This document shows, piece by piece, positions 1-64,000 of a stretch of 64,000 nt of DNA. The stretch is taken from the NCBI GenBank assembly GCA_050175015.1, contig JBFXJJ010000008.1, positions 1 to 64,000 of the forward strand, written 5' to 3'. The translations under genes and the position numbers were made by a program. This DNA comes from Alphaproteobacteria bacterium. GTDB lineage: Bacteria > Pseudomonadota > Alphaproteobacteria > JBFXJJ01. The notes below the pieces were generated by a model that saw only the letters and a list, made by a program, of their open reading frames with translations, did no database searches and was not told the DNA's origin. Each line of letters opens with the position of its first letter. Positions within the stretch are counted from its first letter, which is position 1.

Positions 1-80
1 ATAAAAAATACTAATTGGAGATAAGGAGGTGATAAATAGAAATTTAAAAAAACTTTGCAAGAACAAACCCTGATAAAAAA

Positions 81-127
81 ACGAGGAAGCTTCTAATTAC
101 TAAAGCGGTTTCCTCGTTTGTTTTTTT
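81..127. terminator. Probable intrinsic terminator hairpin downstream of lexA
   Basis: ACGAGGAAGC...GTTTCCTCGT inverted repeat, with an A-run before and a T-run after. Confidence 0.5.
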
Positions 128-298
128 CATAACAAATCTTTAAAACATTCTAATAGAAACAAGCTGTCCTTCATAAAAAATCTATAGCTATGCGGTCTCT
201 GAATAGCTCATTGTTTTTTGCTGCAAAAAATTCTCAACTTTTTGTAAATCAGACAGCGAAATCAAGGTTTCAAGATTTAATTATAGTTAGTTTAACGT

Positions 299-994
299 TT
301 AGTTATAAGTGCGCATTAAGCCGACTAAACGTCCTTGGACGGCAATTCTGTCAGGACCTAAAATCCGTGTTTTATATTGAGGATTAGCAGGCTCAAGAGC
401 TATAGAATCTCCTTTTCTTCTAATCCGTTTAAGTGTTACTTCACTGCTGTCAACCAAGGCGACAACAATAGTTCCGTTCTCAGCGTTTTCGCATTTTTTT
501 ATAATTACAGTGTCGCCATCAAAAATGCCAGCTTCAATCATAGAATCTCCTTCTACAGTCAAAGCGTAATGTTCTCCAGCCCCGACCATATGAGGAGATA
601 CTGAGACCATATCATTATCATTACGCAAGGCTTCAATAGGGGTTCCCGCTGCAATTTTTCCATATAAAGGAAGATTAACCGTTGTAGCTTCTTCGGACAT
701 TAAATTCGTTTCTTTTCCAATCAGGGCTTTAGCTTTTTTTACTTCAGCTAAGTTAGTGAAATTATTTTGTTGCTGAAAGTTTTCAGGCATTTTTAAAATT
801 TCTAAAGCTCTAGCTTTGTTAGGAAGCTTTCTAATAAAGCCTCTCTCTTCTAAAGCTGAGATAAGGCGGTGAATACCTGATTTAGAATGAAGGTTAAGAG
901 CATTCTTCATTTCTTCAAAAGATGGAGATATTCCAAATTGTTTTAAGTGATTGTTGATATAGATTAAGAGCTGATGTTGTTTTTGTGTGAGCAT
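299..994 (-). CDS. lexA: SOS repressor LexA
   Basis: N-terminal wHTH (LTQKQ..PSFEEM), Ala-Gly cleavage site (IAAGTP), catalytic Ser (GDSM) and Lys (TLKR). Confidence 0.97.
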   Translation of the reverse strand: MLTQKQHQLLIYINNHLKQFGISPSFEEMKNALNLHSKSGIHRLISALEERGFIRKLPNKARALEILKMPENFQQQNNFTNLAEVKKAKALIGKETNLMSEEATTVNLPLYGKIAAGTPIEALRNDNDMVSVSPHMVGAGEHYALTVEGDSMIEAGIFDGDTVIIKKCENAENGTIVVALVDSSEVTLKRIRRKGDSIALEPANPQYKTRILGPDRIAVQGRLVGLMRTYN

Positions 995-1042
995 AAAACT
1001 ATTTCCCTTAAAGAGTTGAAATGAAAAAAATCTTCTTCTTTT

Positions 1043-1057
1043 GTTCTAGTTTAGTTC
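1043..1057. promoter_or_regulatory. Alphaproteobacterial LexA (SOS) box
   Basis: GTTC-TAGTTTA-GTTC matches GTTC-N7-GTTC, about 50 bp upstream of the lexA start; a degenerate third half-site CTTC at 1032 is in the same phase. Confidence 0.85.
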
Positions 1058-1851
1058 TAAGAAATAGTCAATAGTTTTTTTGTGGCATCATAAATGTCAT
1101 TATGTTCCATAAGGGATTGACCAATTAAAAATCTTACAGCGCCAACTTTTGACATCTGCTCTAAATCTTTGGGCGTATAAAGACCACTTTCAGAAACAAT
1201 TTTTTTATTCTGAGGAACATATTTTGCAAGTTCTTCTGTAACTGAAATATCTGTTTTTAAAGTTTTTAGATTGCGGTTATTTATACCAATTAAAGGCGTT
1301 TTAAGCTTTAAGGCTCTTTCAAGTTCATCTTTATTGTGGACTTCCACTAAAACATCAAGATTATATTCCATAGCTGCCGCTTCTAATTCTTGTGCTAAGC
1401 TGTCATCTAAAGCTGCCATAATTAATAAAATGCAGTCCGCGCCGATGGCTCTAGCCTCAACAACTTGATAGCTGTCCAGCATAAAGTCTTTTCTAAGGAT
1501 AGGAAGTGAACAAGAATTTTTTGCTTCAATCAGGTAGCTGTCATTTCCAAGAAAAAAGTTGGTTTCAGTCAAAACCGAAAGACAGGCAGCGCCAGCTCTC
1601 TCATATTCTCTTGCAATCAAAGATGGGTTAAAATCTTTTCTTATTAGTCCAGCAGAAGGTGAAGCTTTTTTGATTTCTGCAATAAGAGCATAACGATGGT
1701 TATCGGCAAAATAATCAAGATTTTTGATGAAGCCTCTGACGGGCTCTTGTTCTTTCGCTCTTTTTTCCAAATCAGAGAAAGAAGTTTTGTTTTTACATAG
1801 TTCTACATATTCTTGTTTGCAGACACATATTTTTTTTAAAACATCTTCCAT
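1057..1851 (-). CDS. trpC: Indole-3-glycerol phosphate synthase
   Basis: IAEIKKASPSAG, LSVLTE, LRKDF, GINNRNL and SESG motifs; start placed at MEDVL, just after the trpD stop. Confidence 0.96.
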   Translation of the reverse strand: MEDVLKKICVCKQEYVELCKNKTSFSDLEKRAKEQEPVRGFIKNLDYFADNHRYALIAEIKKASPSAGLIRKDFNPSLIAREYERAGAACLSVLTETNFFLGNDSYLIEAKNSCSLPILRKDFMLDSYQVVEARAIGADCILLIMAALDDSLAQELEAAAMEYNLDVLVEVHNKDELERALKLKTPLIGINNRNLKTLKTDISVTEELAKYVPQNKKIVSESGLYTPKDLEQMSKVGAVRFLIGQSLMEHNDIYDATKKLLTIS

Positions 1852-1858
1852 ATCTAAT

Positions 1859-2890
1859 CTAAACTCTTCCAAAAGAAATATCAGTCATAAGTTTTAAGGT
1901 CTTTAAGGCTTTGCCACTATCTAAGGCATCTCTTGCCTGTTTTACCGCCGCTTTTAAATCGTCTTCCTTACCCGAAACCACAAGCCCTGCGGCAGCATTA
2001 AGAATTACAATATCCTTAAATGGGCACTCTTTGCCGCTGAAAATATCTAAAATAGCTTGAGCATTATATGCCGCATCACCACCTTTTAAATCATTAGAAG
2101 AAACAAGCTTAAATCCATAATCTAAGGGGTTGATTTCAAAATTTTTAATTTTGCCGTCCTTGTATTCCGTAACAAAAGTTTTGCCTGTTGTAGTTATTTC
2201 ATCAAGACCATCTTCACCGTGAACAACCCACGCTTGTTTCGAGCCTAATTTGCCCAAAACGGCAGCAACAGGTTCAACCCAATGTTTGGCAAAGACGCCA
2301 ACAATTTGTCTTTTGGTTTGAGCTGGATTGGCTAGTGGTCCTAAAAGATTAAAAATAGTTCTGGTTTTTAATTCTGTTCTAACTGGGGCAACATATTTCA
2401 TTGCACTGTGATGATTAGGTGCCATCATAAAGCAAATATTAGCTTCTTTTAATGATTTCTGAAGAATAGCTATATCAGCACCAAGGTTAAGTCCAAGAGC
2501 GTTTAAGACATCGGCTGAGCCAGATTTGGAGCTAAGCGCTTTGTTGCCGTGTTTGGCAACAGGAACTCCGCAGGCAGCAATAACGATAGCGGCTGCGGTA
2601 GAGATATTATAAGTTCCAGAGTTGTCTCCTCCTGTTCCGCAGGTATCAATGGCATCATCTGGAGCCGAAATAGTTAAGGCTTTTTGCCTCATTGCTCTGG
2701 TTGCACCCGTGATTTCTTCAACCGTTTCGCCTTTTACTCTAAGCCCCATCAAAAGGGCTGCCATTTTAATTTGAGAAACATCTCCAGACATTATAAGCGA
2801 AAAAATATTTTCAGCATCATTTTCAGTTAAATCTTTTTTGTTAGCTACTTGGTTAATAGCATCATCTATGGGATTATTAGGAGTAATCAT
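1859..2890 (-). CDS. trpD: Anthranilate phosphoribosyltransferase
   Basis: DTCGTGGD, NISTA, KHGN..SSKSGSAD and GLDE motifs. Confidence 0.97.
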   Translation of the reverse strand: MITPNNPIDDAINQVANKKDLTENDAENIFSLIMSGDVSQIKMAALLMGLRVKGETVEEITGATRAMRQKALTISAPDDAIDTCGTGGDNSGTYNISTAAAIVIAACGVPVAKHGNKALSSKSGSADVLNALGLNLGADIAILQKSLKEANICFMMAPNHHSAMKYVAPVRTELKTRTIFNLLGPLANPAQTKRQIVGVFAKHWVEPVAAVLGKLGSKQAWVVHGEDGLDEITTTGKTFVTEYKDGKIKNFEINPLDYGFKLVSSNDLKGGDAAYNAQAILDIFSGKECPFKDIVILNAAAGLVVSGKEDDLKAAVKQARDALDSGKALKTLKLMTDISFGRV

Positions 2891-2904
2891 AAATCAAAGT
2901 GTCC

Positions 2905-3495
2905 TTAAATTTTTGTTTTTTTAATACCTGTTTCTATTAAAAAATTATCGAGCATTTGATGACCGCATTCCGAGGCAATACTTTCGGGGTGAAACTGAAC
3001 GCCATAAATAGGAAGCTCTTTATGTTTTAGCCCCATAATCATACCATCATCAAGCCAGGCGCTTACTTCCAAGCAGTCGGGTAGAGTTTTTCTTTCAACA
3101 ATAAGCGAATGATAACGGGTAGCTTTAAGCGGAGTTTTTAAGTTCTTAAACAAACCATTTTGATTATGATTAATATTATGAACTTTACCGTGAACACACT
3201 TATCAGCTCTAATAACTTTACCGCCGAACGCTTGACCAATAGATTGATGACCTAAGCAGACACCAATAAGGGGCATTTTTTCCTTTGCCGATTCTTTTAT
3301 CAATTCAAGACAGATGCCAGCGGTATCAGGATTGCAAGGCCCTGGCGATATTATAATCCCTTCTGGTTTAAGAGCCATCGCTTCCGCAACGGACAAAGCA
3401 TCATTACGATAAATAACAGGTTCGAAACCTAATTCACCAAAATAATGCCAAAGGTTATATGTAAAGCTGTCGTAATTGTCGATTAATAGTAACAT
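2905..3495 (-). CDS. trpG: Anthranilate/aminodeoxychorismate synthase component II (glutamine amidotransferase)
   Basis: [19 protein letters not shown] and QFHPES motifs; adjacent to trpD. Confidence 0.93.
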
Positions 3496-3628
3496 CTTAA
3501 AAAAATCCTAAAAAAGTTATAGCAATAATGACGTTATTAGCTATTATGGTCAAGGATAGATAGAATTTAGGAATAAATTTTTTGCACCACAGTTTATAAA
3601 TACGGCATTAAATTTAAAAAAATTACGA

Positions 3629-4858
3629 ATGAATATTTTTAACAGTAAATCAAGAAAACGATTTTCGGAAAAGAAGCGAAGTCCTTTGATTTGGCACTTT
3701 AGCAGATTTAAGCTGTTTTTGCTTTATTTTCTTATGTTTTTTGCGGTTTCTGGTAATTTTATTGCCAGTATTTTTATTTATCGTAAAAGTTTTAATGAGA
3801 ACTATATAAGCAAAATTGCAACAGCCAACGCTGCCAACCTTTTTGACAGCAAATTTGCTGCCGAAGCAAATATCTGGGGCAGACCTGATGATGTTGATAT
3901 TAAATCGTTGATTTGTGAACCATATCCCAAGTATCAAAATGATATTAATAATTTTTCGGAACTGGAAACAACCAAGGTTTGGGGCAAAGATGATGTAACT
4001 AAAAGACCAGATTTGCCGAATAAAGATAAAAAAATAGAATCTTTTAATATTGGTGAAATTAAAGTTTCAGCCTATAAGCCGATTGAGAAAAAAACAAATA
4101 TTGTTAAAAACCTTGAACCTCTGTGGAAGCTTAATTCCGTTGCGGTTTCAGACCAAATTACTCAAAAGCATTTTGTAGCAATTATTATTGATGACTTGGG
4201 CATAGATAAAAAAAGAACATCAAAAATAATTAACTTGCCGGCCGTTATAACGACATCTTTTCTGACATATACTAACAATTTGCAAGATGCTGTCGATTTA
4301 GCTAAGCAAAAGGGACATGAAATTATGCTTCACGTTCCAATGGAACCTAAAGATAGAGGCTATGATCCAGGTCCCGATGCCTTGATGGTTTCAATGAATA
4401 AAGATGAAATAAAAAATAATTTAGATGCGATGTTAAACAAAATTGATGGTTATGTTGGAATAAATAATCATATGGGAAGCAAATTTACATCTGATTCTAA
4501 TGCTATGAATATTGTTATTAACGATCTTTCAGATAGAGGTCTTCTTTTTATTGATTCTATGACATCTGCAGGTTCCATAGGATTAACTTTGGCTGATAAG
4601 AAAGGCGTTCCTTCAGCACCACGCAATATCTTTTTAGACAATCTTCCTGGTGAAGAATATGCTTTAAGGCAATTAAAAAAACTAGAAGATATGGCATTAA
4701 CCAACGGCTATGCGGTAGGTATCGGACACCCTCGAGATGGAACCATAACCGCTCTTGCCAAATGGCTTGAAAATGTTAATGAAAAAGACATAGCGGTTGT
4801 TCCTGTAAGTTATATTGTTACGTATCGTAATTACCCGTCAGAATTTGCTTTAAAATAA
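3629..4858 (+). CDS. Divergent polysaccharide deacetylase (YibQ/DUF610 family), membrane anchored
   Basis: AIIIDDLG, HVPMEP, NNHMGS, FIDS and IGHP motifs; N-terminal TM helix. Confidence 0.9.
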   Translation: MNIFNSKSRKRFSEKKRSPLIWHFSRFKLFLLYFLMFFAVSGNFIASIFIYRKSFNENYISKIATANAANLFDSKFAAEANIWGRPDDVDIKSLICEPYPKYQNDINNFSELETTKVWGKDDVTKRPDLPNKDKKIESFNIGEIKVSAYKPIEKKTNIVKNLEPLWKLNSVAVSDQITQKHFVAIIIDDLGIDKKRTSKIINLPAVITTSFLTYTNNLQDAVDLAKQKGHEIMLHVPMEPKDRGYDPGPDALMVSMNKDEIKNNLDAMLNKIDGYVGINNHMGSKFTSDSNAMNIVINDLSDRGLLFIDSMTSAGSIGLTLADKKGVPSAPRNIFLDNLPGEEYALRQLKKLEDMALTNGYAVGIGHPRDGTITALAKWLENVNEKDIAVVPVSYIVTYRNYPSEFALK

Positions 4859-4877
4859 ATTTTAAGAAAAAACATAA

Positions 4878-6245
4878 ATGAATTGCCAAGGTTTTATAAA
4901 ACAAAAATTAATAAGCCATATTAAAGAAACCTTAAGACTGGCTTTGCCGTCAGCAATAGCTAGGGCAGGAATAGTTACTATGGGCGTTGTTGATACGGTT
5001 ATGGTTTCTCGTTATTCTACTATGGAGCTGGCATATTTTGGCATTTCAAACTCCATAGTTATGCTTTTGGTTGTTGTCATTATAAGCCTAACAACCGGGA
5101 TTCCTGTTGTTTGTTCGCAAGAATATGGCGCTGGCAATTATAAAAGATGTTTGGAAACGTGGTTTTCGAGCCTGCCATATTGTATTATTATTGGACTTAT
5201 TTCGATAGTTGTATGCTTTTTTGCAGATAAGATTTTAATATTATCTGGTCAGGATTATGATATTGCAGAGAAAGCTGGAGATGTTTCTAAAGTTTTTGCC
5301 TACAGTTTTCCTTTTATCATTATTTATGTTTGTTCTGCAGGTTTTTTAGAAGGCATAAAAAGACCGAGTTATGCTATGGTTGTTATCTTTGTAGCTAACC
5401 TTTTTAATGTTTTTTTTAATTGGGTTTTTATTTATGGCAAGTTTGGTTTTAAGCCAATGGGGGCGGTTGGAGCTTCTTGGGCAACCGTTGTAAATCGAGG
5501 CGTGGTAGCTTTTTTGATGCTTGCGTATATTCTGCCAATGATGAAAGGTCATAATTTTAATTGGAAACATGCGTTTAGAGTTTTTGATAAAAAAAATCAA
5601 AAAATGAGAAGAATAGGTTATGGCGCAGCATTTTCGAAAGGTTCTGAAGTAATAGCATTTTTTATTGTTACGATGTTTGCCGGATACTTAGGAACAATGG
5701 CGTTGGCAACGTTTTCAATAGCAAATAACTTAATAGGCTTTTTTTATATGATTTCGGCAGGATTTGCAGCGGCAGCAACGGTCAGAGTTGGGATTGCTGC
5801 AGGTCGTAAAGATAGCTGTGACGTTGCTTTTGCTGGTTGGACGGCATTGTTTGTTAATTTAGGAATAATGCTTGTTTTAAGTTTCTTTGTTAATGCCTTA
5901 TCTGAGCCGATAACTGCGGTTTATACCAAAGATGTAGAGCTAATTCCTATGGCGAAAAAGGTTATTGATTTTGCAGGCTGGATTATAATAGTAAATGGCG
6001 GTCAATTTATCGCCGCAAGTGCTTTAAGAGGCAGAGGCGATGTTTTAATTCCAGCTATTATTCAAGCCTTGTGTTCCTTAGTTTTAATGAGTGTTGGAGC
6101 TTGGGTGTTAGCGTTTAATCTTGGTTTAGGTGTTACGGGGCTTTTGTTTGGTATGATGATTGCTAATTTTATTGCCACAATCATCTTAGCGGCAAGATTT
6201 AGCTATCTCTCAAAAAAAGATAGCTTGTCAGAAACATTTTTATAA
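4878..6245 (+). CDS. MATE family efflux transporter
   Basis: LALP..VDTVMV and FNWVFIYGKFG..MGAVGA..AT motifs; about 12 hydrophobic segments. Confidence 0.92.
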   Translation: MNCQGFIKQKLISHIKETLRLALPSAIARAGIVTMGVVDTVMVSRYSTMELAYFGISNSIVMLLVVVIISLTTGIPVVCSQEYGAGNYKRCLETWFSSLPYCIIIGLISIVVCFFADKILILSGQDYDIAEKAGDVSKVFAYSFPFIIIYVCSAGFLEGIKRPSYAMVVIFVANLFNVFFNWVFIYGKFGFKPMGAVGASWATVVNRGVVAFLMLAYILPMMKGHNFNWKHAFRVFDKKNQKMRRIGYGAAFSKGSEVIAFFIVTMFAGYLGTMALATFSIANNLIGFFYMISAGFAAAATVRVGIAAGRKDSCDVAFAGWTALFVNLGIMLVLSFFVNALSEPITAVYTKDVELIPMAKKVIDFAGWIIIVNGGQFIAASALRGRGDVLIPAIIQALCSLVLMSVGAWVLAFNLGLGVTGLLFGMMIANFIATIILAARFSYLSKKDSLSETFL

Positions 6246-6370
6246 TCGGTTTTTGGGATAAATATTAAAATAAATCATTTCTCTAAAATTTTTTGATGAC
6301 CTTAGCCGAAAAACACTATAAATTGTTAATAAATTAATTTATGAGCACATTATCTTGTTGGAGATTTAGA

Positions 6371-8467
6371 ATGAAAGCCGTCTTAAAGGCTGTTAGTTTT
6401 ATGACATTTTTCTGCTTATGGTCTTGCAAAACTAGCGTTGAACCGCTTAGTGATTGGGATCGTGCAGTCAGAGTTGACAGCGATGTCAGAGCAATTCTAG
6501 AAGAGCAGTCAAGCCGCAAGATTGAAAAGCCTATTACGCTCTATGATGCGATGGCTTATGCTTTAAAATATAATATGGACAGGCGCTTAAATCTTCTTAA
6601 AGAAGCCCTTGCGGTCAAAAACTATAATATAAACGAGCTTAATGCCTTGCCATCTGTTGCCGTGAATGCAGGTTTTAAAGCAAGGAGCAATGATTCAGCA
6701 TATCGTTTTAAAACAGACAGCGGTGATAGCGGAACCCTTTATCAGTCAAAGAGACCGATTGGAACTGCAGATGTTCAGGTGGCTTGGAATATTCTTGATT
6801 TTGGTATGAGCTATTATCAGGCAAAACAAGATTCTGCTGAAGGTCTAATTATCAGGGAAAATAGGCGCAAAATTATTCATAACTTGCTTCAAGATGTAAG
6901 AAGTGGTTACTGGAAAGCTTTAACGGCACAAAGAACTATTCCTGATATTGATGTCCTTCTTGAAAACATTGTTATTGCTGTTGAGAAGCTTGAAATCGAA
7001 GAAAAAGAAATCAACGAAGCCGATGCTGTTGCCGCTGATAACAGCGATACCGGCGGAGAAGATACAAAGAGCGATGAAGTAAAAGAAAGCCAAGAAGTTG
7101 AAAGCGGCAAGACATCATTGCAAAAAAGAGCAGAACTTCTTGAGGCTATGAGAGACTTAAGAGCGTTAAAACAGCAGCTGCAAGAAGATTTAAATAATTT
7201 TACTGATATTATAGGACTGCTTCCAGGGGCCAAGTTTACATTAGTTGGACCAGAACGAGGTAATTTTACTCTGCCTTCAATTAAAACCAAATTGGCAAGA
7301 ATTGAATGGCTCTCATTAATGAATAGGCCTGAGCTTAGAGTCAAAGATTACGAAGGTATCGTAAATAGCTTTGAGGTTAGGAAAGCTATTCTAAGCGTAT
7401 TTCCAGAATTAGAGATGGTTGGAGCTGTAAGTTATGAAGACAATCCATTGTTGTTTAATAAAACTTGGGCGGAAATTGCTTTCAAAATGGGGCTTAATCT
7501 TTTAAACCCTGCAAAATTAAAGGCAAAGGCTGAAAAAGCTAAGGTTCAAGAAGAAATTAGTGCTATGGAAAGAGAAGCCATGACTATGGGTGTTTTAACT
7601 CAAGTTCATCTTGCTTGGGGACGTTATATGGCGACTAGAGATAATTATGAAATAGAAGAAGAAATATCAAAAGTTGTTAATCGTTTAGCAGAAAAGAGCG
7701 CCCAAGAAATTTATAAGAATGAAATCTATGATCCTGATATTATTGATGCTGCGGCTAAGGCGCTATTGGCAACTGTTAGAAAAGATATCGCGTTTGCTGA
7801 TTTGCAAGATGCAACAGGTGATGTCTTTGTTACAATCGGTTTAGATCCTTTTCCTGATCACTTAACCAACCAGCCAATCGATAAAATTTCCAAAGTATTA
7901 TCAGATGTTATGACGGCATGGAATCAGGGAAGGTTCACTCCAGAAGATATGCCAAAACCTGTTCCGGTTCCAACAAAAAGACCTTCGGTATATGTCGGAG
8001 ACTTACCAGAAGTTACAATATCAGAGGCGGAAATTTTAGTTTATAAAATCCCAGAAAGTATTTTTGATACTGCGCAATTAGGCGATGAGGTTATGTATAC
8101 CGCTTCATTATCAAACGGCTCTCCTTTGCCTAGGTGGCTTTATTTTGATGCGATATCATGCACATTTTCAGGGCAGCCTAAATATTATATTGGTAAGCAT
8201 GAGATAAGAGTTACGGCTCACAACAATAAGGGTGAAACGGCACACATTAATTTTAATCTTAATGTTAGAAAAGCGTATGTTCCCAGAGTTGATATTCCTG
8301 GCTCTAGAATTGGCAGCAGGGTTATGGTTATAGATCATTGCGGTACTGGTGATACGTGTGAAAATTACAGTGTAACAAAACACCGTGAAGTGCCAAGAAG
8401 AGTGATGATAACTCCTACGGTCAAACAAGAAAATTCTGTAGAATTTAATAACGGTGAGCAGCAATAA
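6371..8467 (+). CDS. TolC-family outer-membrane lipoprotein with C-terminal cadherin-like/Ig (He_PIG-type) domain
   Basis: Lipobox LWSC; AMAYALKYN, WNILDFG and NRPEL outer-membrane efflux protein (OEP) motifs; YTASLSNGSPLPRWLYFD..TFSGQP Ig-like motif. Confidence 0.75.
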   Translation: MKAVLKAVSFMTFFCLWSCKTSVEPLSDWDRAVRVDSDVRAILEEQSSRKIEKPITLYDAMAYALKYNMDRRLNLLKEALAVKNYNINELNALPSVAVNAGFKARSNDSAYRFKTDSGDSGTLYQSKRPIGTADVQVAWNILDFGMSYYQAKQDSAEGLIIRENRRKIIHNLLQDVRSGYWKALTAQRTIPDIDVLLENIVIAVEKLEIEEKEINEADAVAADNSDTGGEDTKSDEVKESQEVESGKTSLQKRAELLEAMRDLRALKQQLQEDLNNFTDIIGLLPGAKFTLVGPERGNFTLPSIKTKLARIEWLSLMNRPELRVKDYEGIVNSFEVRKAILSVFPELEMVGAVSYEDNPLLFNKTWAEIAFKMGLNLLNPAKLKAKAEKAKVQEEISAMEREAMTMGVLTQVHLAWGRYMATRDNYEIEEEISKVVNRLAEKSAQEIYKNEIYDPDIIDAAAKALLATVRKDIAFADLQDATGDVFVTIGLDPFPDHLTNQPIDKISKVLSDVMTAWNQGRFTPEDMPKPVPVPTKRPSVYVGDLPEVTISEAEILVYKIPESIFDTAQLGDEVMYTASLSNGSPLPRWLYFDAISCTFSGQPKYYIGKHEIRVTAHNNKGETAHINFNLNVRKAYVPRVDIPGSRIGSRVMVIDHCGTGDTCENYSVTKHREVPRRVMITPTVKQENSVEFNNGEQQ

Positions 8468-8626
8468 ATTTAAGAGCCGTTGGCATTTAATTTAGCCTTG
8501 TGATTTTGATTTTGGTAAAAGCGAAAGCAAAGCTTTTGATATTGTTAAGGTAGATATAATAAATGCAAAATACTCTAAAATTATAACATCGTGTAAATTA
8601 TATAACAAAAATCTCTGAGCATCATA

Positions 8627-9376
8627 ATGTTAGAAAAAATCTATATTGTTATTCGCTTTTTGATTATTTTTATCAAAGATTTAATCTTTAGCGTTATTAA
8701 AGATTCTTTAGAATTTATGTTTGATTTTGGAAAAGACTTGCTTTTTGCTCTTAAAACGCCGGCGATAATTGCGGTTTTGTTTGTTTCTGTTGTTACGTTC
8801 TATAGCGATAATGACCATTTTTTTGATACAACATACTTTAGTGCAACTTTAATATGTTTTGTGATTTTTGCTGTCATAAAATTTATTGTTGTTTCTGATA
8901 ATAATCGTGAGCCATATACTAAAAAAGATTTTTATGACGATCAGCAATACCTTGTTGCACATTCTTATTTTAAGGTTCAATACTTCTTAAATAATAAAGA
9001 ATTTCAACTGCTTAATATTCTTGATGATATAATTGAGAAAATTAACAAAGAGCAAAATAAAAAATTAAGAGTTTTTGCTCAAACGTCACTTGGAGAAGTA
9101 TTGGATTCACCAAGAAAAGAGGCTTATTATGCGATTAATTCAAAAAGAGTTGATTTTTTAATCGTCGATTTAGATACAAGAAAATCTGTTTTAGCTATCG
9201 AATTTAATGGTTCTGGACATTATAATAATTATTATAAACAACGAGATAAAGTTAAACAACTTGCTTTAGAAAAAGCCCGAATAAGCTTTTTAGGTTTGAC
9301 TGATAACGATTTAAAAAATCCCAATTCAATTAGTCTAAAAATCAATAGCTTAAGCTTTATAAACAATAAGCATTAA
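8627..9376 (+). CDS. DUF2726 (PD-(D/E)XK-like) membrane protein
   Basis: FAQTSLGE, SKRVDFLI..AIEFNGSGH and RDKVK motifs; two N-terminal TM helices. Confidence 0.8.
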   Translation: MLEKIYIVIRFLIIFIKDLIFSVIKDSLEFMFDFGKDLLFALKTPAIIAVLFVSVVTFYSDNDHFFDTTYFSATLICFVIFAVIKFIVVSDNNREPYTKKDFYDDQQYLVAHSYFKVQYFLNNKEFQLLNILDDIIEKINKEQNKKLRVFAQTSLGEVLDSPRKEAYYAINSKRVDFLIVDLDTRKSVLAIEFNGSGHYNNYYKQRDKVKQLALEKARISFLGLTDNDLKNPNSISLKINSLSFINNKH

Positions 9377-9488
9377 ACTGTTAAACAAATTATATCGATA
9401 AGTTTGTAGAGCAGATATAAATTTGGTATTTTTAGTAATCATAAAAGAACGTTGCCGTCGGGATAAGTCTTCCTGTTTGCTGCATATA

Positions 9489-9504
9489 TGGCACGATTTT
9501 TGCA
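9489..9504 (+). promoter_or_regulatory. Sigma-54 (-24/-12) promoter
   Basis: TGGCAC-GATTT-TTGCA is a perfect consensus, about 40 bp upstream of the SLT gene. Confidence 0.8.
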
Positions 9505-9546
9505 TATAAGTTGTTATGTGTTTAACCCGTGTTTAATAAAATAGCT

Positions 9547-10239
9547 ATGTTGAAGTTTCTTTCTTTATTATCTTTGTTTATGTTATGCCTAATTCCGCCA
9601 GCATTTTCTGACGAAAATCTTTGTGCGATTGAAACTAGTTATTATGAAAGAAAATTTGAAATCCAACACTCGCTTTTAACAGCAATATCAGTTGTTGAAT
9701 CAGGTAAGTGGAGTTTAGAAAAACAGGCTAATACAGCGTGGCCGTGGACAGTTAATGCTGAGGGGCAGGGAATGTTTTTTGCCTCAAAACAAGAGGCGAT
9801 TGATGCGGTAAAAAAACTTCAGGCAAAAGGGATAGAAAGTATCGATGTTGGTTGCATGCAGATTAATCTGAAATATCACCCTGATGCGTTTAAATCATTG
9901 GAAGAAGCATTTTCGCCTTCTGCTAATGTTGCTTATGGAGCTTCATTTATAAAAAAATTATATGAACAGTATGGTTCTTGGTATGTCGCAGCTAAGCATT
10001 ATCATTCTTCGTTAGATGAAAAAAACGTTGTTTATGGAAATAAAATTCTTGCGGCTTTTGACAATCTTACCGAAGGGGATAAAGCTTTAGAAGCTAAACA
10101 CAGTACGTTTAAACAAAGCGCTAAAAAAGACAAATTCAAAAAAGAGGCTGATAATTATCGCGCTCGTATGCTTGATAAATATATGAAAGCAAAAGAGCAG
10201 AAAATGTCAGGAACTGCTAAGAAAAATGGTTCTGTTTAG
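9547..10239 (+). CDS. Lytic transglycosylase (SLT domain; PleA/SltF-like)
   Basis: Signal peptide; AISVVESG catalytic Glu, WPWTVN, IDVGCMQIN and YHS motifs. Confidence 0.9.
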   Translation: MLKFLSLLSLFMLCLIPPAFSDENLCAIETSYYERKFEIQHSLLTAISVVESGKWSLEKQANTAWPWTVNAEGQGMFFASKQEAIDAVKKLQAKGIESIDVGCMQINLKYHPDAFKSLEEAFSPSANVAYGASFIKKLYEQYGSWYVAAKHYHSSLDEKNVVYGNKILAAFDNLTEGDKALEAKHSTFKQSAKKDKFKKEADNYRARMLDKYMKAKEQKMSGTAKKNGSV

Positions 10240-10303
10240 TTTTTTTGCCGCAAAAGTTTAGTCCGCAAACAATGGTTTTCAAATTTATAAAAGAACCTAA
10301 TTC

Positions 10304-11416
10304 TTATTGCAGTAAAAACTCTCTTCCAAGTTTAACGCATTGCCTGTCATCATAGCAAATAACGTCTGCAGTGGCATAAGTTTCGGTCCATTCCAATGGC
10401 AGATATGAACCTGTGCCGATAACATCAAGCGGGGCATTAGCTACTGCCATAATATGGCATTTATCTAGTGAAAAACCACTTGAAGCAACAATTTTTACCT
10501 TATCAAAACCATTTTTGTTGAGCTCTTCTCTAAGGTACCAAATTGCGGCGGCGGAAACGCCTGTGCCAATAAGATGTTTAAGCTCTTGTTCGGTACGATA
10601 ATTCTTTATGGCTTCTGGAGCCTTTTTCTCGAGAATATTGTATGAAGAGTTAGTATTCAAGCCCTCAACAAATCGACCGCCGTGAGTGTCCAACCTGATT
10701 GAAACTTTACCTTCATCAGCAAGTTTTTTAAAGAAAGAGCATACTTCCAAGCTATCGGTTATTTCTTTGCCAAAGAAGTCGGCAAGAACCACAAGATTGG
10801 TCTGAGGAAAAAGGTCGTGAAACATTTTAGCTGCCTCTAAAGTAGAGTCAGCATAGCCAATCAAATTATGAGGCATTGTTCCTAGACCGTTTTTTAAACC
10901 GAAATAATGGCACGTAGCATCATTGGCGGTTCCAATAAATCCTTTAGCCCCTTTTTTATTGGCAGCTTTAGTTCCAACAAAAGCCCCATAAGCCATTAAA
11001 TCTGCCATTTCAGAGCCAGCACAGTGTCTTGCGTCCATAGCAATAAAGGCAGTTTGAGGCAGTTCTAATGCCATCGCAAAAGCATTGTATGCTGCAACTG
11101 AGGTGGCTCCGATTTTTTGTAAGAATATAGTTTCTAGCTCTACTAATTCAGCAAAAGAGCCCGAATAGTAAAGCATAGGTTCTCCAGAACCTATCCAATC
11201 TCCTTCTTGATACTTTGTTTTGACGTCAATTTTGATATTTTTTGCTGCGGCAACTTTTTGCAGCCAAGTTACGGCAATTTGCGGTGCGAAAAGTATAGGT
11301 CTTCTCATAAAAACAGCATAGGTAACTTTTTTGTCGCCGTATTTTTCGATAATGGCTTTTGTGTTTGAAAAATATTTATCGGTAAAAAAAGGAATATCAT
11401 CAATAATTTTGGTCAT
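10304..11416 (-). CDS. Nicotinate phosphoribosyltransferase-like protein
   Basis: TDKYF, MDARH, GTMPH, IRLDTHG and ASSGF motifs. Confidence 0.8.
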   Translation of the reverse strand: MTKIIDDIPFFTDKYFSNTKAIIEKYGDKKVTYAVFMRRPILFAPQIAVTWLQKVAAAKNIKIDVKTKYQEGDWIGSGEPMLYYSGSFAELVELETIFLQKIGATSVAAYNAFAMALELPQTAFIAMDARHCAGSEMADLMAYGAFVGTKAANKKGAKGFIGTANDATCHYFGLKNGLGTMPHNLIGYADSTLEAAKMFHDLFPQTNLVVLADFFGKEITDSLEVCSFFKKLADEGKVSIRLDTHGGRFVEGLNTNSSYNILEKKAPEAIKNYRTEQELKHLIGTGVSAAAIWYLREELNKNGFDKVKIVASSGFSLDKCHIMAVANAPLDVIGTGSYLPLEWTETYATADVICYDDRQCVKLGREFLLQ

Positions 11417-11428
11417 AACTTATAACCT

Positions 11429-12799
11429 CTAAGCAAGATTGTTTGAACCTCTAAGTGATTTTTTAAGCATATCAGAAATCAAAAAAGCAAGCTCCAAAGA
11501 TTGATTGGCATTAAGCCTTGGATCGCAATGCGTTTGATAACATTCTAAAAGATTGCTCTCGGATATATCTTGGGAACCACCTAAGCATTCTGTAACGTTT
11601 TGTCCCGTCAGTTCAAAGTGAACACCGCCAGCGTGGGTTCCCTCTGCTTTATGAATATCAAAGAATTGTTTTACTTCAGACAAAATGCTTTCAAAATATC
11701 TCGTTTTAATTCCTGACTTGGTTTTTACAATATTGCCGTGCATAGGATCGCAAGCCCATACGACATTAAGACCTTCGGTTTTGATAGCATTTATCAAACG
11801 GGGAAGATGTTTAGCAATGTTGTAAACGCCCATTCTTGAAATTAAAGTAATTCTTCCTAACTCGTTCTTAGGGTTAAGAACATCACATAGTTCAAGAAGT
11901 TCATCGGCAGAAATATCAGGATCAATTTTTATACCGATTGGGTTTTCTATGCCGCGTAAAAATTCAACGTGAGAACCGTCAACTTGTCTTGTGCGGTTTC
12001 CAATCCAGAGCATATGAGCAGAGCAGTCGTACCAATCGCCTGTTGTCGAATCTATTCGCACCATAGCTTCTTCAAAAGGCAGCAATAAAGCTTCGTGGGA
12101 AGTATGAAACTGGGTTTCTCTAACTTGAGGCACGGTCTCTGCGGTTAAACCGCAAGCCGACATAAAAGCCAGTGTTTCGTGAATTCTATTTGCAAATTCT
12201 AAGTACTTTTCACTTTGAGGGCTGTTTTTTACAAAACTTAAATTCCAGCGGCTCACCTTATGCAAATCAGCGTATCCACCTTGGGCAAAAGCTCTGAGCA
12301 GGTTAAGTGTTGCTGCAGACTGGTTATAGGCTTTTATCATTCTTTCAGGATCAGGACGTCTTGCATCTTCGTTAAATTCAATGTCATTAATGATGTCGCC
12401 ACGATAAACTGGAAGGGTAACGCCGTCTTTTTCTTCGGTTCCAGCAGAGCGAGGTTTAGCAAATTGTCCTGCCATTCTGCCTACTTTAACAACAGGGCAG
12501 GAAGCCCCGAAGGTAAGAATAATGGACATCTGCAAAAGAACACGAAAAGTGTTTCTAATATTTCTAGCGTGGAACTCTTCAAAGCTTTCTGCGCAGTCAC
12601 CGCCTTGCAATAGAAAGGCCTTGCCTTTGGCAACTTCGCCTAAGGCTGTTTTTAAATTTCTAGCTTCGCCAGCAAAGACAAGAGGCGGCAAGTCAGATAC
12701 AATGTTTTCGACTTTTTTTAATGCTCTCTTATCAGGATATTCTGGTAATTGATAAGCCGTTTTTTTGCGCCAGCTGTCAGGATTCCATTTTTGATTCAT
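11429..12799 (-). CDS. Class II DAHP synthase
   Basis: [29 protein letters not shown] and CDPRLN motifs. Confidence 0.96.
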
Positions 12800-12813
12800 T
12801 CTTGCTATAACCT

Positions 12814-13593
12814 TTAAATATTTGTTTTAATTTCTATGCCTTCTTCTTTAAGAACCAGAAGTAATTCCGATAAAAACTCACGTTCATTATCGTGAATAAC
12901 ACCATCTGACAATATTAGCTTAATAAAGGTTTCAACAAAATCCGTCAATACCTGCTCGCTTTTATTTAAAAGATCGTCTAAAGCATCATAGAAGCTGTCT
13001 TCATCTGGGTAAATACGGTTAATGTAATCACTAATTTCGTCTGGATTAAGCTCAACACTTTCTCCACGTTTGATAACATAATCAGTAATAACCTTCTTTT
13101 CGATAGGAGAAAATTCGTTGTCTGTTTGAGCAAGAAAAACTAAGCACGTTAACTCATCAGTTAGATTTCTTATAACCTCTGCGGTTGGAGAGTTGGTGTT
13201 TGTGTAAGATGCTGTTTTGGGCGAGTTGTCGTCCTCGCTAGTTTTTATCTGGCTAAAAATAAAAGCTTCTGGGTTAGAGAAGGCACGTTTGTTTTTCAAA
13301 TCAACAATTTTTTGGATTCTAGATAATAAAAAGATGCGGGGAGCTTGTGTTTCATGGCAGAAAGCATCAATTAGAACTTCATCATTCTGCTGCCAGAGCC
13401 TTCTTATGGTAATGCGCTTTTTTTCAAGTTCGTTATATTCATTTAGATAAAAAACGCCGACGAGTAAAGAGATGCCTCTAGCAAGAGGTTTGGCTTTACT
13501 TAACTTAAAGTCGTTATTCTTGACCTCAGATTCATTGTTTGGTTCTTGCAGCTGCTTTTCGTTTTCAAATTTAGGCAGTGGAGGCGGCATCAT
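12814..13593 (-). CDS. WYL-like plus TerB-like domain protein (possibly N-terminally truncated)
   Basis: Y..E...KRITI..L...[17 protein letters not shown] resembles WYL; [12 protein letters not shown] and [10 protein letters not shown] are TerB-type acidic motifs. Confidence 0.6.
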
Positions 13594-13831
13594 ATTTTGA
13601 TTAAAAGCAGGCGTTCCTGCTTTTGAACGGCTGGTTGGCGTTTCATAATCATTATGAAAATCAGGAAGTTTGGGCGGAGTTAGATTTTATTGATGTTTTT
13701 TAAAGTTTCTAAAAAAAGAAAAAAGTTTGTTTTTTGAATGCATTGCACTAAACTCGCTTGCTTATGAAAAAATATGTTTTATTATCTATATAAAACTTAT
13801 AAGTCCGATATGAAACCTAAAATAATTAAAA

Positions 13832-15499
13832 ATGCAAAAAAATATCAAAATAGCTATAGCTCAAAAGAACTTTCATCTAGGCAATATTAAGAAAAATCTT
13901 GCACAGATAAAAGATACAAGAAAAATTGCGGTTGAAAAAGGAGCCGATTTAATTGTGTTTCCAGAGCTGGCTTTGTGCGGCTATCCTCCTGAAGATTTAG
14001 TCAAAAGACAGTCTTTTTTAAAACTTATTAATAAAGCTGTTTTGGAACTTGCTGAAATAACTAAAGATGGTAAAACGGCAATCTTAGTAGGCGCACCTCT
14101 TCTTAAAGAAGGAAAATGTTATAATGGCGCTGTGCTGCTTGATGAAGGGCGAATTGTTTCTGAAATTATGAAATACGAGTTGCCTAATTATAGCGTTTTT
14201 GATGAAGTCAGAGTTTTTACCAAAGGCCCGCTGCAGAGAATTCCCGTGTTCCTTCGGGGGGTTCGTCTGGGCATAATGATTTGTGAAGATTTATGGTTCT
14301 CGGAAGTTTCAAAAGTTTTGAAAGAAAACGGATCTGAAATTTTAATTTCTATCAATGGTTCTCCTTTTGAGATGGATAAAATAGCCAAGCGCAAAGAAAA
14401 AGCCAAACAAAGAATTTTAGAAACAGGGCTTCCTATGATGTATGCTAATCTTGTTGGCGGACAAGATGAGCTAGTCTTTGATGGCGCATCATTTGTTATG
14501 AATGCTGACCAAAAAATAGCGGTTCAACTTTCAGAGTTTGTAGAAGAACTTTATATAACAGATTGGAACTTTGATAATAAAACTAAAAAATGGTTTTGTG
14601 AGGAAAGTCGTAGATCTAGTCTTTTAGATGATAATGCCAATGTTTATCAGGCAATGATGATGGGGCTTGCAGACTACGTTAATAAAAACGGGTTTAAGGG
14701 CGTTGTTATTGGTATGTCTGGCGGGATTGACAGTGCTCTTACGGCAGCTGTTGCCGTAGATGCTTTGGGCGCTGACCGTGTTAAACTTGTTATGATGCCT
14801 TCTCCTTATACCTCTCAACAGAGCCTTGATGATGCCGCTTTTGCCAGCAAGCTTTTAGGTACTAAGATTGATACTATTGCGATAACAGATGCCATGAATG
14901 TTTTTGAAAAAATGATGTCGCCGCTTTTTGGTGATTTACCGCACGATATAACCGAGGAAAATATTCAAGCTCGTTCACGTGGTTTGGTGCTTATGGCGAT
15001 TTCTAATAAATTCGGATATATGGTGCTGTCAACAGGTAATAAATCAGAAATGAGTGTTGGTTATGCCACGCTTTATGGTGATATGTGCGGTGGCTATTCG
15101 GTTTTAAAAGACGTTTATAAAACAAAAGTTTTTGAACTGTCAAAATGGCGCAATGAAAATTATATGAGTAATTTTTTAGGTTCAAAAGGCGAAGTTGTTC
15201 CTGAAAGTATTATTGTAAGACCTCCAAGCGCTGAGCTTAGAGACAACCAATTAGATCAAGATAGTCTTCCTCCTTATGAAATTCTTGACGATGTGCTAAA
15301 TATGCTTATAGAAAAAGAAATGGGAATATGGCAGATTATTAATTTAGGTTATAAAGAAGAAATGGTAAAAAATATCTGGAAATTACTTAAAAGAGCAGAA
15401 TATAAAAGAAGACAGGCGCCACCTGGTGTGAAAATAACTTCTTGCTCTTTTGGTAAAGAAAGAAGATATCCAATAACAAATGCTTTTGAAGGTGATTAA
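13832..15499 (+). CDS. nadE: Glutamine-dependent NAD+ synthetase
   Basis: Nitrilase domain (FPEL, ICEDLW) plus SGGIDS, ENIQAR and TGNKSE motifs. Confidence 0.96.
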   Translation: MQKNIKIAIAQKNFHLGNIKKNLAQIKDTRKIAVEKGADLIVFPELALCGYPPEDLVKRQSFLKLINKAVLELAEITKDGKTAILVGAPLLKEGKCYNGAVLLDEGRIVSEIMKYELPNYSVFDEVRVFTKGPLQRIPVFLRGVRLGIMICEDLWFSEVSKVLKENGSEILISINGSPFEMDKIAKRKEKAKQRILETGLPMMYANLVGGQDELVFDGASFVMNADQKIAVQLSEFVEELYITDWNFDNKTKKWFCEESRRSSLLDDNANVYQAMMMGLADYVNKNGFKGVVIGMSGGIDSALTAAVAVDALGADRVKLVMMPSPYTSQQSLDDAAFASKLLGTKIDTIAITDAMNVFEKMMSPLFGDLPHDITEENIQARSRGLVLMAISNKFGYMVLSTGNKSEMSVGYATLYGDMCGGYSVLKDVYKTKVFELSKWRNENYMSNFLGSKGEVVPESIIVRPPSAELRDNQLDQDSLPPYEILDDVLNMLIEKEMGIWQIINLGYKEEMVKNIWKLLKRAEYKRRQAPPGVKITSCSFGKERRYPITNAFEGD

Positions 15500-16836
15500 T
15501 GAAATCGGTTTTACGTTTTGCTCCAAGTCCAACAGGTCATTTACATATCGGAAATGTCAGGACGGCTCTTTTTAATTGGCTTTTTGCTGAAAAAACAGGC
15601 GGTGAAGTTATTCTCAGGCTTGATGATACCGATATTGCAAGATGTAAGCAAGAATACGTTGACGGCATTTATGAGGATTTAGAGTGGCTTGGAATAGGCT
15701 ATTCTAAAGAAGAAAAGCAGTCAGCAAGAGCTGCTCGTTATGATGAAGTTTTACAAAAGCTTATTAAAGACAGCCGTGTCTATGTTTGTTATGAGACTCC
15801 AGAAGAATTGGAATATATGCGTCGTAAGCAAAGGAAAAAAGGGCTTCCTCCTATTTATGACCGTTCGGCTCTTTCTTTAACTGACAACCAGAAAAAAGCT
15901 TATGAGAAAGAAGGACGCAAACCACATTATCGTTTTATGCTTAATCACGAAGAAATTAAGTGGACAGATTTGGTTCGTGGCGACTGCCATTACCACGGAG
16001 CACATCAAAGCGATCCCATTATTGTGAGAGAAGACGGGACTCTTTTATATATGCTGCCATCAGTGATTGATGATGCTGATTTTGGCATAACTCACATTAT
16101 TAGAGGTGAGGATCACGTTACAAACAGTGCGGTTCAAATTCAGATGTTTGAAACTTTGGGTGCCAAAGTTCCAGAGTTTGCCCATTTGCCTTTAATTACA
16201 GGAATGGACGGCAAGCTTTCTAAAAGAACAGGCAGTCTTTCCGTTTGTGAAATGAGAGAAGATGGTGTTGAGCCAATGGCAATAAATGGTTTTCTCGCTC
16301 ATCTTGGAGCAGGGCGTCCATTTAAACCTTGTTTCGATTTGAAAGAGATGGCAAAAGATTTTGATATTTCATCTTTTGGTCGTTCTCAGCCTAAATTTGA
16401 TATTAAAGAATTAGAGCATATCAATGCCCAGTTAGTTCACGATATGCCTTATTCTTATGCGGTTAAAAGGCTGGAATCTTTTAATTCAAAAATGGTTTCT
16501 GAAGATTTTTGGGAAACAGTTAAACCCAACCTCAGCAATATTAAAGAGGTGTCTGACTGGTATCAAATTTGTATGAATGATATTAGCTGTAAAGTTGATG
16601 CTCAAGATGCCGAATTTTTGAAAAATACAGTTAAATTCTTGCCAAGTGAACCTTGGAATGAAGAAACTTTCAGTATTTGGACTAAAGACGTATCAAATAA
16701 TTTGGCAAGAAAGGGCAAAGAACTTTTTATGCCTATTAGACTGGCATTAACAGGGCTGGAACACGGTCCAGAGTTGAAGCATCTTTTACCGTTAATAGGC
16801 AAAGATAAAACCATAGAAAGACTAAGCAAACAATAA
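15499..16836 (+). CDS. gltX: Glutamate--tRNA ligase
   Basis: RFAPSPTG.LHIGN, IIRGEDH and KLSKR motifs; C-terminal anticodon-binding domain. Confidence 0.95.
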   Translation: MKSVLRFAPSPTGHLHIGNVRTALFNWLFAEKTGGEVILRLDDTDIARCKQEYVDGIYEDLEWLGIGYSKEEKQSARAARYDEVLQKLIKDSRVYVCYETPEELEYMRRKQRKKGLPPIYDRSALSLTDNQKKAYEKEGRKPHYRFMLNHEEIKWTDLVRGDCHYHGAHQSDPIIVREDGTLLYMLPSVIDDADFGITHIIRGEDHVTNSAVQIQMFETLGAKVPEFAHLPLITGMDGKLSKRTGSLSVCEMREDGVEPMAINGFLAHLGAGRPFKPCFDLKEMAKDFDISSFGRSQPKFDIKELEHINAQLVHDMPYSYAVKRLESFNSKMVSEDFWETVKPNLSNIKEVSDWYQICMNDISCKVDAQDAEFLKNTVKFLPSEPWNEETFSIWTKDVSNNLARKGKELFMPIRLALTGLEHGPELKHLLPLIGKDKTIERLSKQ

Positions 16837-16863
16837 ACAGCGCATAATAGTAGGAGAAAACTT

Positions 16864-18252
16864 GTGGCTTTAACTTTATTTAATACCTTGACCAGAACTA
16901 AAGAAGAATTTATCCCGCTTGATAAAAATAAAGTTGGCATGTATGTTTGCGGTCCTACAGTTTATGATCGGGCACATCTTGGCAATGCCCGTCCAGTTAT
17001 TGTTTTTGATGTCTTGTATCGTCTTTTAAAACAGCTTTATCCTGAAGTGATTTACGTTCGTAATATTACTGATGTAGACGATAAAATTATTGAACGTTCA
17101 AAACAAAGCGGAGAACCTATCTCATCAATCACAGAAAAAACAATTAAATTTTACCATGATGATATGGCAAAACTTAATGCTTTGCCACCAGATATTGAAC
17201 CTAGAGCAACACTTCATATCCAAGAAATGATAAATTTAATTGCAATGCTGCTCAAACAAGGTCACGCATATGAAGCCGAAGGACACGTTTTGTTTGATGT
17301 TTCTTCAATGCCTAATTATGGAGAGTTATCGGGGCGTTCTTTAGATGATATGATTGCGGGTGCTAGAGTTGAGGTTGCTCCATATAAGAAAAATGCGGCA
17401 GATTTTGTGCTTTGGAAACCGTCAACAGGAGACCAGCCAGGTTGGGATAGCCCTTTTGGTTTTGGCCGCCCAGGCTGGCATTCAGAATGTTCGGCAATGA
17501 GCAGTAAATATCTTGGCAATAGCTTTGATATTCACGGCGGAGGTTTAGATTTAATCTTCCCTCATCACGAGAACGAGATTGCGCAGTCTAAATGCTGTTT
17601 TAAAGGTGAAAGTTATGCTAGGTATTGGGTGCATAACGGACATTTGATGGTAAACGGCGAGAAAATGTCAAAATCTCTCGGCAATTTTTTTACGGTACAA
17701 GAGGTTTTAGCAAAAGCTCACGGCGAAGCTATTAGAACCTGTATGCTTATGACCCATTATCACCAGCCGTTGAATTGGACCGATGCGGGATTAAAGCAGG
17801 CTGTTCAAACTATGAACAAATTTTATACGGCACTGCGTGCGGTTGATGAAATAAAAGCCGATGTTTGTGAGCCTGTTCCCGAAATTGTTAAAGCTTTGAG
17901 CGATGATTTGAATACGCCTCTTGCTATTTCAGTTCTGCACGATTTAGTTTCCGCTTTGAATAAAGCAGAAACTACAGCTGAAAAAGCAGCTAAAAAAGGT
18001 GAGCTTCTAGCTTCGGCTAATCTCTTGGGTTTGCTTGCAATATCTGCGGAAGAGTGGTTTAAATGGCAGCCTGAGGGCGTAGATAACGCTATTATTTCTG
18101 ATGATGAAATTGAAAAACTTATTCAAGAGAGAAAAGATGCAAGAGCATCAAAAAACTTTAAACAAGCAGATGAAATAAGAAAAAAATTAGAAGAAGCCGG
18201 AATAATTTTAGAAGATTCGCCTAGCCAAACAACTTGGAGGCGAGTAAACTAA
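16864..18252 (+). CDS. cysS: Cysteine--tRNA ligase
   Basis: CGPTVY..HLGN, GRPGWHSEC, HHENE and KMSKS motifs. Confidence 0.97.
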   Translation: MALTLFNTLTRTKEEFIPLDKNKVGMYVCGPTVYDRAHLGNARPVIVFDVLYRLLKQLYPEVIYVRNITDVDDKIIERSKQSGEPISSITEKTIKFYHDDMAKLNALPPDIEPRATLHIQEMINLIAMLLKQGHAYEAEGHVLFDVSSMPNYGELSGRSLDDMIAGARVEVAPYKKNAADFVLWKPSTGDQPGWDSPFGFGRPGWHSECSAMSSKYLGNSFDIHGGGLDLIFPHHENEIAQSKCCFKGESYARYWVHNGHLMVNGEKMSKSLGNFFTVQEVLAKAHGEAIRTCMLMTHYHQPLNWTDAGLKQAVQTMNKFYTALRAVDEIKADVCEPVPEIVKALSDDLNTPLAISVLHDLVSALNKAETTAEKAAKKGELLASANLLGLLAISAEEWFKWQPEGVDNAIISDDEIEKLIQERKDARASKNFKQADEIRKKLEEAGIILEDSPSQTTWRRVN

Positions 18253-18319
18253 AATTATCTATATTTTTTTAGTTGATTTTAAAACTTTTATACAATCGTT
18301 TGTTTGGGGTTAGCTGTGA

Positions 18320-21300
18320 ATGGCGTATTTTGGGCATAAAAATAAAATAATTATAATTAATGATGATGCCGAAATATTATCACTTTTAAAAAAAGAGCTT
18401 CCTAAAGATGCCGCAAGTGTTGCGGTATATAACAGTTTGGCAAAAGCAAAACGCAGCAAAAGTTCTAAAGAGCACAATATCATTTTTTTTAATCCATATT
18501 TGGAAAGTAAGAGCAACTCTGATTTTTTAGGCAGTCTAAAAAAAGTGTTTGTAAACTCTATTTTTGTTGCCGTTTATAATAAGGCGAAAGAAAAAGATAT
18601 TGCTGAGTGGCTAGATGAGGGCGTTGTAAGCTTTGTTGCTAAAGAAGATATCAAAAAAAATGTTCTCACAAATCTTATATATGATTTAAGTTTAAGATTT
18701 AATATCTCAGAAAAGAGAAGTCATAATTATGATATTTTTGATGGCATTCTAGCTTGTCTTCGTGATGCGGTTATGGTTGTCTTGCCGATAAAAAAGCAAA
18801 GTCAGATTGTAGATTTTAAAATTATCATAAGCAATTTAGAAGCAGGGAAAATCTTTGCAAGAAATGCTAATGAAATTGAAGGTGAAAAGCTTTCAAAAAT
18901 TATAAATTTTGAGGAAAACAAAGATTTTTTTGAAAAACTTAAAAATGTTTCATTAAACAACGACGTTCTTGATTTAGAGTTTAAAACTGTTATTGATAAC
19001 AAGGAAAAGTGGCTTTATATCAAGGGGCTGAAAACAAAGACAGGGATTATTTTGGCCATAGCCGATATTTCTCTTAGAAGAAGTTTTGTTAAAACTTTAC
19101 GTGAAACTAAAGACCATTCTGAAGAAATAGATTATGTAAAAAATAAAATTTTAGCAGAAGTTGCGGAAGAATATATTTCTGATGTTGAAGAGATAGCTAG
19201 TTTATCAGAGTTGATAAAAAACAAAGTCCACGGCGATAATATTGACAGTTATGCTAATTATATTTCAGAAATTAATCTAAAGTCGCTAGATTTATCGAAA
19301 TCGCTTGGAACTGTTTCTGAAAAAATAAGGATTGCTAAAGAACTGAATTTTGAAGAAGGTTTTATGAATCATATTCCTCATATGGTTTGTTTATGCCGTT
19401 GTGATAAAATCGAAAACATCAATTCAGCAGGATTTAAAAAACTGGGTTTTAATTCTGCAGGTGAAGTTATAGGGCGCAGCTTAACAGAATTTGTAGATGA
19501 TGATGCTGAGAAAAAAATCAAGTCAGGTTTAGATGTTTTGGCGTTTAAAAATAAATCAGTTTTTATGACGTTTAAGCCGAAAAATGCCAAAAAATTTGAA
19601 ACTGAAGTTAGTGTTATTAGATATCATAGTGAAGATAGCTGTGAGTTAGTTATGGTTTCTGCTAGAGATATTTCTTACCGCAAACAAATAGCTCAAAATA
19701 TAAAAAGACTTGAAGAGCGGTTGGCTCTTATTCTCGATAAGTCAAGCGAAGCCATCGTCGTAACTAACGCCTATGGCAAAATTGAAGTTTTTAATCAATC
19801 TGCGATTAATATTTTTGGATACTCGATTAAAGAAATTTATGGACAGCCTCTTTCTGCTTTGTTTAAAGATGGCATAACCGTTTTAAGTACAGTTTTCAGC
19901 TATGGTGGCAATATTGCGAAAGAGGCTATTTGTTTAAAGAAAAACAAAGAAACTTTCTGGGGTGAGGTAATTTTTTCAGAGGTTACGACTGAAAGTAGTA
20001 ATCACGTAATTACCTTAATAAAAGATATATCTAAAAGAAAACAAGATGAGGCTAAACTTAGGTTTTTGGCAACAAGGGACAGTCTTACAGGCCTAGTAAA
20101 CAGAGAGTTTTTTAAGGAAAGTTTCAAAAATAGGTTAGATACGGTTAAGGATACTAAGAAAAAATTTGCCGCCATTTTAATTGATATTGACAGATTTAGA
20201 AATATTACAGATACCTTAGGACAGCTTATTGGAGAAAAAGTCTTAATAAAGGCATCAGAAAGACTGCAGAAAATTGTTTCAAAAAAAGATTTGATTGCAA
20301 GGTTTTCAGGTGACGAGTTTGTTATTCTTGTAAGCAATGTCAAAAAATTAAAAAAATTGATTGAAGACATTAGTTATGCGATGTCGAGACCTTTTGATAT
20401 TGAAGGTAAAGAAGTCTTCACTTCAGCTTCAATGGGAATTCTAAACTGCCCTGACGATGCTTTAAACTTTGATCAAATGATGCGTAATTTAGAAGCATCA
20501 TTAAGAGTTGCTAAGGCACGAGGAATTAACAGTTATCAGTTCTATAACATTGAAATGAGCATTAACACTGAACGACGGGCATTGATTGAAAATGAGATAA
20601 GAAGGGCTTTAGGAAAAGGCGAATTTAGTATTGTTTATCAACCTAAGGTTGATATTGCGACGGGAATGGTTAATGGTGCAGAGGCTCTTTTACGCTGGAA
20701 GAATGATAAGCTGGGAATAGTTTCTCCTGTTGAATTTATTCCTGTGGCAGAAGAAAGCGGTTTTATTATAGCAATCGGAGAATGGGTTTTTGCTGAGGTT
20801 TGCAGGCAGATAGGGATATGGCAGAACGAAGGTATTAATTTTGGTCGGATAGCGATTAATCTATCTGGACGTCAATTTATGGATTTAGAACTAATAGCAA
20901 AGATTACCAAAATTATCAAAGATACTGGGGTTAAAGCCGAGCATATGGAAATAGAGATAACCGAAACAACGCTTGCTAAAAATCCAGAAGAAGCAATAAA
21001 CATTTTGAACACATTGAAAGATATGGGAATTCAAATTGCGATTGATGACTTTGGTATAGGCTACTCTTCTTTAGGATATTTAAAAAAATTCCCAATAGAT
21101 TGTTTGAAAATAGATAGAGAATTTGTTAAAGACCTGCCTAATGATGAAGAAGACGTTGCCATAACTTTAGGAATTATAAGTCTTGCTCAGAATTTAGGAA
21201 TGAAACTTGTTGCAGAAGGGGTCGAGACCTTTGAGCAGCTTAAGTTTTTGAAAGATTACAAATGCAATGAAGCTCAAGGATATTATTTAAGTTATCCTAT

Positions 21301-21352
21301 TGACGCTCAATCTGTTGCCGCATTATTGGGGCAGAAAATTATCAAAATTTAA
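18320..21352 (+). CDS. PAS-GGDEF-EAL c-di-GMP signalling protein with degenerate receiver-like N-terminus
   Basis: PAS repeats; DSLTGLVNR, SGDEF, EALLRW, DDFGIGYSSL and AEGVE motifs. Confidence 0.9.
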   Translation: MAYFGHKNKIIIINDDAEILSLLKKELPKDAASVAVYNSLAKAKRSKSSKEHNIIFFNPYLESKSNSDFLGSLKKVFVNSIFVAVYNKAKEKDIAEWLDEGVVSFVAKEDIKKNVLTNLIYDLSLRFNISEKRSHNYDIFDGILACLRDAVMVVLPIKKQSQIVDFKIIISNLEAGKIFARNANEIEGEKLSKIINFEENKDFFEKLKNVSLNNDVLDLEFKTVIDNKEKWLYIKGLKTKTGIILAIADISLRRSFVKTLRETKDHSEEIDYVKNKILAEVAEEYISDVEEIASLSELIKNKVHGDNIDSYANYISEINLKSLDLSKSLGTVSEKIRIAKELNFEEGFMNHIPHMVCLCRCDKIENINSAGFKKLGFNSAGEVIGRSLTEFVDDDAEKKIKSGLDVLAFKNKSVFMTFKPKNAKKFETEVSVIRYHSEDSCELVMVSARDISYRKQIAQNIKRLEERLALILDKSSEAIVVTNAYGKIEVFNQSAINIFGYSIKEIYGQPLSALFKDGITVLSTVFSYGGNIAKEAICLKKNKETFWGEVIFSEVTTESSNHVITLIKDISKRKQDEAKLRFLATRDSLTGLVNREFFKESFKNRLDTVKDTKKKFAAILIDIDRFRNITDTLGQLIGEKVLIKASERLQKIVSKKDLIARFSGDEFVILVSNVKKLKKLIEDISYAMSRPFDIEGKEVFTSASMGILNCPDDALNFDQMMRNLEASLRVAKARGINSYQFYNIEMSINTERRALIENEIRRALGKGEFSIVYQPKVDIATGMVNGAEALLRWKNDKLGIVSPVEFIPVAEESGFIIAIGEWVFAEVCRQIGIWQNEGINFGRIAINLSGRQFMDLELIAKITKIIKDTGVKAEHMEIEITETTLAKNPEEAINILNTLKDMGIQIAIDDFGIGYSSLGYLKKFPIDCLKIDREFVKDLPNDEEDVAITLGIISLAQNLGMKLVAEGVETFEQLKFLKDYKCNEAQGYYLSYPIDAQSVAALLGQKIIKI

Positions 21353-21428
21353 ATTGCTTCATAATTCAGAGCTAGCGGCATTTTGTTGTGCGCAAAATAA
21401 AGAAAGTCTTTAGTTAAATTATATTACT

Positions 21429-22607
21429 TTAGCTCTCATAATCTATGAGTTTTTTTATTAACTCAAAAGCTCTATCGACATCATCTTTGGTATTATAAAG
21501 CTGCAAGCTTATTCTTATGCTTTCTTTGTTTTCTGAAGAATTGTTGCAGTGAAGCCCGTGGCGTACACAAACATTGTTTTGTGATAAGTATTCGCCAACA
21601 TCGGACGCCTCAAAATCATCAAGGGTAAAAGCTAAAATGCCGAAATGTTTTTGAATGTTATAAATTCTTGTGGGATATACGAGATTTATTCTCGGGTGAG
21701 ATAAGAACTTCTCAAACATATAAGAGCTTAAATTTAAGATGCTTTGGGATATGGTTTCAATTCCAGTATCAATGATATAAGAAGCCGCTTCTCCTAAAGA
21801 TATAATGCCGCCGATATTAGGGGTGCCGCATTCTATCTTTTCATAAAAATTGGCGCCGTTTTTTTGTTCTCCACCGAAGAGAACAGGGAAAAATTCATTG
21901 TGCCTTATGGGGTTAACCCATAAAGCTCCAATGCCCGTTGTCGCAAACATTTTGTGTCCTGAAAACGATACGAAATCGGCACCAAAAGCTTGAACATCAA
22001 TTTTAGTATGGCTAACACTTTGAGCGGCATCAATATTCAAAGCACAGCCTTGAGGAAGCATAGCCTTAATTGCCGCAAGGTCATTTTCAACCCCTGCAAC
22101 ATTATGGATATGCGTAACATTAATTAATTTTGTTTGAGGGGTTATTTTTGATTTTATATCACTTAAGTTGATTTTGCCTGAAACATCAAGGTTATAAGGT
22201 ACAATTTTGATTTTATGAGGCAGGTTTTTAAAAGGCAGTACCATAGATTTGTGGTCTTTTTCACAAAGCATAATTTCATCGCCGCTTTTGAGGTTATGAG
22301 CCGCCCAGCACAGGGCAACAAGGTTCAGAGACATTGTTGCTCCAGAGGTAAAGACAATATCATTCGGAGAAGACGCATTGATTAATTTGGCAATATTAAT
22401 GCGGGATTTCTCTATTTCAAAATCTACTTTGCTGCTCCATTCATAGCTGCCACGTTTAGCGTTAGCACAAAAAAACTCTTTATATTGTTCTTCTTTTAAA
22501 AGGACGTTTTTGGGCTTTTGTGATGTGGCTGCGCTGTCTAGATAAATAACATCTGGATTGTTACTGAAAATTGGAAAATCGTCTTTAAAATTATTTTCTG
22601 ACATCAA
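21429..22607 (-). CDS. Class V PLP enzyme, SufS-like cysteine desulfurase/C-S lyase
   Basis: YLDSAATSQKP, DAAQS, FSGHKM and RHGLHC motifs. Confidence 0.88.
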   Translation of the reverse strand: MMSENNFKDDFPIFSNNPDVIYLDSAATSQKPKNVLLKEEQYKEFFCANAKRGSYEWSSKVDFEIEKSRINIAKLINASSPNDIVFTSGATMSLNLVALCWAAHNLKSGDEIMLCEKDHKSMVLPFKNLPHKIKIVPYNLDVSGKINLSDIKSKITPQTKLINVTHIHNVAGVENDLAAIKAMLPQGCALNIDAAQSVSHTKIDVQAFGADFVSFSGHKMFATTGIGALWVNPIRHNEFFPVLFGGEQKNGANFYEKIECGTPNIGGIISLGEAASYIIDTGIETISQSILNLSSYMFEKFLSHPRINLVYPTRIYNIQKHFGILAFTLDDFEASDVGEYLSQNNVCVRHGLHCNNSSENKESIRISLQLYNTKDDVDRAFELIKKLIDYES

Positions 22608-23265
22608 AAATAATTACCTCATTATAATTGGTTATATGCTCTAGTTGTCTTTTCTCTAATAAGTTAATCTCTAAACCAGCATCTTTGAAGGCTTTTTTAT
22701 ATGCATCTAAATCAGGGTTCAGCGTTCCCTCATTGCCGCTTTTGATAAGCTCTAAGGTTCGATCATTTTGCGTTTCATATCTGGTAGATACTCCGAGCAG
22801 ACGACCATTTTGTTTTAGCATTTGAGCGCAGTTATGAAAGCTCTTTTGAAAAATATCAAAACTATTAACTGATGCAATACATTCAAAAGCCGTAATAACA
22901 TCAAAGGTGCGCTCTAAGGGTTTCTGAGAAAAATCATAGTTTAAAATCTCATTGGTTTTTTCAATGATATGCGCAATGGTTTCCATGCTGTTTAACCCTA
23001 AATATTCTAAAAATTCGCTATCGGTTTCATTAAGGTCATCGGGATCCAGATAAGAGATTTTATTTTGCAGTACCGCAATAACGTTATCATTCTTATCACT
23101 AAAATTAAGCTCATCAACTTTAGCGGCATAAGCAAAACTAAAGCCGAAAGGATTCTCGCCTGAACCTAAATCTAAAACTTTTCCACCTTTTATGGTTTCA
23201 GCCAGCTCAAGTTTAATTCTTTTTAAAGCAGTTAATCCTGAGTTCCAGATGCATAAGTTAGCCAT
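22591..23265 (-). CDS. Class I SAM-dependent methyltransferase (NNMT/TEMT-like)
   Basis: VLDLGSG motif I; FDVITAFECI...MLKQNGRLL. Confidence 0.75.
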   Translation of the reverse strand: MANLCIWNSGLTALKRIKLELAETIKGGKVLDLGSGENPFGFSFAYAAKVDELNFSDKNDNVIAVLQNKISYLDPDDLNETDSEFLEYLGLNSMETIAHIIEKTNEILNYDFSQKPLERTFDVITAFECIASVNSFDIFQKSFHNCAQMLKQNGRLLGVSTRYETQNDRTLELIKSGNEGTLNPDLDAYKKAFKDAGLEINLLEKRQLEHITNYNEVIIFDVRK

Positions 23266-24589
23266 GGCTTGCCGATTTTTCTAAATTGCCGCCAAACTTC
23301 TTATATGCCTGAATCCCGCCTTCTAAAGAATAAGCATTATATCCTTGCATTTTTAAGAAAGCGGCATAACGATTAGAAATATCGCCAACTCGGCAAGTAA
23401 TTATTATGGTCTTATCATCAGGGAAGGCTCTTCCGCTTTCCAGCATAATAGCTAAAGCTTCATCAAGGATATTGATTGAATTGGGAATATGTCCCATTGA
23501 ATATGCAAAATTACCACGAATATCAATGACCAAAGGTTTTTTAGCAAGATAATCATCTAACTCCTCAGCCTTAATGATATTGGCGGTTGCAATTTCTTCT
23601 GGATTTAAAGACGTTACGGTTTTTTTAGTTGTTGTTGCACCCGCAAAAATTTCAGGAGCGTGCTGTTTTAAAAAGCTCATATAAAGCTCAACTCTGTCGC
23701 AGGCAATAAAAACGGCAGTTTTTCTTTCTCCTGATTTTTCTAATTCCTCATCTATTGTTTTTAAATGTTTTACGGTTGCGTAATAAGCGAGACCACCTGT
23801 TGGACCGCACATAACACCGCACTTGCGATTGAGTGTAAGAAGCCCTTCAACAGCTTGTTTGGTATCTCCAGTTATTAAATCATCATAATGTTCACGGCGG
23901 TAAAGACCAACTTCCCAAAGTTCATTCATATTGCGTCCGCCAGGAATATTATGACCAGCTTCGGCAACAATGCCATATATTTTTAATTGCGGATTATGCT
24001 CTCTTAGGTAGCGACCTGTACCTAATGTAGAACCGCAAGTTCCAAGAAATGAATAAAAATAATCAACATTTCCTAAATCATCAACAAGTTCTTTACCTGT
24101 TGTGCGGTAATGGGTTGTAGGATTTAGTTCGCTATAATATTGATCGGTGTAATGATATTTTTCTGGTTCAGTTTTTAAAATATTAGCGGTGTATTGCAAG
24201 GTATCATTCGGATCAAATGGATCTGGGCAATCGGAAAGAGATGGCAATTCATCAATATCAGCTCCTAGAGTTTGAAGAATCTGTCTCATTTCAGGGTATT
24301 TGATGCGGCTACTGATAACACGGCAGCCAATACCATTTACACTGGCGAGCGCCGTTAGAGCTTTTGCAGTATTGCCGCTAGATGCCTCAATAACTCTTTT
24401 TCCTGATTTTTTTATCTCTTCAATATATGGCTCTAACAAACCTTTAGCAATACGATCTTTAACTGAACCAAAGGGGTTGTAATATTCAAGCTTAGCATAG
24501 AGGTCGATATTTTTTAATCCGTGAATTTCAGGAGAGATTAGCAACACAGGGGTGTTCCCAACCATATCCATAACGCTATTATACTTCAT
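23258..24589 (-). CDS. Cysteine synthase/CBS-family PLP enzyme fused to a rhodanese domain
   Basis: KLEYYNPFGSVKDR, EASSGNT and GTCGS motifs; C-terminal IDIR..GHIPNS..CRVG..LEGG. Confidence 0.88.
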   Translation of the reverse strand: MKYNSVMDMVGNTPVLLISPEIHGLKNIDLYAKLEYYNPFGSVKDRIAKGLLEPYIEEIKKSGKRVIEASSGNTAKALTALASVNGIGCRVISSRIKYPEMRQILQTLGADIDELPSLSDCPDPFDPNDTLQYTANILKTEPEKYHYTDQYYSELNPTTHYRTTGKELVDDLGNVDYFYSFLGTCGSTLGTGRYLREHNPQLKIYGIVAEAGHNIPGGRNMNELWEVGLYRREHYDDLITGDTKQAVEGLLTLNRKCGVMCGPTGGLAYYATVKHLKTIDEELEKSGERKTAVFIACDRVELYMSFLKQHAPEIFAGATTTKKTVTSLNPEEIATANIIKAEELDDYLAKKPLVIDIRGNFAYSMGHIPNSINILDEALAIMLESGRAFPDDKTIIITCRVGDISNRYAAFLKMQGYNAYSLEGGIQAYKKFGGNLEKSASHG

Positions 24590-24596
24590 TGTTTTT

Positions 24597-26042
24597 TTAC
24601 TCCGTCAGAAATGGGGAATAGTTATTATCAGATAAAAGCTGCCATTGTTGATTGCTATTTTGGACAGCGGTTAGTTTTGAGCCTAATGAATGTTGATGGG
24701 GCGCAGCATCTTGGAAATCAGAAGAATAGGCAGCGGTATCAAAAAAGCATATTAGGTCTCCTCTCTTTGGTGTTTTAGGAAAACATATTTCTCTTTTCAT
24801 AATAACATCGTGTTCACCGCATAGGTTGCCTATAATATAACCAGAACAAGCCTCTAAAGAGGTTTCATCTTTAGATATTAGAATCGGATCGGCTAGATAA
24901 TCGATGAAGTCGATAGAAAGATTATATAAGTTGCCTTCTGTTACAAAAAGATTTTCACCTTTGGCATTTTTCTTGGTTTCGATAACTCGCATAAATGTCA
25001 AGCCAGCTAATTGATAAATTGATTTTCCAGGTTCAAACATTACTTCAAAGTCATTCTCGGCAATAATATCGCAAAGTCTACGTCCTCTAAGTGAAGAATT
25101 AAGGAACATCTTATCAAGGGTTTCATCAAAATCCTTAAAGATAAAATGAACCATAAGATTGTTTCTTCCTGTAACTCTGCCTTTGTCGTTTAATTGCATA
25201 CCATAAGGGAAGCCTCGCCACGTGTGAGTTTCGGTGCCGTTTATTATAGCTTCTTCTAATGATGTTATGAATTGTTCACATTGAATCGAATCTTCAAAGC
25301 GGGGACGCCTAAAGCCGCCGCCAACATCAATAATAGTAGGCTCTAAACCCATTTTCCAAAAATCTTCCATCATTGTAAGCATAGATTCTAAATATCCAGC
25401 TCTGACATCACCATTTTGCTCATCAGTATGAAAATGAATCCCCTTAAAATTTAAAGATTTACAGCTTGAGATAAGTTCTAAAGAGGCTTTGATGTCTTCT
25501 TTGGTCATTCCAAAGCGGGAATTTCTTTGCAGCATTTTACGGTCAGCATTTTGAATGCCTGAAAGGCGTAGTAAAATATTGGTTTTGGGAACATCTGTAA
25601 TATTGCTGCGAATAGCTATTAGTCTTTTCAATTCCTCAATAGAATCGATACTGATTAAACAGTTGTGTAATATTGCAAGGGTTAAAAAATCGGTATTTTT
25701 AACGCCTGTTGTTCCAATATTGTTTCCTGTAAAACCTGCGCTTAAGGCTGATATAAGTTCGCTTTTTGAGGCAACATCAATCCCTGTTTTCATAAATCTT
25801 GCTTGTTTGATTAAGGTATTCGATTTGGTAGGTTTATGAGAACATAAGATTTTATATTCAAAGCCATACTGGTCTATCTTTGCGCTTAAGTCTTTGATGT
25901 TTTTTGCCATAAGCTCTGGAAAAACAATATGCAAAGGACCGTTGTAAGTTGTATTTACGGCATTGAAAACAAGTTCTTTTTGGCGGATTAAATCACCCAT
26001 TAGGCTGGGCAAAATTGGCTTTAAACAAGGAATGTTTGTCAT
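24597..26042 (-). CDS. Fold-type III PLP decarboxylase (LysA-like, Y4yA-like)
   Basis: HKPTKS (PLP Lys), DVAS..EL, SRFG, HFH, DVGGG, EPGK, GNLC..HD and AAY motifs. Confidence 0.82.
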   Translation of the reverse strand: MTNIPCLKPILPSLMGDLIRQKELVFNAVNTTYNGPLHIVFPELMAKNIKDLSAKIDQYGFEYKILCSHKPTKSNTLIKQARFMKTGIDVASKSELISALSAGFTGNNIGTTGVKNTDFLTLAILHNCLISIDSIEELKRLIAIRSNITDVPKTNILLRLSGIQNADRKMLQRNSRFGMTKEDIKASLELISSCKSLNFKGIHFHTDEQNGDVRAGYLESMLTMMEDFWKMGLEPTIIDVGGGFRRPRFEDSIQCEQFITSLEEAIINGTETHTWRGFPYGMQLNDKGRVTGRNNLMVHFIFKDFDETLDKMFLNSSLRGRRLCDIIAENDFEVMFEPGKSIYQLAGLTFMRVIETKKNAKGENLFVTEGNLYNLSIDFIDYLADPILISKDETSLEACSGYIIGNLCGEHDVIMKREICFPKTPKRGDLICFFDTAAYSSDFQDAAPHQHSLGSKLTAVQNSNQQWQLLSDNNYSPFLTE

Positions 26043-26106
26043 TTTATTAGCTTTTTTATTAAGTTTTTAAAAAGCCAATTTTGCGCCATTGGGTATTTTT
26101 TTTCAA

Positions 26107-27546
26107 CTATATTTTCTCTTTAGTTTCTCCAACAAGTTTTGTAACGGCTCTTGTAGCAAATTTAGGATTAGCTAAAGCTGAAGGTCCCGCGATACAGCCT
26201 CCGTTGCAAGCCATAACTTCAACTAAATTGCCAGAGCAGCCTTTGCAGGCAAAACGTTTTAAGAGCTTTATAGCTTCTTTATCTAAACCGTCGATTTTTT
26301 CTGGAATTATATTGGCGTTTTCACCTGCAATAGCTTGAACAGCTGCGGCAACTCCTCCAGAGATAGGGAAGTTTCTAGCATTACCTGAGGCATATTTAGA
26401 TATTGTTACAGGCTCACAGGCTGTAACATCAATATTCGATGCCACAAAAATAGCGCCGAGTTCTTCAAAGGTTAAGACGTGGTCAACGTTTTCATCGCTA
26501 TAAGCTTCAGTTCTTTTGGCAACGCAAGGACCAATGAAGACAGCAACGCAGTCAGGTTTTTCCTTTTTTACAATTTCAGCCGTATATCTCATTGGTGAGA
26601 GCGTGGTTGAAACGTATTTGCTCAGCTCTGGAATATGTTTTTTTACAGCTTCAACATAGGCAGGACAGCATGAGGTAGTCATAAAGCTTTGACCTTCGCT
26701 CATCTTATGCAAAAATTCTTTTGCTTCATTTTCGGTTGTTATATCAGCTCCCGTGGCAACTTCAATAACATCTGAAAAACCAGCTTTAAGCAAAGCACCA
26801 GCTAATTGCTCTAAGGTTCCTGGAAACTGTCCAACAATGGCAGGGGCAATCATGGCCACGATGTTTTTCTTGTTTTTTATTTTTCTTAAAACATCAACGA
26901 TGTGGGATCTCTCCATAATCGCCCCAAACGGACACGCAAGTAAACACTTGCCGCAAGAAATGCATTTTTCTTGGTCAATGTGTTCTTTGCCGTTTTCGTC
27001 TTTGGTGATAGCCCCAACAGGGCAAGCTTCTTCGCAAGGTACAGGAATTCTAATAATGGAATGGTAAGGGCAAGCTTCAAAACACCTGCCGCAGTTAACA
27101 CATAAATCAGGATTAATTTCAGCTTTTCCTTTTTTAATGGTTATTGCTTCTTTAGGACAGTTAAGAGTACACGGCCTAGCTAAACAACCCTGACAAGCGT
27201 TAGTAACCATATATTGAGCCTTAATACAGCCTTGGCATGCAGCATCAATAACAGTTAAAATTTCTTTGGCATTTTGAGACCGAAGTAAGGCTTCTTTGGC
27301 ATATTCTGAAAGTGGTTTTAATTCGTCTTTTTCGTCTTCGATAGCAAAGCCCATCGAAGCCATACAGGCATATTTAATAATTGCACGGTCTTTGTATATG
27401 CAGCATCTTAAGTTGGCGCTGTCTTTAGGGCGCATCTCAAGAGGGATACGGTCTAGATTATGTTCTAAATCATCTTCTAGAAAGGCTTTTGATAGTTTGA
27501 TTAAGATTTCTTTTCTTATTCTTGCGGCATTATTATTAGGTAACAT
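26107..27546 (-). CDS. Monomeric ferredoxin-type [FeFe]-hydrogenase (group B-like)
   Basis: H-cluster motifs TSCCPAY, GPCVAKRTE and EVMACNGGC; several CxxCxxC..CP ferredoxin motifs. Confidence 0.92.
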   Translation of the reverse strand: MLPNNNAARIRKEILIKLSKAFLEDDLEHNLDRIPLEMRPKDSANLRCCIYKDRAIIKYACMASMGFAIEDEKDELKPLSEYAKEALLRSQNAKEILTVIDAACQGCIKAQYMVTNACQGCLARPCTLNCPKEAITIKKGKAEINPDLCVNCGRCFEACPYHSIIRIPVPCEEACPVGAITKDENGKEHIDQEKCISCGKCLLACPFGAIMERSHIVDVLRKIKNKKNIVAMIAPAIVGQFPGTLEQLAGALLKAGFSDVIEVATGADITTENEAKEFLHKMSEGQSFMTTSCCPAYVEAVKKHIPELSKYVSTTLSPMRYTAEIVKKEKPDCVAVFIGPCVAKRTEAYSDENVDHVLTFEELGAIFVASNIDVTACEPVTISKYASGNARNFPISGGVAAAVQAIAGENANIIPEKIDGLDKEAIKLLKRFACKGCSGNLVEVMACNGGCIAGPSALANPKFATRAVTKLVGETKEKI

Positions 27547-27560
27547 TGTCCTCGCCCTCT

Positions 27561-27812
27561 TTATAGCATTTTTTTAAGTTCTTCGATAATTTTATGAATA
27601 GTAGCTTCGTCAATTACTTTGCCGTCAATTAGAACGAAAGGGCCTTTGTTATAATTGCCATCTTTGCAAAAATCTAAACAACGGACATATTCAATCTCAA
27701 CTTTATTTCTTAATTCTTCAGGAAGCTCTGTTTCTAGTTCTTGAATATTAGATGCTCCCATCACGAAACAGCTCGTTCCGGTACAAATTTTAATATTAAT
27801 CTTTTTTGCCAT
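27561..27812 (-). CDS. Thioredoxin-like [2Fe-2S] ferredoxin (NuoE-like)
   Basis: CTGTSC...CLDFC..GP motif. Confidence 0.85.
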   Translation of the reverse strand: MAKKINIKICTGTSCFVMGASNIQELETELPEELRNKVEIEYVRCLDFCKDGNYNKGPFVLIDGKVIDEATIHKIIEELKKML

Positions 27813-27826
27813 ATCTCGTATCCTCG

Positions 27827-29002
27827 TTAAATAAATTTAATAGTTGTTTCTTTTAAATATTTTTCAGTAAGTACTTTATTAATACGTTTTATGATGTTGC
27901 GTCTTATTTCTAAATCTACAGGCAGATTTGGGTCTTGATGCGCATTGTTAATTCTTGTTCCTACCATAAATTCTATAATATCGCTGTCGAGTAAAAGGTC
28001 GGCTAGTTTTACTGCGGCATTTTTTTTCTTCGGCCAAATTTCATCTTCCAATATTTGAGCAACTTTAGTTAAGGTTAAAATTCCTTCTGTTACAAGATCC
28101 ACTCTTTCCATAATTGATGCTGCAGGAATTTCCTTATCAATAGTTGAGGTATCTATTCTGCTTTTAAGTTCAAGTTCTCTTTCAATGATATTAGCGCTGG
28201 TTCCGCCGCAAATAGCCTTTTTCCCTTCATAATTATTGAATGTTTCCGCTATTTCACTGTCTTTGTTTTCATCGAAAGGAGGACCTGATAAAAGAAGCAA
28301 TTTTCTAGGCTTTCTAAAATATACGACGGTACAGCTCATATCATCGCCGGCAACTTCTCCAATCTCTTTGGTTTTGGCTTCATCAATAATCATTCTAGCA
28401 AGGCTTCGTGCCGATATATTCTTGTCATTATTTATAATGTTGAGAACAAATTTTTCACAGCCCTCATTCCTCCAACCAAGAGGGTAGGCTCTATTTCCTA
28501 AACCTGCTTGACTTATACCGTCAGAAAAAACAATGATTCTATCTTCTGGTTTAGTTTCAAATTCATAAACTCTGATTTTTCTTTTTTCCCATTTAGGAGA
28601 AGAGAGTTCTTCAAACGGAAGTGGGATTGATTTGCCATCTCTGATAAAAAGCATAGGAGGATTATCCATTTCAAAAACTCTGGTATTTCCACCTGCGGTA
28701 CAATCAATTATAGTGAACGTCGCATAGCTTATTTTTCGTACCTGACAAATAGGAAGCGCTTCCATAATAATTTCTGAGGAACGTAAAATTTCCATATTTC
28801 CTGCAATGAATTTTGCTGCCATTCTTGAGGTCATAGATGCCAAAACATTGGCTTTAACACCGCTTCCTAAACCGTCAGACAACACCGAAACAATCCTTTG
28901 TTCATTAGGTATTTTGCAAGAAAAGATAGCATCTCCACAAATAACTTGATTGTGTTTGGTCTCTTGAGCGCTTTCGATTTCGATGTATAACGTATTAAGC
29001 AT
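27827..29002 (-). CDS. SpoIIE/PP2C-type serine phosphatase (HfsC-like)
   Basis: CGD, LSDGLGSGVKA, FSDG and DDMS motifs; hydrogenase operon context. Confidence 0.88.
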   Translation of the reverse strand: MLNTLYIEIESAQETKHNQVICGDAIFSCKIPNEQRIVSVLSDGLGSGVKANVLASMTSRMAAKFIAGNMEILRSSEIIMEALPICQVRKISYATFTIIDCTAGGNTRVFEMDNPPMLFIRDGKSIPLPFEELSSPKWEKRKIRVYEFETKPEDRIIVFSDGISQAGLGNRAYPLGWRNEGCEKFVLNIINNDKNISARSLARMIIDEAKTKEIGEVAGDDMSCTVVYFRKPRKLLLLSGPPFDENKDSEIAETFNNYEGKKAICGGTSANIIERELELKSRIDTSTIDKEIPAASIMERVDLVTEGILTLTKVAQILEDEIWPKKKNAAVKLADLLLDSDIIEFMVGTRINNAHQDPNLPVDLEIRRNIIKRINKVLTEKYLKETTIKFI

Positions 29003-29008
29003 TGCAAG

Positions 29009-30763
29009 TTAATCCTTTGGTGTATTTTTTTTGTTCGGATTAAAAACTTGGACTTGAGACTTTTCATTAGTGCCAAAATCTTCGGCAATAGAGCGAAGAA
29101 GCATCTCAGTTTCAGCCATATGCTCTCCTAAAGTGCAAGCAATATTCTGTACGGTAGATAGGTTTTTAGCAATAACTTCGCTGGCTCTTTTAGCAATTTG
29201 GTCTCTGCGCATCTGCATTCTGGTTACGTCTTGGATAATTCCGCCGATAATCAAATTAGGATTAATTGTAAAAACCGTTATGTCATATAACTTGCCATCA
29301 ATTCTAAAGTTCTCTCTCTTCAAATCTTCTCCTGTAGCTAAAACGGTTTTAAACATATCCGTCATAGGAAGAACAGCTTTTAAGTGCATTCCTTCCAAAT
29401 TAGCAGCAGCATATCCTTCGGGCATATTAAGAGGAGGAAACATTTCGGAAAACTTGTGGTTATGTTCGATTATCTGCATAGAGTCATTTATAACAACGAT
29501 ACCAGCAGGAATTGATTTAATAATAGCATTAGCTTTTTTCATCGCTTGTTTACGCATAAATGAAACGCACATTTCAGATTCTGCTCTGCCATCAATTAAA
29601 GCTTTAGCAAATGAGCGGCAATTATTGTATCCACAGCCACCACAGTTAAGTTCATCATCTTTGCTATGCTTGCCAATGCTTGCAAGAGCTTCTTTAATTG
29701 TTTCTTCATCAGGATTCATAAAGCTTAAAGCGCTCGGAGAATACTCTTTAGTAAGGTCGATTTTGCTTTCTCTGGTTTTCATCTTTGCTTTTGATAAAAT
29801 ATCAAGTCTTCCTGTAATGCCATTGTTGCAGTGAGATGTGCAGGGGCCATTTATACAGCCGCCATAACAAGCTAGTCCTTCAATGAAAGTTGTGGGGCAT
29901 AAGCTGTTTGTTGCTTCTTCATATCCTTCTAATTCTCTTCTCAAGGCAAGCGTTCCTGAAACTGGAAACATATAATAGTCAGTTGAAAGATATGACCTGA
30001 TTGTTTCAATCATTCCGCCTTCTATTGGGTATACGCCGCCTTCTTCTGATAGTTCTGGAATAAAGTGTTCACAGGCATCAACTTCAATGGTTTTTAAATC
30101 AACATTACGTTCTTCTAAAAGTTCTCTTAAGTCTTCAAAAGTCAAGGCTAGAGATAGAATGTCAGGATTTTCATCTGCTTCTAATTTTTTAGCAATGCAG
30201 GGACCGAAAAATACGACTGAAATATCTTCGCCATAGAGTGCTTTCAACATTTTGGAATGAGCAAGCAGAGGCGACATAAGCTGTGATATTTTGTTGGTAT
30301 GCTGGGGCATATATTTTTTTATATAGGCGACAATTGATGGACAGGCAGAAGAAACCATAATGCCATTTTTATATTCTGGCAGGATTTTAGCAATCTGTGC
30401 CGATACTTCTTGTGCGCCAAGAGCTGTTTCGCTTACACCAAAGATGCCAAAGCTTTTAAGAGCCTTAATTATCTGGCTTGCATCAATATTTTTAAATTCG
30501 CTTTTCCAAGATGGGGCTAGCGAGATAATTATTTTTTTGTTTGTTTCAATAAGCAATTTAAGGCGCCCTAAATCATCTCTAACCTTTTTTGCTTTTGTGG
30601 GGCAGACTTCAACACATTTGCCACAATAAATGCACATTTCAGGAATAACCATAGCGTGCCCAGCTTCAATTCTAATCGCCTTTACTGGACAGTTGCGAAC
30701 GCATTTATAACAATCTTGGCAGTTGTTTTTTACGGTATAAATTGGTTCTAAATTATTGCTCAT
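29009..30763 (-). CDS. Sensory [FeFe]-hydrogenase with FeS and PAS domains (HydS/HfsB-like, group C)
   Basis: 2x[4Fe-4S] motifs; SSACP (no proton-transfer Cys), GPCIAKKLE and EGLACYGGC; CGGCGYNNC FeS domain; C-terminal PAS. Confidence 0.9.
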   Translation of the reverse strand: MSNNLEPIYTVKNNCQDCYKCVRNCPVKAIRIEAGHAMVIPEMCIYCGKCVEVCPTKAKKVRDDLGRLKLLIETNKKIIISLAPSWKSEFKNIDASQIIKALKSFGIFGVSETALGAQEVSAQIAKILPEYKNGIMVSSACPSIVAYIKKYMPQHTNKISQLMSPLLAHSKMLKALYGEDISVVFFGPCIAKKLEADENPDILSLALTFEDLRELLEERNVDLKTIEVDACEHFIPELSEEGGVYPIEGGMIETIRSYLSTDYYMFPVSGTLALRRELEGYEEATNSLCPTTFIEGLACYGGCINGPCTSHCNNGITGRLDILSKAKMKTRESKIDLTKEYSPSALSFMNPDEETIKEALASIGKHSKDDELNCGGCGYNNCRSFAKALIDGRAESEMCVSFMRKQAMKKANAIIKSIPAGIVVINDSMQIIEHNHKFSEMFPPLNMPEGYAAANLEGMHLKAVLPMTDMFKTVLATGEDLKRENFRIDGKLYDITVFTINPNLIIGGIIQDVTRMQMRRDQIAKRASEVIAKNLSTVQNIACTLGEHMAETEMLLRSIAEDFGTNEKSQVQVFNPNKKNTPKD

Positions 30764-31010
30764 TTTCTTCTTCTTTTACTGCTTGTTTAATTATGTCAAT
30801 AATACTTCCAATATCGGCATTGTGATAAATCTTACCGTTGATTCTAATGTTTGGTCCTTTAGAACAAGCATTTTCACAACGACAGCCGACAAGCTCTACT
30901 TTACTGCTTAAGTCATTCTTTTTGATAAACTCTTCAATAAGTTCAAGATTATCTAAATTGCCTCTTGCAAAGCAGGAACTCCCCATACAAATTGAAACTA
31001 CGACCGCCAT
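30753..31010 (-). CDS. Thioredoxin-like [2Fe-2S] ferredoxin (HfsA-like)
   Basis: CMGSSCFARGN...CENACSKGP motif. Confidence 0.87.
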   Translation of the reverse strand: MAVVVSICMGSSCFARGNLDNLELIEEFIKKNDLSSKVELVGCRCENACSKGPNIRINGKIYHNADIGSIIDIIKQAVKEEENEQ

Positions 31011-31021
31011 TTTAAAGCTCC

Positions 31022-31669
31022 TTATTTATGATGCAAAACTTTACTTAACTTAACAGAAAGTTCTGCTAAGCCTGATGATAAATCTTCTTTTTGAGTAACG
31101 ATGGTATCAGGGGTTTTTAGTTTTACCGGCGTAAAGTTCCAAATAGCCCTTATTCCAGCATCAACTAGTTTGTCAACCACATCTTGAGCAGCTTTTGAAG
31201 GAACTGCTAAAATCGCCATATTAATGTTCATTCTTGGAACTAAATCATAAAGTTTATCTATCGGAAAAATCTCTTTACCATAAATTTTGGTTCCAATCTT
31301 TTGAGGGTCGACATCAAATCCTGCAACAATATTTAAGCCATTTCCAGTAAAACCTTGGTAACCTAGGATAGCAGAACCCAAATTGCCGACGCCTACTAAA
31401 AAGGCATCTGTTGTGTTATTCCAACCTAAAAAGTTTTCAATATTATCTATGAGTTCTTCAATATCAAAGCCTATACGTGGTTTTCCTAAAGAGCCTGTAG
31501 ATGCGATGTCTTTGCGGACAACAATCGAATCTATATCTAAAATTTCTGCAAAGTAAGTTGCTGAAACGGTTTTTTCATTTTTTTGCTGCAAATCTTTAGC
31601 CAACCTTAAATATGCAGGTAGGCGTCTTATTGTTGGAATTCCTATAGTTTTATCGAAAACAGCTACCAT
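31022..31669 (-). CDS. rex: Redox-sensing transcriptional repressor Rex
   Basis: PTIRRLPAYLR, VRKD, GVGNLG Rossmann motif and IWNF.P. Confidence 0.93.
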   Translation of the reverse strand: MVAVFDKTIGIPTIRRLPAYLRLAKDLQQKNEKTVSATYFAEILDIDSIVVRKDIASTGSLGKPRIGFDIEELIDNIENFLGWNNTTDAFLVGVGNLGSAILGYQGFTGNGLNIVAGFDVDPQKIGTKIYGKEIFPIDKLYDLVPRMNINMAILAVPSKAAQDVVDKLVDAGIRAIWNFTPVKLKTPDTIVTQKEDLSSGLAELSVKLSKVLHHK

Positions 31670-31679
31670 TATTACACCT

Positions 31680-31720
31680 TATTATTATCGATAATCTTAT
31701 ATCGATAATAATATATCGAT
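31680..31720. promoter_or_regulatory. Phased palindromic repeat upstream of rex (candidate operator)
   Basis: TATCGAT at 31686, 31700 and 31714 (14-bp period); 14-bp inverted repeat 31680-31693/31700-31713. Confidence 0.5.
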
Positions 31721-31925
31721 TTCTCCTTTTATGCAAGACAAATTTTTAAGTGATATTTATAAAATATTTTATGTTTTACTGTAAAAGTAGGTTTTCAAAG
31801 AGTAAGGGCAACGCTAATATAAAAAGATGTTTATTAAACTCTAATTGTGAATATCGTAAACTGCCGAGAGCCTTAATAAAAAATAATGTGATATTAAAAA
31901 ATTAATAATTAAGACTGAAACTTTT

Positions 31926-34286
31926 ATGAATAATAATACTCAAAGCAACATTGAACTTTTATCTCCTGTTGGCAATCTGGAATCTGCCTATGCTGCATTT
32001 TCTAGTGGAGCAGATGCCATTTATTTAGGATTAAAGAAGTTTTCAGCGAGGTCAGGAACGCTTAATTTTGCAAAAGAAGAGCTTGAGCAGATAGTTTTTT
32101 ATGCTCATGGCCAGCAGCCAAGGAAAAAAGTTTTTGCAGCAGTTAATACCATAGTTAGAGAAGATGAAATACCTGAGCTTGTTGAACTTATATTTACAGC
32201 TGAGCAAGCAGGAATTGATGCCGTTATTATTCAAGATATTGGCGTTTATTCTCTTATAAAAGAGCATTTTCCAAAACTTGCTCTGCACGCGAGTACCCAA
32301 ATGGCGGTTCATAGTAGCGCAGGTTGCAGAGTTTTAAAAAAACTAGGATTCGAGAGAGTTGTTTTAGCTAGAGAGCTTACGATTGATGAAGTAAAAGATG
32401 CCTCGAGTCAAGGAATAGAGACTGAAGTTTTTATTCACGGAGCTTTATGCTACAGTTATAGCGGTTTATGTCTTTATTCTGCAATGTGTTATGGTCATAG
32501 TGCTAATCGTGGCAGCTGTACCTATCCTTGCCGTGAATTTTTTTCATCTAAAAACAGCCAAGAAGAAGGTTATCTTTTTTCTATGATGGATCTCGCTCTT
32601 TTGGACGATGTTAAGCTTTTAGAAAAAGCTGGAGTGGCATCACTAAAGATTGAAGGCAGGAAGAGAAGTACAGGCTATATAGCCTCTGCTACAGAGCTTT
32701 ACCGCCGCATTTTAGATGGAAATATTAACACCGAATTGCGCAATAAATTGATTAATCTTGTTAAGGTTTCTTTTGGTCGGAAATGGACCGAACTTTATTT
32801 AAAAAATCCTGAAAACAAAGAGGTAATCAATAAAAACACAGTTGGTCATCTTGGAACCCAGATAGGGGTTGTCGGCGCTTTTTTTAAAAAAGGAAAAAGG
32901 GGTTTTATAGCATTTAAAACATCAATAGATTTTGGCAGGCACGATGTTCTGAAAATTGAAAAACCCGATGATTTCCAAGTTTTTGCTTTTCCTGTCGATG
33001 AGCTTTTTATAAGAGATGGGGGGAAAAGTAAAAGGGTTTTTGAAGCTAAAGCAGGGCAGGAAGTAGAGGTTGCTTTACCTGATGACTATCCTTTTATAGC
33101 ATCTCAATATCCTGTTTTTTGTGCTTCATCTCAAGCTATTAAAAATGAAGTGGTTTCCAATAGTGTAAAGAAAGAAAATCCTATAGCTCTCGAAATTGAG
33201 CTTGTTATCAAAGAAACAGAAATTATATCTTATGTTAAAGTTAAGCTTTTAAATGACGACAATGTAGAGTTGGCTTTTAAGCATAGTGTTTCTTTGGAAA
33301 AAGCTCAAAAAGATAATAATGAAGAGCTTGTAAAGGCTTTTAGCAAATTTGGTGATACTTGTTTTTATGTTTCCAATCTAAAACTTAAAAATGATGGCTT
33401 TTTTGTACCGTTATCACTAATAAAAGATTATCGAAGAAGGCTCGCTTCTGAGATTGAAAGTGCTCTAAATAAAAGAAAAACTTTTAAATTATCTGAAATC
33501 GCTAAAAGTTTGAAAGCACCTGAACATTTTGAAATTCATCAAAATTTAAAAGTCGTTGGAATTTTTGATAACTATAAAAAACTTCTAGATGCCAAAGAGC
33601 AGGTGCAGAAGTTATATGAAATAATCCTGTCGCTAGAAAATTTTGAAATAACAGAAATATTAGAACTTAATAAAATTTTTGAAAATAAAATTAGGATTCA
33701 GTTTCCAACAATATGTCGTAATAAGGATTATGAAAACCTAAAAGCTACAGCTAAAAAGCTTTGTTCTTTAGGCTTTGCAAAATGGGAATTTACAGGGTTT
33801 TGGGGGTTTGATGCTTTAGGGATTGAACCAGATAAAGAAAGTTTAACAAAAAGCGGTTTAGATATAACCGCAGCCTGGCCTCTATATGTAATGAATACGC
33901 TTGCGGCTAAGGCGTTGCTTGAAATAGGTTTTTCAAGATTTACACTTTGCTTGGAAGATGATTTTAGCAATAGTGAAAAAATAATTGATAGCTATCCCAA
34001 AGCTTCGACTCTCACTATTTATCATAATACGCCGCTTTTTATTTCAGCAAACAAGCCATCAAATTATAATAATATGGAAATTATTTCAAAAAAGAAATTT
34101 GAGTTTGTGATTAAAAATCAAAAAGATAGATACGAAATTGTTCCAGTAAAACCTGTTTTTATTCAATCTAGTAAAGATGAAATGTTAAAAAAAGGTATAA
34201 ATTTTATAAAAATTGATACAAGTAACAGTTCTTTGAAAATAAAAGATATTTTTTCGATAATTAAAACTAAGGGCTATGATTTATAA
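31926..34286 (+). CDS. U32 family protein (RlhA-like RNA hydroxylation), long form
   Basis: ELLSPVG, GADAIYLG, HASTQ, HGALCYSYSGLC..NRGSC..PCR and LKIEGR motifs. Confidence 0.85.
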   Translation: MNNNTQSNIELLSPVGNLESAYAAFSSGADAIYLGLKKFSARSGTLNFAKEELEQIVFYAHGQQPRKKVFAAVNTIVREDEIPELVELIFTAEQAGIDAVIIQDIGVYSLIKEHFPKLALHASTQMAVHSSAGCRVLKKLGFERVVLARELTIDEVKDASSQGIETEVFIHGALCYSYSGLCLYSAMCYGHSANRGSCTYPCREFFSSKNSQEEGYLFSMMDLALLDDVKLLEKAGVASLKIEGRKRSTGYIASATELYRRILDGNINTELRNKLINLVKVSFGRKWTELYLKNPENKEVINKNTVGHLGTQIGVVGAFFKKGKRGFIAFKTSIDFGRHDVLKIEKPDDFQVFAFPVDELFIRDGGKSKRVFEAKAGQEVEVALPDDYPFIASQYPVFCASSQAIKNEVVSNSVKKENPIALEIELVIKETEIISYVKVKLLNDDNVELAFKHSVSLEKAQKDNNEELVKAFSKFGDTCFYVSNLKLKNDGFFVPLSLIKDYRRRLASEIESALNKRKTFKLSEIAKSLKAPEHFEIHQNLKVVGIFDNYKKLLDAKEQVQKLYEIILSLENFEITEILELNKIFENKIRIQFPTICRNKDYENLKATAKKLCSLGFAKWEFTGFWGFDALGIEPDKESLTKSGLDITAAWPLYVMNTLAAKALLEIGFSRFTLCLEDDFSNSEKIIDSYPKASTLTIYHNTPLFISANKPSNYNNMEIISKKKFEFVIKNQKDRYEIVPVKPVFIQSSKDEMLKKGINFIKIDTSNSSLKIKDIFSIIKTKGYDL

Positions 34287-34367
34287 CATTTTTGTTATCT
34301 TGGTATATATTATTTTTTTTCATATCATAAAAGGCATAGTTCACAAAATTATAAGGGGGGATGAGCT

Positions 34368-34796
34368 ATGGATTTTAATGATAAAAATTTTCAAGATATT
34401 TTGAAACTAGCAGAAGAAGCTAAAGAAGATCAGATGCTAGATATCAATAATAAAGAAAAAAGATTTGATGTCGTTATATCTCCAAAGGTTATGATTGAGA
34501 GAATGGAGATTACTGCTCAAATTGGTTATCTTATGTCATGGTTTTTTTATCAAAAGGCCGTTGAAAATGGAGAAATATCAGAGTTTGAGGCTCTTAAAAT
34601 GTATAAACCGCTTTGCGAAAGCTGCCTTTTTAAAACATGTAATGGCAGAAAATGTATAAGCGAGGAATGTGCATGCAGGAAAGACAATATTGTAACTGAA
34701 AGTTTTGCTAAGCTTAGGGAAAAAACCTCAGAGCTTTATTGCAGAATTTCAAGATTAGATAAAATGTTGAGGGACAAAGAAGCTGCTGCAGTTTAA
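34368..34796 (+). CDS. DUF1465/RcdA-like protein with Cys-rich insert
   Basis: ERMEIT...MSWFFYQKAVENGEI and LY.RISRLD resemble RcdA. Confidence 0.65.
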   Translation: MDFNDKNFQDILKLAEEAKEDQMLDINNKEKRFDVVISPKVMIERMEITAQIGYLMSWFFYQKAVENGEISEFEALKMYKPLCESCLFKTCNGRKCISEECACRKDNIVTESFAKLREKTSELYCRISRLDKMLRDKEAAAV

Positions 34797-34837
34797 AAGG
34801 GTCTAACTCTAATTATATCGTTTCTGGAAAATTATCA

Positions 34838-34870
34838 AAAAAACCGTCATATTTTGTATGACGGTTTTTT
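34838..34870. terminator. Bidirectional intrinsic terminator
   Basis: AAAAAACCGTCATA-TTTTG-TATGACGGTTTTTT between convergent genes. Confidence 0.85.
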
Positions 34871-35135
34871 ATTTTTATAGTTGATTACTTGAATAAAGTA
34901 GTATTTTTCAGTTTTTCTACGTCTAGACGTATTTAAAAACTTTTGGGAACTAATTAAGATTGCCTTTGTTAAAAGTTGCAACCTATTTGTTTTAGAATAT
35001 ATCCCCAATCGAAAAATACTTTTTTCACAAGACCATAAAAGGTCAAGTAGTAACTCCTAATTTGTCTAACTTTTCTTGGATTGATTTTTCAATCATAAAT
35101 TCTACATTAAGAACTATCCAATAAGAATTATAAAA

Positions 35136-35342
35136 TTAGTTTTCAAGTTTAAGGTTGCCAGCAGCTTCACGTCCGCGTTCAACGACTTTTTCGAAAACAA
35201 CTTTATCACCTTCGTTAAGTGATTTAAGGCCAGAACGTTCAACAGCAGAGATGTGAACAAAAACATCTTTTGAGCCATCTTCAGGCTGAATAAATCCGTA
35301 ACCTTTGGTTTTGTTAAACCATTTGACTGTTCCGTTAGTCAT
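35136..35342 (-). CDS. cspA: Cold-shock protein
   Basis: [13 protein letters not shown] and [11 protein letters not shown] motifs. Confidence 0.93.
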
Positions 35343-35605
35343 TTATAGTCTCCATATAGATAAAAATTTAAAAATATACTCCAGTAATAAAAAGTTAAAA
35401 CTGGACATCAACCATCTTTTGTAAAATCGCTTGAAAATAGTCCGACTGCGTAGTAGCTGTTGCTGGCTAAAAAAAGCTCCTTGCCAAAACAAGATTGTCT
35501 ATAGATTAGGCTTTAAAAATTGTCTAAAGTCAATAGTTATTATCAATAAAGTTGTTTACTAATGAATAGTGTTTGAGTATTTTTATATTTCTGAACTTTT
35601 AATGC

Positions 35606-35683
35606 GCACTCGTAGCTCAGTTGGATTAGAGTGTCGGCCTCCGAAGCCGAAGGTCGCAGGTTCGAATCCTGTCGAGTGCGCCA
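35606..35683 (+). tRNA. tRNA-Arg(CCG)
   Basis: GCACTCG/CGAGTGC acceptor stem, TCGGC-CTCCGAA-GCCGA anticodon arm, GGTTCGAATCC T-arm, encoded CCA. Confidence 0.96.
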
Positions 35684-36046
35684 CTAATAATTTACTGATT
35701 TAATTAATTTATTTTTGTTTTTCGTTTTCGTGAAACAGCCCACAAAAACCCCTTGCGGGACAGTATGGGGACAAAATTTTTAAAAAATCTTGATAAATAC
35801 TAATTATCTACAACAATTAACAATTAAACCTTCAACGCAAACTTAAGCTTTTCCAAAAGATTTAGATTGTTGTTTTTTGTTGTTTATGGTTATTGATTGT
35901 CCCTTAGTTGTCCTTTTTAATACGTATTGCTAACAATATATCTTTTTAAAACAATATATTAGTGTATAAGATTGTCGGAATTATACTCTAATTGATTTAT
36001 TTAAAAATATAATCTATAATGATGTGCGATTTTTAAAGGAGAGGTT

Positions 36047-37111
36047 ATGGCAACGATTGAAAAAAGAGAAACAGGCAAAGGGCTTCAGTATCGAGTTAAA
36101 GTTCGCAAAAAAGGCTTTCCAGCTCAAACCGCAACATTTTCTCGCTTAACAGATGCTAAGAATTGGGCGAATGAAATTGAAAGTTCTATTGTTAATAACC
36201 GCTATTTTCCAACCAATGAGCTTCGCAAAAGAACGATATCCGATTTAATTGAAAGATATATCAAAGAGGTTTTATCTAAAAAACCAAGACGAGCTTATGA
36301 TGCTGTTCCTAAGCTTCGTTGGTGGCAGGAAAAAATTGGTTTATACACTTTGGCAGATTTAACAACCTCACTTCTTTTCGAAACAAGACAAAAACTTTTT
36401 GATGATGATATTAAAAACGGTAAGAAAAGAAGCAATACAACAGTTAATAAATATGCAACGGCTTTAAATACGGCTTTAAACATTGCGGTTAATGAATTGC
36501 AATGGCTTGAAAATAATCCAATGAATAAGATTAAGAAGTTGAAAGAGCCAAGAGGCAGGGTTCGTTATTTATCAGAAGAAGAAAAAAACTCATTATTGAA
36601 TGCTTGTAAGGAAAGCAAGAATCCGCATTTATTTAATGTTGTTTATCTGGCTTTAAGCACAGGAGCTAGATATGGCGAAATAATCAACTTAAAATGGGAG
36701 CAAATCGATTTTAACCGCAAAGTCATCACTTTATACGAAACTAAAAACGGCGAAATAAGACTTTTGCCTCTGGTGGGCAAGTCTTATGAATTAATGAGAG
36801 AGCATTCTAAGGTTAGAAGAATTGATAGTGATTTGGTTTTTCCAAGTGCGATAAAACCTCAAAAGCCGATTGAAATAAGAAAATCTTGGCTTAACGCTCT
36901 TGAAAAAGCAGGAATTGAAGATTTTAGATTTCACGATTTAAGACATTCAACTGCTTCTTATCTTGCTATGAATGGAGCAACTCTAGCCGAAATTGCAGAG
37001 GTTCTAGGGCATAAGACTTTGGAAATGGTTAAAAGATACTCACATCTATCCGAAGCCCACACCGCAGGCGTTTTAGAACGAATGAATCAAAAGTTTTTAG
37101 GTGAAGATTGA
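36047..37111 (+). CDS. Tyrosine recombinase/integrase
   Basis: TGARYGE (R), TKNG (K), HDLRH, LGH and RYSH catalytic residues; N-terminal arm-binding-like segment. Confidence 0.95.
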   Translation: MATIEKRETGKGLQYRVKVRKKGFPAQTATFSRLTDAKNWANEIESSIVNNRYFPTNELRKRTISDLIERYIKEVLSKKPRRAYDAVPKLRWWQEKIGLYTLADLTTSLLFETRQKLFDDDIKNGKKRSNTTVNKYATALNTALNIAVNELQWLENNPMNKIKKLKEPRGRVRYLSEEEKNSLLNACKESKNPHLFNVVYLALSTGARYGEIINLKWEQIDFNRKVITLYETKNGEIRLLPLVGKSYELMREHSKVRRIDSDLVFPSAIKPQKPIEIRKSWLNALEKAGIEDFRFHDLRHSTASYLAMNGATLAEIAEVLGHKTLEMVKRYSHLSEAHTAGVLERMNQKFLGED

Positions 37112-37249
37112 GGCTTAACTTAAATATAAAAAATTTAATTTTATAGTAAAGTCAGTTAAAAATGATGCTAAAGTTAGGCAAACAAATAACTAAAAACAAC
37201 AGAAAATTATCTTGTTTTCATAAGCATTTTATTTTGATTTGACATGTGT

Positions 37250-37294
37250 CTCATAACCTGAAGGTCGTAGGTTCAAATCCTGCCCCCGCAACCA
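37250..37294 (+). repeat. 3' half of initiator tRNA-Met (att-type core)
   Basis: CTCATAACCTGAAGGTCGTAGGTTCAAATCCTGCCCCCGCAACCA starts at the anticodon loop with no 5' half upstream; IHF consensus TATCAATAAGTTA at 37309-37321. Confidence 0.9.
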
Positions 37295-37328
37295 AAATTA
37301 GATTGTAATATCAATAAGTTAGAAAAAT

Positions 37329-37359
37329 AAAAAGCCTCGAGAATCACTCGGGGCTTTTT
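37329..37359. terminator. Intrinsic terminator
   Basis: AAAAAGCCTCGAG-AATCA-CTCGGGGCTTTTT. Confidence 0.8.
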
Positions 37360-37469
37360 GCTGTTGCCGCACCATTGCCGCAACGTGTGTTAATATCCAT
37401 TAAAAAACTACCCACAAGATTTTTGACATGGGATTCTTTTATATTGGAGATAGGGAGTTTTATATGAAA

Positions 37470-39158
37470 TTACATATTACAAAAGCGATACCAGTAATTA
37501 GCTGGAACGAGGGTTCTAAAGTGTCTATAAGCAATAAAATCTATTCCAAAATAACCATAATTATATGTTGGAGATTTTTCAACGCAATCGAAATGATCTA
37601 ATTCTAAAAATTTTAGCATTATTTCTTTATAAGAGTTTATATCGACTTCTAATTTAATAGGTGCTTCAGAATGTCCTGCTTTATGGTGCAATGGAGAAAA
37701 ATATAAATCATTTAAATCTTTACTTAAAGGATACCAAAGTTGAGCAGTAGTTTCTTTACATACCCCACTCATCATAACATACAAATTTTTGTAAAACTCT
37801 TCTTGTTTTAAGTTTACTGCCCAACCAGCAAAAGTTGGTATAAGCCAAGACATATTAGTTAATTTTTTAAATACGTCTTCATTTAAACTTTCTGTTCTAG
37901 ACGTAATCAAATCGTCAAAATTATCAGTTGATATTGGATAAAAATAACGCTTAGACATTGTATAACCAAAAACTTCAACAATATCTATAAGCCATTGTGA
38001 AGCTATTTTATTTTCTCCCATCAACATTAGTAAAGACATAGCAAGTGTTATATCTATACAATTTTCATCAAAGCAAGGAGAATTAGATATTGAGTTGTTT
38101 TGTATAATTCCTACAAGCAAAGATGTTGCTTTTTGGGCAGTTTTGAATTCTGAATAGGTGTTGTTGTTTGAAAAATAAAAATGAGAAAGTCCAATAGAGG
38201 ATACTAATCCAATAATTTCAAAAACTAATATACTAAACAGGCTACTATCTCTTGTGTATCCAGATAAGCCGTCTCTAACCATACAGTGGCGTTCAATTTT
38301 AGTTAGAAACTTTTTAGAAATATCTGAGTAAGTATTCCAAATGTTTTTAAAAGATGGTAAAAGTTTTTTTCTATCTCTCTCTGAAAGTTGGTTTAATAAG
38401 TTCCAAGACCAGACAACAGCTCTTTCTGCTCCAATTACAGCTGGTTTTATATTGCCCTCATTCTCTGCCCAGTTAGTTAAAAGCCGAGTTGCTAAGTTTA
38501 CACGGACAAGAGCTTTTTGTATTTCTTTTACTTTTTTCTTATCTTTTGTAAAAACACCATTTTTATCAAAATTTAATTGCCTTTGCAGAATATTATAAAA
38601 GTGTTTAAGAGAATAATCAGGTTCACCAATTAAAGCTAGTGTTCTACGAAGATCATTACGCTCATCTTTGTCAAATAAGTTTTCATTTAAAAGATATTTT
38701 TGAATAAAGTTTGATATTTCATCAGCACCCCAGAAATCAAACTCTGCATCATCTTTATGATCATTTGTATATCCTGCCCAATTTGGCTGAATTTCTTCTT
38801 TTAAGTCCCCAGTTGTGCCAAGAACAATTTTTTTAGGAAGTCTTTGTGCATTTGAGGGAACGCAACTTCTTAGGTAAACATCAAAAATTTCGTTTAGTGA
38901 TGGGCGAACATCTTGTGTTCCTGTGTCCCAATTAGAACGACCAATATCTCCTTGTTTGAGAACGAATAAGAATAATTTCTCTATATTATCTTTGGGGTCA
39001 ATACCAATGGCAGATAAATCAACACCATTTTGCCTAGTCCCTCGTTGCGTTTTAGAGGTTGGTATAATTCCCATAGAATTTAATAAATCTGGAAGCAGCT
39101 TATCAAACTCGTCTCTTTCTTTTAATGTTCTTAAATATGTGGAAATAATTAATTTCAT
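37470..39158 (-). CDS. Protein with N-terminal Mrr-like PD-(D/E)XK domain and large helical C-terminus; putative defence effector
   Basis: EFDKLLPDLLNSMG...QNGVDLSAIG...FVLKQG; start placed at MKLII, just after the upstream stop. Confidence 0.6.
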   Translation of the reverse strand: MKLIISTYLRTLKERDEFDKLLPDLLNSMGIIPTSKTQRGTRQNGVDLSAIGIDPKDNIEKLFLFVLKQGDIGRSNWDTGTQDVRPSLNEIFDVYLRSCVPSNAQRLPKKIVLGTTGDLKEEIQPNWAGYTNDHKDDAEFDFWGADEISNFIQKYLLNENLFDKDERNDLRRTLALIGEPDYSLKHFYNILQRQLNFDKNGVFTKDKKKVKEIQKALVRVNLATRLLTNWAENEGNIKPAVIGAERAVVWSWNLLNQLSERDRKKLLPSFKNIWNTYSDISKKFLTKIERHCMVRDGLSGYTRDSSLFSILVFEIIGLVSSIGLSHFYFSNNNTYSEFKTAQKATSLLVGIIQNNSISNSPCFDENCIDITLAMSLLMLMGENKIASQWLIDIVEVFGYTMSKRYFYPISTDNFDDLITSRTESLNEDVFKKLTNMSWLIPTFAGWAVNLKQEEFYKNLYVMMSGVCKETTAQLWYPLSKDLNDLYFSPLHHKAGHSEAPIKLEVDINSYKEIMLKFLELDHFDCVEKSPTYNYGYFGIDFIAYRHFRTLVPANYWYRFCNM

Positions 39159-39163
39159 AAGAT

Positions 39164-40879
39164 TTAACCCTGCTTTTCTTTTCTTACATTTATCAAACAA
39201 GATCTGCGGCATTCATAATCAGCACTGTTTAAAACAAATCTTCTTGGTAGTGTAAAACCAGATGAAAACTCCATATACCCTGTTGGTTCAGAATAGTTGC
39301 CTTCTAAAAGACTAAAGTTGGCAATACCAGCTTTTATAGGAACGACAGCACAAATTTGCCTAACAATAGATTTTTTTTCTCCTTCTTCCATGCTTTTTTG
39401 CATTCTTTTGTTTTCTGCCTTATGGAAGGCTTCTTTCATATTTTTAGACGGTTTTAACTCTTGTATCTCGGGCAACACGTCTAAAGCACTCATATAATTA
39501 TTGATAAAGCTTGAAGCATCTTCACAAAGTTTTTTTATTTTTCCATTTTGTTCTGATAAACTGATATTGTTGAGTTTTTCAATTGTTAAAATAGGATAAT
39601 CTAGACCAAGTTCCTCTGTAAAGAGCTCAAACAAAAGACCATATTTGTTATCTATAATTTCTGGAATTAGTAGTGATGAAAATGACGAGATGGCTTGCTC
39701 TTCATTTATAATAACTCCTAGACATCTTTTTATGAAAAAAAGAAAATCTTTATCATTCATATTTTTGACAATATCTAAATCAAAAATAAGATTGTTTGCT
39801 TTAGAAACCGATAATTTCTCTAATATTTCTTTTACAAACAAAACATAGCACATACTTTCTTTTGTAAGCCATTTTGTAACAAGATTAGAAATAACGTTAG
39901 GGCTTTCAAATAACTTATAAAAAACATTATCAAAGCACTCTAATATTTTTATGTTCAATTTTCTTGAATCGTTATTTTTAACCCAATTTTCTATATAAGA
40001 TATAGCTAATTCAATATCACCACCTTCCGCTATTTTCTGTAAAACATAGTCAAAGTTTTGTATCGCACCTTTAGCAGAAGGTTTTATATATAATAAACAA
40101 TTTAATAATGGCTCAAATAACCCTTGATGACGAATAGCTTCATCATTTCTAAACAGCAAGTCAGCTATAAAAGCTAAAGCCGTATCATCTTTAGCTTCTC
40201 CAAGCTCCAAAAGTTTTTTTGTTGCATTAATCCACTCTATTGAAGCTTCGGCTAAAGCTTGTATAGTTGCGTTTTTTATAGAAGTATCTTGAGATGATAG
40301 CCCTCTATTAAATTTATCCCATACAGCATCTTTATGTTTATCAGAAACACACTGTAATCTTGCTAGTCTTCCTAAAAGCCAAATATTATTTTGTGCAAGA
40401 AAATCACTACCGTTAAACACCGTTTCTAATATAAGATTTATAACTATATCAGGTTCTTTTTTCGCCCAAGCAATAACAGCTACATTGTATATTGAAGAGG
40501 TTTCTTCTGTAAGGCTTACTTTTAAAAGGTTGATAATATCACTACAGACATTAATGTCATCTCTAAGCCTAACCTCTAGTTTGTTTGGGAAGACGCCAGA
40601 GGCATAATCATTGCAAGTCTTTGGGTGTTGAACTCTGCATAGTTCGATTAAATTTTCTGCATTTAAAGATGTGATGAAAGGTAAAGCATCTCCTACTAAA
40701 TGCAATACCTGAAATAAATCAAAAGTATTCTCATTTATAACATCACAAGCAAGCTTAAAAATATCATTATGGTTATGAACTTTTGCTAAAAAACGACCAA
40801 CAATATCTTTGTTTTTTTGTCTCCATAAATTATGGGCATGCTCAAAAATTTTCTCTGGTTTTATAGTTTTATTTTTCAT
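39164..40879 (-). CDS. Hypothetical alpha-helical (HEAT/ARM-like) protein, partner of the downstream nuclease-like gene
   Basis: 571-aa ORF with amphipathic helical periodicity and no enzyme motif; 5-bp gap to the next gene. Confidence 0.5.
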   Translation of the reverse strand: MKNKTIKPEKIFEHAHNLWRQKNKDIVGRFLAKVHNHNDIFKLACDVINENTFDLFQVLHLVGDALPFITSLNAENLIELCRVQHPKTCNDYASGVFPNKLEVRLRDDINVCSDIINLLKVSLTEETSSIYNVAVIAWAKKEPDIVINLILETVFNGSDFLAQNNIWLLGRLARLQCVSDKHKDAVWDKFNRGLSSQDTSIKNATIQALAEASIEWINATKKLLELGEAKDDTALAFIADLLFRNDEAIRHQGLFEPLLNCLLYIKPSAKGAIQNFDYVLQKIAEGGDIELAISYIENWVKNNDSRKLNIKILECFDNVFYKLFESPNVISNLVTKWLTKESMCYVLFVKEILEKLSVSKANNLIFDLDIVKNMNDKDFLFFIKRCLGVIINEEQAISSFSSLLIPEIIDNKYGLLFELFTEELGLDYPILTIEKLNNISLSEQNGKIKKLCEDASSFINNYMSALDVLPEIQELKPSKNMKEAFHKAENKRMQKSMEEGEKKSIVRQICAVVPIKAGIANFSLLEGNYSEPTGYMEFSSGFTLPRRFVLNSADYECRRSCLINVRKEKQG

Positions 40880-40894
40880 TATTTTGTAAACTCT

Positions 40895-41356
40895 TTAAGG
40901 ATTTCTTTGTTTCAATATTGTGCATCGCTTCAAAAAAGATTCTGATAATATTTTTTCCTTGTTTGTTGCAGATTTTTTATATTGTTCATCTGATATTACG
41001 AGAACTTTTTTAAGGTTTTTAACTCCTAACGAAACAAGCCATTCAAAATATGGTTTTAGATGGTTGCTTATTTGCTCAACATTTGTTTGTTGACCGTTTT
41101 CCTTCATAACTATTATTAATGTTAAATTTAAATTTTGGTAATAAGCATAAAAGAATGCTTTGATTAATGAACCGACAAAAGCTTTTCTATCCGTTTTTCG
41201 TTCACTTTCAAGGATAATCCAGTTTTTTCCCTCATTATCTTTTATTGAAACATCTGGATAGTAATCATTACTATCTGAAATCTTTTCACCTTTTGTGTTT
41301 ATGGTATAATTATCTGGTATTATATGCTCAAAATTTTTAAATTCTTTATCTTTCAT
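40895..41356 (-). CDS. Small PD-(D/E)XK nuclease-fold protein
   Basis: YYPDVSI...IILESERK motif. Confidence 0.5.
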   Translation of the reverse strand: MKDKEFKNFEHIIPDNYTINTKGEKISDSNDYYPDVSIKDNEGKNWIILESERKTDRKAFVGSLIKAFFYAYYQNLNLTLIIVMKENGQQTNVEQISNHLKPYFEWLVSLGVKNLKKVLVISDEQYKKSATNKEKILSESFLKRCTILKQRNP

Positions 41357-41467
41357 AAAAACCCCTAGTTTTTTTAAATAAAATACCATGAAAAATGATT
41401 TAATTCTATTAATAATAGTAATGGTTAAACGTCCTATTTTTTCCTCTTTATATTAGCGGGGGTGATT

Positions 41468-41603
41468 AACCCTCTACGTCTCTACAAGTGTTGATAACTG
41501 CGACTTACAGAGAAAATAACCCGCTACACAAAATTTATGATGTAGAGGGTTCGCTTAGAGCGTTTGTCATTGGTTTTGCTGGCTTGTAGCAAGGTAGAGG
41601 GTT
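41468..41603. repeat. Iteron cluster A (GTAGAGGGTT and its inverse), intergenic
   Basis: AACCCTCTAC at 41468, AACCCGCTAC at 41518, GTAGAGGGTT at 41542 and 41594. Confidence 0.75.
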
Positions 41604-41608
41604 GAGGT

Positions 41609-41908
41609 TTAAGCAACCTTGTTGTAAGGAACAATCGCTTCAAGTTCGCTTGCTATCTTTCTTTTGGTTTTGATAAGCTCAAAATCTTCTTGAATGCCTA
41701 AAAAATAGCCTTCGGACAAACCAAAATATTTAGTAAGTCTTAAATCGGTATCTGCGGTTATGCCTCTCTTACCATTGATAATATCGCTAATGCGGTTTTG
41801 AGGTATCCCCAGAGCCTTCGCAAGAGAATTTTGAGATAATCTTAAGGGCTCTATAAACTCTTCCTGTAAGACTTCGCCAATGTGGGGTATGTCGATATAT
41901 TTTTCCAT
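41609..41908 (-). CDS. higA: HigA family antitoxin
   Basis: HIGEVLQEEF..LSQ..LA..L..RIS.IING.RGITADT.LRL motif. Confidence 0.92.
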   Translation of the reverse strand: MEKYIDIPHIGEVLQEEFIEPLRLSQNSLAKALGIPQNRISDIINGKRGITADTDLRLTKYFGLSEGYFLGIQEDFELIKTKRKIASELEAIVPYNKVA

Positions 41909-41978
41909 TTTGATAAACCCTTAAAAATAAAACCTTATTAGTTATATATAATACAGATAACATATAAAGTCAAGATTT

Positions 41979-42260
41979 TTAGTGATAATCAACAATTTCA
42001 ACATTATGAGCGTCTTTGTCCTGCCAAACAAAACATATTCGCCATTTGTCGTTTATTCTGATTGAATGTTGCTCTTTTCTATCGCCTTTCAATGCCTCAA
42101 GATTGTTAGATGGAGGGATTTTTAAGTCCTCAATCCTTTTAGCCCTATTTATCATCGCAAGCTTGATTATAGCTCTTCTTTGAATATCAAAAGGAAGCTT
42201 TTTTGAGGTTTCTCCGTGCCAAATCTTGGCTGTTTCTTTGCATTTAAAAGATACTATCAT
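41979..42260 (-). CDS. higB: HigB family toxin
   Basis: PPSNNLEALKGDR..QHSIRINDKWRICF..VDYH motif. Confidence 0.92.
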   Translation of the reverse strand: MIVSFKCKETAKIWHGETSKKLPFDIQRRAIIKLAMINRAKRIEDLKIPPSNNLEALKGDRKEQHSIRINDKWRICFVWQDKDAHNVEIVDYH

Positions 42261-45200
42261 TTTTTAACATTCTCTACGGCAACAATAACTTCGCTTTTGA
42301 CTTGTTTTGCGTTTTGTTCGATTGCATCAAGATAGTTTTCACCTAATTGTCCTTTTATAAACTCAATTTCTTTAATAAAAGCAGTGATTTCTTTTTCGCT
42401 ACTCTGATTGCCTATTTCCTGAGAAGAAAGTCTCCTTAATGAATATTGAGATAAGGTTTTATATTCTCTTAAATCCTTAATCAAAACTCTTATAAATGAT
42501 GACAAACTGCTAAGCCTATCCTCATAAAAACGTATAGATGCATTAAGATTATTTATAGCTTTAGTTTCAAGTGAGTTTTCGTTGCTTTTATGATGAAATT
42601 TAGGCTTCTTTTCTTTGATGTTTTCGTATGTATCCCAAAACATATCAGAATGTTTGATTTTAGGTTCAGTTTGTTTGCATTCAATATTAGGCAACAGGCT
42701 TTCAATATTTATATCAAAAATATCAGGCTTTTTATCTCCTTCAACCTTTGCTAGTTGAACAAAAAACCCTAACGCTTTTTTTCTAACTACAATGACTTGA
42801 TTTTCTTTAAAGTTTTTAGCCGTCTTAACTCTGTTAGGCAGATATTTAATCTTTTTAAAAATTTCAGGGTATTCTATCCTAATATCCTCAATTTTATTTC
42901 TAATTTTGGTGATGATGCTTTCTTCTTCATTATCTTCAGGGTTTGAATTTATGCGTTTAAAAAGCTCTGAAGCAGAAGGAATTTCATCTTGGGTAAAGAC
43001 TTTTGAATCTTCACCAAGCGTATTATGAATAAGAAACATTTTCTGGCTTGCGATTTCTTTACTTTTTATAACATCAGCACCTTTTAGGGTTGGAAAGAAG
43101 TTGCAGATATAAAGCTCATCAAAAACCTTTTTGCCAATACGGTTAATTCTTCCGATCCTTTGAATAACCCTAGTTGGGTTCCAAGGAATATCATAATTTA
43201 TGATTGTTCCTGCTCGATTTAGATTGAAGCCTTCAGAAAGCTTATCGCTGGCAATAAGAATGGAGTAATTATCTTCCTGTTTGCTTTTAGCAATGCTTGC
43301 ATCAAAATTTTTATAAAGTGTTTCAGCCGTTTTTTTGTTTAAATCACCAGTAAAGGAAAAAACTTTGTTAGGAAAAGCATTTTCAATCGTTTCCTTAAGG
43401 TGAGCAACTGTATCTAAATACTCGGTAAAAACAATAAGTTTGCGGTTTTGCTCTTTTTTTATACTTTCTTTTAAAAAATCAATTAGCTTTGCCCTTTTAG
43501 GATCAGAATTTGCTAAATCAAGATTATCTATTTCTTTTTTTATTTTAGCAAACAAGGCTAAATCACTATCTATATCTTTTAAGAATTGATTTTTATTATA
43601 AAAACTATTGATGTCATAAATTCGGTTATTTTTTGGAGCTTTCTTATCGAGCAGTTCTTCAGCAAATTTTTCTAAGTGTTCTTCAATAGTATCTTCATCT
43701 TCAGAGTAAATTTTATTAATCAGCTTTCTATCAAGAATATATTTGCCATTTGAATTTTCGATAAACTCTTTAATTTTGATATGGGCTTTTTCAAAGTTTT
43801 CAATACTTTTTTTGAACGCTCCAAAAGAGCTTTCAAACCGTTTTACAAGGAGTCTTCTCATAAAGTCATATAAGTTTCTTTGTTGTTGATATTCCCTGTT
43901 ATCATCTTGGTTTAAGTCTTCAAGATTAAGTTTTTTCTCATAGTTAAATGGCTGATAAATTGCCCCTTTAAATTCCCCCACTTCTGCAAAATACTCTTTA
44001 ATGACCTTGTCGTAAAATTCTGATTGCTTTTCGTTTAACTCAAAAAGCAATTCTTGAGGGTCTTTAACCTTTGAAAGTTCTTTAACCTCTGTTCGATATT
44101 GATAATCGTTTTTAAGGTCTATTCGGTTTCTTCTAATTAGAATTGGCTCAATAATCTGCCTGATTTCGTTTGATAGTTCGCTTAAGCGGTTTTTAACTTT
44201 TTTAATATCGGCATATTCTTCTTTAAAAAGCTCAAAATATTGCTTTTTAGATTTGGCAAGTTTTTCAATATCGTTAGAGTTATGATACCTAGAAACATAA
44301 GCAAGTTTGTTAAAAAGGTTTTCATAGCTTTTAAATCTAGCTTCAATGTTATCATCAAGTGTTATTAGAGATTTTCCTGGAACGATAAAAAGTTTAAGGA
44401 GAGAGAATATATCCGCAGGGCTGTTATTAAATGGTGTGGCGGTTAGCAAAATCACAATTTTGTTACGACAAATCATGTTTAAATATTCATAATCTTGCGT
44501 ATCTTGATTGCGGAAACGATGAGCTTCATCAATAACCACAACTTCAATATCCTTACCTTGATTATTCATATATTCAGCAATTTCTTCAAGCTTGCCTGTT
44601 GACCTAACCTCCCAGTCAAAGAGTTCAAAATCACTTTTGTATTTTTGCCAGCCAGCGTTAGCATTAGCATCGCCAATTAGTCCAGGAGGGCAGATAATCA
44701 TTCCTCTTTTGCCAATATTCTTGGCAATGGCACTTGCTATAATCGATTTTCCAAGCCCCACCACATCGGCAATAATAACGCCATTATAGTTTTCGATAAT
44801 GGTTAGGGCTTGATTGACGGCATCAAGCTGATAGGAATAAGTCTTATAGCCCTTATCTTCTAAAATTCTGATGACTTGAGGTTTTATTTTTCTTTGTTCT
44901 TGAAGGTCTAAATAGGTTTTTAAGATATAAGCATACGCTTCAAAAGGCGTAACATTTGCAACTTGAGATTTATTGTTTAGAAAATCGATTAAAAATTGCT
45001 TCCTTGCATTATCTTCAGTAATTTTAACAGAGGTTTCCCAAAGCTCATCAAAGTAGCTTTCTGCATCTTCGGTGCCATAATCAGAAATTTCAACATTAAA
45101 CTCGTTTTGTTTTTCAAGTCCTGCTTTGGTTAGATTGCTAGAGCCCGTAATAAACTTAGTATCAGAAATATGCTTTAACTGGTCATTGATTTTGAAAAGA

Positions 45201-45613
45201 TAAAGTTTTGCATGGTTTGGCTCTAGGGTTTTTCTGATATGAAGCTTATCTTCTAAAATAAGTTTTAAGAAAAATTCTGCTTGTTCAAAAAAGTCTCGGT
45301 TGTCAAGGTCTTCATTGTTAAGGGCTTTGTCTAAAGATGCAAAAAAATCATCAGCTTTTTCGGCATTAGAAACATCAGAATTTGAGCCTGCAAACTCGCA
45401 TATCTTGCCAAGAAAACTATCGACTTCAAGTCCAACTAGAATTTTAACTGTAATGTTATCTTGTTCTTTGAGGCTTTCGTATAATTCTTTAAGTCCTGAG
45501 AAATAGAAAAAACCAACTAAAAACTTAAGCTCTTTGCTGGAGGTAACAAGCTGTTTTATTCTTGTTTTAAGATTTTTGGTATTTTTTTGATTGGTGATGA
45601 AGTTATTGGTCAT
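42257..45613 (-). CDS. PLD-nuclease plus SNF2-type helicase (restriction-like subunit)
   Basis: HAKLY..GSSNLT..EFN (PLD); ADVVGLGKS, DEAH, LTATP, SEGFNL and QRIGRINRIG helicase motifs; start placed at MTNNFITNQ. Confidence 0.88.
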   Translation of the reverse strand: MTNNFITNQKNTKNLKTRIKQLVTSSKELKFLVGFFYFSGLKELYESLKEQDNITVKILVGLEVDSFLGKICEFAGSNSDVSNAEKADDFFASLDKALNNEDLDNRDFFEQAEFFLKLILEDKLHIRKTLEPNHAKLYLFKINDQLKHISDTKFITGSSNLTKAGLEKQNEFNVEISDYGTEDAESYFDELWETSVKITEDNARKQFLIDFLNNKSQVANVTPFEAYAYILKTYLDLQEQRKIKPQVIRILEDKGYKTYSYQLDAVNQALTIIENYNGVIIADVVGLGKSIIASAIAKNIGKRGMIICPPGLIGDANANAGWQKYKSDFELFDWEVRSTGKLEEIAEYMNNQGKDIEVVVIDEAHRFRNQDTQDYEYLNMICRNKIVILLTATPFNNSPADIFSLLKLFIVPGKSLITLDDNIEARFKSYENLFNKLAYVSRYHNSNDIEKLAKSKKQYFELFKEEYADIKKVKNRLSELSNEIRQIIEPILIRRNRIDLKNDYQYRTEVKELSKVKDPQELLFELNEKQSEFYDKVIKEYFAEVGEFKGAIYQPFNYEKKLNLEDLNQDDNREYQQQRNLYDFMRRLLVKRFESSFGAFKKSIENFEKAHIKIKEFIENSNGKYILDRKLINKIYSEDEDTIEEHLEKFAEELLDKKAPKNNRIYDINSFYNKNQFLKDIDSDLALFAKIKKEIDNLDLANSDPKRAKLIDFLKESIKKEQNRKLIVFTEYLDTVAHLKETIENAFPNKVFSFTGDLNKKTAETLYKNFDASIAKSKQEDNYSILIASDKLSEGFNLNRAGTIINYDIPWNPTRVIQRIGRINRIGKKVFDELYICNFFPTLKGADVIKSKEIASQKMFLIHNTLGEDSKVFTQDEIPSASELFKRINSNPEDNEEESIITKIRNKIEDIRIEYPEIFKKIKYLPNRVKTAKNFKENQVIVVRKKALGFFVQLAKVEGDKKPDIFDINIESLLPNIECKQTEPKIKHSDMFWDTYENIKEKKPKFHHKSNENSLETKAINNLNASIRFYEDRLSSLSSFIRVLIKDLREYKTLSQYSLRRLSSQEIGNQSSEKEITAFIKEIEFIKGQLGENYLDAIEQNAKQVKSEVIVAVENVKK
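45574..45605. repeat. Direct repeat copy at the helicase 5' end (partner at 47071-47102)
   Basis: 31/32 identity to 47071-47102. Confidence 0.9.
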
Positions 45614-47060
45614 TGTCTTTTGCTCGTTGAATTTTGGGGAAGTGTTTATCAATTCCTAATGTCTGATATATGATTGTTTTTAAAACCAAATCTAATCTGT
45701 TTGATAGCATACTTAAAGCTTCCCAGTTTAATGTTTCATTTTTAAAATAAAAAGTGGTGGATATTTCAGAAGAAGATAACTTTCTAGGTCTACCGTTTTT
45801 ATATGGGTGCGTGATAAGGTTTCTAATAAGAGAAACTTGTTTTTTAATATATTCTTTATAACCATATTCAGGAAATTCTTCAGGATAAAGAGTACGTTTT
45901 ATCATGCTTTTATGCCAGTCTCCACATAATCCCCCATAAATAAAAATGGTTTCAAAATTATCATTATTTATAAGCTCTAGCCCATTTTTAACATCAACGC
46001 CTGATTTGTTTTTTTTATGTTCAATGTTGCCGATAACTTCTAAAGCTTGAATTTGTGAAATAAGGTAAGTATCTAAAAAATTGTTTTCTTTGCTTAAAAT
46101 TGTAACGATTAAAAATCTTAACTTATTAAAATTATCAAACCATTTTTGCATAACAGCTTTTAAAGCATTTTTTATATCATCATAAGGAATATCTAAATCT
46201 AAATAAACGTAATCTTTTTCGTTTTTAATATTTGGGTTTATAAAATAATAATCATAGCCATTACAATATTTTTTAATCTCTAAATTTTGATTGCATAACA
46301 AGGAGAAAAAAGCATTTATCTTAAAAATAGTTTGCTTATAAAAATCTAAAGATTGCTCTTCTTCTGTTTCAACACGAATGTAGGTGTCGTTATAAAAACG
46401 GCTTTCAAGAATATTTTCATAAGAAATACCACTCTTTGAGAATATTGTTATAAAGCATTTAGCATTATCTATGATAATATCAAATTTATTAACTTCCCTT
46501 GGAATATTGATTTTTAAAAATTCTGCATTATCACTGCTTGTTTTGTTTGATTCAGAATTTAAATATTCTAGTCTAAAATATTTACCAAGCCATAAAAATT
46601 TATCAAGATTATCTATATAAACATCTAAACTTTTAATTTTATCATCTTTTTTTAAAAACTTATCTTTTTTAGGTTTTTTGTATATTTTTGCTAGTATTTT
46701 TTTTTCAGAATCATCTTCTATATTTGCTAAAACGCTATCTATTTTAGGGTGATGATATACTTCTTTTAAATAAAATTTTTCAAAATTTATATCTGTTTTT
46801 TCCCCACCTGTTGTTGAGGAATTGATAAAGGTAAAATAAAAAAGCTGGTTTGAATAAGATGCCGAATTATTTCTAAAAACACCAAATAATTCAGCCCCGC
46901 CAAAACCATAGCGGCATAATTTTTTAACATCTGTTTCGTTTAAGGTTAGTCTTGGCTCGCCGTCCTTAAATATCAAGATTGCAGATATTTTCTTTTTTGT
47001 TATTTTTTTTGGGAATGGTTCATAAACAAAACCTTCGTAAATTCCATTTAAATCAACCAT
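45603..47060 (-). CDS. ApeA-like HEPN domain protein
   Basis: C-terminal RNLITH (RxxxxH) preceded by QALEV; beta-rich N-terminal region; size fits ApeA-like proteins. Confidence 0.65.
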   Translation of the reverse strand: MVDLNGIYEGFVYEPFPKKITKKKISAILIFKDGEPRLTLNETDVKKLCRYGFGGAELFGVFRNNSASYSNQLFYFTFINSSTTGGEKTDINFEKFYLKEVYHHPKIDSVLANIEDDSEKKILAKIYKKPKKDKFLKKDDKIKSLDVYIDNLDKFLWLGKYFRLEYLNSESNKTSSDNAEFLKINIPREVNKFDIIIDNAKCFITIFSKSGISYENILESRFYNDTYIRVETEEEQSLDFYKQTIFKINAFFSLLCNQNLEIKKYCNGYDYYFINPNIKNEKDYVYLDLDIPYDDIKNALKAVMQKWFDNFNKLRFLIVTILSKENNFLDTYLISQIQALEVIGNIEHKKNKSGVDVKNGLELINNDNFETIFIYGGLCGDWHKSMIKRTLYPEEFPEYGYKEYIKKQVSLIRNLITHPYKNGRPRKLSSSEISTTFYFKNETLNWEALSMLSNRLDLVLKTIIYQTLGIDKHFPKIQRAKDNDQ

Positions 47061-47070
47061 TTTTACACAC

Positions 47071-47102
47071 TTTTGGCATTTTTTTGATTGGTGATGAAGT
47101 TA
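47071..47102. repeat. Direct repeat copy within the chimeric junction mini-ORF (MTNFITNQKNAKSV*, 47107-47063)
   Basis: 31/32 identity to 45574-45605; continues into a synonymous variant of the MTase 3' end. Confidence 0.9.
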
Positions 47103-48836
47103 GTCATATTTTAAATCTATTTTAATTCCTAATAATTTTTCTGTATCGCTATTATCGGTCAGTTTAAGAATTATGTTATCATTAATTAGTTTTTGTTTTT
47201 CTCCGTCACTTATTTCAGTAATGTCATCAATCTGATTTTGGTTAAGAGTAAGTATGTATTGTTTGTTATGAGTATTAAAAAGATTGTTAGCTTCAGATAA
47301 CATAGAAATTTTTTGTCTTGGGTCAATATCACTAAAAAGACGATTGTCATGAAATAAAAAATCTATTTTATGCCTGCTTCCCATAAACAATAAGGTTAAA
47401 TCATAACAAAATATTTTAGCACTTCCTATTCCGTCAGAGGAATCACTTTCAATTTTTGCGTCAAAATCATATCTTAATTGATTAGTTCCGCTATTGTTTT
47501 TAACAGTAATTCCTGATGTTGCATCAGGGTATATTTTTTTAGCCAGCCTTCTAAAAAAGCCGTCCATATTTTTATCAGAGTTTTCCTCTGTTGAGTTAAG
47601 ATAATCAACTGTTTTCTGTTCTTCTTCAACAAACTGTTTCTTTATATTAAGCTCTTTATTTTCATACTCTTTTAATAAGCTTTCATATTTTAAATAATCA
47701 TTTTTTTGATTCTTTTTATCGCTAAGTTTGTTGTTCAGTTTTAAAACCACATCAACCGCATTATGAGCATTAAGATATTGCAATTTCTGGTCTAATTTTT
47801 TCTCCCAATCTTTTTTGTCATTATTAAAAGCTGTCAGATTGTTTTGAATAGCCAGTTTTTGTTCGGCAAGCCTTTTGGCTCTGTTTGATAACAATTGCTT
47901 ATTAAAAACTTCTAACTCATCTAAGGTTTTAGATAAATTGTTACTAAAAATTATCCGAGCTTCTTCATATATTGACGTTATTTTTTCTTTGCTTAAGTCT
48001 GGAGTGTTTTTTAGGCTTTGCTCAATGTTTTTTATTTGATATGAGCTTGTAGCAATTTGATTGTTGATATTATCTAATTGTTGCTTTATTTGATTCGCTT
48101 CCTGCTCTGTTTGGTAATAATCTTCAGCAACTTTTGTTTCATTAAGTTTATGCTCTAACTCTTTTATTTCTTCTTCCAAATTTTTCTTTGCAAGCCCAAG
48201 GTCTTTAGAGCCAATAAAAAATTCTTTTAATACAGGGTCTTTTTTTATCTGCTTGGTTAAATTGTTTATATTATCTAAATCTTTCTTTAGCATCTTTTTT
48301 GTTTGAATAAGTCCAACATCTAATCCCAACAGAAAAGCATTGTTTAGCAATTTTTGATATTCTGTTCCTTTCTTTCTACCGTCAGGATCAGCAAAATTAG
48401 AATACGCACCCTTAGTTCTTCTTATAAAAAAGGGGATTAAAGTTCTAAAAGTTAGATATTGAATTCCAGATGGAATTTCAAAACAAAGCTTTTGCATTTT
48501 TTTATTAAAATTATCAACCGACAACTCTTCTTTATTCATAAAAATTTTATTATAGTTATCTATAGCACGTTCAACTTTATAATTTTCTCCAGCTATTTCA
48601 AATTCAAGATAAAAAATCCAATTAACGAGTTTTTCTAGAAAATTACCTTGAGGCGTTGCACCTAAGCAAAAATGAATTATCTCTATCATCAAAGATTTAC
48701 CAACACCATTATAGGTTTTATCTTTTGATTCGTTGGAGGTATCTTTTTTGCAGGCAACAATAATATTTAAACCCGTTTTTTTAAACTCAACAGTTTTAAA
48801 GGTATCTTTGTTTGCTGATAACGAAATTAAACGCAT
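47100..48836 (-). CDS. lmuB: Lamassu/ABC-3C SMC-like ATPase (LmuB, DUF2326)
   Basis: Walker A NGVGKS, long coiled coil, SSDG signature, FLFHD Walker B, DPRQ. Confidence 0.85.
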   Translation of the reverse strand: MRLISLSANKDTFKTVEFKKTGLNIIVACKKDTSNESKDKTYNGVGKSLMIEIIHFCLGATPQGNFLEKLVNWIFYLEFEIAGENYKVERAIDNYNKIFMNKEELSVDNFNKKMQKLCFEIPSGIQYLTFRTLIPFFIRRTKGAYSNFADPDGRKKGTEYQKLLNNAFLLGLDVGLIQTKKMLKKDLDNINNLTKQIKKDPVLKEFFIGSKDLGLAKKNLEEEIKELEHKLNETKVAEDYYQTEQEANQIKQQLDNINNQIATSSYQIKNIEQSLKNTPDLSKEKITSIYEEARIIFSNNLSKTLDELEVFNKQLLSNRAKRLAEQKLAIQNNLTAFNNDKKDWEKKLDQKLQYLNAHNAVDVVLKLNNKLSDKKNQKNDYLKYESLLKEYENKELNIKKQFVEEEQKTVDYLNSTEENSDKNMDGFFRRLAKKIYPDATSGITVKNNSGTNQLRYDFDAKIESDSSDGIGSAKIFCYDLTLLFMGSRHKIDFLFHDNRLFSDIDPRQKISMLSEANNLFNTHNKQYILTLNQNQIDDITEISDGEKQKLINDNIILKLTDNSDTEKLLGIKIDLKYD

Positions 48837-49069
48837 TTGCTTATTATTCCTTGTTTTTCTTCAATAACGCCAATCGAAAAAAGAAAAACTATAGTTAAAA
48901 TCAAATTGTCGAAACTATGCTTGGCGAAGTAGTTTCCGCTTTTAAAATCAAATTGATATTTTTTCCATAAATCGTCAATGGTTTTAGGTGTTTTGAGCTC
49001 TTCAATGAGATAACTACCTAAACCGAGTAGGGACTGTGAAAAATTCAAATGTTTTTTTGGTATAAGCAT
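48827..49069 (-). CDS. lmuC: Lamassu/ABC-3C middle component (LmuC)
   Basis: MLIPKKH...SLLGLG...SFDNLIL..LFSIG; 80 aa, between effector and ATPase. Confidence 0.8.
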   Translation of the reverse strand: MLIPKKHLNFSQSLLGLGSYLIEELKTPKTIDDLWKKYQFDFKSGNYFAKHSFDNLILTIVFLFSIGVIEEKQGIISKCV

Positions 49070-49071
49070 AA

Positions 49072-50007
49072 TTACTCTTCTGGTTCTTCAAAAATATCGC
49101 AGCTTTCAAAATATTTTGCCATAATTTGAATAGCCGCTGGTTGATATACATTGTTACTTTTAGGACATATATTTTCTAAAATCCCAAAAAATATATTATC
49201 ACCTATGTTGTTTTTATCAATCATTTCATTTTCGAATTTAAGTTTGTTTTGTTGATAAATATCGCTTAAGGTTTTTTTTGTTTCTTCCGCTAATATGCTT
49301 TCTCTTTCCTCAAAAAACTTGTCTATTTGACCTATTGCAGAATAGGCGTTATCTAGCAAATTTTTTACGTCTAGGCTGATATTATTAATTTTGATTTTTT
49401 TATTCCAATCAGGGGCGATTAATTTGTCATCTAAAATCGTTTTAACGGGGATTTGTGCGATATGGTTTATTACTTCATCAAGAATAGAGTTATTAAGAAT
49501 GTGCATTTTTGAAGGGTCTGGCAAATACCCTACAACATCTAACATTTGTTCTTCTGTTAAATCATTAAAAACCATATTTCCTAAATCTTTTGCTGTTAAA
49601 AAGCTACATTCTTTTAGGTTGTTAGTTGTTTTAATGATTCCAATTTTTATCAAACCGTCAGCATTAACACCCTTATATTTATCATTAACAACAAAAAAGA
49701 AATTCTCTATCGGCGACCAATATTTTTTCAATCCGTCAAAATCTGTTTCTAGTTTATTTATCGCTTCAGGATATGATTTGGTTATGTCTTCAGGAGCATA
49801 AACTTGATAATAGGTTGCTGTTTTTGTGTTGCAACCATCATTCTTTCGGTCTCCAATATTGCCCCAAGGTTTAAGTTGTTGGAAATCAGAATCTCTATAA
49901 TTCATAATTTTGGTAAATATTTTTTCAAACTCACTGCCATCAGATTCATAAATTTTGTTTTGAAAAATTTTAATAGCATAAGCTTTTTCTTGAGGAGTCA
50001 TATTCAT
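49072..50007 (-). CDS. lmuA: Lamassu/ABC-3C effector (LmuA) with nuclease-like N-terminus
   Basis: FEKIF...GDRKNDG...YQVYAP PD-(D/E)XK-like motif; C-terminal YFESCDIFE. Confidence 0.8.
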   Translation of the reverse strand: MNMTPQEKAYAIKIFQNKIYESDGSEFEKIFTKIMNYRDSDFQQLKPWGNIGDRKNDGCNTKTATYYQVYAPEDITKSYPEAINKLETDFDGLKKYWSPIENFFFVVNDKYKGVNADGLIKIGIIKTTNNLKECSFLTAKDLGNMVFNDLTEEQMLDVVGYLPDPSKMHILNNSILDEVINHIAQIPVKTILDDKLIAPDWNKKIKINNISLDVKNLLDNAYSAIGQIDKFFEERESILAEETKKTLSDIYQQNKLKFENEMIDKNNIGDNIFFGILENICPKSNNVYQPAAIQIMAKYFESCDIFEEPEE

Positions 50008-50016
50008 TATTCCTTA

Positions 50017-53000
50017 CTAAACACTCTTGGCTTTGGAGATGCGGTTATAGACAAGCTGGCAGACGGAGCGGTAAACTTCTTTTCGTTCATCTATAGTTAG
50101 CCCTATAGCATCAAAAACAATGTCATCAAGTTCTTTTCTATCGGCAAGAGGTTTTGGCTCTTGCTCTTCAATTGGAATATCGCTTTTAGGGTCAATCCCA
50201 CATTCTTCGAAAATGTTTTTGATTTCTCGGTTGAATAAATTGTTTGTATTTAATTTAGAAAAATTAACACAATCATCTTTTAGTAAGATAAAATTATTTA
50301 AATCGGGCTTTTGAGTTTTGAGAACTCCTCCACCAAAATTTGACCTTCCATATAGTTCTCTAAATAAGTTGGTTGTTGTGGAATTTAAAAATAAAAGGGT
50401 GTTTATTTTGTTAGTTTTACAAACTGTAATTTCGAAGAAATTATCACCAACCAATCTATCGCTATTTAAAAAAGCAATATTTCTATCATTATGGGCTATA
50501 ATCCAAAGAATTTCTGCTTCTTTTCTATCGCCTAAAAAATACCATAACTTACGATTTTTTACGGTTTCAATGTTATGAAATCCTGTTAGCTTTTTCCCTT
50601 TATCTTTACCTTGTTTGATTTCTATTTCTGCGATTTCTCCCCATTTGATATATTTTAAGGCGTTCGTTCCTTGTAGTTCAGTTTTAGATTTATCACATAA
50701 AAAAAGAAAACCTTTTGGTTTGATTTTTGAAACATCAATTTTTTTAAGCTCATTGGTTTTCATTGTTGCGGGTTTTAAAAACTCTTCTTCAATGCCCCAT
50801 TCTTTGGCTTGGGTATCCGTTAAATAGAAAAATTCATTACAGCCTGTTGTTATGCCTCTTCTTACTTCGGCAACATCTTTTAATTTGACTAGCTTATCTT
50901 TGCCTTTTTCTAAAATGGTAAAGAAAATATCGGGGGCTCTTAAATATTTTCCACCCCATTTATCGCCGATATATTTGTTTTCATCAACGCCTGCTTCATA
51001 TAATTCATCATAGTTTATGCTATAAACCCTAAAGGAACCAGTTTTTAAAATGCCGTTAGTGTTTTCAATTTCAAGCAGGTTTTCAGTTACAACCACTTCT
51101 TCAAAAGGTTTTTTAAAGGCAACAAATTTAACTTTTTTATCTTTCTTTTGAAACTTATCTTCTGGGGCAGAAAAAATAGAAATTATGGTATTAACATCAG
51201 CGTTGGCAAAGCTTCGTTTAACCTGATTATCAATAATATAGTGCATCTCTACATTGTTTAGCAAAAACTCCTGAAGCCAAGCACCATAACCGACATCAAG
51301 CCAAGAGTTAGAGCAAACAAAACAATGTATGCCTTTGGGGTTTAAAATTCTTAAAGTATGTAAGTAAAAATAAACATATAAATCAGACTTTTTATCGGTT
51401 TTGGTTTTGGCTTTAAAATAACTTGGGTAATCAACCTTAACCGTTTGTTCCAACAAGTCCTTGTAATCTTTGTTGTCTTTTACCAAGCCATTAGGGTCGC
51501 TTATTTCCTCTTGCCTGACATAAGGCGGGTTGCCGATGATTATATCAAATCCGCCTTTTTCACCAAAAATCTCTGCAAACTCAATGTTCCAGACCAGCGG
51601 GTGATTGTCGGTTAGATTTTTAGCTTCTTCTTGTAATAAGGCTATTTCCTCTCTTAATTGCTCTTTTTCTTTTTCTAGTGAGGCAGAATTTTCTTTTTTT
51701 GTTTTTTCCCCAAATTCAATTAAACTTCCCTGTTTGGAGTAAGTTTTCATATACTCATTTAGCTTTTCTTTTTTGTTTGTTATTTCATCATGGAGCAAAT
51801 CTAAAAAAAGGTTTTTTTCCATATTTCTTATAGAGTGAATATCTACGCCGTTTTTGTTATTAAAAAAATCGATTTTAGCATTTTTCAGCTTGGTAACTTT
51901 GGCTTTTATGCTTTGAGAAATGCTCGCGTGTCCTTGTATTGGAAAAAGCTTGCCTCCAATTCTCTGCACCAATGAATCCCCACATCTAACCTTAAAGTTA
52001 AGGCTTGGAAGGAGCGGTTCAAAAGAAGTGTTTTTATCCTCTGGCATATCAATAAATAATGACAGCCAAAGCCTTAATTGGTTTATCCAAACTGCCCAGC
52101 GTTTAACCTCAACGCCGTATAAGGATTTTGCAATGATTTCCTTTTTGCGGTCAAAGGCGGAATAGTTTTTATATTCATCAGGGCAGTTGTTTCTGGTTTG
52201 CAGGCTTCCTAAAAGCTCATCTAAAACCTGCATCATGCCAACTTCAAAAGCACCCGAGCCTGCGGCTGGGTCGCATATTGTTATATTTTGCAAAAGCTCA
52301 ATTAGTCCTTTGATTTCTTTGGCGGTAAAATCGCCTTGCTTTTGGCATTCGTCAAACTCTTTATCAACACCCATTTCTCTAAAAATAAAATGATATAGGT
52401 CTTGTTTCGTGCAATTAGAGTTTTTCTCAAGCCATTTAACCAGCGATAACCTGCACATTAAATCAACTTCAGTTCTTGGGGTATAAACCGCACCATCTTT
52501 TTTATTAACTAATCTTTCAAAGATAATTCCTAAAAATTCAGGGTTTAGTTCAAGCTCTTCATCATAATTAGTGTTTTCTTCAATCGTAAAATTATATTGA
52601 AACAAAAACTCAAAAAAGGCTTCAATCTCTTTGTCAGGGATATAAGCCGAAGCTAAATCGACCCCTGTTTTTTGCTTAAATAATTCACCATTTAAAAAAG
52701 GTGCCATTTGCAAGGTTTTCTGCGTTTTTTCAGAAAAATCATTGTTGCGGTATTTAACTTGCGTTCCTGGAGTGCTGTTCAAAGCTTCAAAAAACAATGG
52801 TTCTAACCAGTTTTTATAAAACTTATTATCACCATTAAACTTTGCTTTATATTCTAACCAGAAATTTTGCAAAAATTCTTGGTCTCCGCCAAGCCAGCCT
52901 CTTTTCTGCACAAAGCCGATAAATATGGTTCTAATCACAAAGAGCAGGGCAAAATCTTCTTTAGTTGAGGTATCTTCAATTTCTTTAACGCTTTTGGCAA

Positions 53001-53550
53001 TTTGTTCAAACTTGGGCTTAAATTCGTTATAAAACTCGTTGGTTACGGCATCGATTGAAAAGGCTTTTAATATATTGGTTATAGAAGAAAAGTCAGCCTT
53101 GCCGATTTGGGTTCTAAAAGTTTTGTTGGGCTTTTTCGGGTCAATAAAATAGGTGTATCGTTTATAATTGCCAAATTCTCTTTTTTTGCCTGCATAATGA
53201 ACATTGATAAAGCTGAATCTTGCTTTGCCCTCGTTATCTGTAAATACAAAGATACCTGCATCATAAAAGCCTTCTTTAATGGCTTTTTTAGCAATGTCAT
53301 ATTGTGCTTTTTTACTGCTACGCTCGGAAAGCCCTTTTTCTAATTCTCCAAGCAAAACAATGAGTTTTGAGCCTGTTCCAAATTCTATTTCACCTAACTT
53401 TTTTAATGATGAGCAAAAGGAATCTTCATCAATATGATGCGGAAGGTCTTCTTCTTGCGGTGTAAAAAAATCAGATTTTGAACGCAAAAAAGAAACAATC
53501 GTTTCTTTAGACACTTGATTTATAAGCTTTTCAATCGGATTTGGGGACAT
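50017..53550 (-). CDS. Eco57I/type IIG-like N6-adenine DNA methyltransferase with target-recognition domain
   Basis: GAVYTP, DPAAGSGAF (motif I) and IIGNPPY (motif IV); start placed at MSPNP. Confidence 0.9.
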   Translation of the reverse strand: MSPNPIEKLINQVSKETIVSFLRSKSDFFTPQEEDLPHHIDEDSFCSSLKKLGEIEFGTGSKLIVLLGELEKGLSERSSKKAQYDIAKKAIKEGFYDAGIFVFTDNEGKARFSFINVHYAGKKREFGNYKRYTYFIDPKKPNKTFRTQIGKADFSSITNILKAFSIDAVTNEFYNEFKPKFEQIAKSVKEIEDTSTKEDFALLFVIRTIFIGFVQKRGWLGGDQEFLQNFWLEYKAKFNGDNKFYKNWLEPLFFEALNSTPGTQVKYRNNDFSEKTQKTLQMAPFLNGELFKQKTGVDLASAYIPDKEIEAFFEFLFQYNFTIEENTNYDEELELNPEFLGIIFERLVNKKDGAVYTPRTEVDLMCRLSLVKWLEKNSNCTKQDLYHFIFREMGVDKEFDECQKQGDFTAKEIKGLIELLQNITICDPAAGSGAFEVGMMQVLDELLGSLQTRNNCPDEYKNYSAFDRKKEIIAKSLYGVEVKRWAVWINQLRLWLSLFIDMPEDKNTSFEPLLPSLNFKVRCGDSLVQRIGGKLFPIQGHASISQSIKAKVTKLKNAKIDFFNNKNGVDIHSIRNMEKNLFLDLLHDEITNKKEKLNEYMKTYSKQGSLIEFGEKTKKENSASLEKEKEQLREEIALLQEEAKNLTDNHPLVWNIEFAEIFGEKGGFDIIIGNPPYVRQEEISDPNGLVKDNKDYKDLLEQTVKVDYPSYFKAKTKTDKKSDLYVYFYLHTLRILNPKGIHCFVCSNSWLDVGYGAWLQEFLLNNVEMHYIIDNQVKRSFANADVNTIISIFSAPEDKFQKKDKKVKFVAFKKPFEEVVVTENLLEIENTNGILKTGSFRVYSINYDELYEAGVDENKYIGDKWGGKYLRAPDIFFTILEKGKDKLVKLKDVAEVRRGITTGCNEFFYLTDTQAKEWGIEEEFLKPATMKTNELKKIDVSKIKPKGFLFLCDKSKTELQGTNALKYIKWGEIAEIEIKQGKDKGKKLTGFHNIETVKNRKLWYFLGDRKEAEILWIIAHNDRNIAFLNSDRLVGDNFFEITVCKTNKINTLLFLNSTTTNLFRELYGRSNFGGGVLKTQKPDLNNFILLKDDCVNFSKLNTNNLFNREIKNIFEECGIDPKSDIPIEEQEPKPLADRKELDDIVFDAIGLTIDERKEVYRSVCQLVYNRISKAKSV

Positions 53551-53563
53551 TTGCAAATTGCCT

Positions 53564-54586
53564 TTATTTCTTTCTAATAGGTTTGAAAGTTTTGTTTTCA
53601 TTAATTAGGGCTATAATTTCATCAATGTTTTTAATGCTATTAATTGTAAGTTCACAACATTCAACACCATAAAATTTTTGCACGCTTTCTGAAAGGTCTT
53701 CAACCTCATGCTGTTTTATTTTTTGTTTTGCCTGACCCGACGGCATAGTAATAACTAACCTGACCTTTTTCTTTCTCATATAAAGATAAGCAAAATTCTT
53801 TTTGTTATGTTGAATTGAAACATAATATTTTTGAGGATTAATTTTTATATCGGTTATTGAATTTTTAATGGTTTCATAAATTTCTTTAACCTGATTTTCA
53901 ACCCCTTCTAAATGAAATTCTTCGGTATAAGTTTTTTTAAGGTTGTTTGGCTCATCATCTTCAGCTTCTTCAATGTTTGTTTCAACCATTTCTATGACTT
54001 CAAAGTCTGGCTCTGATGTAAAAATAACTTCGCCGTTGTTATGAAATTCTTTGATTATCATAATTTTAACCATTTTATCCCAAGTGTCGGTATAGGTCGC
54101 CATTATTTCGGGAAGCTCTGGTTTTTTCTCATCTATAACAAGCAAAATATTCTGGGAATCTTCAACAATGTCCTTTATGCCTTTATAAAGTTCGTTGGTG
54201 CCAATATATTCAATGAATTCGCTCTTCAATTCTGAATCTGTATTTACAATAATAAATATTTTCTCTATTAAATCTGTTCTACTTGAAGAGTTTTTGAAAA
54301 AAGCAAAAAACTTAGTAACTTGAGGAAAGATATGATTAAAAAAAGAGTGTCCTACAAGCTCAAATTCAACCAAATAAAAATCGGGGCTTTCTGGCTTAGT
54401 AAAATCGAACAAAAAACCATCTGGTATTGATTTTCCTAATTCTTGAGTTGCTATTTTCTTTTTTGGTATGTAAACAGTCTTTTCACCAAAAAGAAGTTTG
54501 TAATTATCAAGAAGAGTATTCTCGTAATCACTTTCTTTGCTGTATTTTTTCTCTAAAAACCGCTTTCCCTTATAAAATAAACTCAT
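53564..54586 (-). CDS. PD-(D/E)XK (NucS-like) plus DUF5655-like protein, first gene of the RM-like operon
   Basis: IPDGFLFD..YLVEFEL motif; C-terminal YTEEFHL..QKYYV..FA. Confidence 0.6.
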   Translation of the reverse strand: MSLFYKGKRFLEKKYSKESDYENTLLDNYKLLFGEKTVYIPKKKIATQELGKSIPDGFLFDFTKPESPDFYLVEFELVGHSFFNHIFPQVTKFFAFFKNSSSRTDLIEKIFIIVNTDSELKSEFIEYIGTNELYKGIKDIVEDSQNILLVIDEKKPELPEIMATYTDTWDKMVKIMIIKEFHNNGEVIFTSEPDFEVIEMVETNIEEAEDDEPNNLKKTYTEEFHLEGVENQVKEIYETIKNSITDIKINPQKYYVSIQHNKKNFAYLYMRKKKVRLVITMPSGQAKQKIKQHEVEDLSESVQKFYGVECCELTINSIKNIDEIIALINENKTFKPIRKK

Positions 54587-54739
54587 TTTTTACCTGTGTT
54601 TTAATTGATTGTTTGAACATTTAATTAGATAGCATAAACTAATATTTATTTCTATAAAAATGGTAATCATTAATTGCTAGTTATTTTTAGTTTTCCTCGT
54701 TGAGCAATGAAATTGCGAATAAGATAATCCAAGTTTGTT

Positions 54740-54776
54740 GGCAGGAGAAAAGTGATATTACTTTTCATGTCCTGCC
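54740..54776 (+). other. Candidate oriT (MOBP-type nic region)
   Basis: GGCAGGA-GAAAAGT-GATATT-ACTTTTC-ATG-TCCTGCC hairpin; ACTTTTCATGTCCTG^CC resembles RP4 ACTTCACCTATCCTG^CC. Confidence 0.5.
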
Positions 54777-55103
54777 TTCTTAACCTAATAAGACACATTG
54801 CGAAAGATTGCAAAAGAGGTGGAATAATTGATAAATTTTGCAAAAGATGTGCAAAGCCTTTGTTTGTAAGGGTTTGATACTGGCTTAATTATGCAAAAAT
54901 TGAGAAAGAACTGGATTTTTTGAGAAAGAATAACAAAAATTGAAAAACTTGGAGAAACTCCTTATTTTTCAACGGTTTTAAGGGGTTAAAATTGATAAAA
55001 TTTGCAAAAGAAGTGGACTCTTGTGGAATCTCTTAAATCCTCTTAAACTAGCTGATAAAATGTGATAATTTTTAAGGAAAGCCTTGTTTTTCAGAGCTTT
55101 AGC

Positions 55104-55394
55104 TTACAGGTTAAGATTTTTGCTCATTTTATTATGCAAAACCCTTACTATGAAGATATTGTCCTTTGAGACTTTGTAAAAAACATTATGGCTTTGAATT
55201 GTGTGTTGAAAATAGCCCTGCCTTATATAATCAACGGATACGCCAATATAAGGGTTTTCCTGCAAATTTAAAAAATGCCTTTTTAATTCGTTTATGTAGA
55301 GGTTGGCTTGCTCTTTGCCAAAAACATTAAAGGAATAAAGCCAAATATCTCTAATATCTTTTTCGGCTTTATTTGAAATTGTTAATTTTAACAT
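55104..55394 (-). CDS. parE: ParE/RelE family toxin
   Basis: AEKDIRDIW.YS...FG..QA..Y, P.IG and VRVLH..M motifs. Confidence 0.88.
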   Translation of the reverse strand: MLKLTISNKAEKDIRDIWLYSFNVFGKEQANLYINELKRHFLNLQENPYIGVSVDYIRQGYFQHTIQSHNVFYKVSKDNIFIVRVLHNKMSKNLNL

Positions 55395-55621
55395 CAGTTA
55401 TGTTCTTTGTTTAAAGCTTCGATAATATCATCAATGCTATTAGGGCTTATTCCGCTTTGTTCTCCTTCAATTAAAGCCTGTCTTAAAACTTCAATTTCTT
55501 CGATATTATGGCGGATTAAATCTCTAACATAATCGCTGGCGTTTGCATATTTGCCAGTTTCAACTTGAGTTTCGACCCATGATTTCATGGTGTTTGGTAA
55601 AGATATATTCATTGTTGCCAT
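55394..55621 (-). CDS. parD: ParD-type RHH antitoxin
   Basis: MATMNISLP...G.YANASDYVRDLIR motif. Confidence 0.9.
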   Translation of the reverse strand: MATMNISLPNTMKSWVETQVETGKYANASDYVRDLIRHNIEEIEVLRQALIEGEQSGISPNSIDDIIEALNKEHN

Positions 55622-55699
55622 TTTTCTGTCCTCCTAGATTTATAATGGCATAGATTGGCAAAGATTGTCAATATTATGAGGTTTAAAGTTAAAATATTT

Positions 55700-55737
55700 T
55701 TCACATACCCATACCGAAGCCGTAGCTTTTGGATTTT
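55700..55737. repeat. Duplicate of the relaxase gene 3' end
   Basis: 37/38 identical to 58920-58957; encodes KSKSYGFGMGM* on the minus strand. Confidence 0.9.
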
Positions 55738-55867
55738 ATTATTGCCTCAAGCTTGCGGCAACAAGAGGAGTTCCGTTGTTTTCAATTGCTTAAGCTTTAG
55801 ATTTTTTCAGAAATGGAATCTTAAAGACTCACTTAAACACTCCTAGACTCTCAAAGATTGTTTTAAA

Positions 55868-56161
55868 CTAATGCTGTTTAGCAGTAACAGAAAAAGAAAG
55901 CCCTAATGCGTTAATAACCTGCATAATGGTTGCAAATTCAGGGTTGCCATCTAGTGATAACGCTTTGTAAAGACTGGCTCTACCTAATTTTGACTTCCTA
56001 GCAATCTCAGTCATACCTTTTGCTCTGGCAATATCTCCTAAAGCGGCTGTAACTAAAGCAGGATCATCTTCTTCCATTGCGGCAGAAAGATAAGCAATAA
56101 TATCTTCATCAGTTTTAAGATGTTCTGCAACATCAAAAGGTCTGGTTTTAGTTTTAGTCAT
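55868..56161 (-). CDS. Addiction module antidote protein (HTH)
   Basis: FDVAEHL..AALGDIARAKGM..GRASLYKALS..GNPEF motif. Confidence 0.9.
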   Translation of the reverse strand: MTKTKTRPFDVAEHLKTDEDIIAYLSAAMEEDDPALVTAALGDIARAKGMTEIARKSKLGRASLYKALSLDGNPEFATIMQVINALGLSFSVTAKQH

Positions 56162-56174
56162 ATTACAAAATCCT

Positions 56175-56465
56175 TTATAAGTTCTCTGCGAGCTTAATTG
56201 CTTTTAATATATCTTTTTCTTGAGTTCTTTTGTCTCCGCCAGCCAGCAAAATAACAATCTCTTCGCCCTTTTTGGTAAAATAAATTCTATAGCCAGCTCC
56301 ATAATCTATCTTAAGTTCAGAAACCCCAGAACCTACAGACTTGAAATCGCCAAAATTACCTAAAGAAACACGGCGGATTCTAACATTAATTCTTGCCCTA
56401 GCTTCTTTGTTCTTTAGTTTTGCATACCATTTGGCAAAAACTTCAGTCTGTTCTATTTGTATCAT
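56175..56465 (-). CDS. Addiction module killer protein (RelE/HigB-like)
   Basis: GNFGDFKSVG.GVSELKIDYG.GYRIYF..LLAGGDK.TQ motif. Confidence 0.9.
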   Translation of the reverse strand: MIQIEQTEVFAKWYAKLKNKEARARINVRIRRVSLGNFGDFKSVGSGVSELKIDYGAGYRIYFTKKGEEIVILLAGGDKRTQEKDILKAIKLAENL

Positions 56466-56606
56466 TATAACTGTATCCCACAAAAGACAGTTTTGCAATA
56501 TGATTTTTGTATTGTAAGTGTTTTTAATATAATAATGAGTTTAAAAAACACCTCAATAAATTTGATTAAAGAGGTGATTTTTTATTTTTAAAATCAACTT
56601 TAGTTT

Positions 56607-58769
56607 TTACGTTTTTCTAATTTTTTCAATGAAGCTTGCAACTTCGTTTTTAAGCTCTGCAGACTTTTCAGATAATTCTTTAGAGGCTGATAAAACTTGA
56701 TTAGCAGCCGAACCAGCTTCACCTGCCGCTTGAGTTACACCACTAATATTGCTTGATACTTCTGCTGTTCCTTGTGAGGCTTGCTCAACATTTCTTGAAA
56801 TCTCCGCAGTTGCCGCTCCTTGTTCTTCAACTGCACTTGCTATTGCTGTTGAAATCTCATCAATCTTATTAATAACCTCGCCAATTCTAGTTATAGCTTC
56901 AACTGCATTATTAGTCTTTTCTTGAACATCAGAAATTTGATTAGAGATATCTTCAGTTGCTTTAGCTGTTTGATTAGCTAAGTTTTTAACCTCACTTGCA
57001 ACAACAGCAAAACCTTTACCAGCATCTCCAGCTCTTGCTGCTTCAATTGTAGCATTAAGAGCAAGTAAATTAGTTTGATTTGCAATATCTGTAATAAGTT
57101 CAACCACCTCACTAATTCTTTGAGCTGATTCTGCTAAACTTCCAACAATTTCATTTGTTGAATGAATTTCATTAACAGCTTGTTTTGCAATCTCGGATTC
57201 TTCAGAAACCTGCCTTGAAATTTCAGAAATAGAAGCTGATAATTCCTCAGATGCGGCTGCAACTGTTTGAACATTTGCGGCTGCCTGCTCAGAGGCTGCT
57301 GCAACGGCTGTTGCTTGTTGAGCCGTTTCTTCTGATATAGCTGACATACTCTCAGCTGTTGAATTTAATTCTGTTGAAGCACTTGATACCGCATCAACAA
57401 TACCCATAACTGCCTTTTCAAAATCATCAGCAAGTTTTTGCATCATTACTTTTTTTTCTTCTTCTTCGGCTTTTTGTTTTAATCTTTCTTGTTCTGCTTC
57501 TAGTTCTTTGGTTTTAACCGCATTTTCTTTGAAAACCTCAACAGATTTTGCCATATCGCCAATTTCATCAAAACGATCTTTTCCTTCAATGATAGTGTTT
57601 AAATCACCACCAGAAATACTAAGCATATTTTCTTGTAATTTAAGCAAGACTGATAATTGCTTTCTAAAAAAGAACGCTAAAATAATTGCAATTAGAATAA
57701 TGATAGCAATAGATGTGTAAGTAATTTCTTTAATAGTATCATTAACAATATTTAAAAATAAAGATTGCTCTAATCCTGTAAAATAAATACCTATTATTTC
57801 GCCTTGATTGTTTCTAATGGGATCATAAGCAGTAAAATAAGAACGTCCTAAAATATCAGCCTCACCAACAAAATATTTTCCTTCAAGCATAGCATCATAA
57901 ACTGCACCTCTGGCAAGCAATGTGCCAACAGCTCTTTTACCATCTGCTTGAATAATATTTGTTGAAATGCGTTGAAACTCGGTTTGACCTCCTCTTTCAA
58001 TTCTTTGAAAAATTGTTGCAACTCCGCCTGTCATTTCTGCAACCATATCAACAATTTCAAAATTATCATTTACTATATGAGCATCTGCAAAATCACTTTG
58101 AGGCAAGCCAACAAAATAAATGCCTATTACTTCTCCTTGATTATTTCTAATAGGATCATAAGCAGTAAAATAAGAACGACCTAAAATATCAGCTTCGCCA
58201 ACAAAATATCTGCCAGCTATCATTGCATCATAAACTGCACCTCTGGCAAGTAATGTGCCAACAGCTCTATTGCCATTATCCATAATAATATTTGTTGAAA
58301 TACGTTGAAATTCTGTTTGTCCTCCTCGTTCAATTCTTTGAAAAATTGTTGCAACTCCACCAGATATTTCTTGAACTCTATCCACTATTTCAAAATTATT
58401 ATTAACAATATGATTGCCAACAACAAGATTACCCTCTTCAATTCTTACATTTCTTCCTTTGCTATTGAAAACATCTTTTAAGATATTCATAGACGTTGTT
58501 TGATTATCATTAGCGATTCTTCTTAAAACCGCATTTCCATCAATAACCATTTGCCCGTTTTGAATTGAAACTCTTTCACCTTTACTGTTAAAGGTTGCTT
58601 GCAAAACCTGCATTGCAGTGTTTTGATTGCAGTTTGCCATTTCAAGCATTTGCTCTCTAACACTTCTAGAGGTTTGATAAGTTAATGCCGCCCCTAGAAT
58701 AATTAAGCTTAAAGTGGAGCTTAAAACTATTTTGCTTGAAAATTTAAGTTTTTTGATAAAATCTAACAT
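56607..58769 (-). CDS. Methyl-accepting chemotaxis protein with two Cache domains and HAMP
   Basis: Two TM helices, HAMP (DEIGDMA), [34 protein letters not shown] signalling hairpin. Confidence 0.95.
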
Positions 58770-58839
58770 TTTGATTTCCTTAAAAAAGATTAATATTTTT
58801 GTGCCATTTTACCTTTTTTATTTAATAGTTTTCAAGTTT

Positions 58840-58879
<40 letters not shown>

Positions 58880-58920
58880 GAAAATTCAAGGATTTTTCAA
58901 TTATTTTTTTTGTAATTTAT

Positions 58921-60450
58921 TCACATACCCATACCGAAGCCATAGCTTTTGGATTTTTTTAAGGCAAGTTCTTTTTCTTCTAGGTGTTCTTTATAACTTT
59001 TTTGCATTTTTTGATAAAACTCATTGTTGGTTTTGAGGGTTTCTTTAATGGCTTTGTAAGTTTCATCATCTTTTTTAAGCTCGGGTTTTAGCTCTTTCAT
59101 CATTGCATCAATGGTTTTGCTTTTGGCTCGCTCGGCATTGAGCGTATCAGATATTTTATCATAAACAAAAGAAGGGATAATAACATTGCCGCCAAGTTCT
59201 TCAATGGCAACAACCTTTGGAACTGCATCTTTGCCATCTTCAAGATAATAGAATTTGTTTTCATTGTCATACTTAGCAAGGCTTTTAATCGCTTCTTGTG
59301 CTTCTGGTTTTTGAGGCATTTCAACATAAAAAATGGCTTTTTGTTTTTCTTCAGGTTTAACTTCGAGTTTTATTTCTGGTTTATGGGGTTCTGTTATGTG
59401 TCTGCTGGTTTTGCCAGTATTAAGAAACAAGGCGTTTATTAGTTTTTTCTGAGCAACAATAATTGCCATTGCAAATGGATCTTTTAAGGCTTCAGCCATT
59501 AAAAAATCTTTCCAAGTGTAAAAGGTTTTTTTGAGCAAGGATTGCTCTTTTGGCTTCTTTTTAACGGCTTGGTATTTCTGCCATAAAATAGGCGTGTTAG
59601 GGTGTTTGGTAAGTGGCTTTTCGGTATAGGTTCTTTTGGGTTCAACAATATTTTTTGATTCCTCAAATTTACCTAATCTTTTTTCCAAGGAGTTTTTAGA
59701 AAAACTCCTGTCTAAATCAGATGCTTTAATTGCAACTTTTTCATCTTTAGAAACTATCGCTAAACCGTTGCCTCTTTTTTTAAGAAGCAAACCAGCTTCT
59801 TCAAAAACATTATGTAAATCTTGCCATTTTTGGGCTTGGTTTAATGCTTTGGTTAAGGGTTCTTTTTGCTCTTTAACATAAGAATAAAAGCTTTGTTGCC
59901 AAGTTTTAGCCTCAAAATCTCTGGCTTTCTCGTGAGGTTTTTCATAATTTGGCTCTTTGGTTTTTTCAATACCGTTATCCGTTTTAAGATTATATTTCTT
60001 CTCCATATCTCGGCATACTTTTGAGCGTTTGTAATAATCGTTTGATAAGGTCGCAACGTTGAAAGTTTCAGGGTTTATTTTGTTATAGGCAATATGCATA
60101 TGAAAGTTATCGGTGTTTTGATGCGTGCCGACAACTCTTTGATGGGTTTCTATCCCTAAGGCTTTGGCAAACTCGCATTCAATTGCTTTTAAGGTTTTTA
60201 AATCAGGTTTTTCATCTTTAAAAGAAACTAATAAGTGATAGGTTTTATCAACTTTGCATCTGGTGTTTTTGCTTTGAGTGTTTTCAATATCAATAATGGC
60301 TAAATCTAAATCATCAATGGTTTCGCCAGCAATTGAGTTTACTATCCAAAAATCAGATAGTTTTTCGCCTTCGTCTTCTGCACCTGCAATATATTTAGCA
60401 AGCCTTCTAAAACTGCTCTTTGTTGTTCTTGGAATATGCTTAGAAATCAT
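58921..60450 (-). CDS. MOBP-family conjugative relaxase
   Basis: RLAKYI (catalytic Tyr), YHLLVSF and HQNTDNFHMHI (HUH) motifs. Confidence 0.9.
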   Translation of the reverse strand: MISKHIPRTTKSSFRRLAKYIAGAEDEGEKLSDFWIVNSIAGETIDDLDLAIIDIENTQSKNTRCKVDKTYHLLVSFKDEKPDLKTLKAIECEFAKALGIETHQRVVGTHQNTDNFHMHIAYNKINPETFNVATLSNDYYKRSKVCRDMEKKYNLKTDNGIEKTKEPNYEKPHEKARDFEAKTWQQSFYSYVKEQKEPLTKALNQAQKWQDLHNVFEEAGLLLKKRGNGLAIVSKDEKVAIKASDLDRSFSKNSLEKRLGKFEESKNIVEPKRTYTEKPLTKHPNTPILWQKYQAVKKKPKEQSLLKKTFYTWKDFLMAEALKDPFAMAIIVAQKKLINALFLNTGKTSRHITEPHKPEIKLEVKPEEKQKAIFYVEMPQKPEAQEAIKSLAKYDNENKFYYLEDGKDAVPKVVAIEELGGNVIIPSFVYDKISDTLNAERAKSKTIDAMMKELKPELKKDDETYKAIKETLKTNNEFYQKMQKSYKEHLEEKELALKKSKSYGFGMGM

Positions 60451-60767
60451 AGCTCCTCAATCTTAGCCTTTAAAATTGCTCGTAAATCTGCAATAGCGTT
60501 AATATGTTTGTTTAACTCTTCAGGATAAAAATTTTCATCAAGAGCAAGTTTAAACAGATTACCCAGCCTTGCTAAATCAGCATTGATTTTTAATAAATCA
60601 GATATAGCTTGTTGCTTGCCAATGTTAGGCAAGGGAATATTTAAAACCGCAAATCTTAAAAGCTCTGATTGTGATAAATTATAAGTTTTAGCTAACTCAA
60701 CCAGTTTATCTTTTTCTTGCCTATTAAGATAAACAAGGCTTGCTATGTTTCTTTTATCTGGTTTCAT
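60447..60767 (-). CDS. mobC: MobC relaxosome accessory protein
   Basis: RHH-like LSQSELLR and INADLARLGNL motifs; overlaps the relaxase start. Confidence 0.8.
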   Translation of the reverse strand: MKPDKRNIASLVYLNRQEKDKLVELAKTYNLSQSELLRFAVLNIPLPNIGKQQAISDLLKINADLARLGNLFKLALDENFYPEELNKHINAIADLRAILKAKIEEL

Positions 60768-60769
60768 GG

Positions 60770-61087
60770 CTAAAGCTCTTCATCAGGAATTTTTCTCTTT
60801 GGATCAAAATGAAACTTTTTAATCTCGTGAGGATTATCAGAGCTTAATCTTTTTTCTTCTGCTTCTTTGCGGGCTAAAAGCCTTAAATCTTCAGGGTGCA
60901 TAAAATCTTTTAGATTGATGTGCTTTTTGATAAATCGATAAAAAGATGCTTTAGAGCAGGTTATTTCTCTTTTTTCCTTTAGCTCGTTATAAATGCTATG
61001 CCTTGTATAGCCTTGTTTAAGCAAAAGCCTGATTTTGGCAGTTTTTGCGATTAGTTCATATCTAACTTGGGCGTAATATTTAGTCAT
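60770..61087 (-). CDS. TraK-family oriT-binding protein
   Basis: IRLLLKQGY...IYNEL...ITCSKASFYRFI pattern; mob context. Confidence 0.65.
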   Translation of the reverse strand: MTKYYAQVRYELIAKTAKIRLLLKQGYTRHSIYNELKEKREITCSKASFYRFIKKHINLKDFMHPEDLRLLARKEAEEKRLSSDNPHEIKKFHFDPKRKIPDEEL

Positions 61088-63038
61088 TTTGGTTTCCTCC
61101 TAAATCTTGATGGTTAAAATTGCTACCCTCTACATATCTACAACTGTTGTTTTCCAATTGTTTGCTAAGATAAATTTTATTATCTGGTAGAGGGTTTGTA
61201 GAGGGTTGGTTATGATTAAAGTTGTTGTTTTCTCTATGTTGTAGAGGGGTAGAGGGTTTAATCAGGTATCTGGAGAACGCATCTTTAAAATGCTCCTTGT
61301 GGTAACATTTTAAATTTTTATCATTCATTCTTTTTTGATGAGACTTAATGCCAAAATCTTTTAAGATTGCGGATAATTGAAGCGGGGTTATCGGTTGATT
61401 AAATCGCCATTCATTCCAAGGGCTTTCATCAATATCGGCAAGTTTTAAGCATAGCTCTTGAGAAGAAATAAAGCTTAATGGGTATTCTTTAAAAATATCT
61501 CTTATGTCGTTTAACAAAAGGGTTTTAATCGAGCTGTCATCATCAGCATAACCAATACTATCTGTGGTGTTCATCGCTATATTGGCAAGTTCTAGCCAAT
61601 CCCTCCCTGCAAGTTCAGCAATCGCTAAAAGAGGTCGCCAATTATCGGCGGTTCTATCATTTATCTGATTAGAGATTGTCGGGTCTGCTTCCTGAAGCTT
61701 TAAAAAGTTATCATCTGCAAAACGACTGCATTTTTGTTTTATAATGTTAAACAAAGAGCTTTTATCGCCTCTTAAGCGTTCAACAGTTTCTCCAGCAAAT
61801 TTTCTTCGCATCGTGATAATAATGCTTCTATCAGCTATGGTATCAGCGAGCTTGCCAATTCCTGCAATTGCACAAGGGCAGAAACAAGAAAAGATTCTAA
61901 CGCTATAACCTTTGTGGGCTTCAACATTGCGGATTACTCCGCCGCCTTTAATATGCCCTTCGTTAATAATGCCTCTAAGTTCCTCTTTTTCTTTTAAAAA
62001 AGCATCGGCTTCATCAATAAGTAAGGTTGGGGCATAAGCCTCAATGGTTCTAAACATTGCCGAAGCTGTAAGACTTGATACTCTTAAAGATTTACAACAA
62101 AGAAAATCCAAAAGCATAAGTAGGGTTGTTTTGCCGCATCTTTTTTCAGGGGAATGAATAAGAAGTCTTGGCGAATGCTCAAAAGCTTCAAAAGAGTAGG
62201 TGAACAAAACCCATAGAGCTAAAGTGGTTTCGGCATTTTCTGGCAAAACAAGATATTTTTTAAAGATGTCTCGAAGTTCATTTAAAACCTCAGCCCCATT
62301 AACGGGTTTTGAATATGGAGCTGGTCTTGGCAAACTAAGCTCTCTTCCTGCTAGAGCTTTGGTTTCTGTATTTTTTGTTTCTAAAAGAGTTCTTAAAAAA
62401 CTAATGGTTTTATTGTTGGGGATTTCATCAGCTAAATCCCAGCCTTCAGGAAAATAATCAGGAATTTTAACAATCGCTACTTCATTCTGTTTTTTTAAGA
62501 TTTTAAAAAGTTTAAGCATAGCTTGTTTGCCAGCTTCATCATTGTCAGCCCAAAGTTTAATTTTACGGTTTTGTAAAATACTCCAATTAGCTTTTGAGAT
62601 AGCATTAGCACCGCCAGCCCAAGTTAAAACAACATAATCAGGAAAAAGAAGCCTTGCACTATCAACAGTTTTTTCTCCTTCAACAATTAAGATGTTATCT
62701 TTTGGTCTTGCTTCCAAAAGTTCTTCGCCATAAAGAGGTCTTGGTTCAGAAAAGCCCTTCATGTGCCAAGCTGTTTTGCCATTTTCTAGTTTGCAATAAA
62801 TAAAAGGTCTAAATGTCTTTTGTTTAGTGCCATTAACTTTTTCATATCTGGCAATATAACCGACAAGCTTATTTTTAGCGTTTTTATAAGCATAAACATT
62901 TGTTGGCTCATTCCATTCCGCAATTTTAAAAGAAGGCTTTGGAGCATCACTAGGAACAGGAATAATCGATATTACTTCTGGCTCTTTTGTTAAGATGTTT
63001 GTTTTAGAAACATCTATTGGCTTAAAAAAATTAGTCAT
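61080..63038 (-). CDS. Toprim primase plus NTPase/DUF3631 replication protein
   Basis: IVEGEK and ADNDEAG (Toprim); SPEKRCGKTT, LIDEAD and R.ADNW.PL motifs. Confidence 0.85.
   Translation of the reverse strand: MTNFFKPIDVSKTNILTKEPEVISIIPVPSDAPKPSFKIAEWNEPTNVYAYKNAKNKLVGYIARYEKVNGTKQKTFRPFIYCKLENGKTAWHMKGFSEPRPLYGEELLEARPKDNILIVEGEKTVDSARLLFPDYVVLTWAGGANAISKANWSILQNRKIKLWADNDEAGKQAMLKLFKILKKQNEVAIVKIPDYFPEGWDLADEIPNNKTISFLRTLLETKNTETKALAGRELSLPRPAPYSKPVNGAEVLNELRDIFKKYLVLPENAETTLALWVLFTYSFEAFEHSPRLLIHSPEKRCGKTTLLMLLDFLCCKSLRVSSLTASAMFRTIEAYAPTLLIDEADAFLKEKEELRGIINEGHIKGGGVIRNVEAHKGYSVRIFSCFCPCAIAGIGKLADTIADRSIIITMRRKFAGETVERLRGDKSSLFNIIKQKCSRFADDNFLKLQEADPTISNQINDRTADNWRPLLAIAELAGRDWLELANIAMNTTDSIGYADDDSSIKTLLLNDIRDIFKEYPLSFISSQELCLKLADIDESPWNEWRFNQPITPLQLSAILKDFGIKSHQKRMNDKNLKCYHKEHFKDAFSRYLIKPSTPLQHRENNNFNHNQPSTNPLPDNKIYLSKQLENNSCRYVEGSNFNHQDLGGNQND
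61124..61258. repeat. Iteron cluster B within the 3' end of the primase gene (candidate ori)
   Basis: TACCCTCTAC at 61124; GTAGAGGGTT at 61187, 61198 and 61249; GTAGAGGG at 61241. Confidence 0.8.
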
Positions 63039-63355
63039 AGTTCTACCCCCAGCATTTGTGCGAGGTTGTGTAAGGCTTCAAGCTGGGTTGAGTTGGTTAA
63101 ATAAGCAGCTAGTGAAACAACATCGCTTCCCTTATCGCCAGTGGCAAAGTCTGCCCATTTACCAGTTTGTATATTTACTTTAAAAGAGCCCTTGCTCTTA
63201 TCGCTTCTGGTAGGGTTAAGTGCGATCCACTCGCAACCTTGCTTAACGCCACCAGGTAGCCATCTAGCTAAAATTGTAGGTAAAACCGATAAAGCAACAT
63301 TATTAACCTTTGCAAAATCCGCTTTACCCAAGTTGGATAAGTAAATTTTACTCAT
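63035..63355 (-). CDS. Stand-alone primase N-terminal (zinc-finger-like) domain protein
   Basis: NPTRSDKSKGSFKVN..TGKWADFATG.KG.DVVSL pattern; overlaps the Toprim gene start. Confidence 0.65.
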   Translation of the reverse strand: MSKIYLSNLGKADFAKVNNVALSVLPTILARWLPGGVKQGCEWIALNPTRSDKSKGSFKVNIQTGKWADFATGDKGSDVVSLAAYLTNSTQLEALHNLAQMLGVEL

Positions 63356-63590
63356 AGGTTTTGCTGGTTTCTATGTCAGAAGTGGTGTTTTCTTCAAGAT
63401 AAGCTTTTAATCCGCTTAAAGGATAACGGACTGCATTGCCAATTTTAACGATTTTAAGCTTTACTCTTTTGGTGCAAGCCCAAACTGAAAGACTGCCCTC
63501 TGAAACGTTCAGATACTCTGCGGCTTCTTTTCTGGTTAATAAAGGGTCGTCATTTTTATAAGTGGTTTTAGTCTGTTTATTAGCGTTCAT
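63348..63590 (-). CDS. Excisionase-like HTH protein
   Basis: LLTRKEAAEYLNVS..SL..W....KIG.AVRY motif. Confidence 0.85.
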   Translation of the reverse strand: MNANKQTKTTYKNDDPLLTRKEAAEYLNVSEGSLSVWACTKRVKLKIVKIGNAVRYPLSGLKAYLEENTTSDIETSKTYE

Positions 63591-63740
63591 AACGATAAAA
63601 TCTCCATAAAAAGGGTTAATGGAGATTATTTTCTGTTATGAATTATGCAGAAGTCTAATAGTTACTTTGCACGTGCAGAAAAAGCATGTAATTGTTTGTT
63701 TTATATAGTAAAAATAAATGTGCAGCCTGCATGCGTTACG

Positions 63741-63998
63741 TTACACTAACCCCTGTTTTATCCAATTTTTAAGAGTTCTGGTTTCAATAAGTTCTGTGCC
63801 TTCAGGAAAGTTACCTTTTTTGTGCTCGCTAGATATAGAATCTAAAACCTGCCTGATGTTGTTGGCATTGTTTTTTTCTTCAATTGTTTTCCAGCCCTTT
63901 TCTCTGTAAATTTCTTTAATTCTTCGTTTGATTGCTCCATATTTTTTTTCATTTTTTGAGTCAGCCGCTTTTTGTTTTATAGGGTCTTTTTCTGGTTT
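63741..63998 (-). CDS. 3' part of a hypothetical protein running off the window edge
   Basis: Open frame KPEKDPIKQ...RTLKNWIKQGLV* read manually; start lies beyond 64000. Confidence 0.55.
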   Translation of the reverse strand, partial: KPEKDPIKQKAADSKNEKKYGAIKRRIKEIYREKGWKTIEEKNNANNIRQVLDSISSEHKKGNFPEGTELIETRTLKNWIKQGLV

Positions 63999-64000
63999 TT

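Follow-up and report, generated by a model that had tools for sequence, protein, structure and literature searches.

Within the window, by which we mean the whole 64-kb stretch of DNA analysed, a methyltransferase (MTase) gene and a helicase gene flank an ABC-3C trio and an ApeA-like HEPN gene, all on the minus strand (Table 1). The core resembles a restriction-modification module of two genes, the first encoding an N6-adenine methyltransferase and the second a PLD-nuclease/SNF2-helicase. In PADLOC, the MTase matches REase_MTase_IIG (6.4e-46) and DrmMI (2.5e-23), and the helicase, whose PLDc_2 domain spans residues 36-192 and which has 6741 homologues at E<=1e-30, matches DrmD (1.3e-34) and 'HKD+Snf2' (6e-27). 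Class 1 DISARM was considered as a classification and rejected, the NCBIfam DrmD model scoring 154.9 bits against a cut-off of 610 and DrmA and DrmB (DUF1998) being absent beside the pair. As far as they are described in PMC12839542, the Type-2 BREX-related (DUF499-centred) systems are alike in combining an N6-MTase with a helicase in which an N-terminal HKD/PLD nuclease precedes a Swi2/Snf2 core; the same source reports a standalone DUF3780 gene in 98% of taxa with such systems. Neither a DUF499 ATPase nor DUF3780 gave a Pfam match in the 17 ORFs scanned from 36047 to 60450, and a scan of the eight flanking genes in six relatives found neither. The pair here is the bare two-gene form, without DUF499/DUF3780 partners.

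Table 1 Coordinates of the core genes, cargo genes, junctions and direct repeats, in minus-strand order
Feature	Position	Strand	Basis
N6-adenine DNA methyltransferase, 1194 aa (Eco57I/MmeI-type), first core gene	50017..53601	-	Pfam Eco57I 1.8e-31, MmeI_Mtase 2.4e-09
J1, MTase 3' end, YNRISKAKSV-stop	50017..50049	-	read from sequence
ABC-3C effector with CTD10, 311 aa	49072..50007	-	Pfam CTD10 55.4 bits vs cut-off 28.1; PADLOC PDC-M68A
ABC-3C middle component MC6, 80 aa	48827..49069	-	Pfam MC6 47.3 bits vs cut-off 27.2
SMC-like ABC ATPase of the ABC-3C trio, 578 aa	47100..48836	-	Pfam DUF2326 4.3e-33; PADLOC PDC-M68B 9.5e-90
J2, 14-codon mini-ORF MTNFITNQKNAKSV-stop; remnants of a helicase head (30 nt) and an MTase tail (15 nt)	47063..47107	-	
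Direct repeat copy 2 (J2 side), matching copy 1 at 36/41, at a spacing of 1497 nt	47062..47102	.	repeat search
ApeA-like HEPN protein, 485 aa, RNLITH (Rx4H) motif	45603..47060	-	Pfam ApeA_NTD1 36.7 bits vs cut-off 25.5
J3, helicase gene start, MTNNFITNQKNTK	45575..45613	-	sequence, repeat search, homologue alignment
Direct repeat copy 1 (J3 side), 41 nt, family D2	45565..45605	.	repeat search
PLD(HKD)-SNF2 helicase-nuclease, 1118 aa, second core gene	42257..45613	-	Pfam PLDc_2, SNF2-rel_dom, Helicase_C, ResIII

The first cargo comprises an ATPase, a middle component and a CTD effector in three adjacent overlapping genes, which is the make-up of ABC-3C, a name we take from Pfam's descriptions. 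The ATPase scores 114.4 bits against DUF2326, above the Pfam cut-off. The initial annotation had called this cargo Lamassu and its ATPase LmuB. A Lamassu-like trio is indeed present, though probably not canonical Lamassu: PADLOC's LmuB models match the ATPase at 9e-10 to 1e-05, against 9.5e-90 for PDC-M68B, and no LmuA model gives a match. Judged by these profiles, the trio is a predicted ABC-3C / PDC-M68 system, Lamassu-like and with a distantly LmuB-like ATPase. The effector ORF has a further in-frame ATG at 50001, and the 9-nt AATATGACT at 50004-49996 recurs at 47110-47102, which 2% of 2000 shuffles equal. The second cargo is a predicted nuclease, combining an ApeA N-terminal domain with a C-terminal HEPN Rx4-6H motif (RNFIIH in the homologue P0122); PADLOC matches it to Cas13-ApeA (1.2e-06), and the family is rare, with 22 representatives at E<=1e-3.

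The genes are closely packed. The MTase stop codon lies at 50019-50017, the J2 ATG 4 nt ahead of the ABC-ATPase stop (47102-47100), the J2 TAA 2 nt ahead of the ApeA-like ATG (47060), and the helicase ATG (45613) inside the ApeA-like ORF, whose final 11 nt (stop 45605-45603) overlap the helicase gene. These coordinates bear out the form proposed for both cargos at the outset, namely MTase tail, cargo, helicase head, in which stop and start codons abut or overlap. Since the start of J2 overlaps the upstream stop and its own stop falls 2 nt before the next ATG, the ORFs form an unbroken chain of closely coupled genes, which may be co-transcribed and translationally coupled. No terminator-like sites were found at J1-J3, and promoter-like sites showed no enrichment there.

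The three junction sequences are exactly as quoted in the initial annotation, which had read J2 as a helicase start (31/32 nt to J3) fused to an MTase end, with AKSV-stop kept and all three differences from J1 at third codon positions. This reading holds. After a single in-frame 3-nt gap the first 30 nt of J2 agree with J3 at 30/30 positions, while its last 15 nt agree with the MTase end at 12/15, each of the three differences falling on a third codon position, and with the helicase continuation in J3 at 10/15. By blastn against the whole 2.5-Mb assembly the J2/J3 repeat was recovered at 31/32 nt (E 2e-9), with no further significant copy, and local alignment of the 45-nt helicase head to the 4403-nt interval gave a score of 31, reached by 0/200 shuffles. 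The tail match on its own is not significant across the whole interval (score 11, shuffle p ~0.48); it is the interval's best, and it immediately adjoins the head remnant.

The non-significance of the lone tail match, the A-rich, low-complexity sequence of J2 and the 10/15 likeness that its last 15 nt still bear to the helicase continuation could all be accommodated if J2 were what decay has left of a partial copy of the helicase start, made for instance by a slipped or target-type duplication at the HEPN insertion, with its likeness to the MTase end due to chance. We regard this as decidedly unlikely. J2 and J3 differ at 0/30 positions ahead of the proposed joint but at 5/15 beyond it, an abrupt change at that very point (Fisher p 0.0025), and four of the five changes from the helicase continuation are to the MTase base. 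When five-substitution decays of the J3 continuation were simulated 200,000 times, only a fraction of 8.6e-4 reached 12/15 to J1, and 1.5e-5 also yielded the AKSV-stop. In relatives, moreover, AKSV/ARSV-stop is the conserved MTase terminus, and because there an MTase ending in ...AKSV/ARSV-stop precedes a helicase starting M..NFITN, J2 is a genuine chimera of helicase head and MTase tail. It looks like the scar of a recombination that stacked two unrelated phage-defence modules. The differences between the paired copies are all synonymous or in frame, as expected of divergence inside the functional genes of two parents and not of decay after a local duplication.

As the source is a metagenome bin, and the run containing it, X1, a landfill metagenome, one could also suspect J2 of being an assembly chimera of two co-existing strains. 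Logan's contigs are built with the 31-letter word size of Logan's index, and the longest exact J2/J3 repeat, at 25 nt, is shorter than such a word. A separately built 12,564-nt X1 contig, which derives from the same reads and is hence not fully independent, covers 44900-50400 with 0 differences and an even depth of 12, and no loose ends or alternative joints occur at J1-J3 among those listed. An assembly artefact is therefore exceedingly improbable.

The comparison with 80 related loci, drawn from metagenomes, places J2 in a wider setting. Both core genes lie on one strand in 64 of these loci, and in 17 of the 64 they are separated by more than 250 nt occupied by other genes. Across relatives the inserts include PIN, SIR2+HerA, AbiEii, AlbA_2, Fic, RhuM-Fic, YhcG, NYN, Bro-N, PDDEXK_3 and a Y1 transposase; one locus, L011, holds two stacked systems between its core genes, SIR2-HerA and AbiE. 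The slot is thus variable and sometimes multiply occupied, in line with the original suggestion. In five loci with abutting pairs (L019, L043, L017, L023 and L004) the MTase ends in ...KAKSV-stop, ...RARSV-stop or similar, the helicase starts with M..(N)FITN, and the two are 0-10 nt apart or overlap by 8 nt; an AKSV/ARSV-type tail is also present in L005 and L007. Among 40 homologues the helicase N-terminus keeps F5, T7 and N8 without exception, and FITN is invariant or nearly so. In relatives, then, the two genes normally abut or overlap, and accessory defence genes have repeatedly settled in the short gap between them.

A search of the homologous loci for further head/tail junctions, as the initial annotation had proposed, was rewarded in L007. 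This locus carries a 13-nt exact helicase-head prefix 23 nt past its MTase stop (0/500 shuffles reach this), and a second copy of the MTase tail (23/27) 6 nt ahead of the cargo ATG. No head or tail remnant lies between the two systems of L011, and none was found in L005; remnant scars are the exception, not the rule. ABC-3C or ApeA-like genes are absent from all 80 related loci, no parent could be identified among these, and with so few ApeA-like homologues that family could not be traced, so that any two-parent history has to be read from the 45 nt of J2.

The junctions of the window also share the 15-bp motif TAACNNCATCWCCAA, which occurs at J1, J2 and J3, as first reported, always in a single codon phase; a search of the window found it nowhere else. 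The MTase tail and helicase head of the window agree at 12/15 nt in equal codon phase (p 0.007), an unusual similarity. This motif might mark an integron-like, site-specific cassette system, served perhaps by the tyrosine integrase of the element, but we find such a system highly improbable. The motif was defined post hoc from these very sites, two of its three copies being one repeat, and the J2 joint is out of register with it. No comparable similarity exists in relatives (0/7 loci), where the best tail/head 15-mers score 9-11 (p 0.16-0.99) and lie at other positions. None of the 25 longest inverted repeats listed for 42000-54000 falls at J1, J2 or J3. The only integrase found (36047-37111) sits beside tRNA-Arg (35606-35683), 9 kb from J3 with six ORFs between, and cargo borders vary from locus to locus among relatives.

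Set against integron cassettes as these are described in outline, the locus is alike in that co-oriented cargos, apparently promoterless, are stacked in one presumed expression slot and in that the head|tail joint resembles a circular-cassette joint. It differs in lacking intI/attI and, among the inverted repeats listed, any attC-like imperfect one at the junctions, in joints that vary among loci, and in flanks that are the coding termini of two functional genes. Of the three traits looked for in an integron or other site-specific array, namely attC-like repeats at the junctions (among the 25 longest inverted repeats), a core site conserved in relatives and an adjacent integrase, none was found. 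The earlier suggestion of site-specific recombination at the 15-bp motif is not supported.

The other route put forward in the initial annotation, homology-facilitated illegitimate recombination (HFIR), fits the data better. Head AATACCAAAAATCTT matches tail AAAGCCAAGAGTGTT at 11/15 positions around a shared CCAA core within CCAAAA; the switch is located there, and the copy differences are, as noted, synonymous or in frame. Two traits of HFIR arrays are present, a remnant of the conserved flank between cargos (J2, and likewise in L007) and an illegitimate joint at short microhomology. We consider it probable, going by the junction sequences, that J2 is the scar of a microhomology-associated illegitimate join of two diverged, cargo-bearing versions of the operon. 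One parent would have been MTase-[ABC-3C]-helicase; the second, diverged from it to some extent, would have been MTase-[ApeA-like HEPN]-helicase. A single illegitimate crossover, placed at the microhomology patch, would have joined the opening ~30 nt of one helicase gene to the closing ~15 nt of the other MTase gene, and the exchange would be completed by a homologous crossover at another point of the shared flank, giving MTase-ABC3C-[head'|tail']-ApeA-helicase. The 12/15 likeness of tail and head in one codon phase within the window tells against this history, as a purely random-join model does not predict it. The event could be reversible: later recombination between J2 and J3, across their 25-nt exact repeat, could delete the HEPN gene, and the excision envisaged at the outset does restore an intact helicase gene on paper, one codon shorter.

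The observed order head'-tail'-cargo-head is also precisely what would result from circle-mediated movement without a dedicated recombinase, in which [tail-ApeA-head] loops out by microhomology between tail and head and integrates, in a RecA-dependent manner, in the 25-30 nt of a resident helicase head, J2 being the circle joint. The J2/J3 repeat (31/32 nt) would then be the product of the integrating crossover and would permit re-excision. Such movement requires two rare events, illegitimate excision and recombination on ~25 nt, where one HFIR event would be enough. Neither a circle nor an empty-site joint appears among the contigs, which cannot reveal rare forms, and the 3-nt indel between the heads of J2 and J3 argues for different alleles and not for one crossover within the head; we think this course of events unlikely. 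A tandem duplication of [tail-cargo-head] within one operon, followed by replacement of one cargo copy, would create a joint with exactly the head|tail order of J2. In the repeat search, however, the ABC-3C and ApeA-like cargos show only chance-level repeats in common, the replacement would have had flanks of a mere 15 and 30 nt, and synonymous and in-frame copy differences are typical of alleles, which makes this origin very improbable.

Growth by HFIR has been proposed for the T6SS effector/immunity arrays of Vibrio cholerae and for Rhs/CDI orphan arrays (Kirchberger et al. 2017, PMC5361080). As far as that paper describes them, these arrays and the HFIR history favoured here are alike in that conflict genes accumulate beside a conserved gene, by recombination anchored in homology at one end and illegitimate at the other, in that remnants of the conserved gene's end persist between cargos, and in that no integrase is involved. 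The present locus differs in its frame, a restriction-like MTase/helicase operon, and in its cargos, which are whole anti-phage systems; nothing has been displaced, both core genes being intact, and the scar unites the termini of two different core genes.

The nesting of defence genes in restriction, BREX and BREX-related operons is itself known. Embedded accessory defence genes include PrrC, from the type IC EcoprrI locus, and BrxU, from a BREX island (PMC12707154), and 'backup effectors' of BREX and BREX-related loci comprise HEPN, Schlafen, PIN and OLD-ABC modules (Rakesh & Krishnan 2026, PMC12839542). In the portions of these sources available, the likeness to our locus lies in a HEPN RNase and an ABC-ATPase module placed, co-oriented and tightly packed, within a methylation-based operon, and the same accessory gene classes fill the slot in the relatives examined here. 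In those portions both papers treat embedding and not its origin, the word 'recombination' occurring 0 times in the main text of PMC12839542.

The route by which such genes enter an operon is rarely visible, whereas the 45-nt scar described here records one stacking event at base-pair resolution, with a similar remnant in L007. The scars speak for ordinary recombination, homologous and illegitimate, among related operons and against a special recombinase. Should this be a common pattern, the MTase and helicase termini (with more than 6,700 helicase homologues) could be used as computational hooks for finding embedded defence genes. The arrangement also raises the question of whether the HEPN and ABC-3C modules act as backups or guards of the restriction pair, in the manner of PrrC and EcoprrI. 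One could further speculate that the conserved last codons of the MTase and first codons of the helicase serve as portable homology arms and translational-coupling adaptors, so that defence genes would travel as [tail-cargo-head] modules from one member of this widespread two-gene family to another, be stacked with head|tail joints of the kind seen in J2 and L007, and be dropped via repeated heads, in a recombinase-free, operon-embedded cassette array. We hold this to be rather unlikely; if true, it would constitute a distinct way for defence islands to grow and shuffle.

The three junctions between core genes and cargo, at the end of the N6-methyltransferase (MTase) gene (J1), between the two cargos (J2) and at the start of the PLD-SNF2 helicase gene (J3), read exactly as quoted in the initial annotation, which had read J2 as a helicase head fused to an MTase tail. 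J2 is a 14-codon ORF (MTNFITNQKNAKSV-stop, 47107-47063) whose ATG lies 4 nt ahead of the ATPase stop and whose own stop lies 2 nt ahead of the ApeA-like ATG. At J3 the helicase ATG (45613) overlaps the final 11 nt of the ApeA-like ORF, and an out-of-frame TAA within the first four helicase codons forms the end of both cargo strings. A repeat search returned J2 and J3 as a direct repeat of 41 nt (36/41 identical; longest exact repeat 25 nt), and blastn as one of 32 nt (31/32, E 2e-9), the sole significant copy in the 2.5-Mb assembly; the local alignment score of 31 was reached by 0/200 shuffles. Once one 3-nt gap is allowed, J2 agrees with J3 over its first 30 nt without a mismatch, whereas its last 15 nt match the MTase end at 12/15 positions and J3 at 10/15, a divergence step within J2 with a Fisher p of 0.0025. 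When five-substitution decays of the J3 continuation were simulated (n=200,000), a fraction of 8.6e-4 got to 12/15 against J1, and 1.5e-5 of the runs also yielded an AKSV-stop. The tail match has little strength of its own (p about 0.48 across the 4.4-kb interval), and we keep pure chance as a rival explanation of the tail resemblance; the match carries weight because it adjoins the head remnant and because related loci share AKSV-type ends.

The helicase family is very large, with at least 6741 proteins at E<=1e-30 among 8000 scored, the best non-self match having 62% identity. Its N-terminus follows the pattern M...FITN, with F5, T7 and N8 invariant in an alignment of 40 members. Reference-genome contigs gave one distant archaeal locus (27% identity) and no close relative, 61 genomes (our own and 60 of the same class) gave our own genome and one distant match, a plasmid collection four distant matches (29-42% identity), and viral contigs 20 loci, one above 50% identity. 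Relatives were drawn from a metagenome scan as the best 80 of 552 confirmed loci, and MTase termini were compared in those with the order MTase>helicase and the MTase aligned to its end. The MTase ends in VWNRLNKAKSV-stop in L019 (0-nt gap to the helicase), DRISRARSV-stop in L043 (6 nt), NRISKAQNK-stop in L004 (10 nt), and ERISRARSVRRNG-stop and ERISKARSVKQNG-stop in L017 and L023 (each an 8-nt overlap), and after each of these J1-like ends the helicase begins M..(N)FITN. Since AKSV-stop is thus the natural MTase end of the family and FITN its natural helicase start, J2 is a true head-plus-tail chimera. The observation itself is real, and this reading is well supported by the 30/30 head, the 12/15 tail and the termini of the relatives.

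To examine the assembly we used Logan contigs of three runs, which would not reveal circles or deletions present at low frequency. A 12,564-nt contig from metagenome run X1, which may be the source sample, spans 44900-50400 with 0 differences and an even depth of 12, and the joints and loose ends listed include no credible one at J1-J3. The one joint listed (45860>46634; side 21, 85% likeness) looks like cross-matching. Separately, 20 nt that cover the ABC-ATPase gene end and J2 start (47096-47115) recur without mismatch (E 1.3e-4) at C5:67524-67543 of our own genome, where a chromosomal DEAD-box helicase gene (MTNFASLGLPE...) has its start region; this is probably a chance match in AT-rich sequence.

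Two mechanisms had been proposed for the growth of the array, homology-facilitated illegitimate recombination (HFIR) and site-specific recombination at a shared 15-bp motif. The motif TAACNNCATCWCCAA does occur at J1, J2 and J3 and nowhere else in the window, a post hoc count in that the motif was derived from these junctions and J2 and J3 constitute one repeat. Within the window the MTase tail matches the helicase head at 12/15 positions in phase (p 0.007, codon shuffles). The anticipated conservation was not borne out: when tail and head were compared in 7 related loci, the closest 15-mers reached 9-11/15, at other positions (p 0.16-0.99). The J2 joint is moreover out of register with the motif, lying one turn further, at the point where head AATACCAAAAATCTT gives way to tail AAAGCCAAGAGTGTT (the two agree at 11/15 and have a CCAA core in common); none of 25 listed inverted repeats falls at J1-J3, and the integrase is part of the tRNA-Arg end of the element. 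With the motif absent from these 7 relatives, the joint off register, no listed inverted repeat at the junctions and the integrase at tRNA-Arg, we find no support for a site-specific system; HFIR is favoured by the microhomology joint and the allelic differences. As peptides, the MTase end (N-R-I-S-K-A-K-S; 50020-50049) and the helicase start (N-F-I-T-N-x-K; 45584-45613) resemble each other family-wide, possibly by chance; at the DNA level the likeness is seen in this window only.

Every difference between the paired copies is third-position or in-frame, as would be expected if a second, diverged operon had supplied both head and tail of J2 from functional alleles, rather than of decay after local duplication. 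Judged from the sequence, the simplest history is one HFIR exchange between two cargo-bearing operons, MTase-ABC3C-helicase and MTase-ApeA-helicase: a single illegitimate, microhomology-associated crossover would have joined the helicase start of the former to the MTase end of the latter, and homologous crossing-over in the flank common to both operons would have completed the exchange. A tandem-duplication variant and a circle-integration variant are kept as rivals. Stacking by ordinary recombination, not by new cassette machinery, is the most likely account. A 9-nt repeat, AATATGACT, flanks the ABC-3C trio; it was dropped as a target duplication and, because 2% of shuffles do as well, is retained solely as possible microhomology. 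Recombination between J2 and J3 across the 25 nt that they share exactly may excise the ApeA-like gene, and the sequence predicts an intact helicase gene, one codon shorter, the product being a putative MTase-ABC3C-helicase operon with head MTNFITNQKNTK. Co-transcription may extend across J1-J3, and the J2 mini-ORF could act as a translational relay. No terminator-like site was found at J1-J3, and the promoter and terminator counts over the scan do not differ from those of shuffles, so that the scan is uninformative on expression.

The operon lies in an integrative, mobilisable element that adjoins tRNA-Arg 35606-35683 and also carries several toxin-antitoxin pairs. GC content is 0.26-0.29 over the two cargos and 0.31-0.34 in the core genes. 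The first cargo, initially labelled Lamassu, consists of three overlapping ABC-3C genes; in PADLOC the ATPase matches PDC-M68B at 9.5e-90 and LmuB at just 9e-10, which makes Lamassu a loose label and ABC-3C / PDC-M68 the tested one. The ApeA-like family is very small: an exhaustive search of 1.84 billion found 22 cluster representatives at E<=1e-3 and one non-self match below 1e-30, and a word-based search a single homologue (32% identity); these searches did not trace a donor. Near-identical copies of the HigB and HTH antitoxin genes occur elsewhere in our own genome (C20:19066-19713 and C20:2523-2810), HigB at 96.8% aa identity and the antitoxin at 94.9% and 93.8%.

Features of the element and of the minus-strand gene string
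Feature	Position	Strand	Remark
Tyrosine integrase	36047-37111		element
HigB + HTH antitoxin	41609-42260		downstream of helicase in minus-strand string
PLD-SNF2 helicase, 1118 aa	42257-45613	minus	
ApeA-like HEPN protein	45603-47060	minus	
ABC-3C DUF2326 ABC ATPase	47100-48836	minus	
ABC-3C middle component MC6	48827-49069	minus	
ABC-3C CTD10 effector	49072-50007	minus	
N6-adenine methyltransferase, Eco57I/MmeI-type, 1194 aa	50017-53601	minus	
DUF5655 protein	53564-54586	minus	
MobA/VirD2 relaxase	58921-60450		element

Among the best 80 of 552 loci, both core genes lie on one strand in 64, with 20 in the order MTase>helicase and 44 in the order helicase>MTase, and they abut or overlap in 47/64. 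A gap of more than 250 nt separates them in 17/64 (8/20 MTase>helicase, 9/44 helicase>MTase). By Pfam, the interval holds a PIN toxin (L005), two successive systems, SIR2 + HerA and then an AbiEii pair (L011), two AlbA_2/Schlafen-like proteins + DUF4062 (L016), Fic/Doc (L021), RhuM-Fic (L037), a YhcG/DUF1016 nuclease (L029), NYN (L030), Bro-N (L039), PDDEXK_3 (L083) or an IS200-like Y1 transposase (L075), and the cargo overlaps stops or starts of the core genes in L011, L016 and L040. The window's own cargos occur in 0/80. With 17/64 loci bearing differing inserts, none sharing our cargos, gene content is variable as predicted, and the MTase-helicase interval is a genuine, recurrent cargo site. 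In L011:3321-8756 the SIR2-HerA (476, 730 aa) and AbiEii (267, 283 aa) genes are stacked between MTase and helicase, cargo stops and starts overlap the core genes at both outer borders, and the 159-nt spacer between the systems is without head or tail remnant.

Further head and tail remnants were sought in the 18 loci whose core genes stand more than 200 nt apart, each compared with its own head and tail, and clear matches were obtained in two, L007 and L075. In L007 a second MTase tail copy (23/27, KAKGVKKR-stop versus KAKSAKKR-stop) ends 6 nt ahead of the cargo ATG, and a 13-nt exact helicase-head prefix (ATGGCTAAAAACT, as in L011), a length reached by 0/500 shuffles, lies 23 nt past the MTase stop and is the head of another, L011-type allele. 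The order tail - head' - about 125 nt - tail' - cargo - helicase makes this a second example of the J2 architecture, its first module empty. Besides the head prefix, the 158-nt stretch from the first MTase stop to the second tail copy (L007:646-803) contains repeated TTGTAAG / CTTACAT words. In L075, of opposite gene order, duplicated helicase-tail / hairpin / MTase-head junctions flank the Y1 transposase, an insert resembling a REP/RAYT-type insertion that may have copied the junction; the hairpin CAGTTCAC..GTGAACTG stands on both sides of the transposase between helicase and MTase (L075:13396-14122). The scan found no head or tail remnant in L011 or L005. On inspection we took the weaker scores, a tail of 20 in L021, a head of 16 in L011 and a head of 14 with a tail of 17 in L040, for low-complexity or in-gene coincidences; L063 gave a head score of 16 (p about 0.01). 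A scan of 7 loci, leaving out L011, L016 and L066, against all 75 helicase heads gave nothing above shuffles.

The core pair is like Type-2 BREX-related systems in combining an HKD-endoDNase, a Swi2/Snf2 helicase and an N6-MTase, but their DUF499 ATPase and DUF3780 gene are absent here and in the relatives checked; it also scores far below the DISARM cut-offs. The embedding of defence genes in BREX, BREX-related and restriction loci is already known from two papers, one on 'backup effectors' of HEPN, Schlafen, PIN and ABC type embedded in BREX and BREX-related loci (PMC12839542), the other with the classic cases of PrrC in EcoprrI and of BrxU in a BREX island (PMC12707154); in the main text of the former, 'recombination' has 0 occurrences. 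HFIR, as proposed here for J2, has been put forward for Rhs orphan arrays and for the immunity arrays of T6SS (PMC5361080). A limited literature search found no published scars of the J2 type in restriction-like operons; the novelty lies in a scar at base level, with a second example in L007, that shows how defence modules come to be stacked inside such an operon.

The MTase-helicase insert at L009:1893-2779 holds a 201-aa ORF with no Pfam match and has an 11-nt inverted repeat, GACCCGAAAGG ... CCTTTCGGGTC, at its borders. At L081:9488-13595 (helicase>MTase), a HEPN_AbiU2-like gene (218 aa) follows directly past the MTase, accompanied by a 1169-aa protein without a Pfam match.
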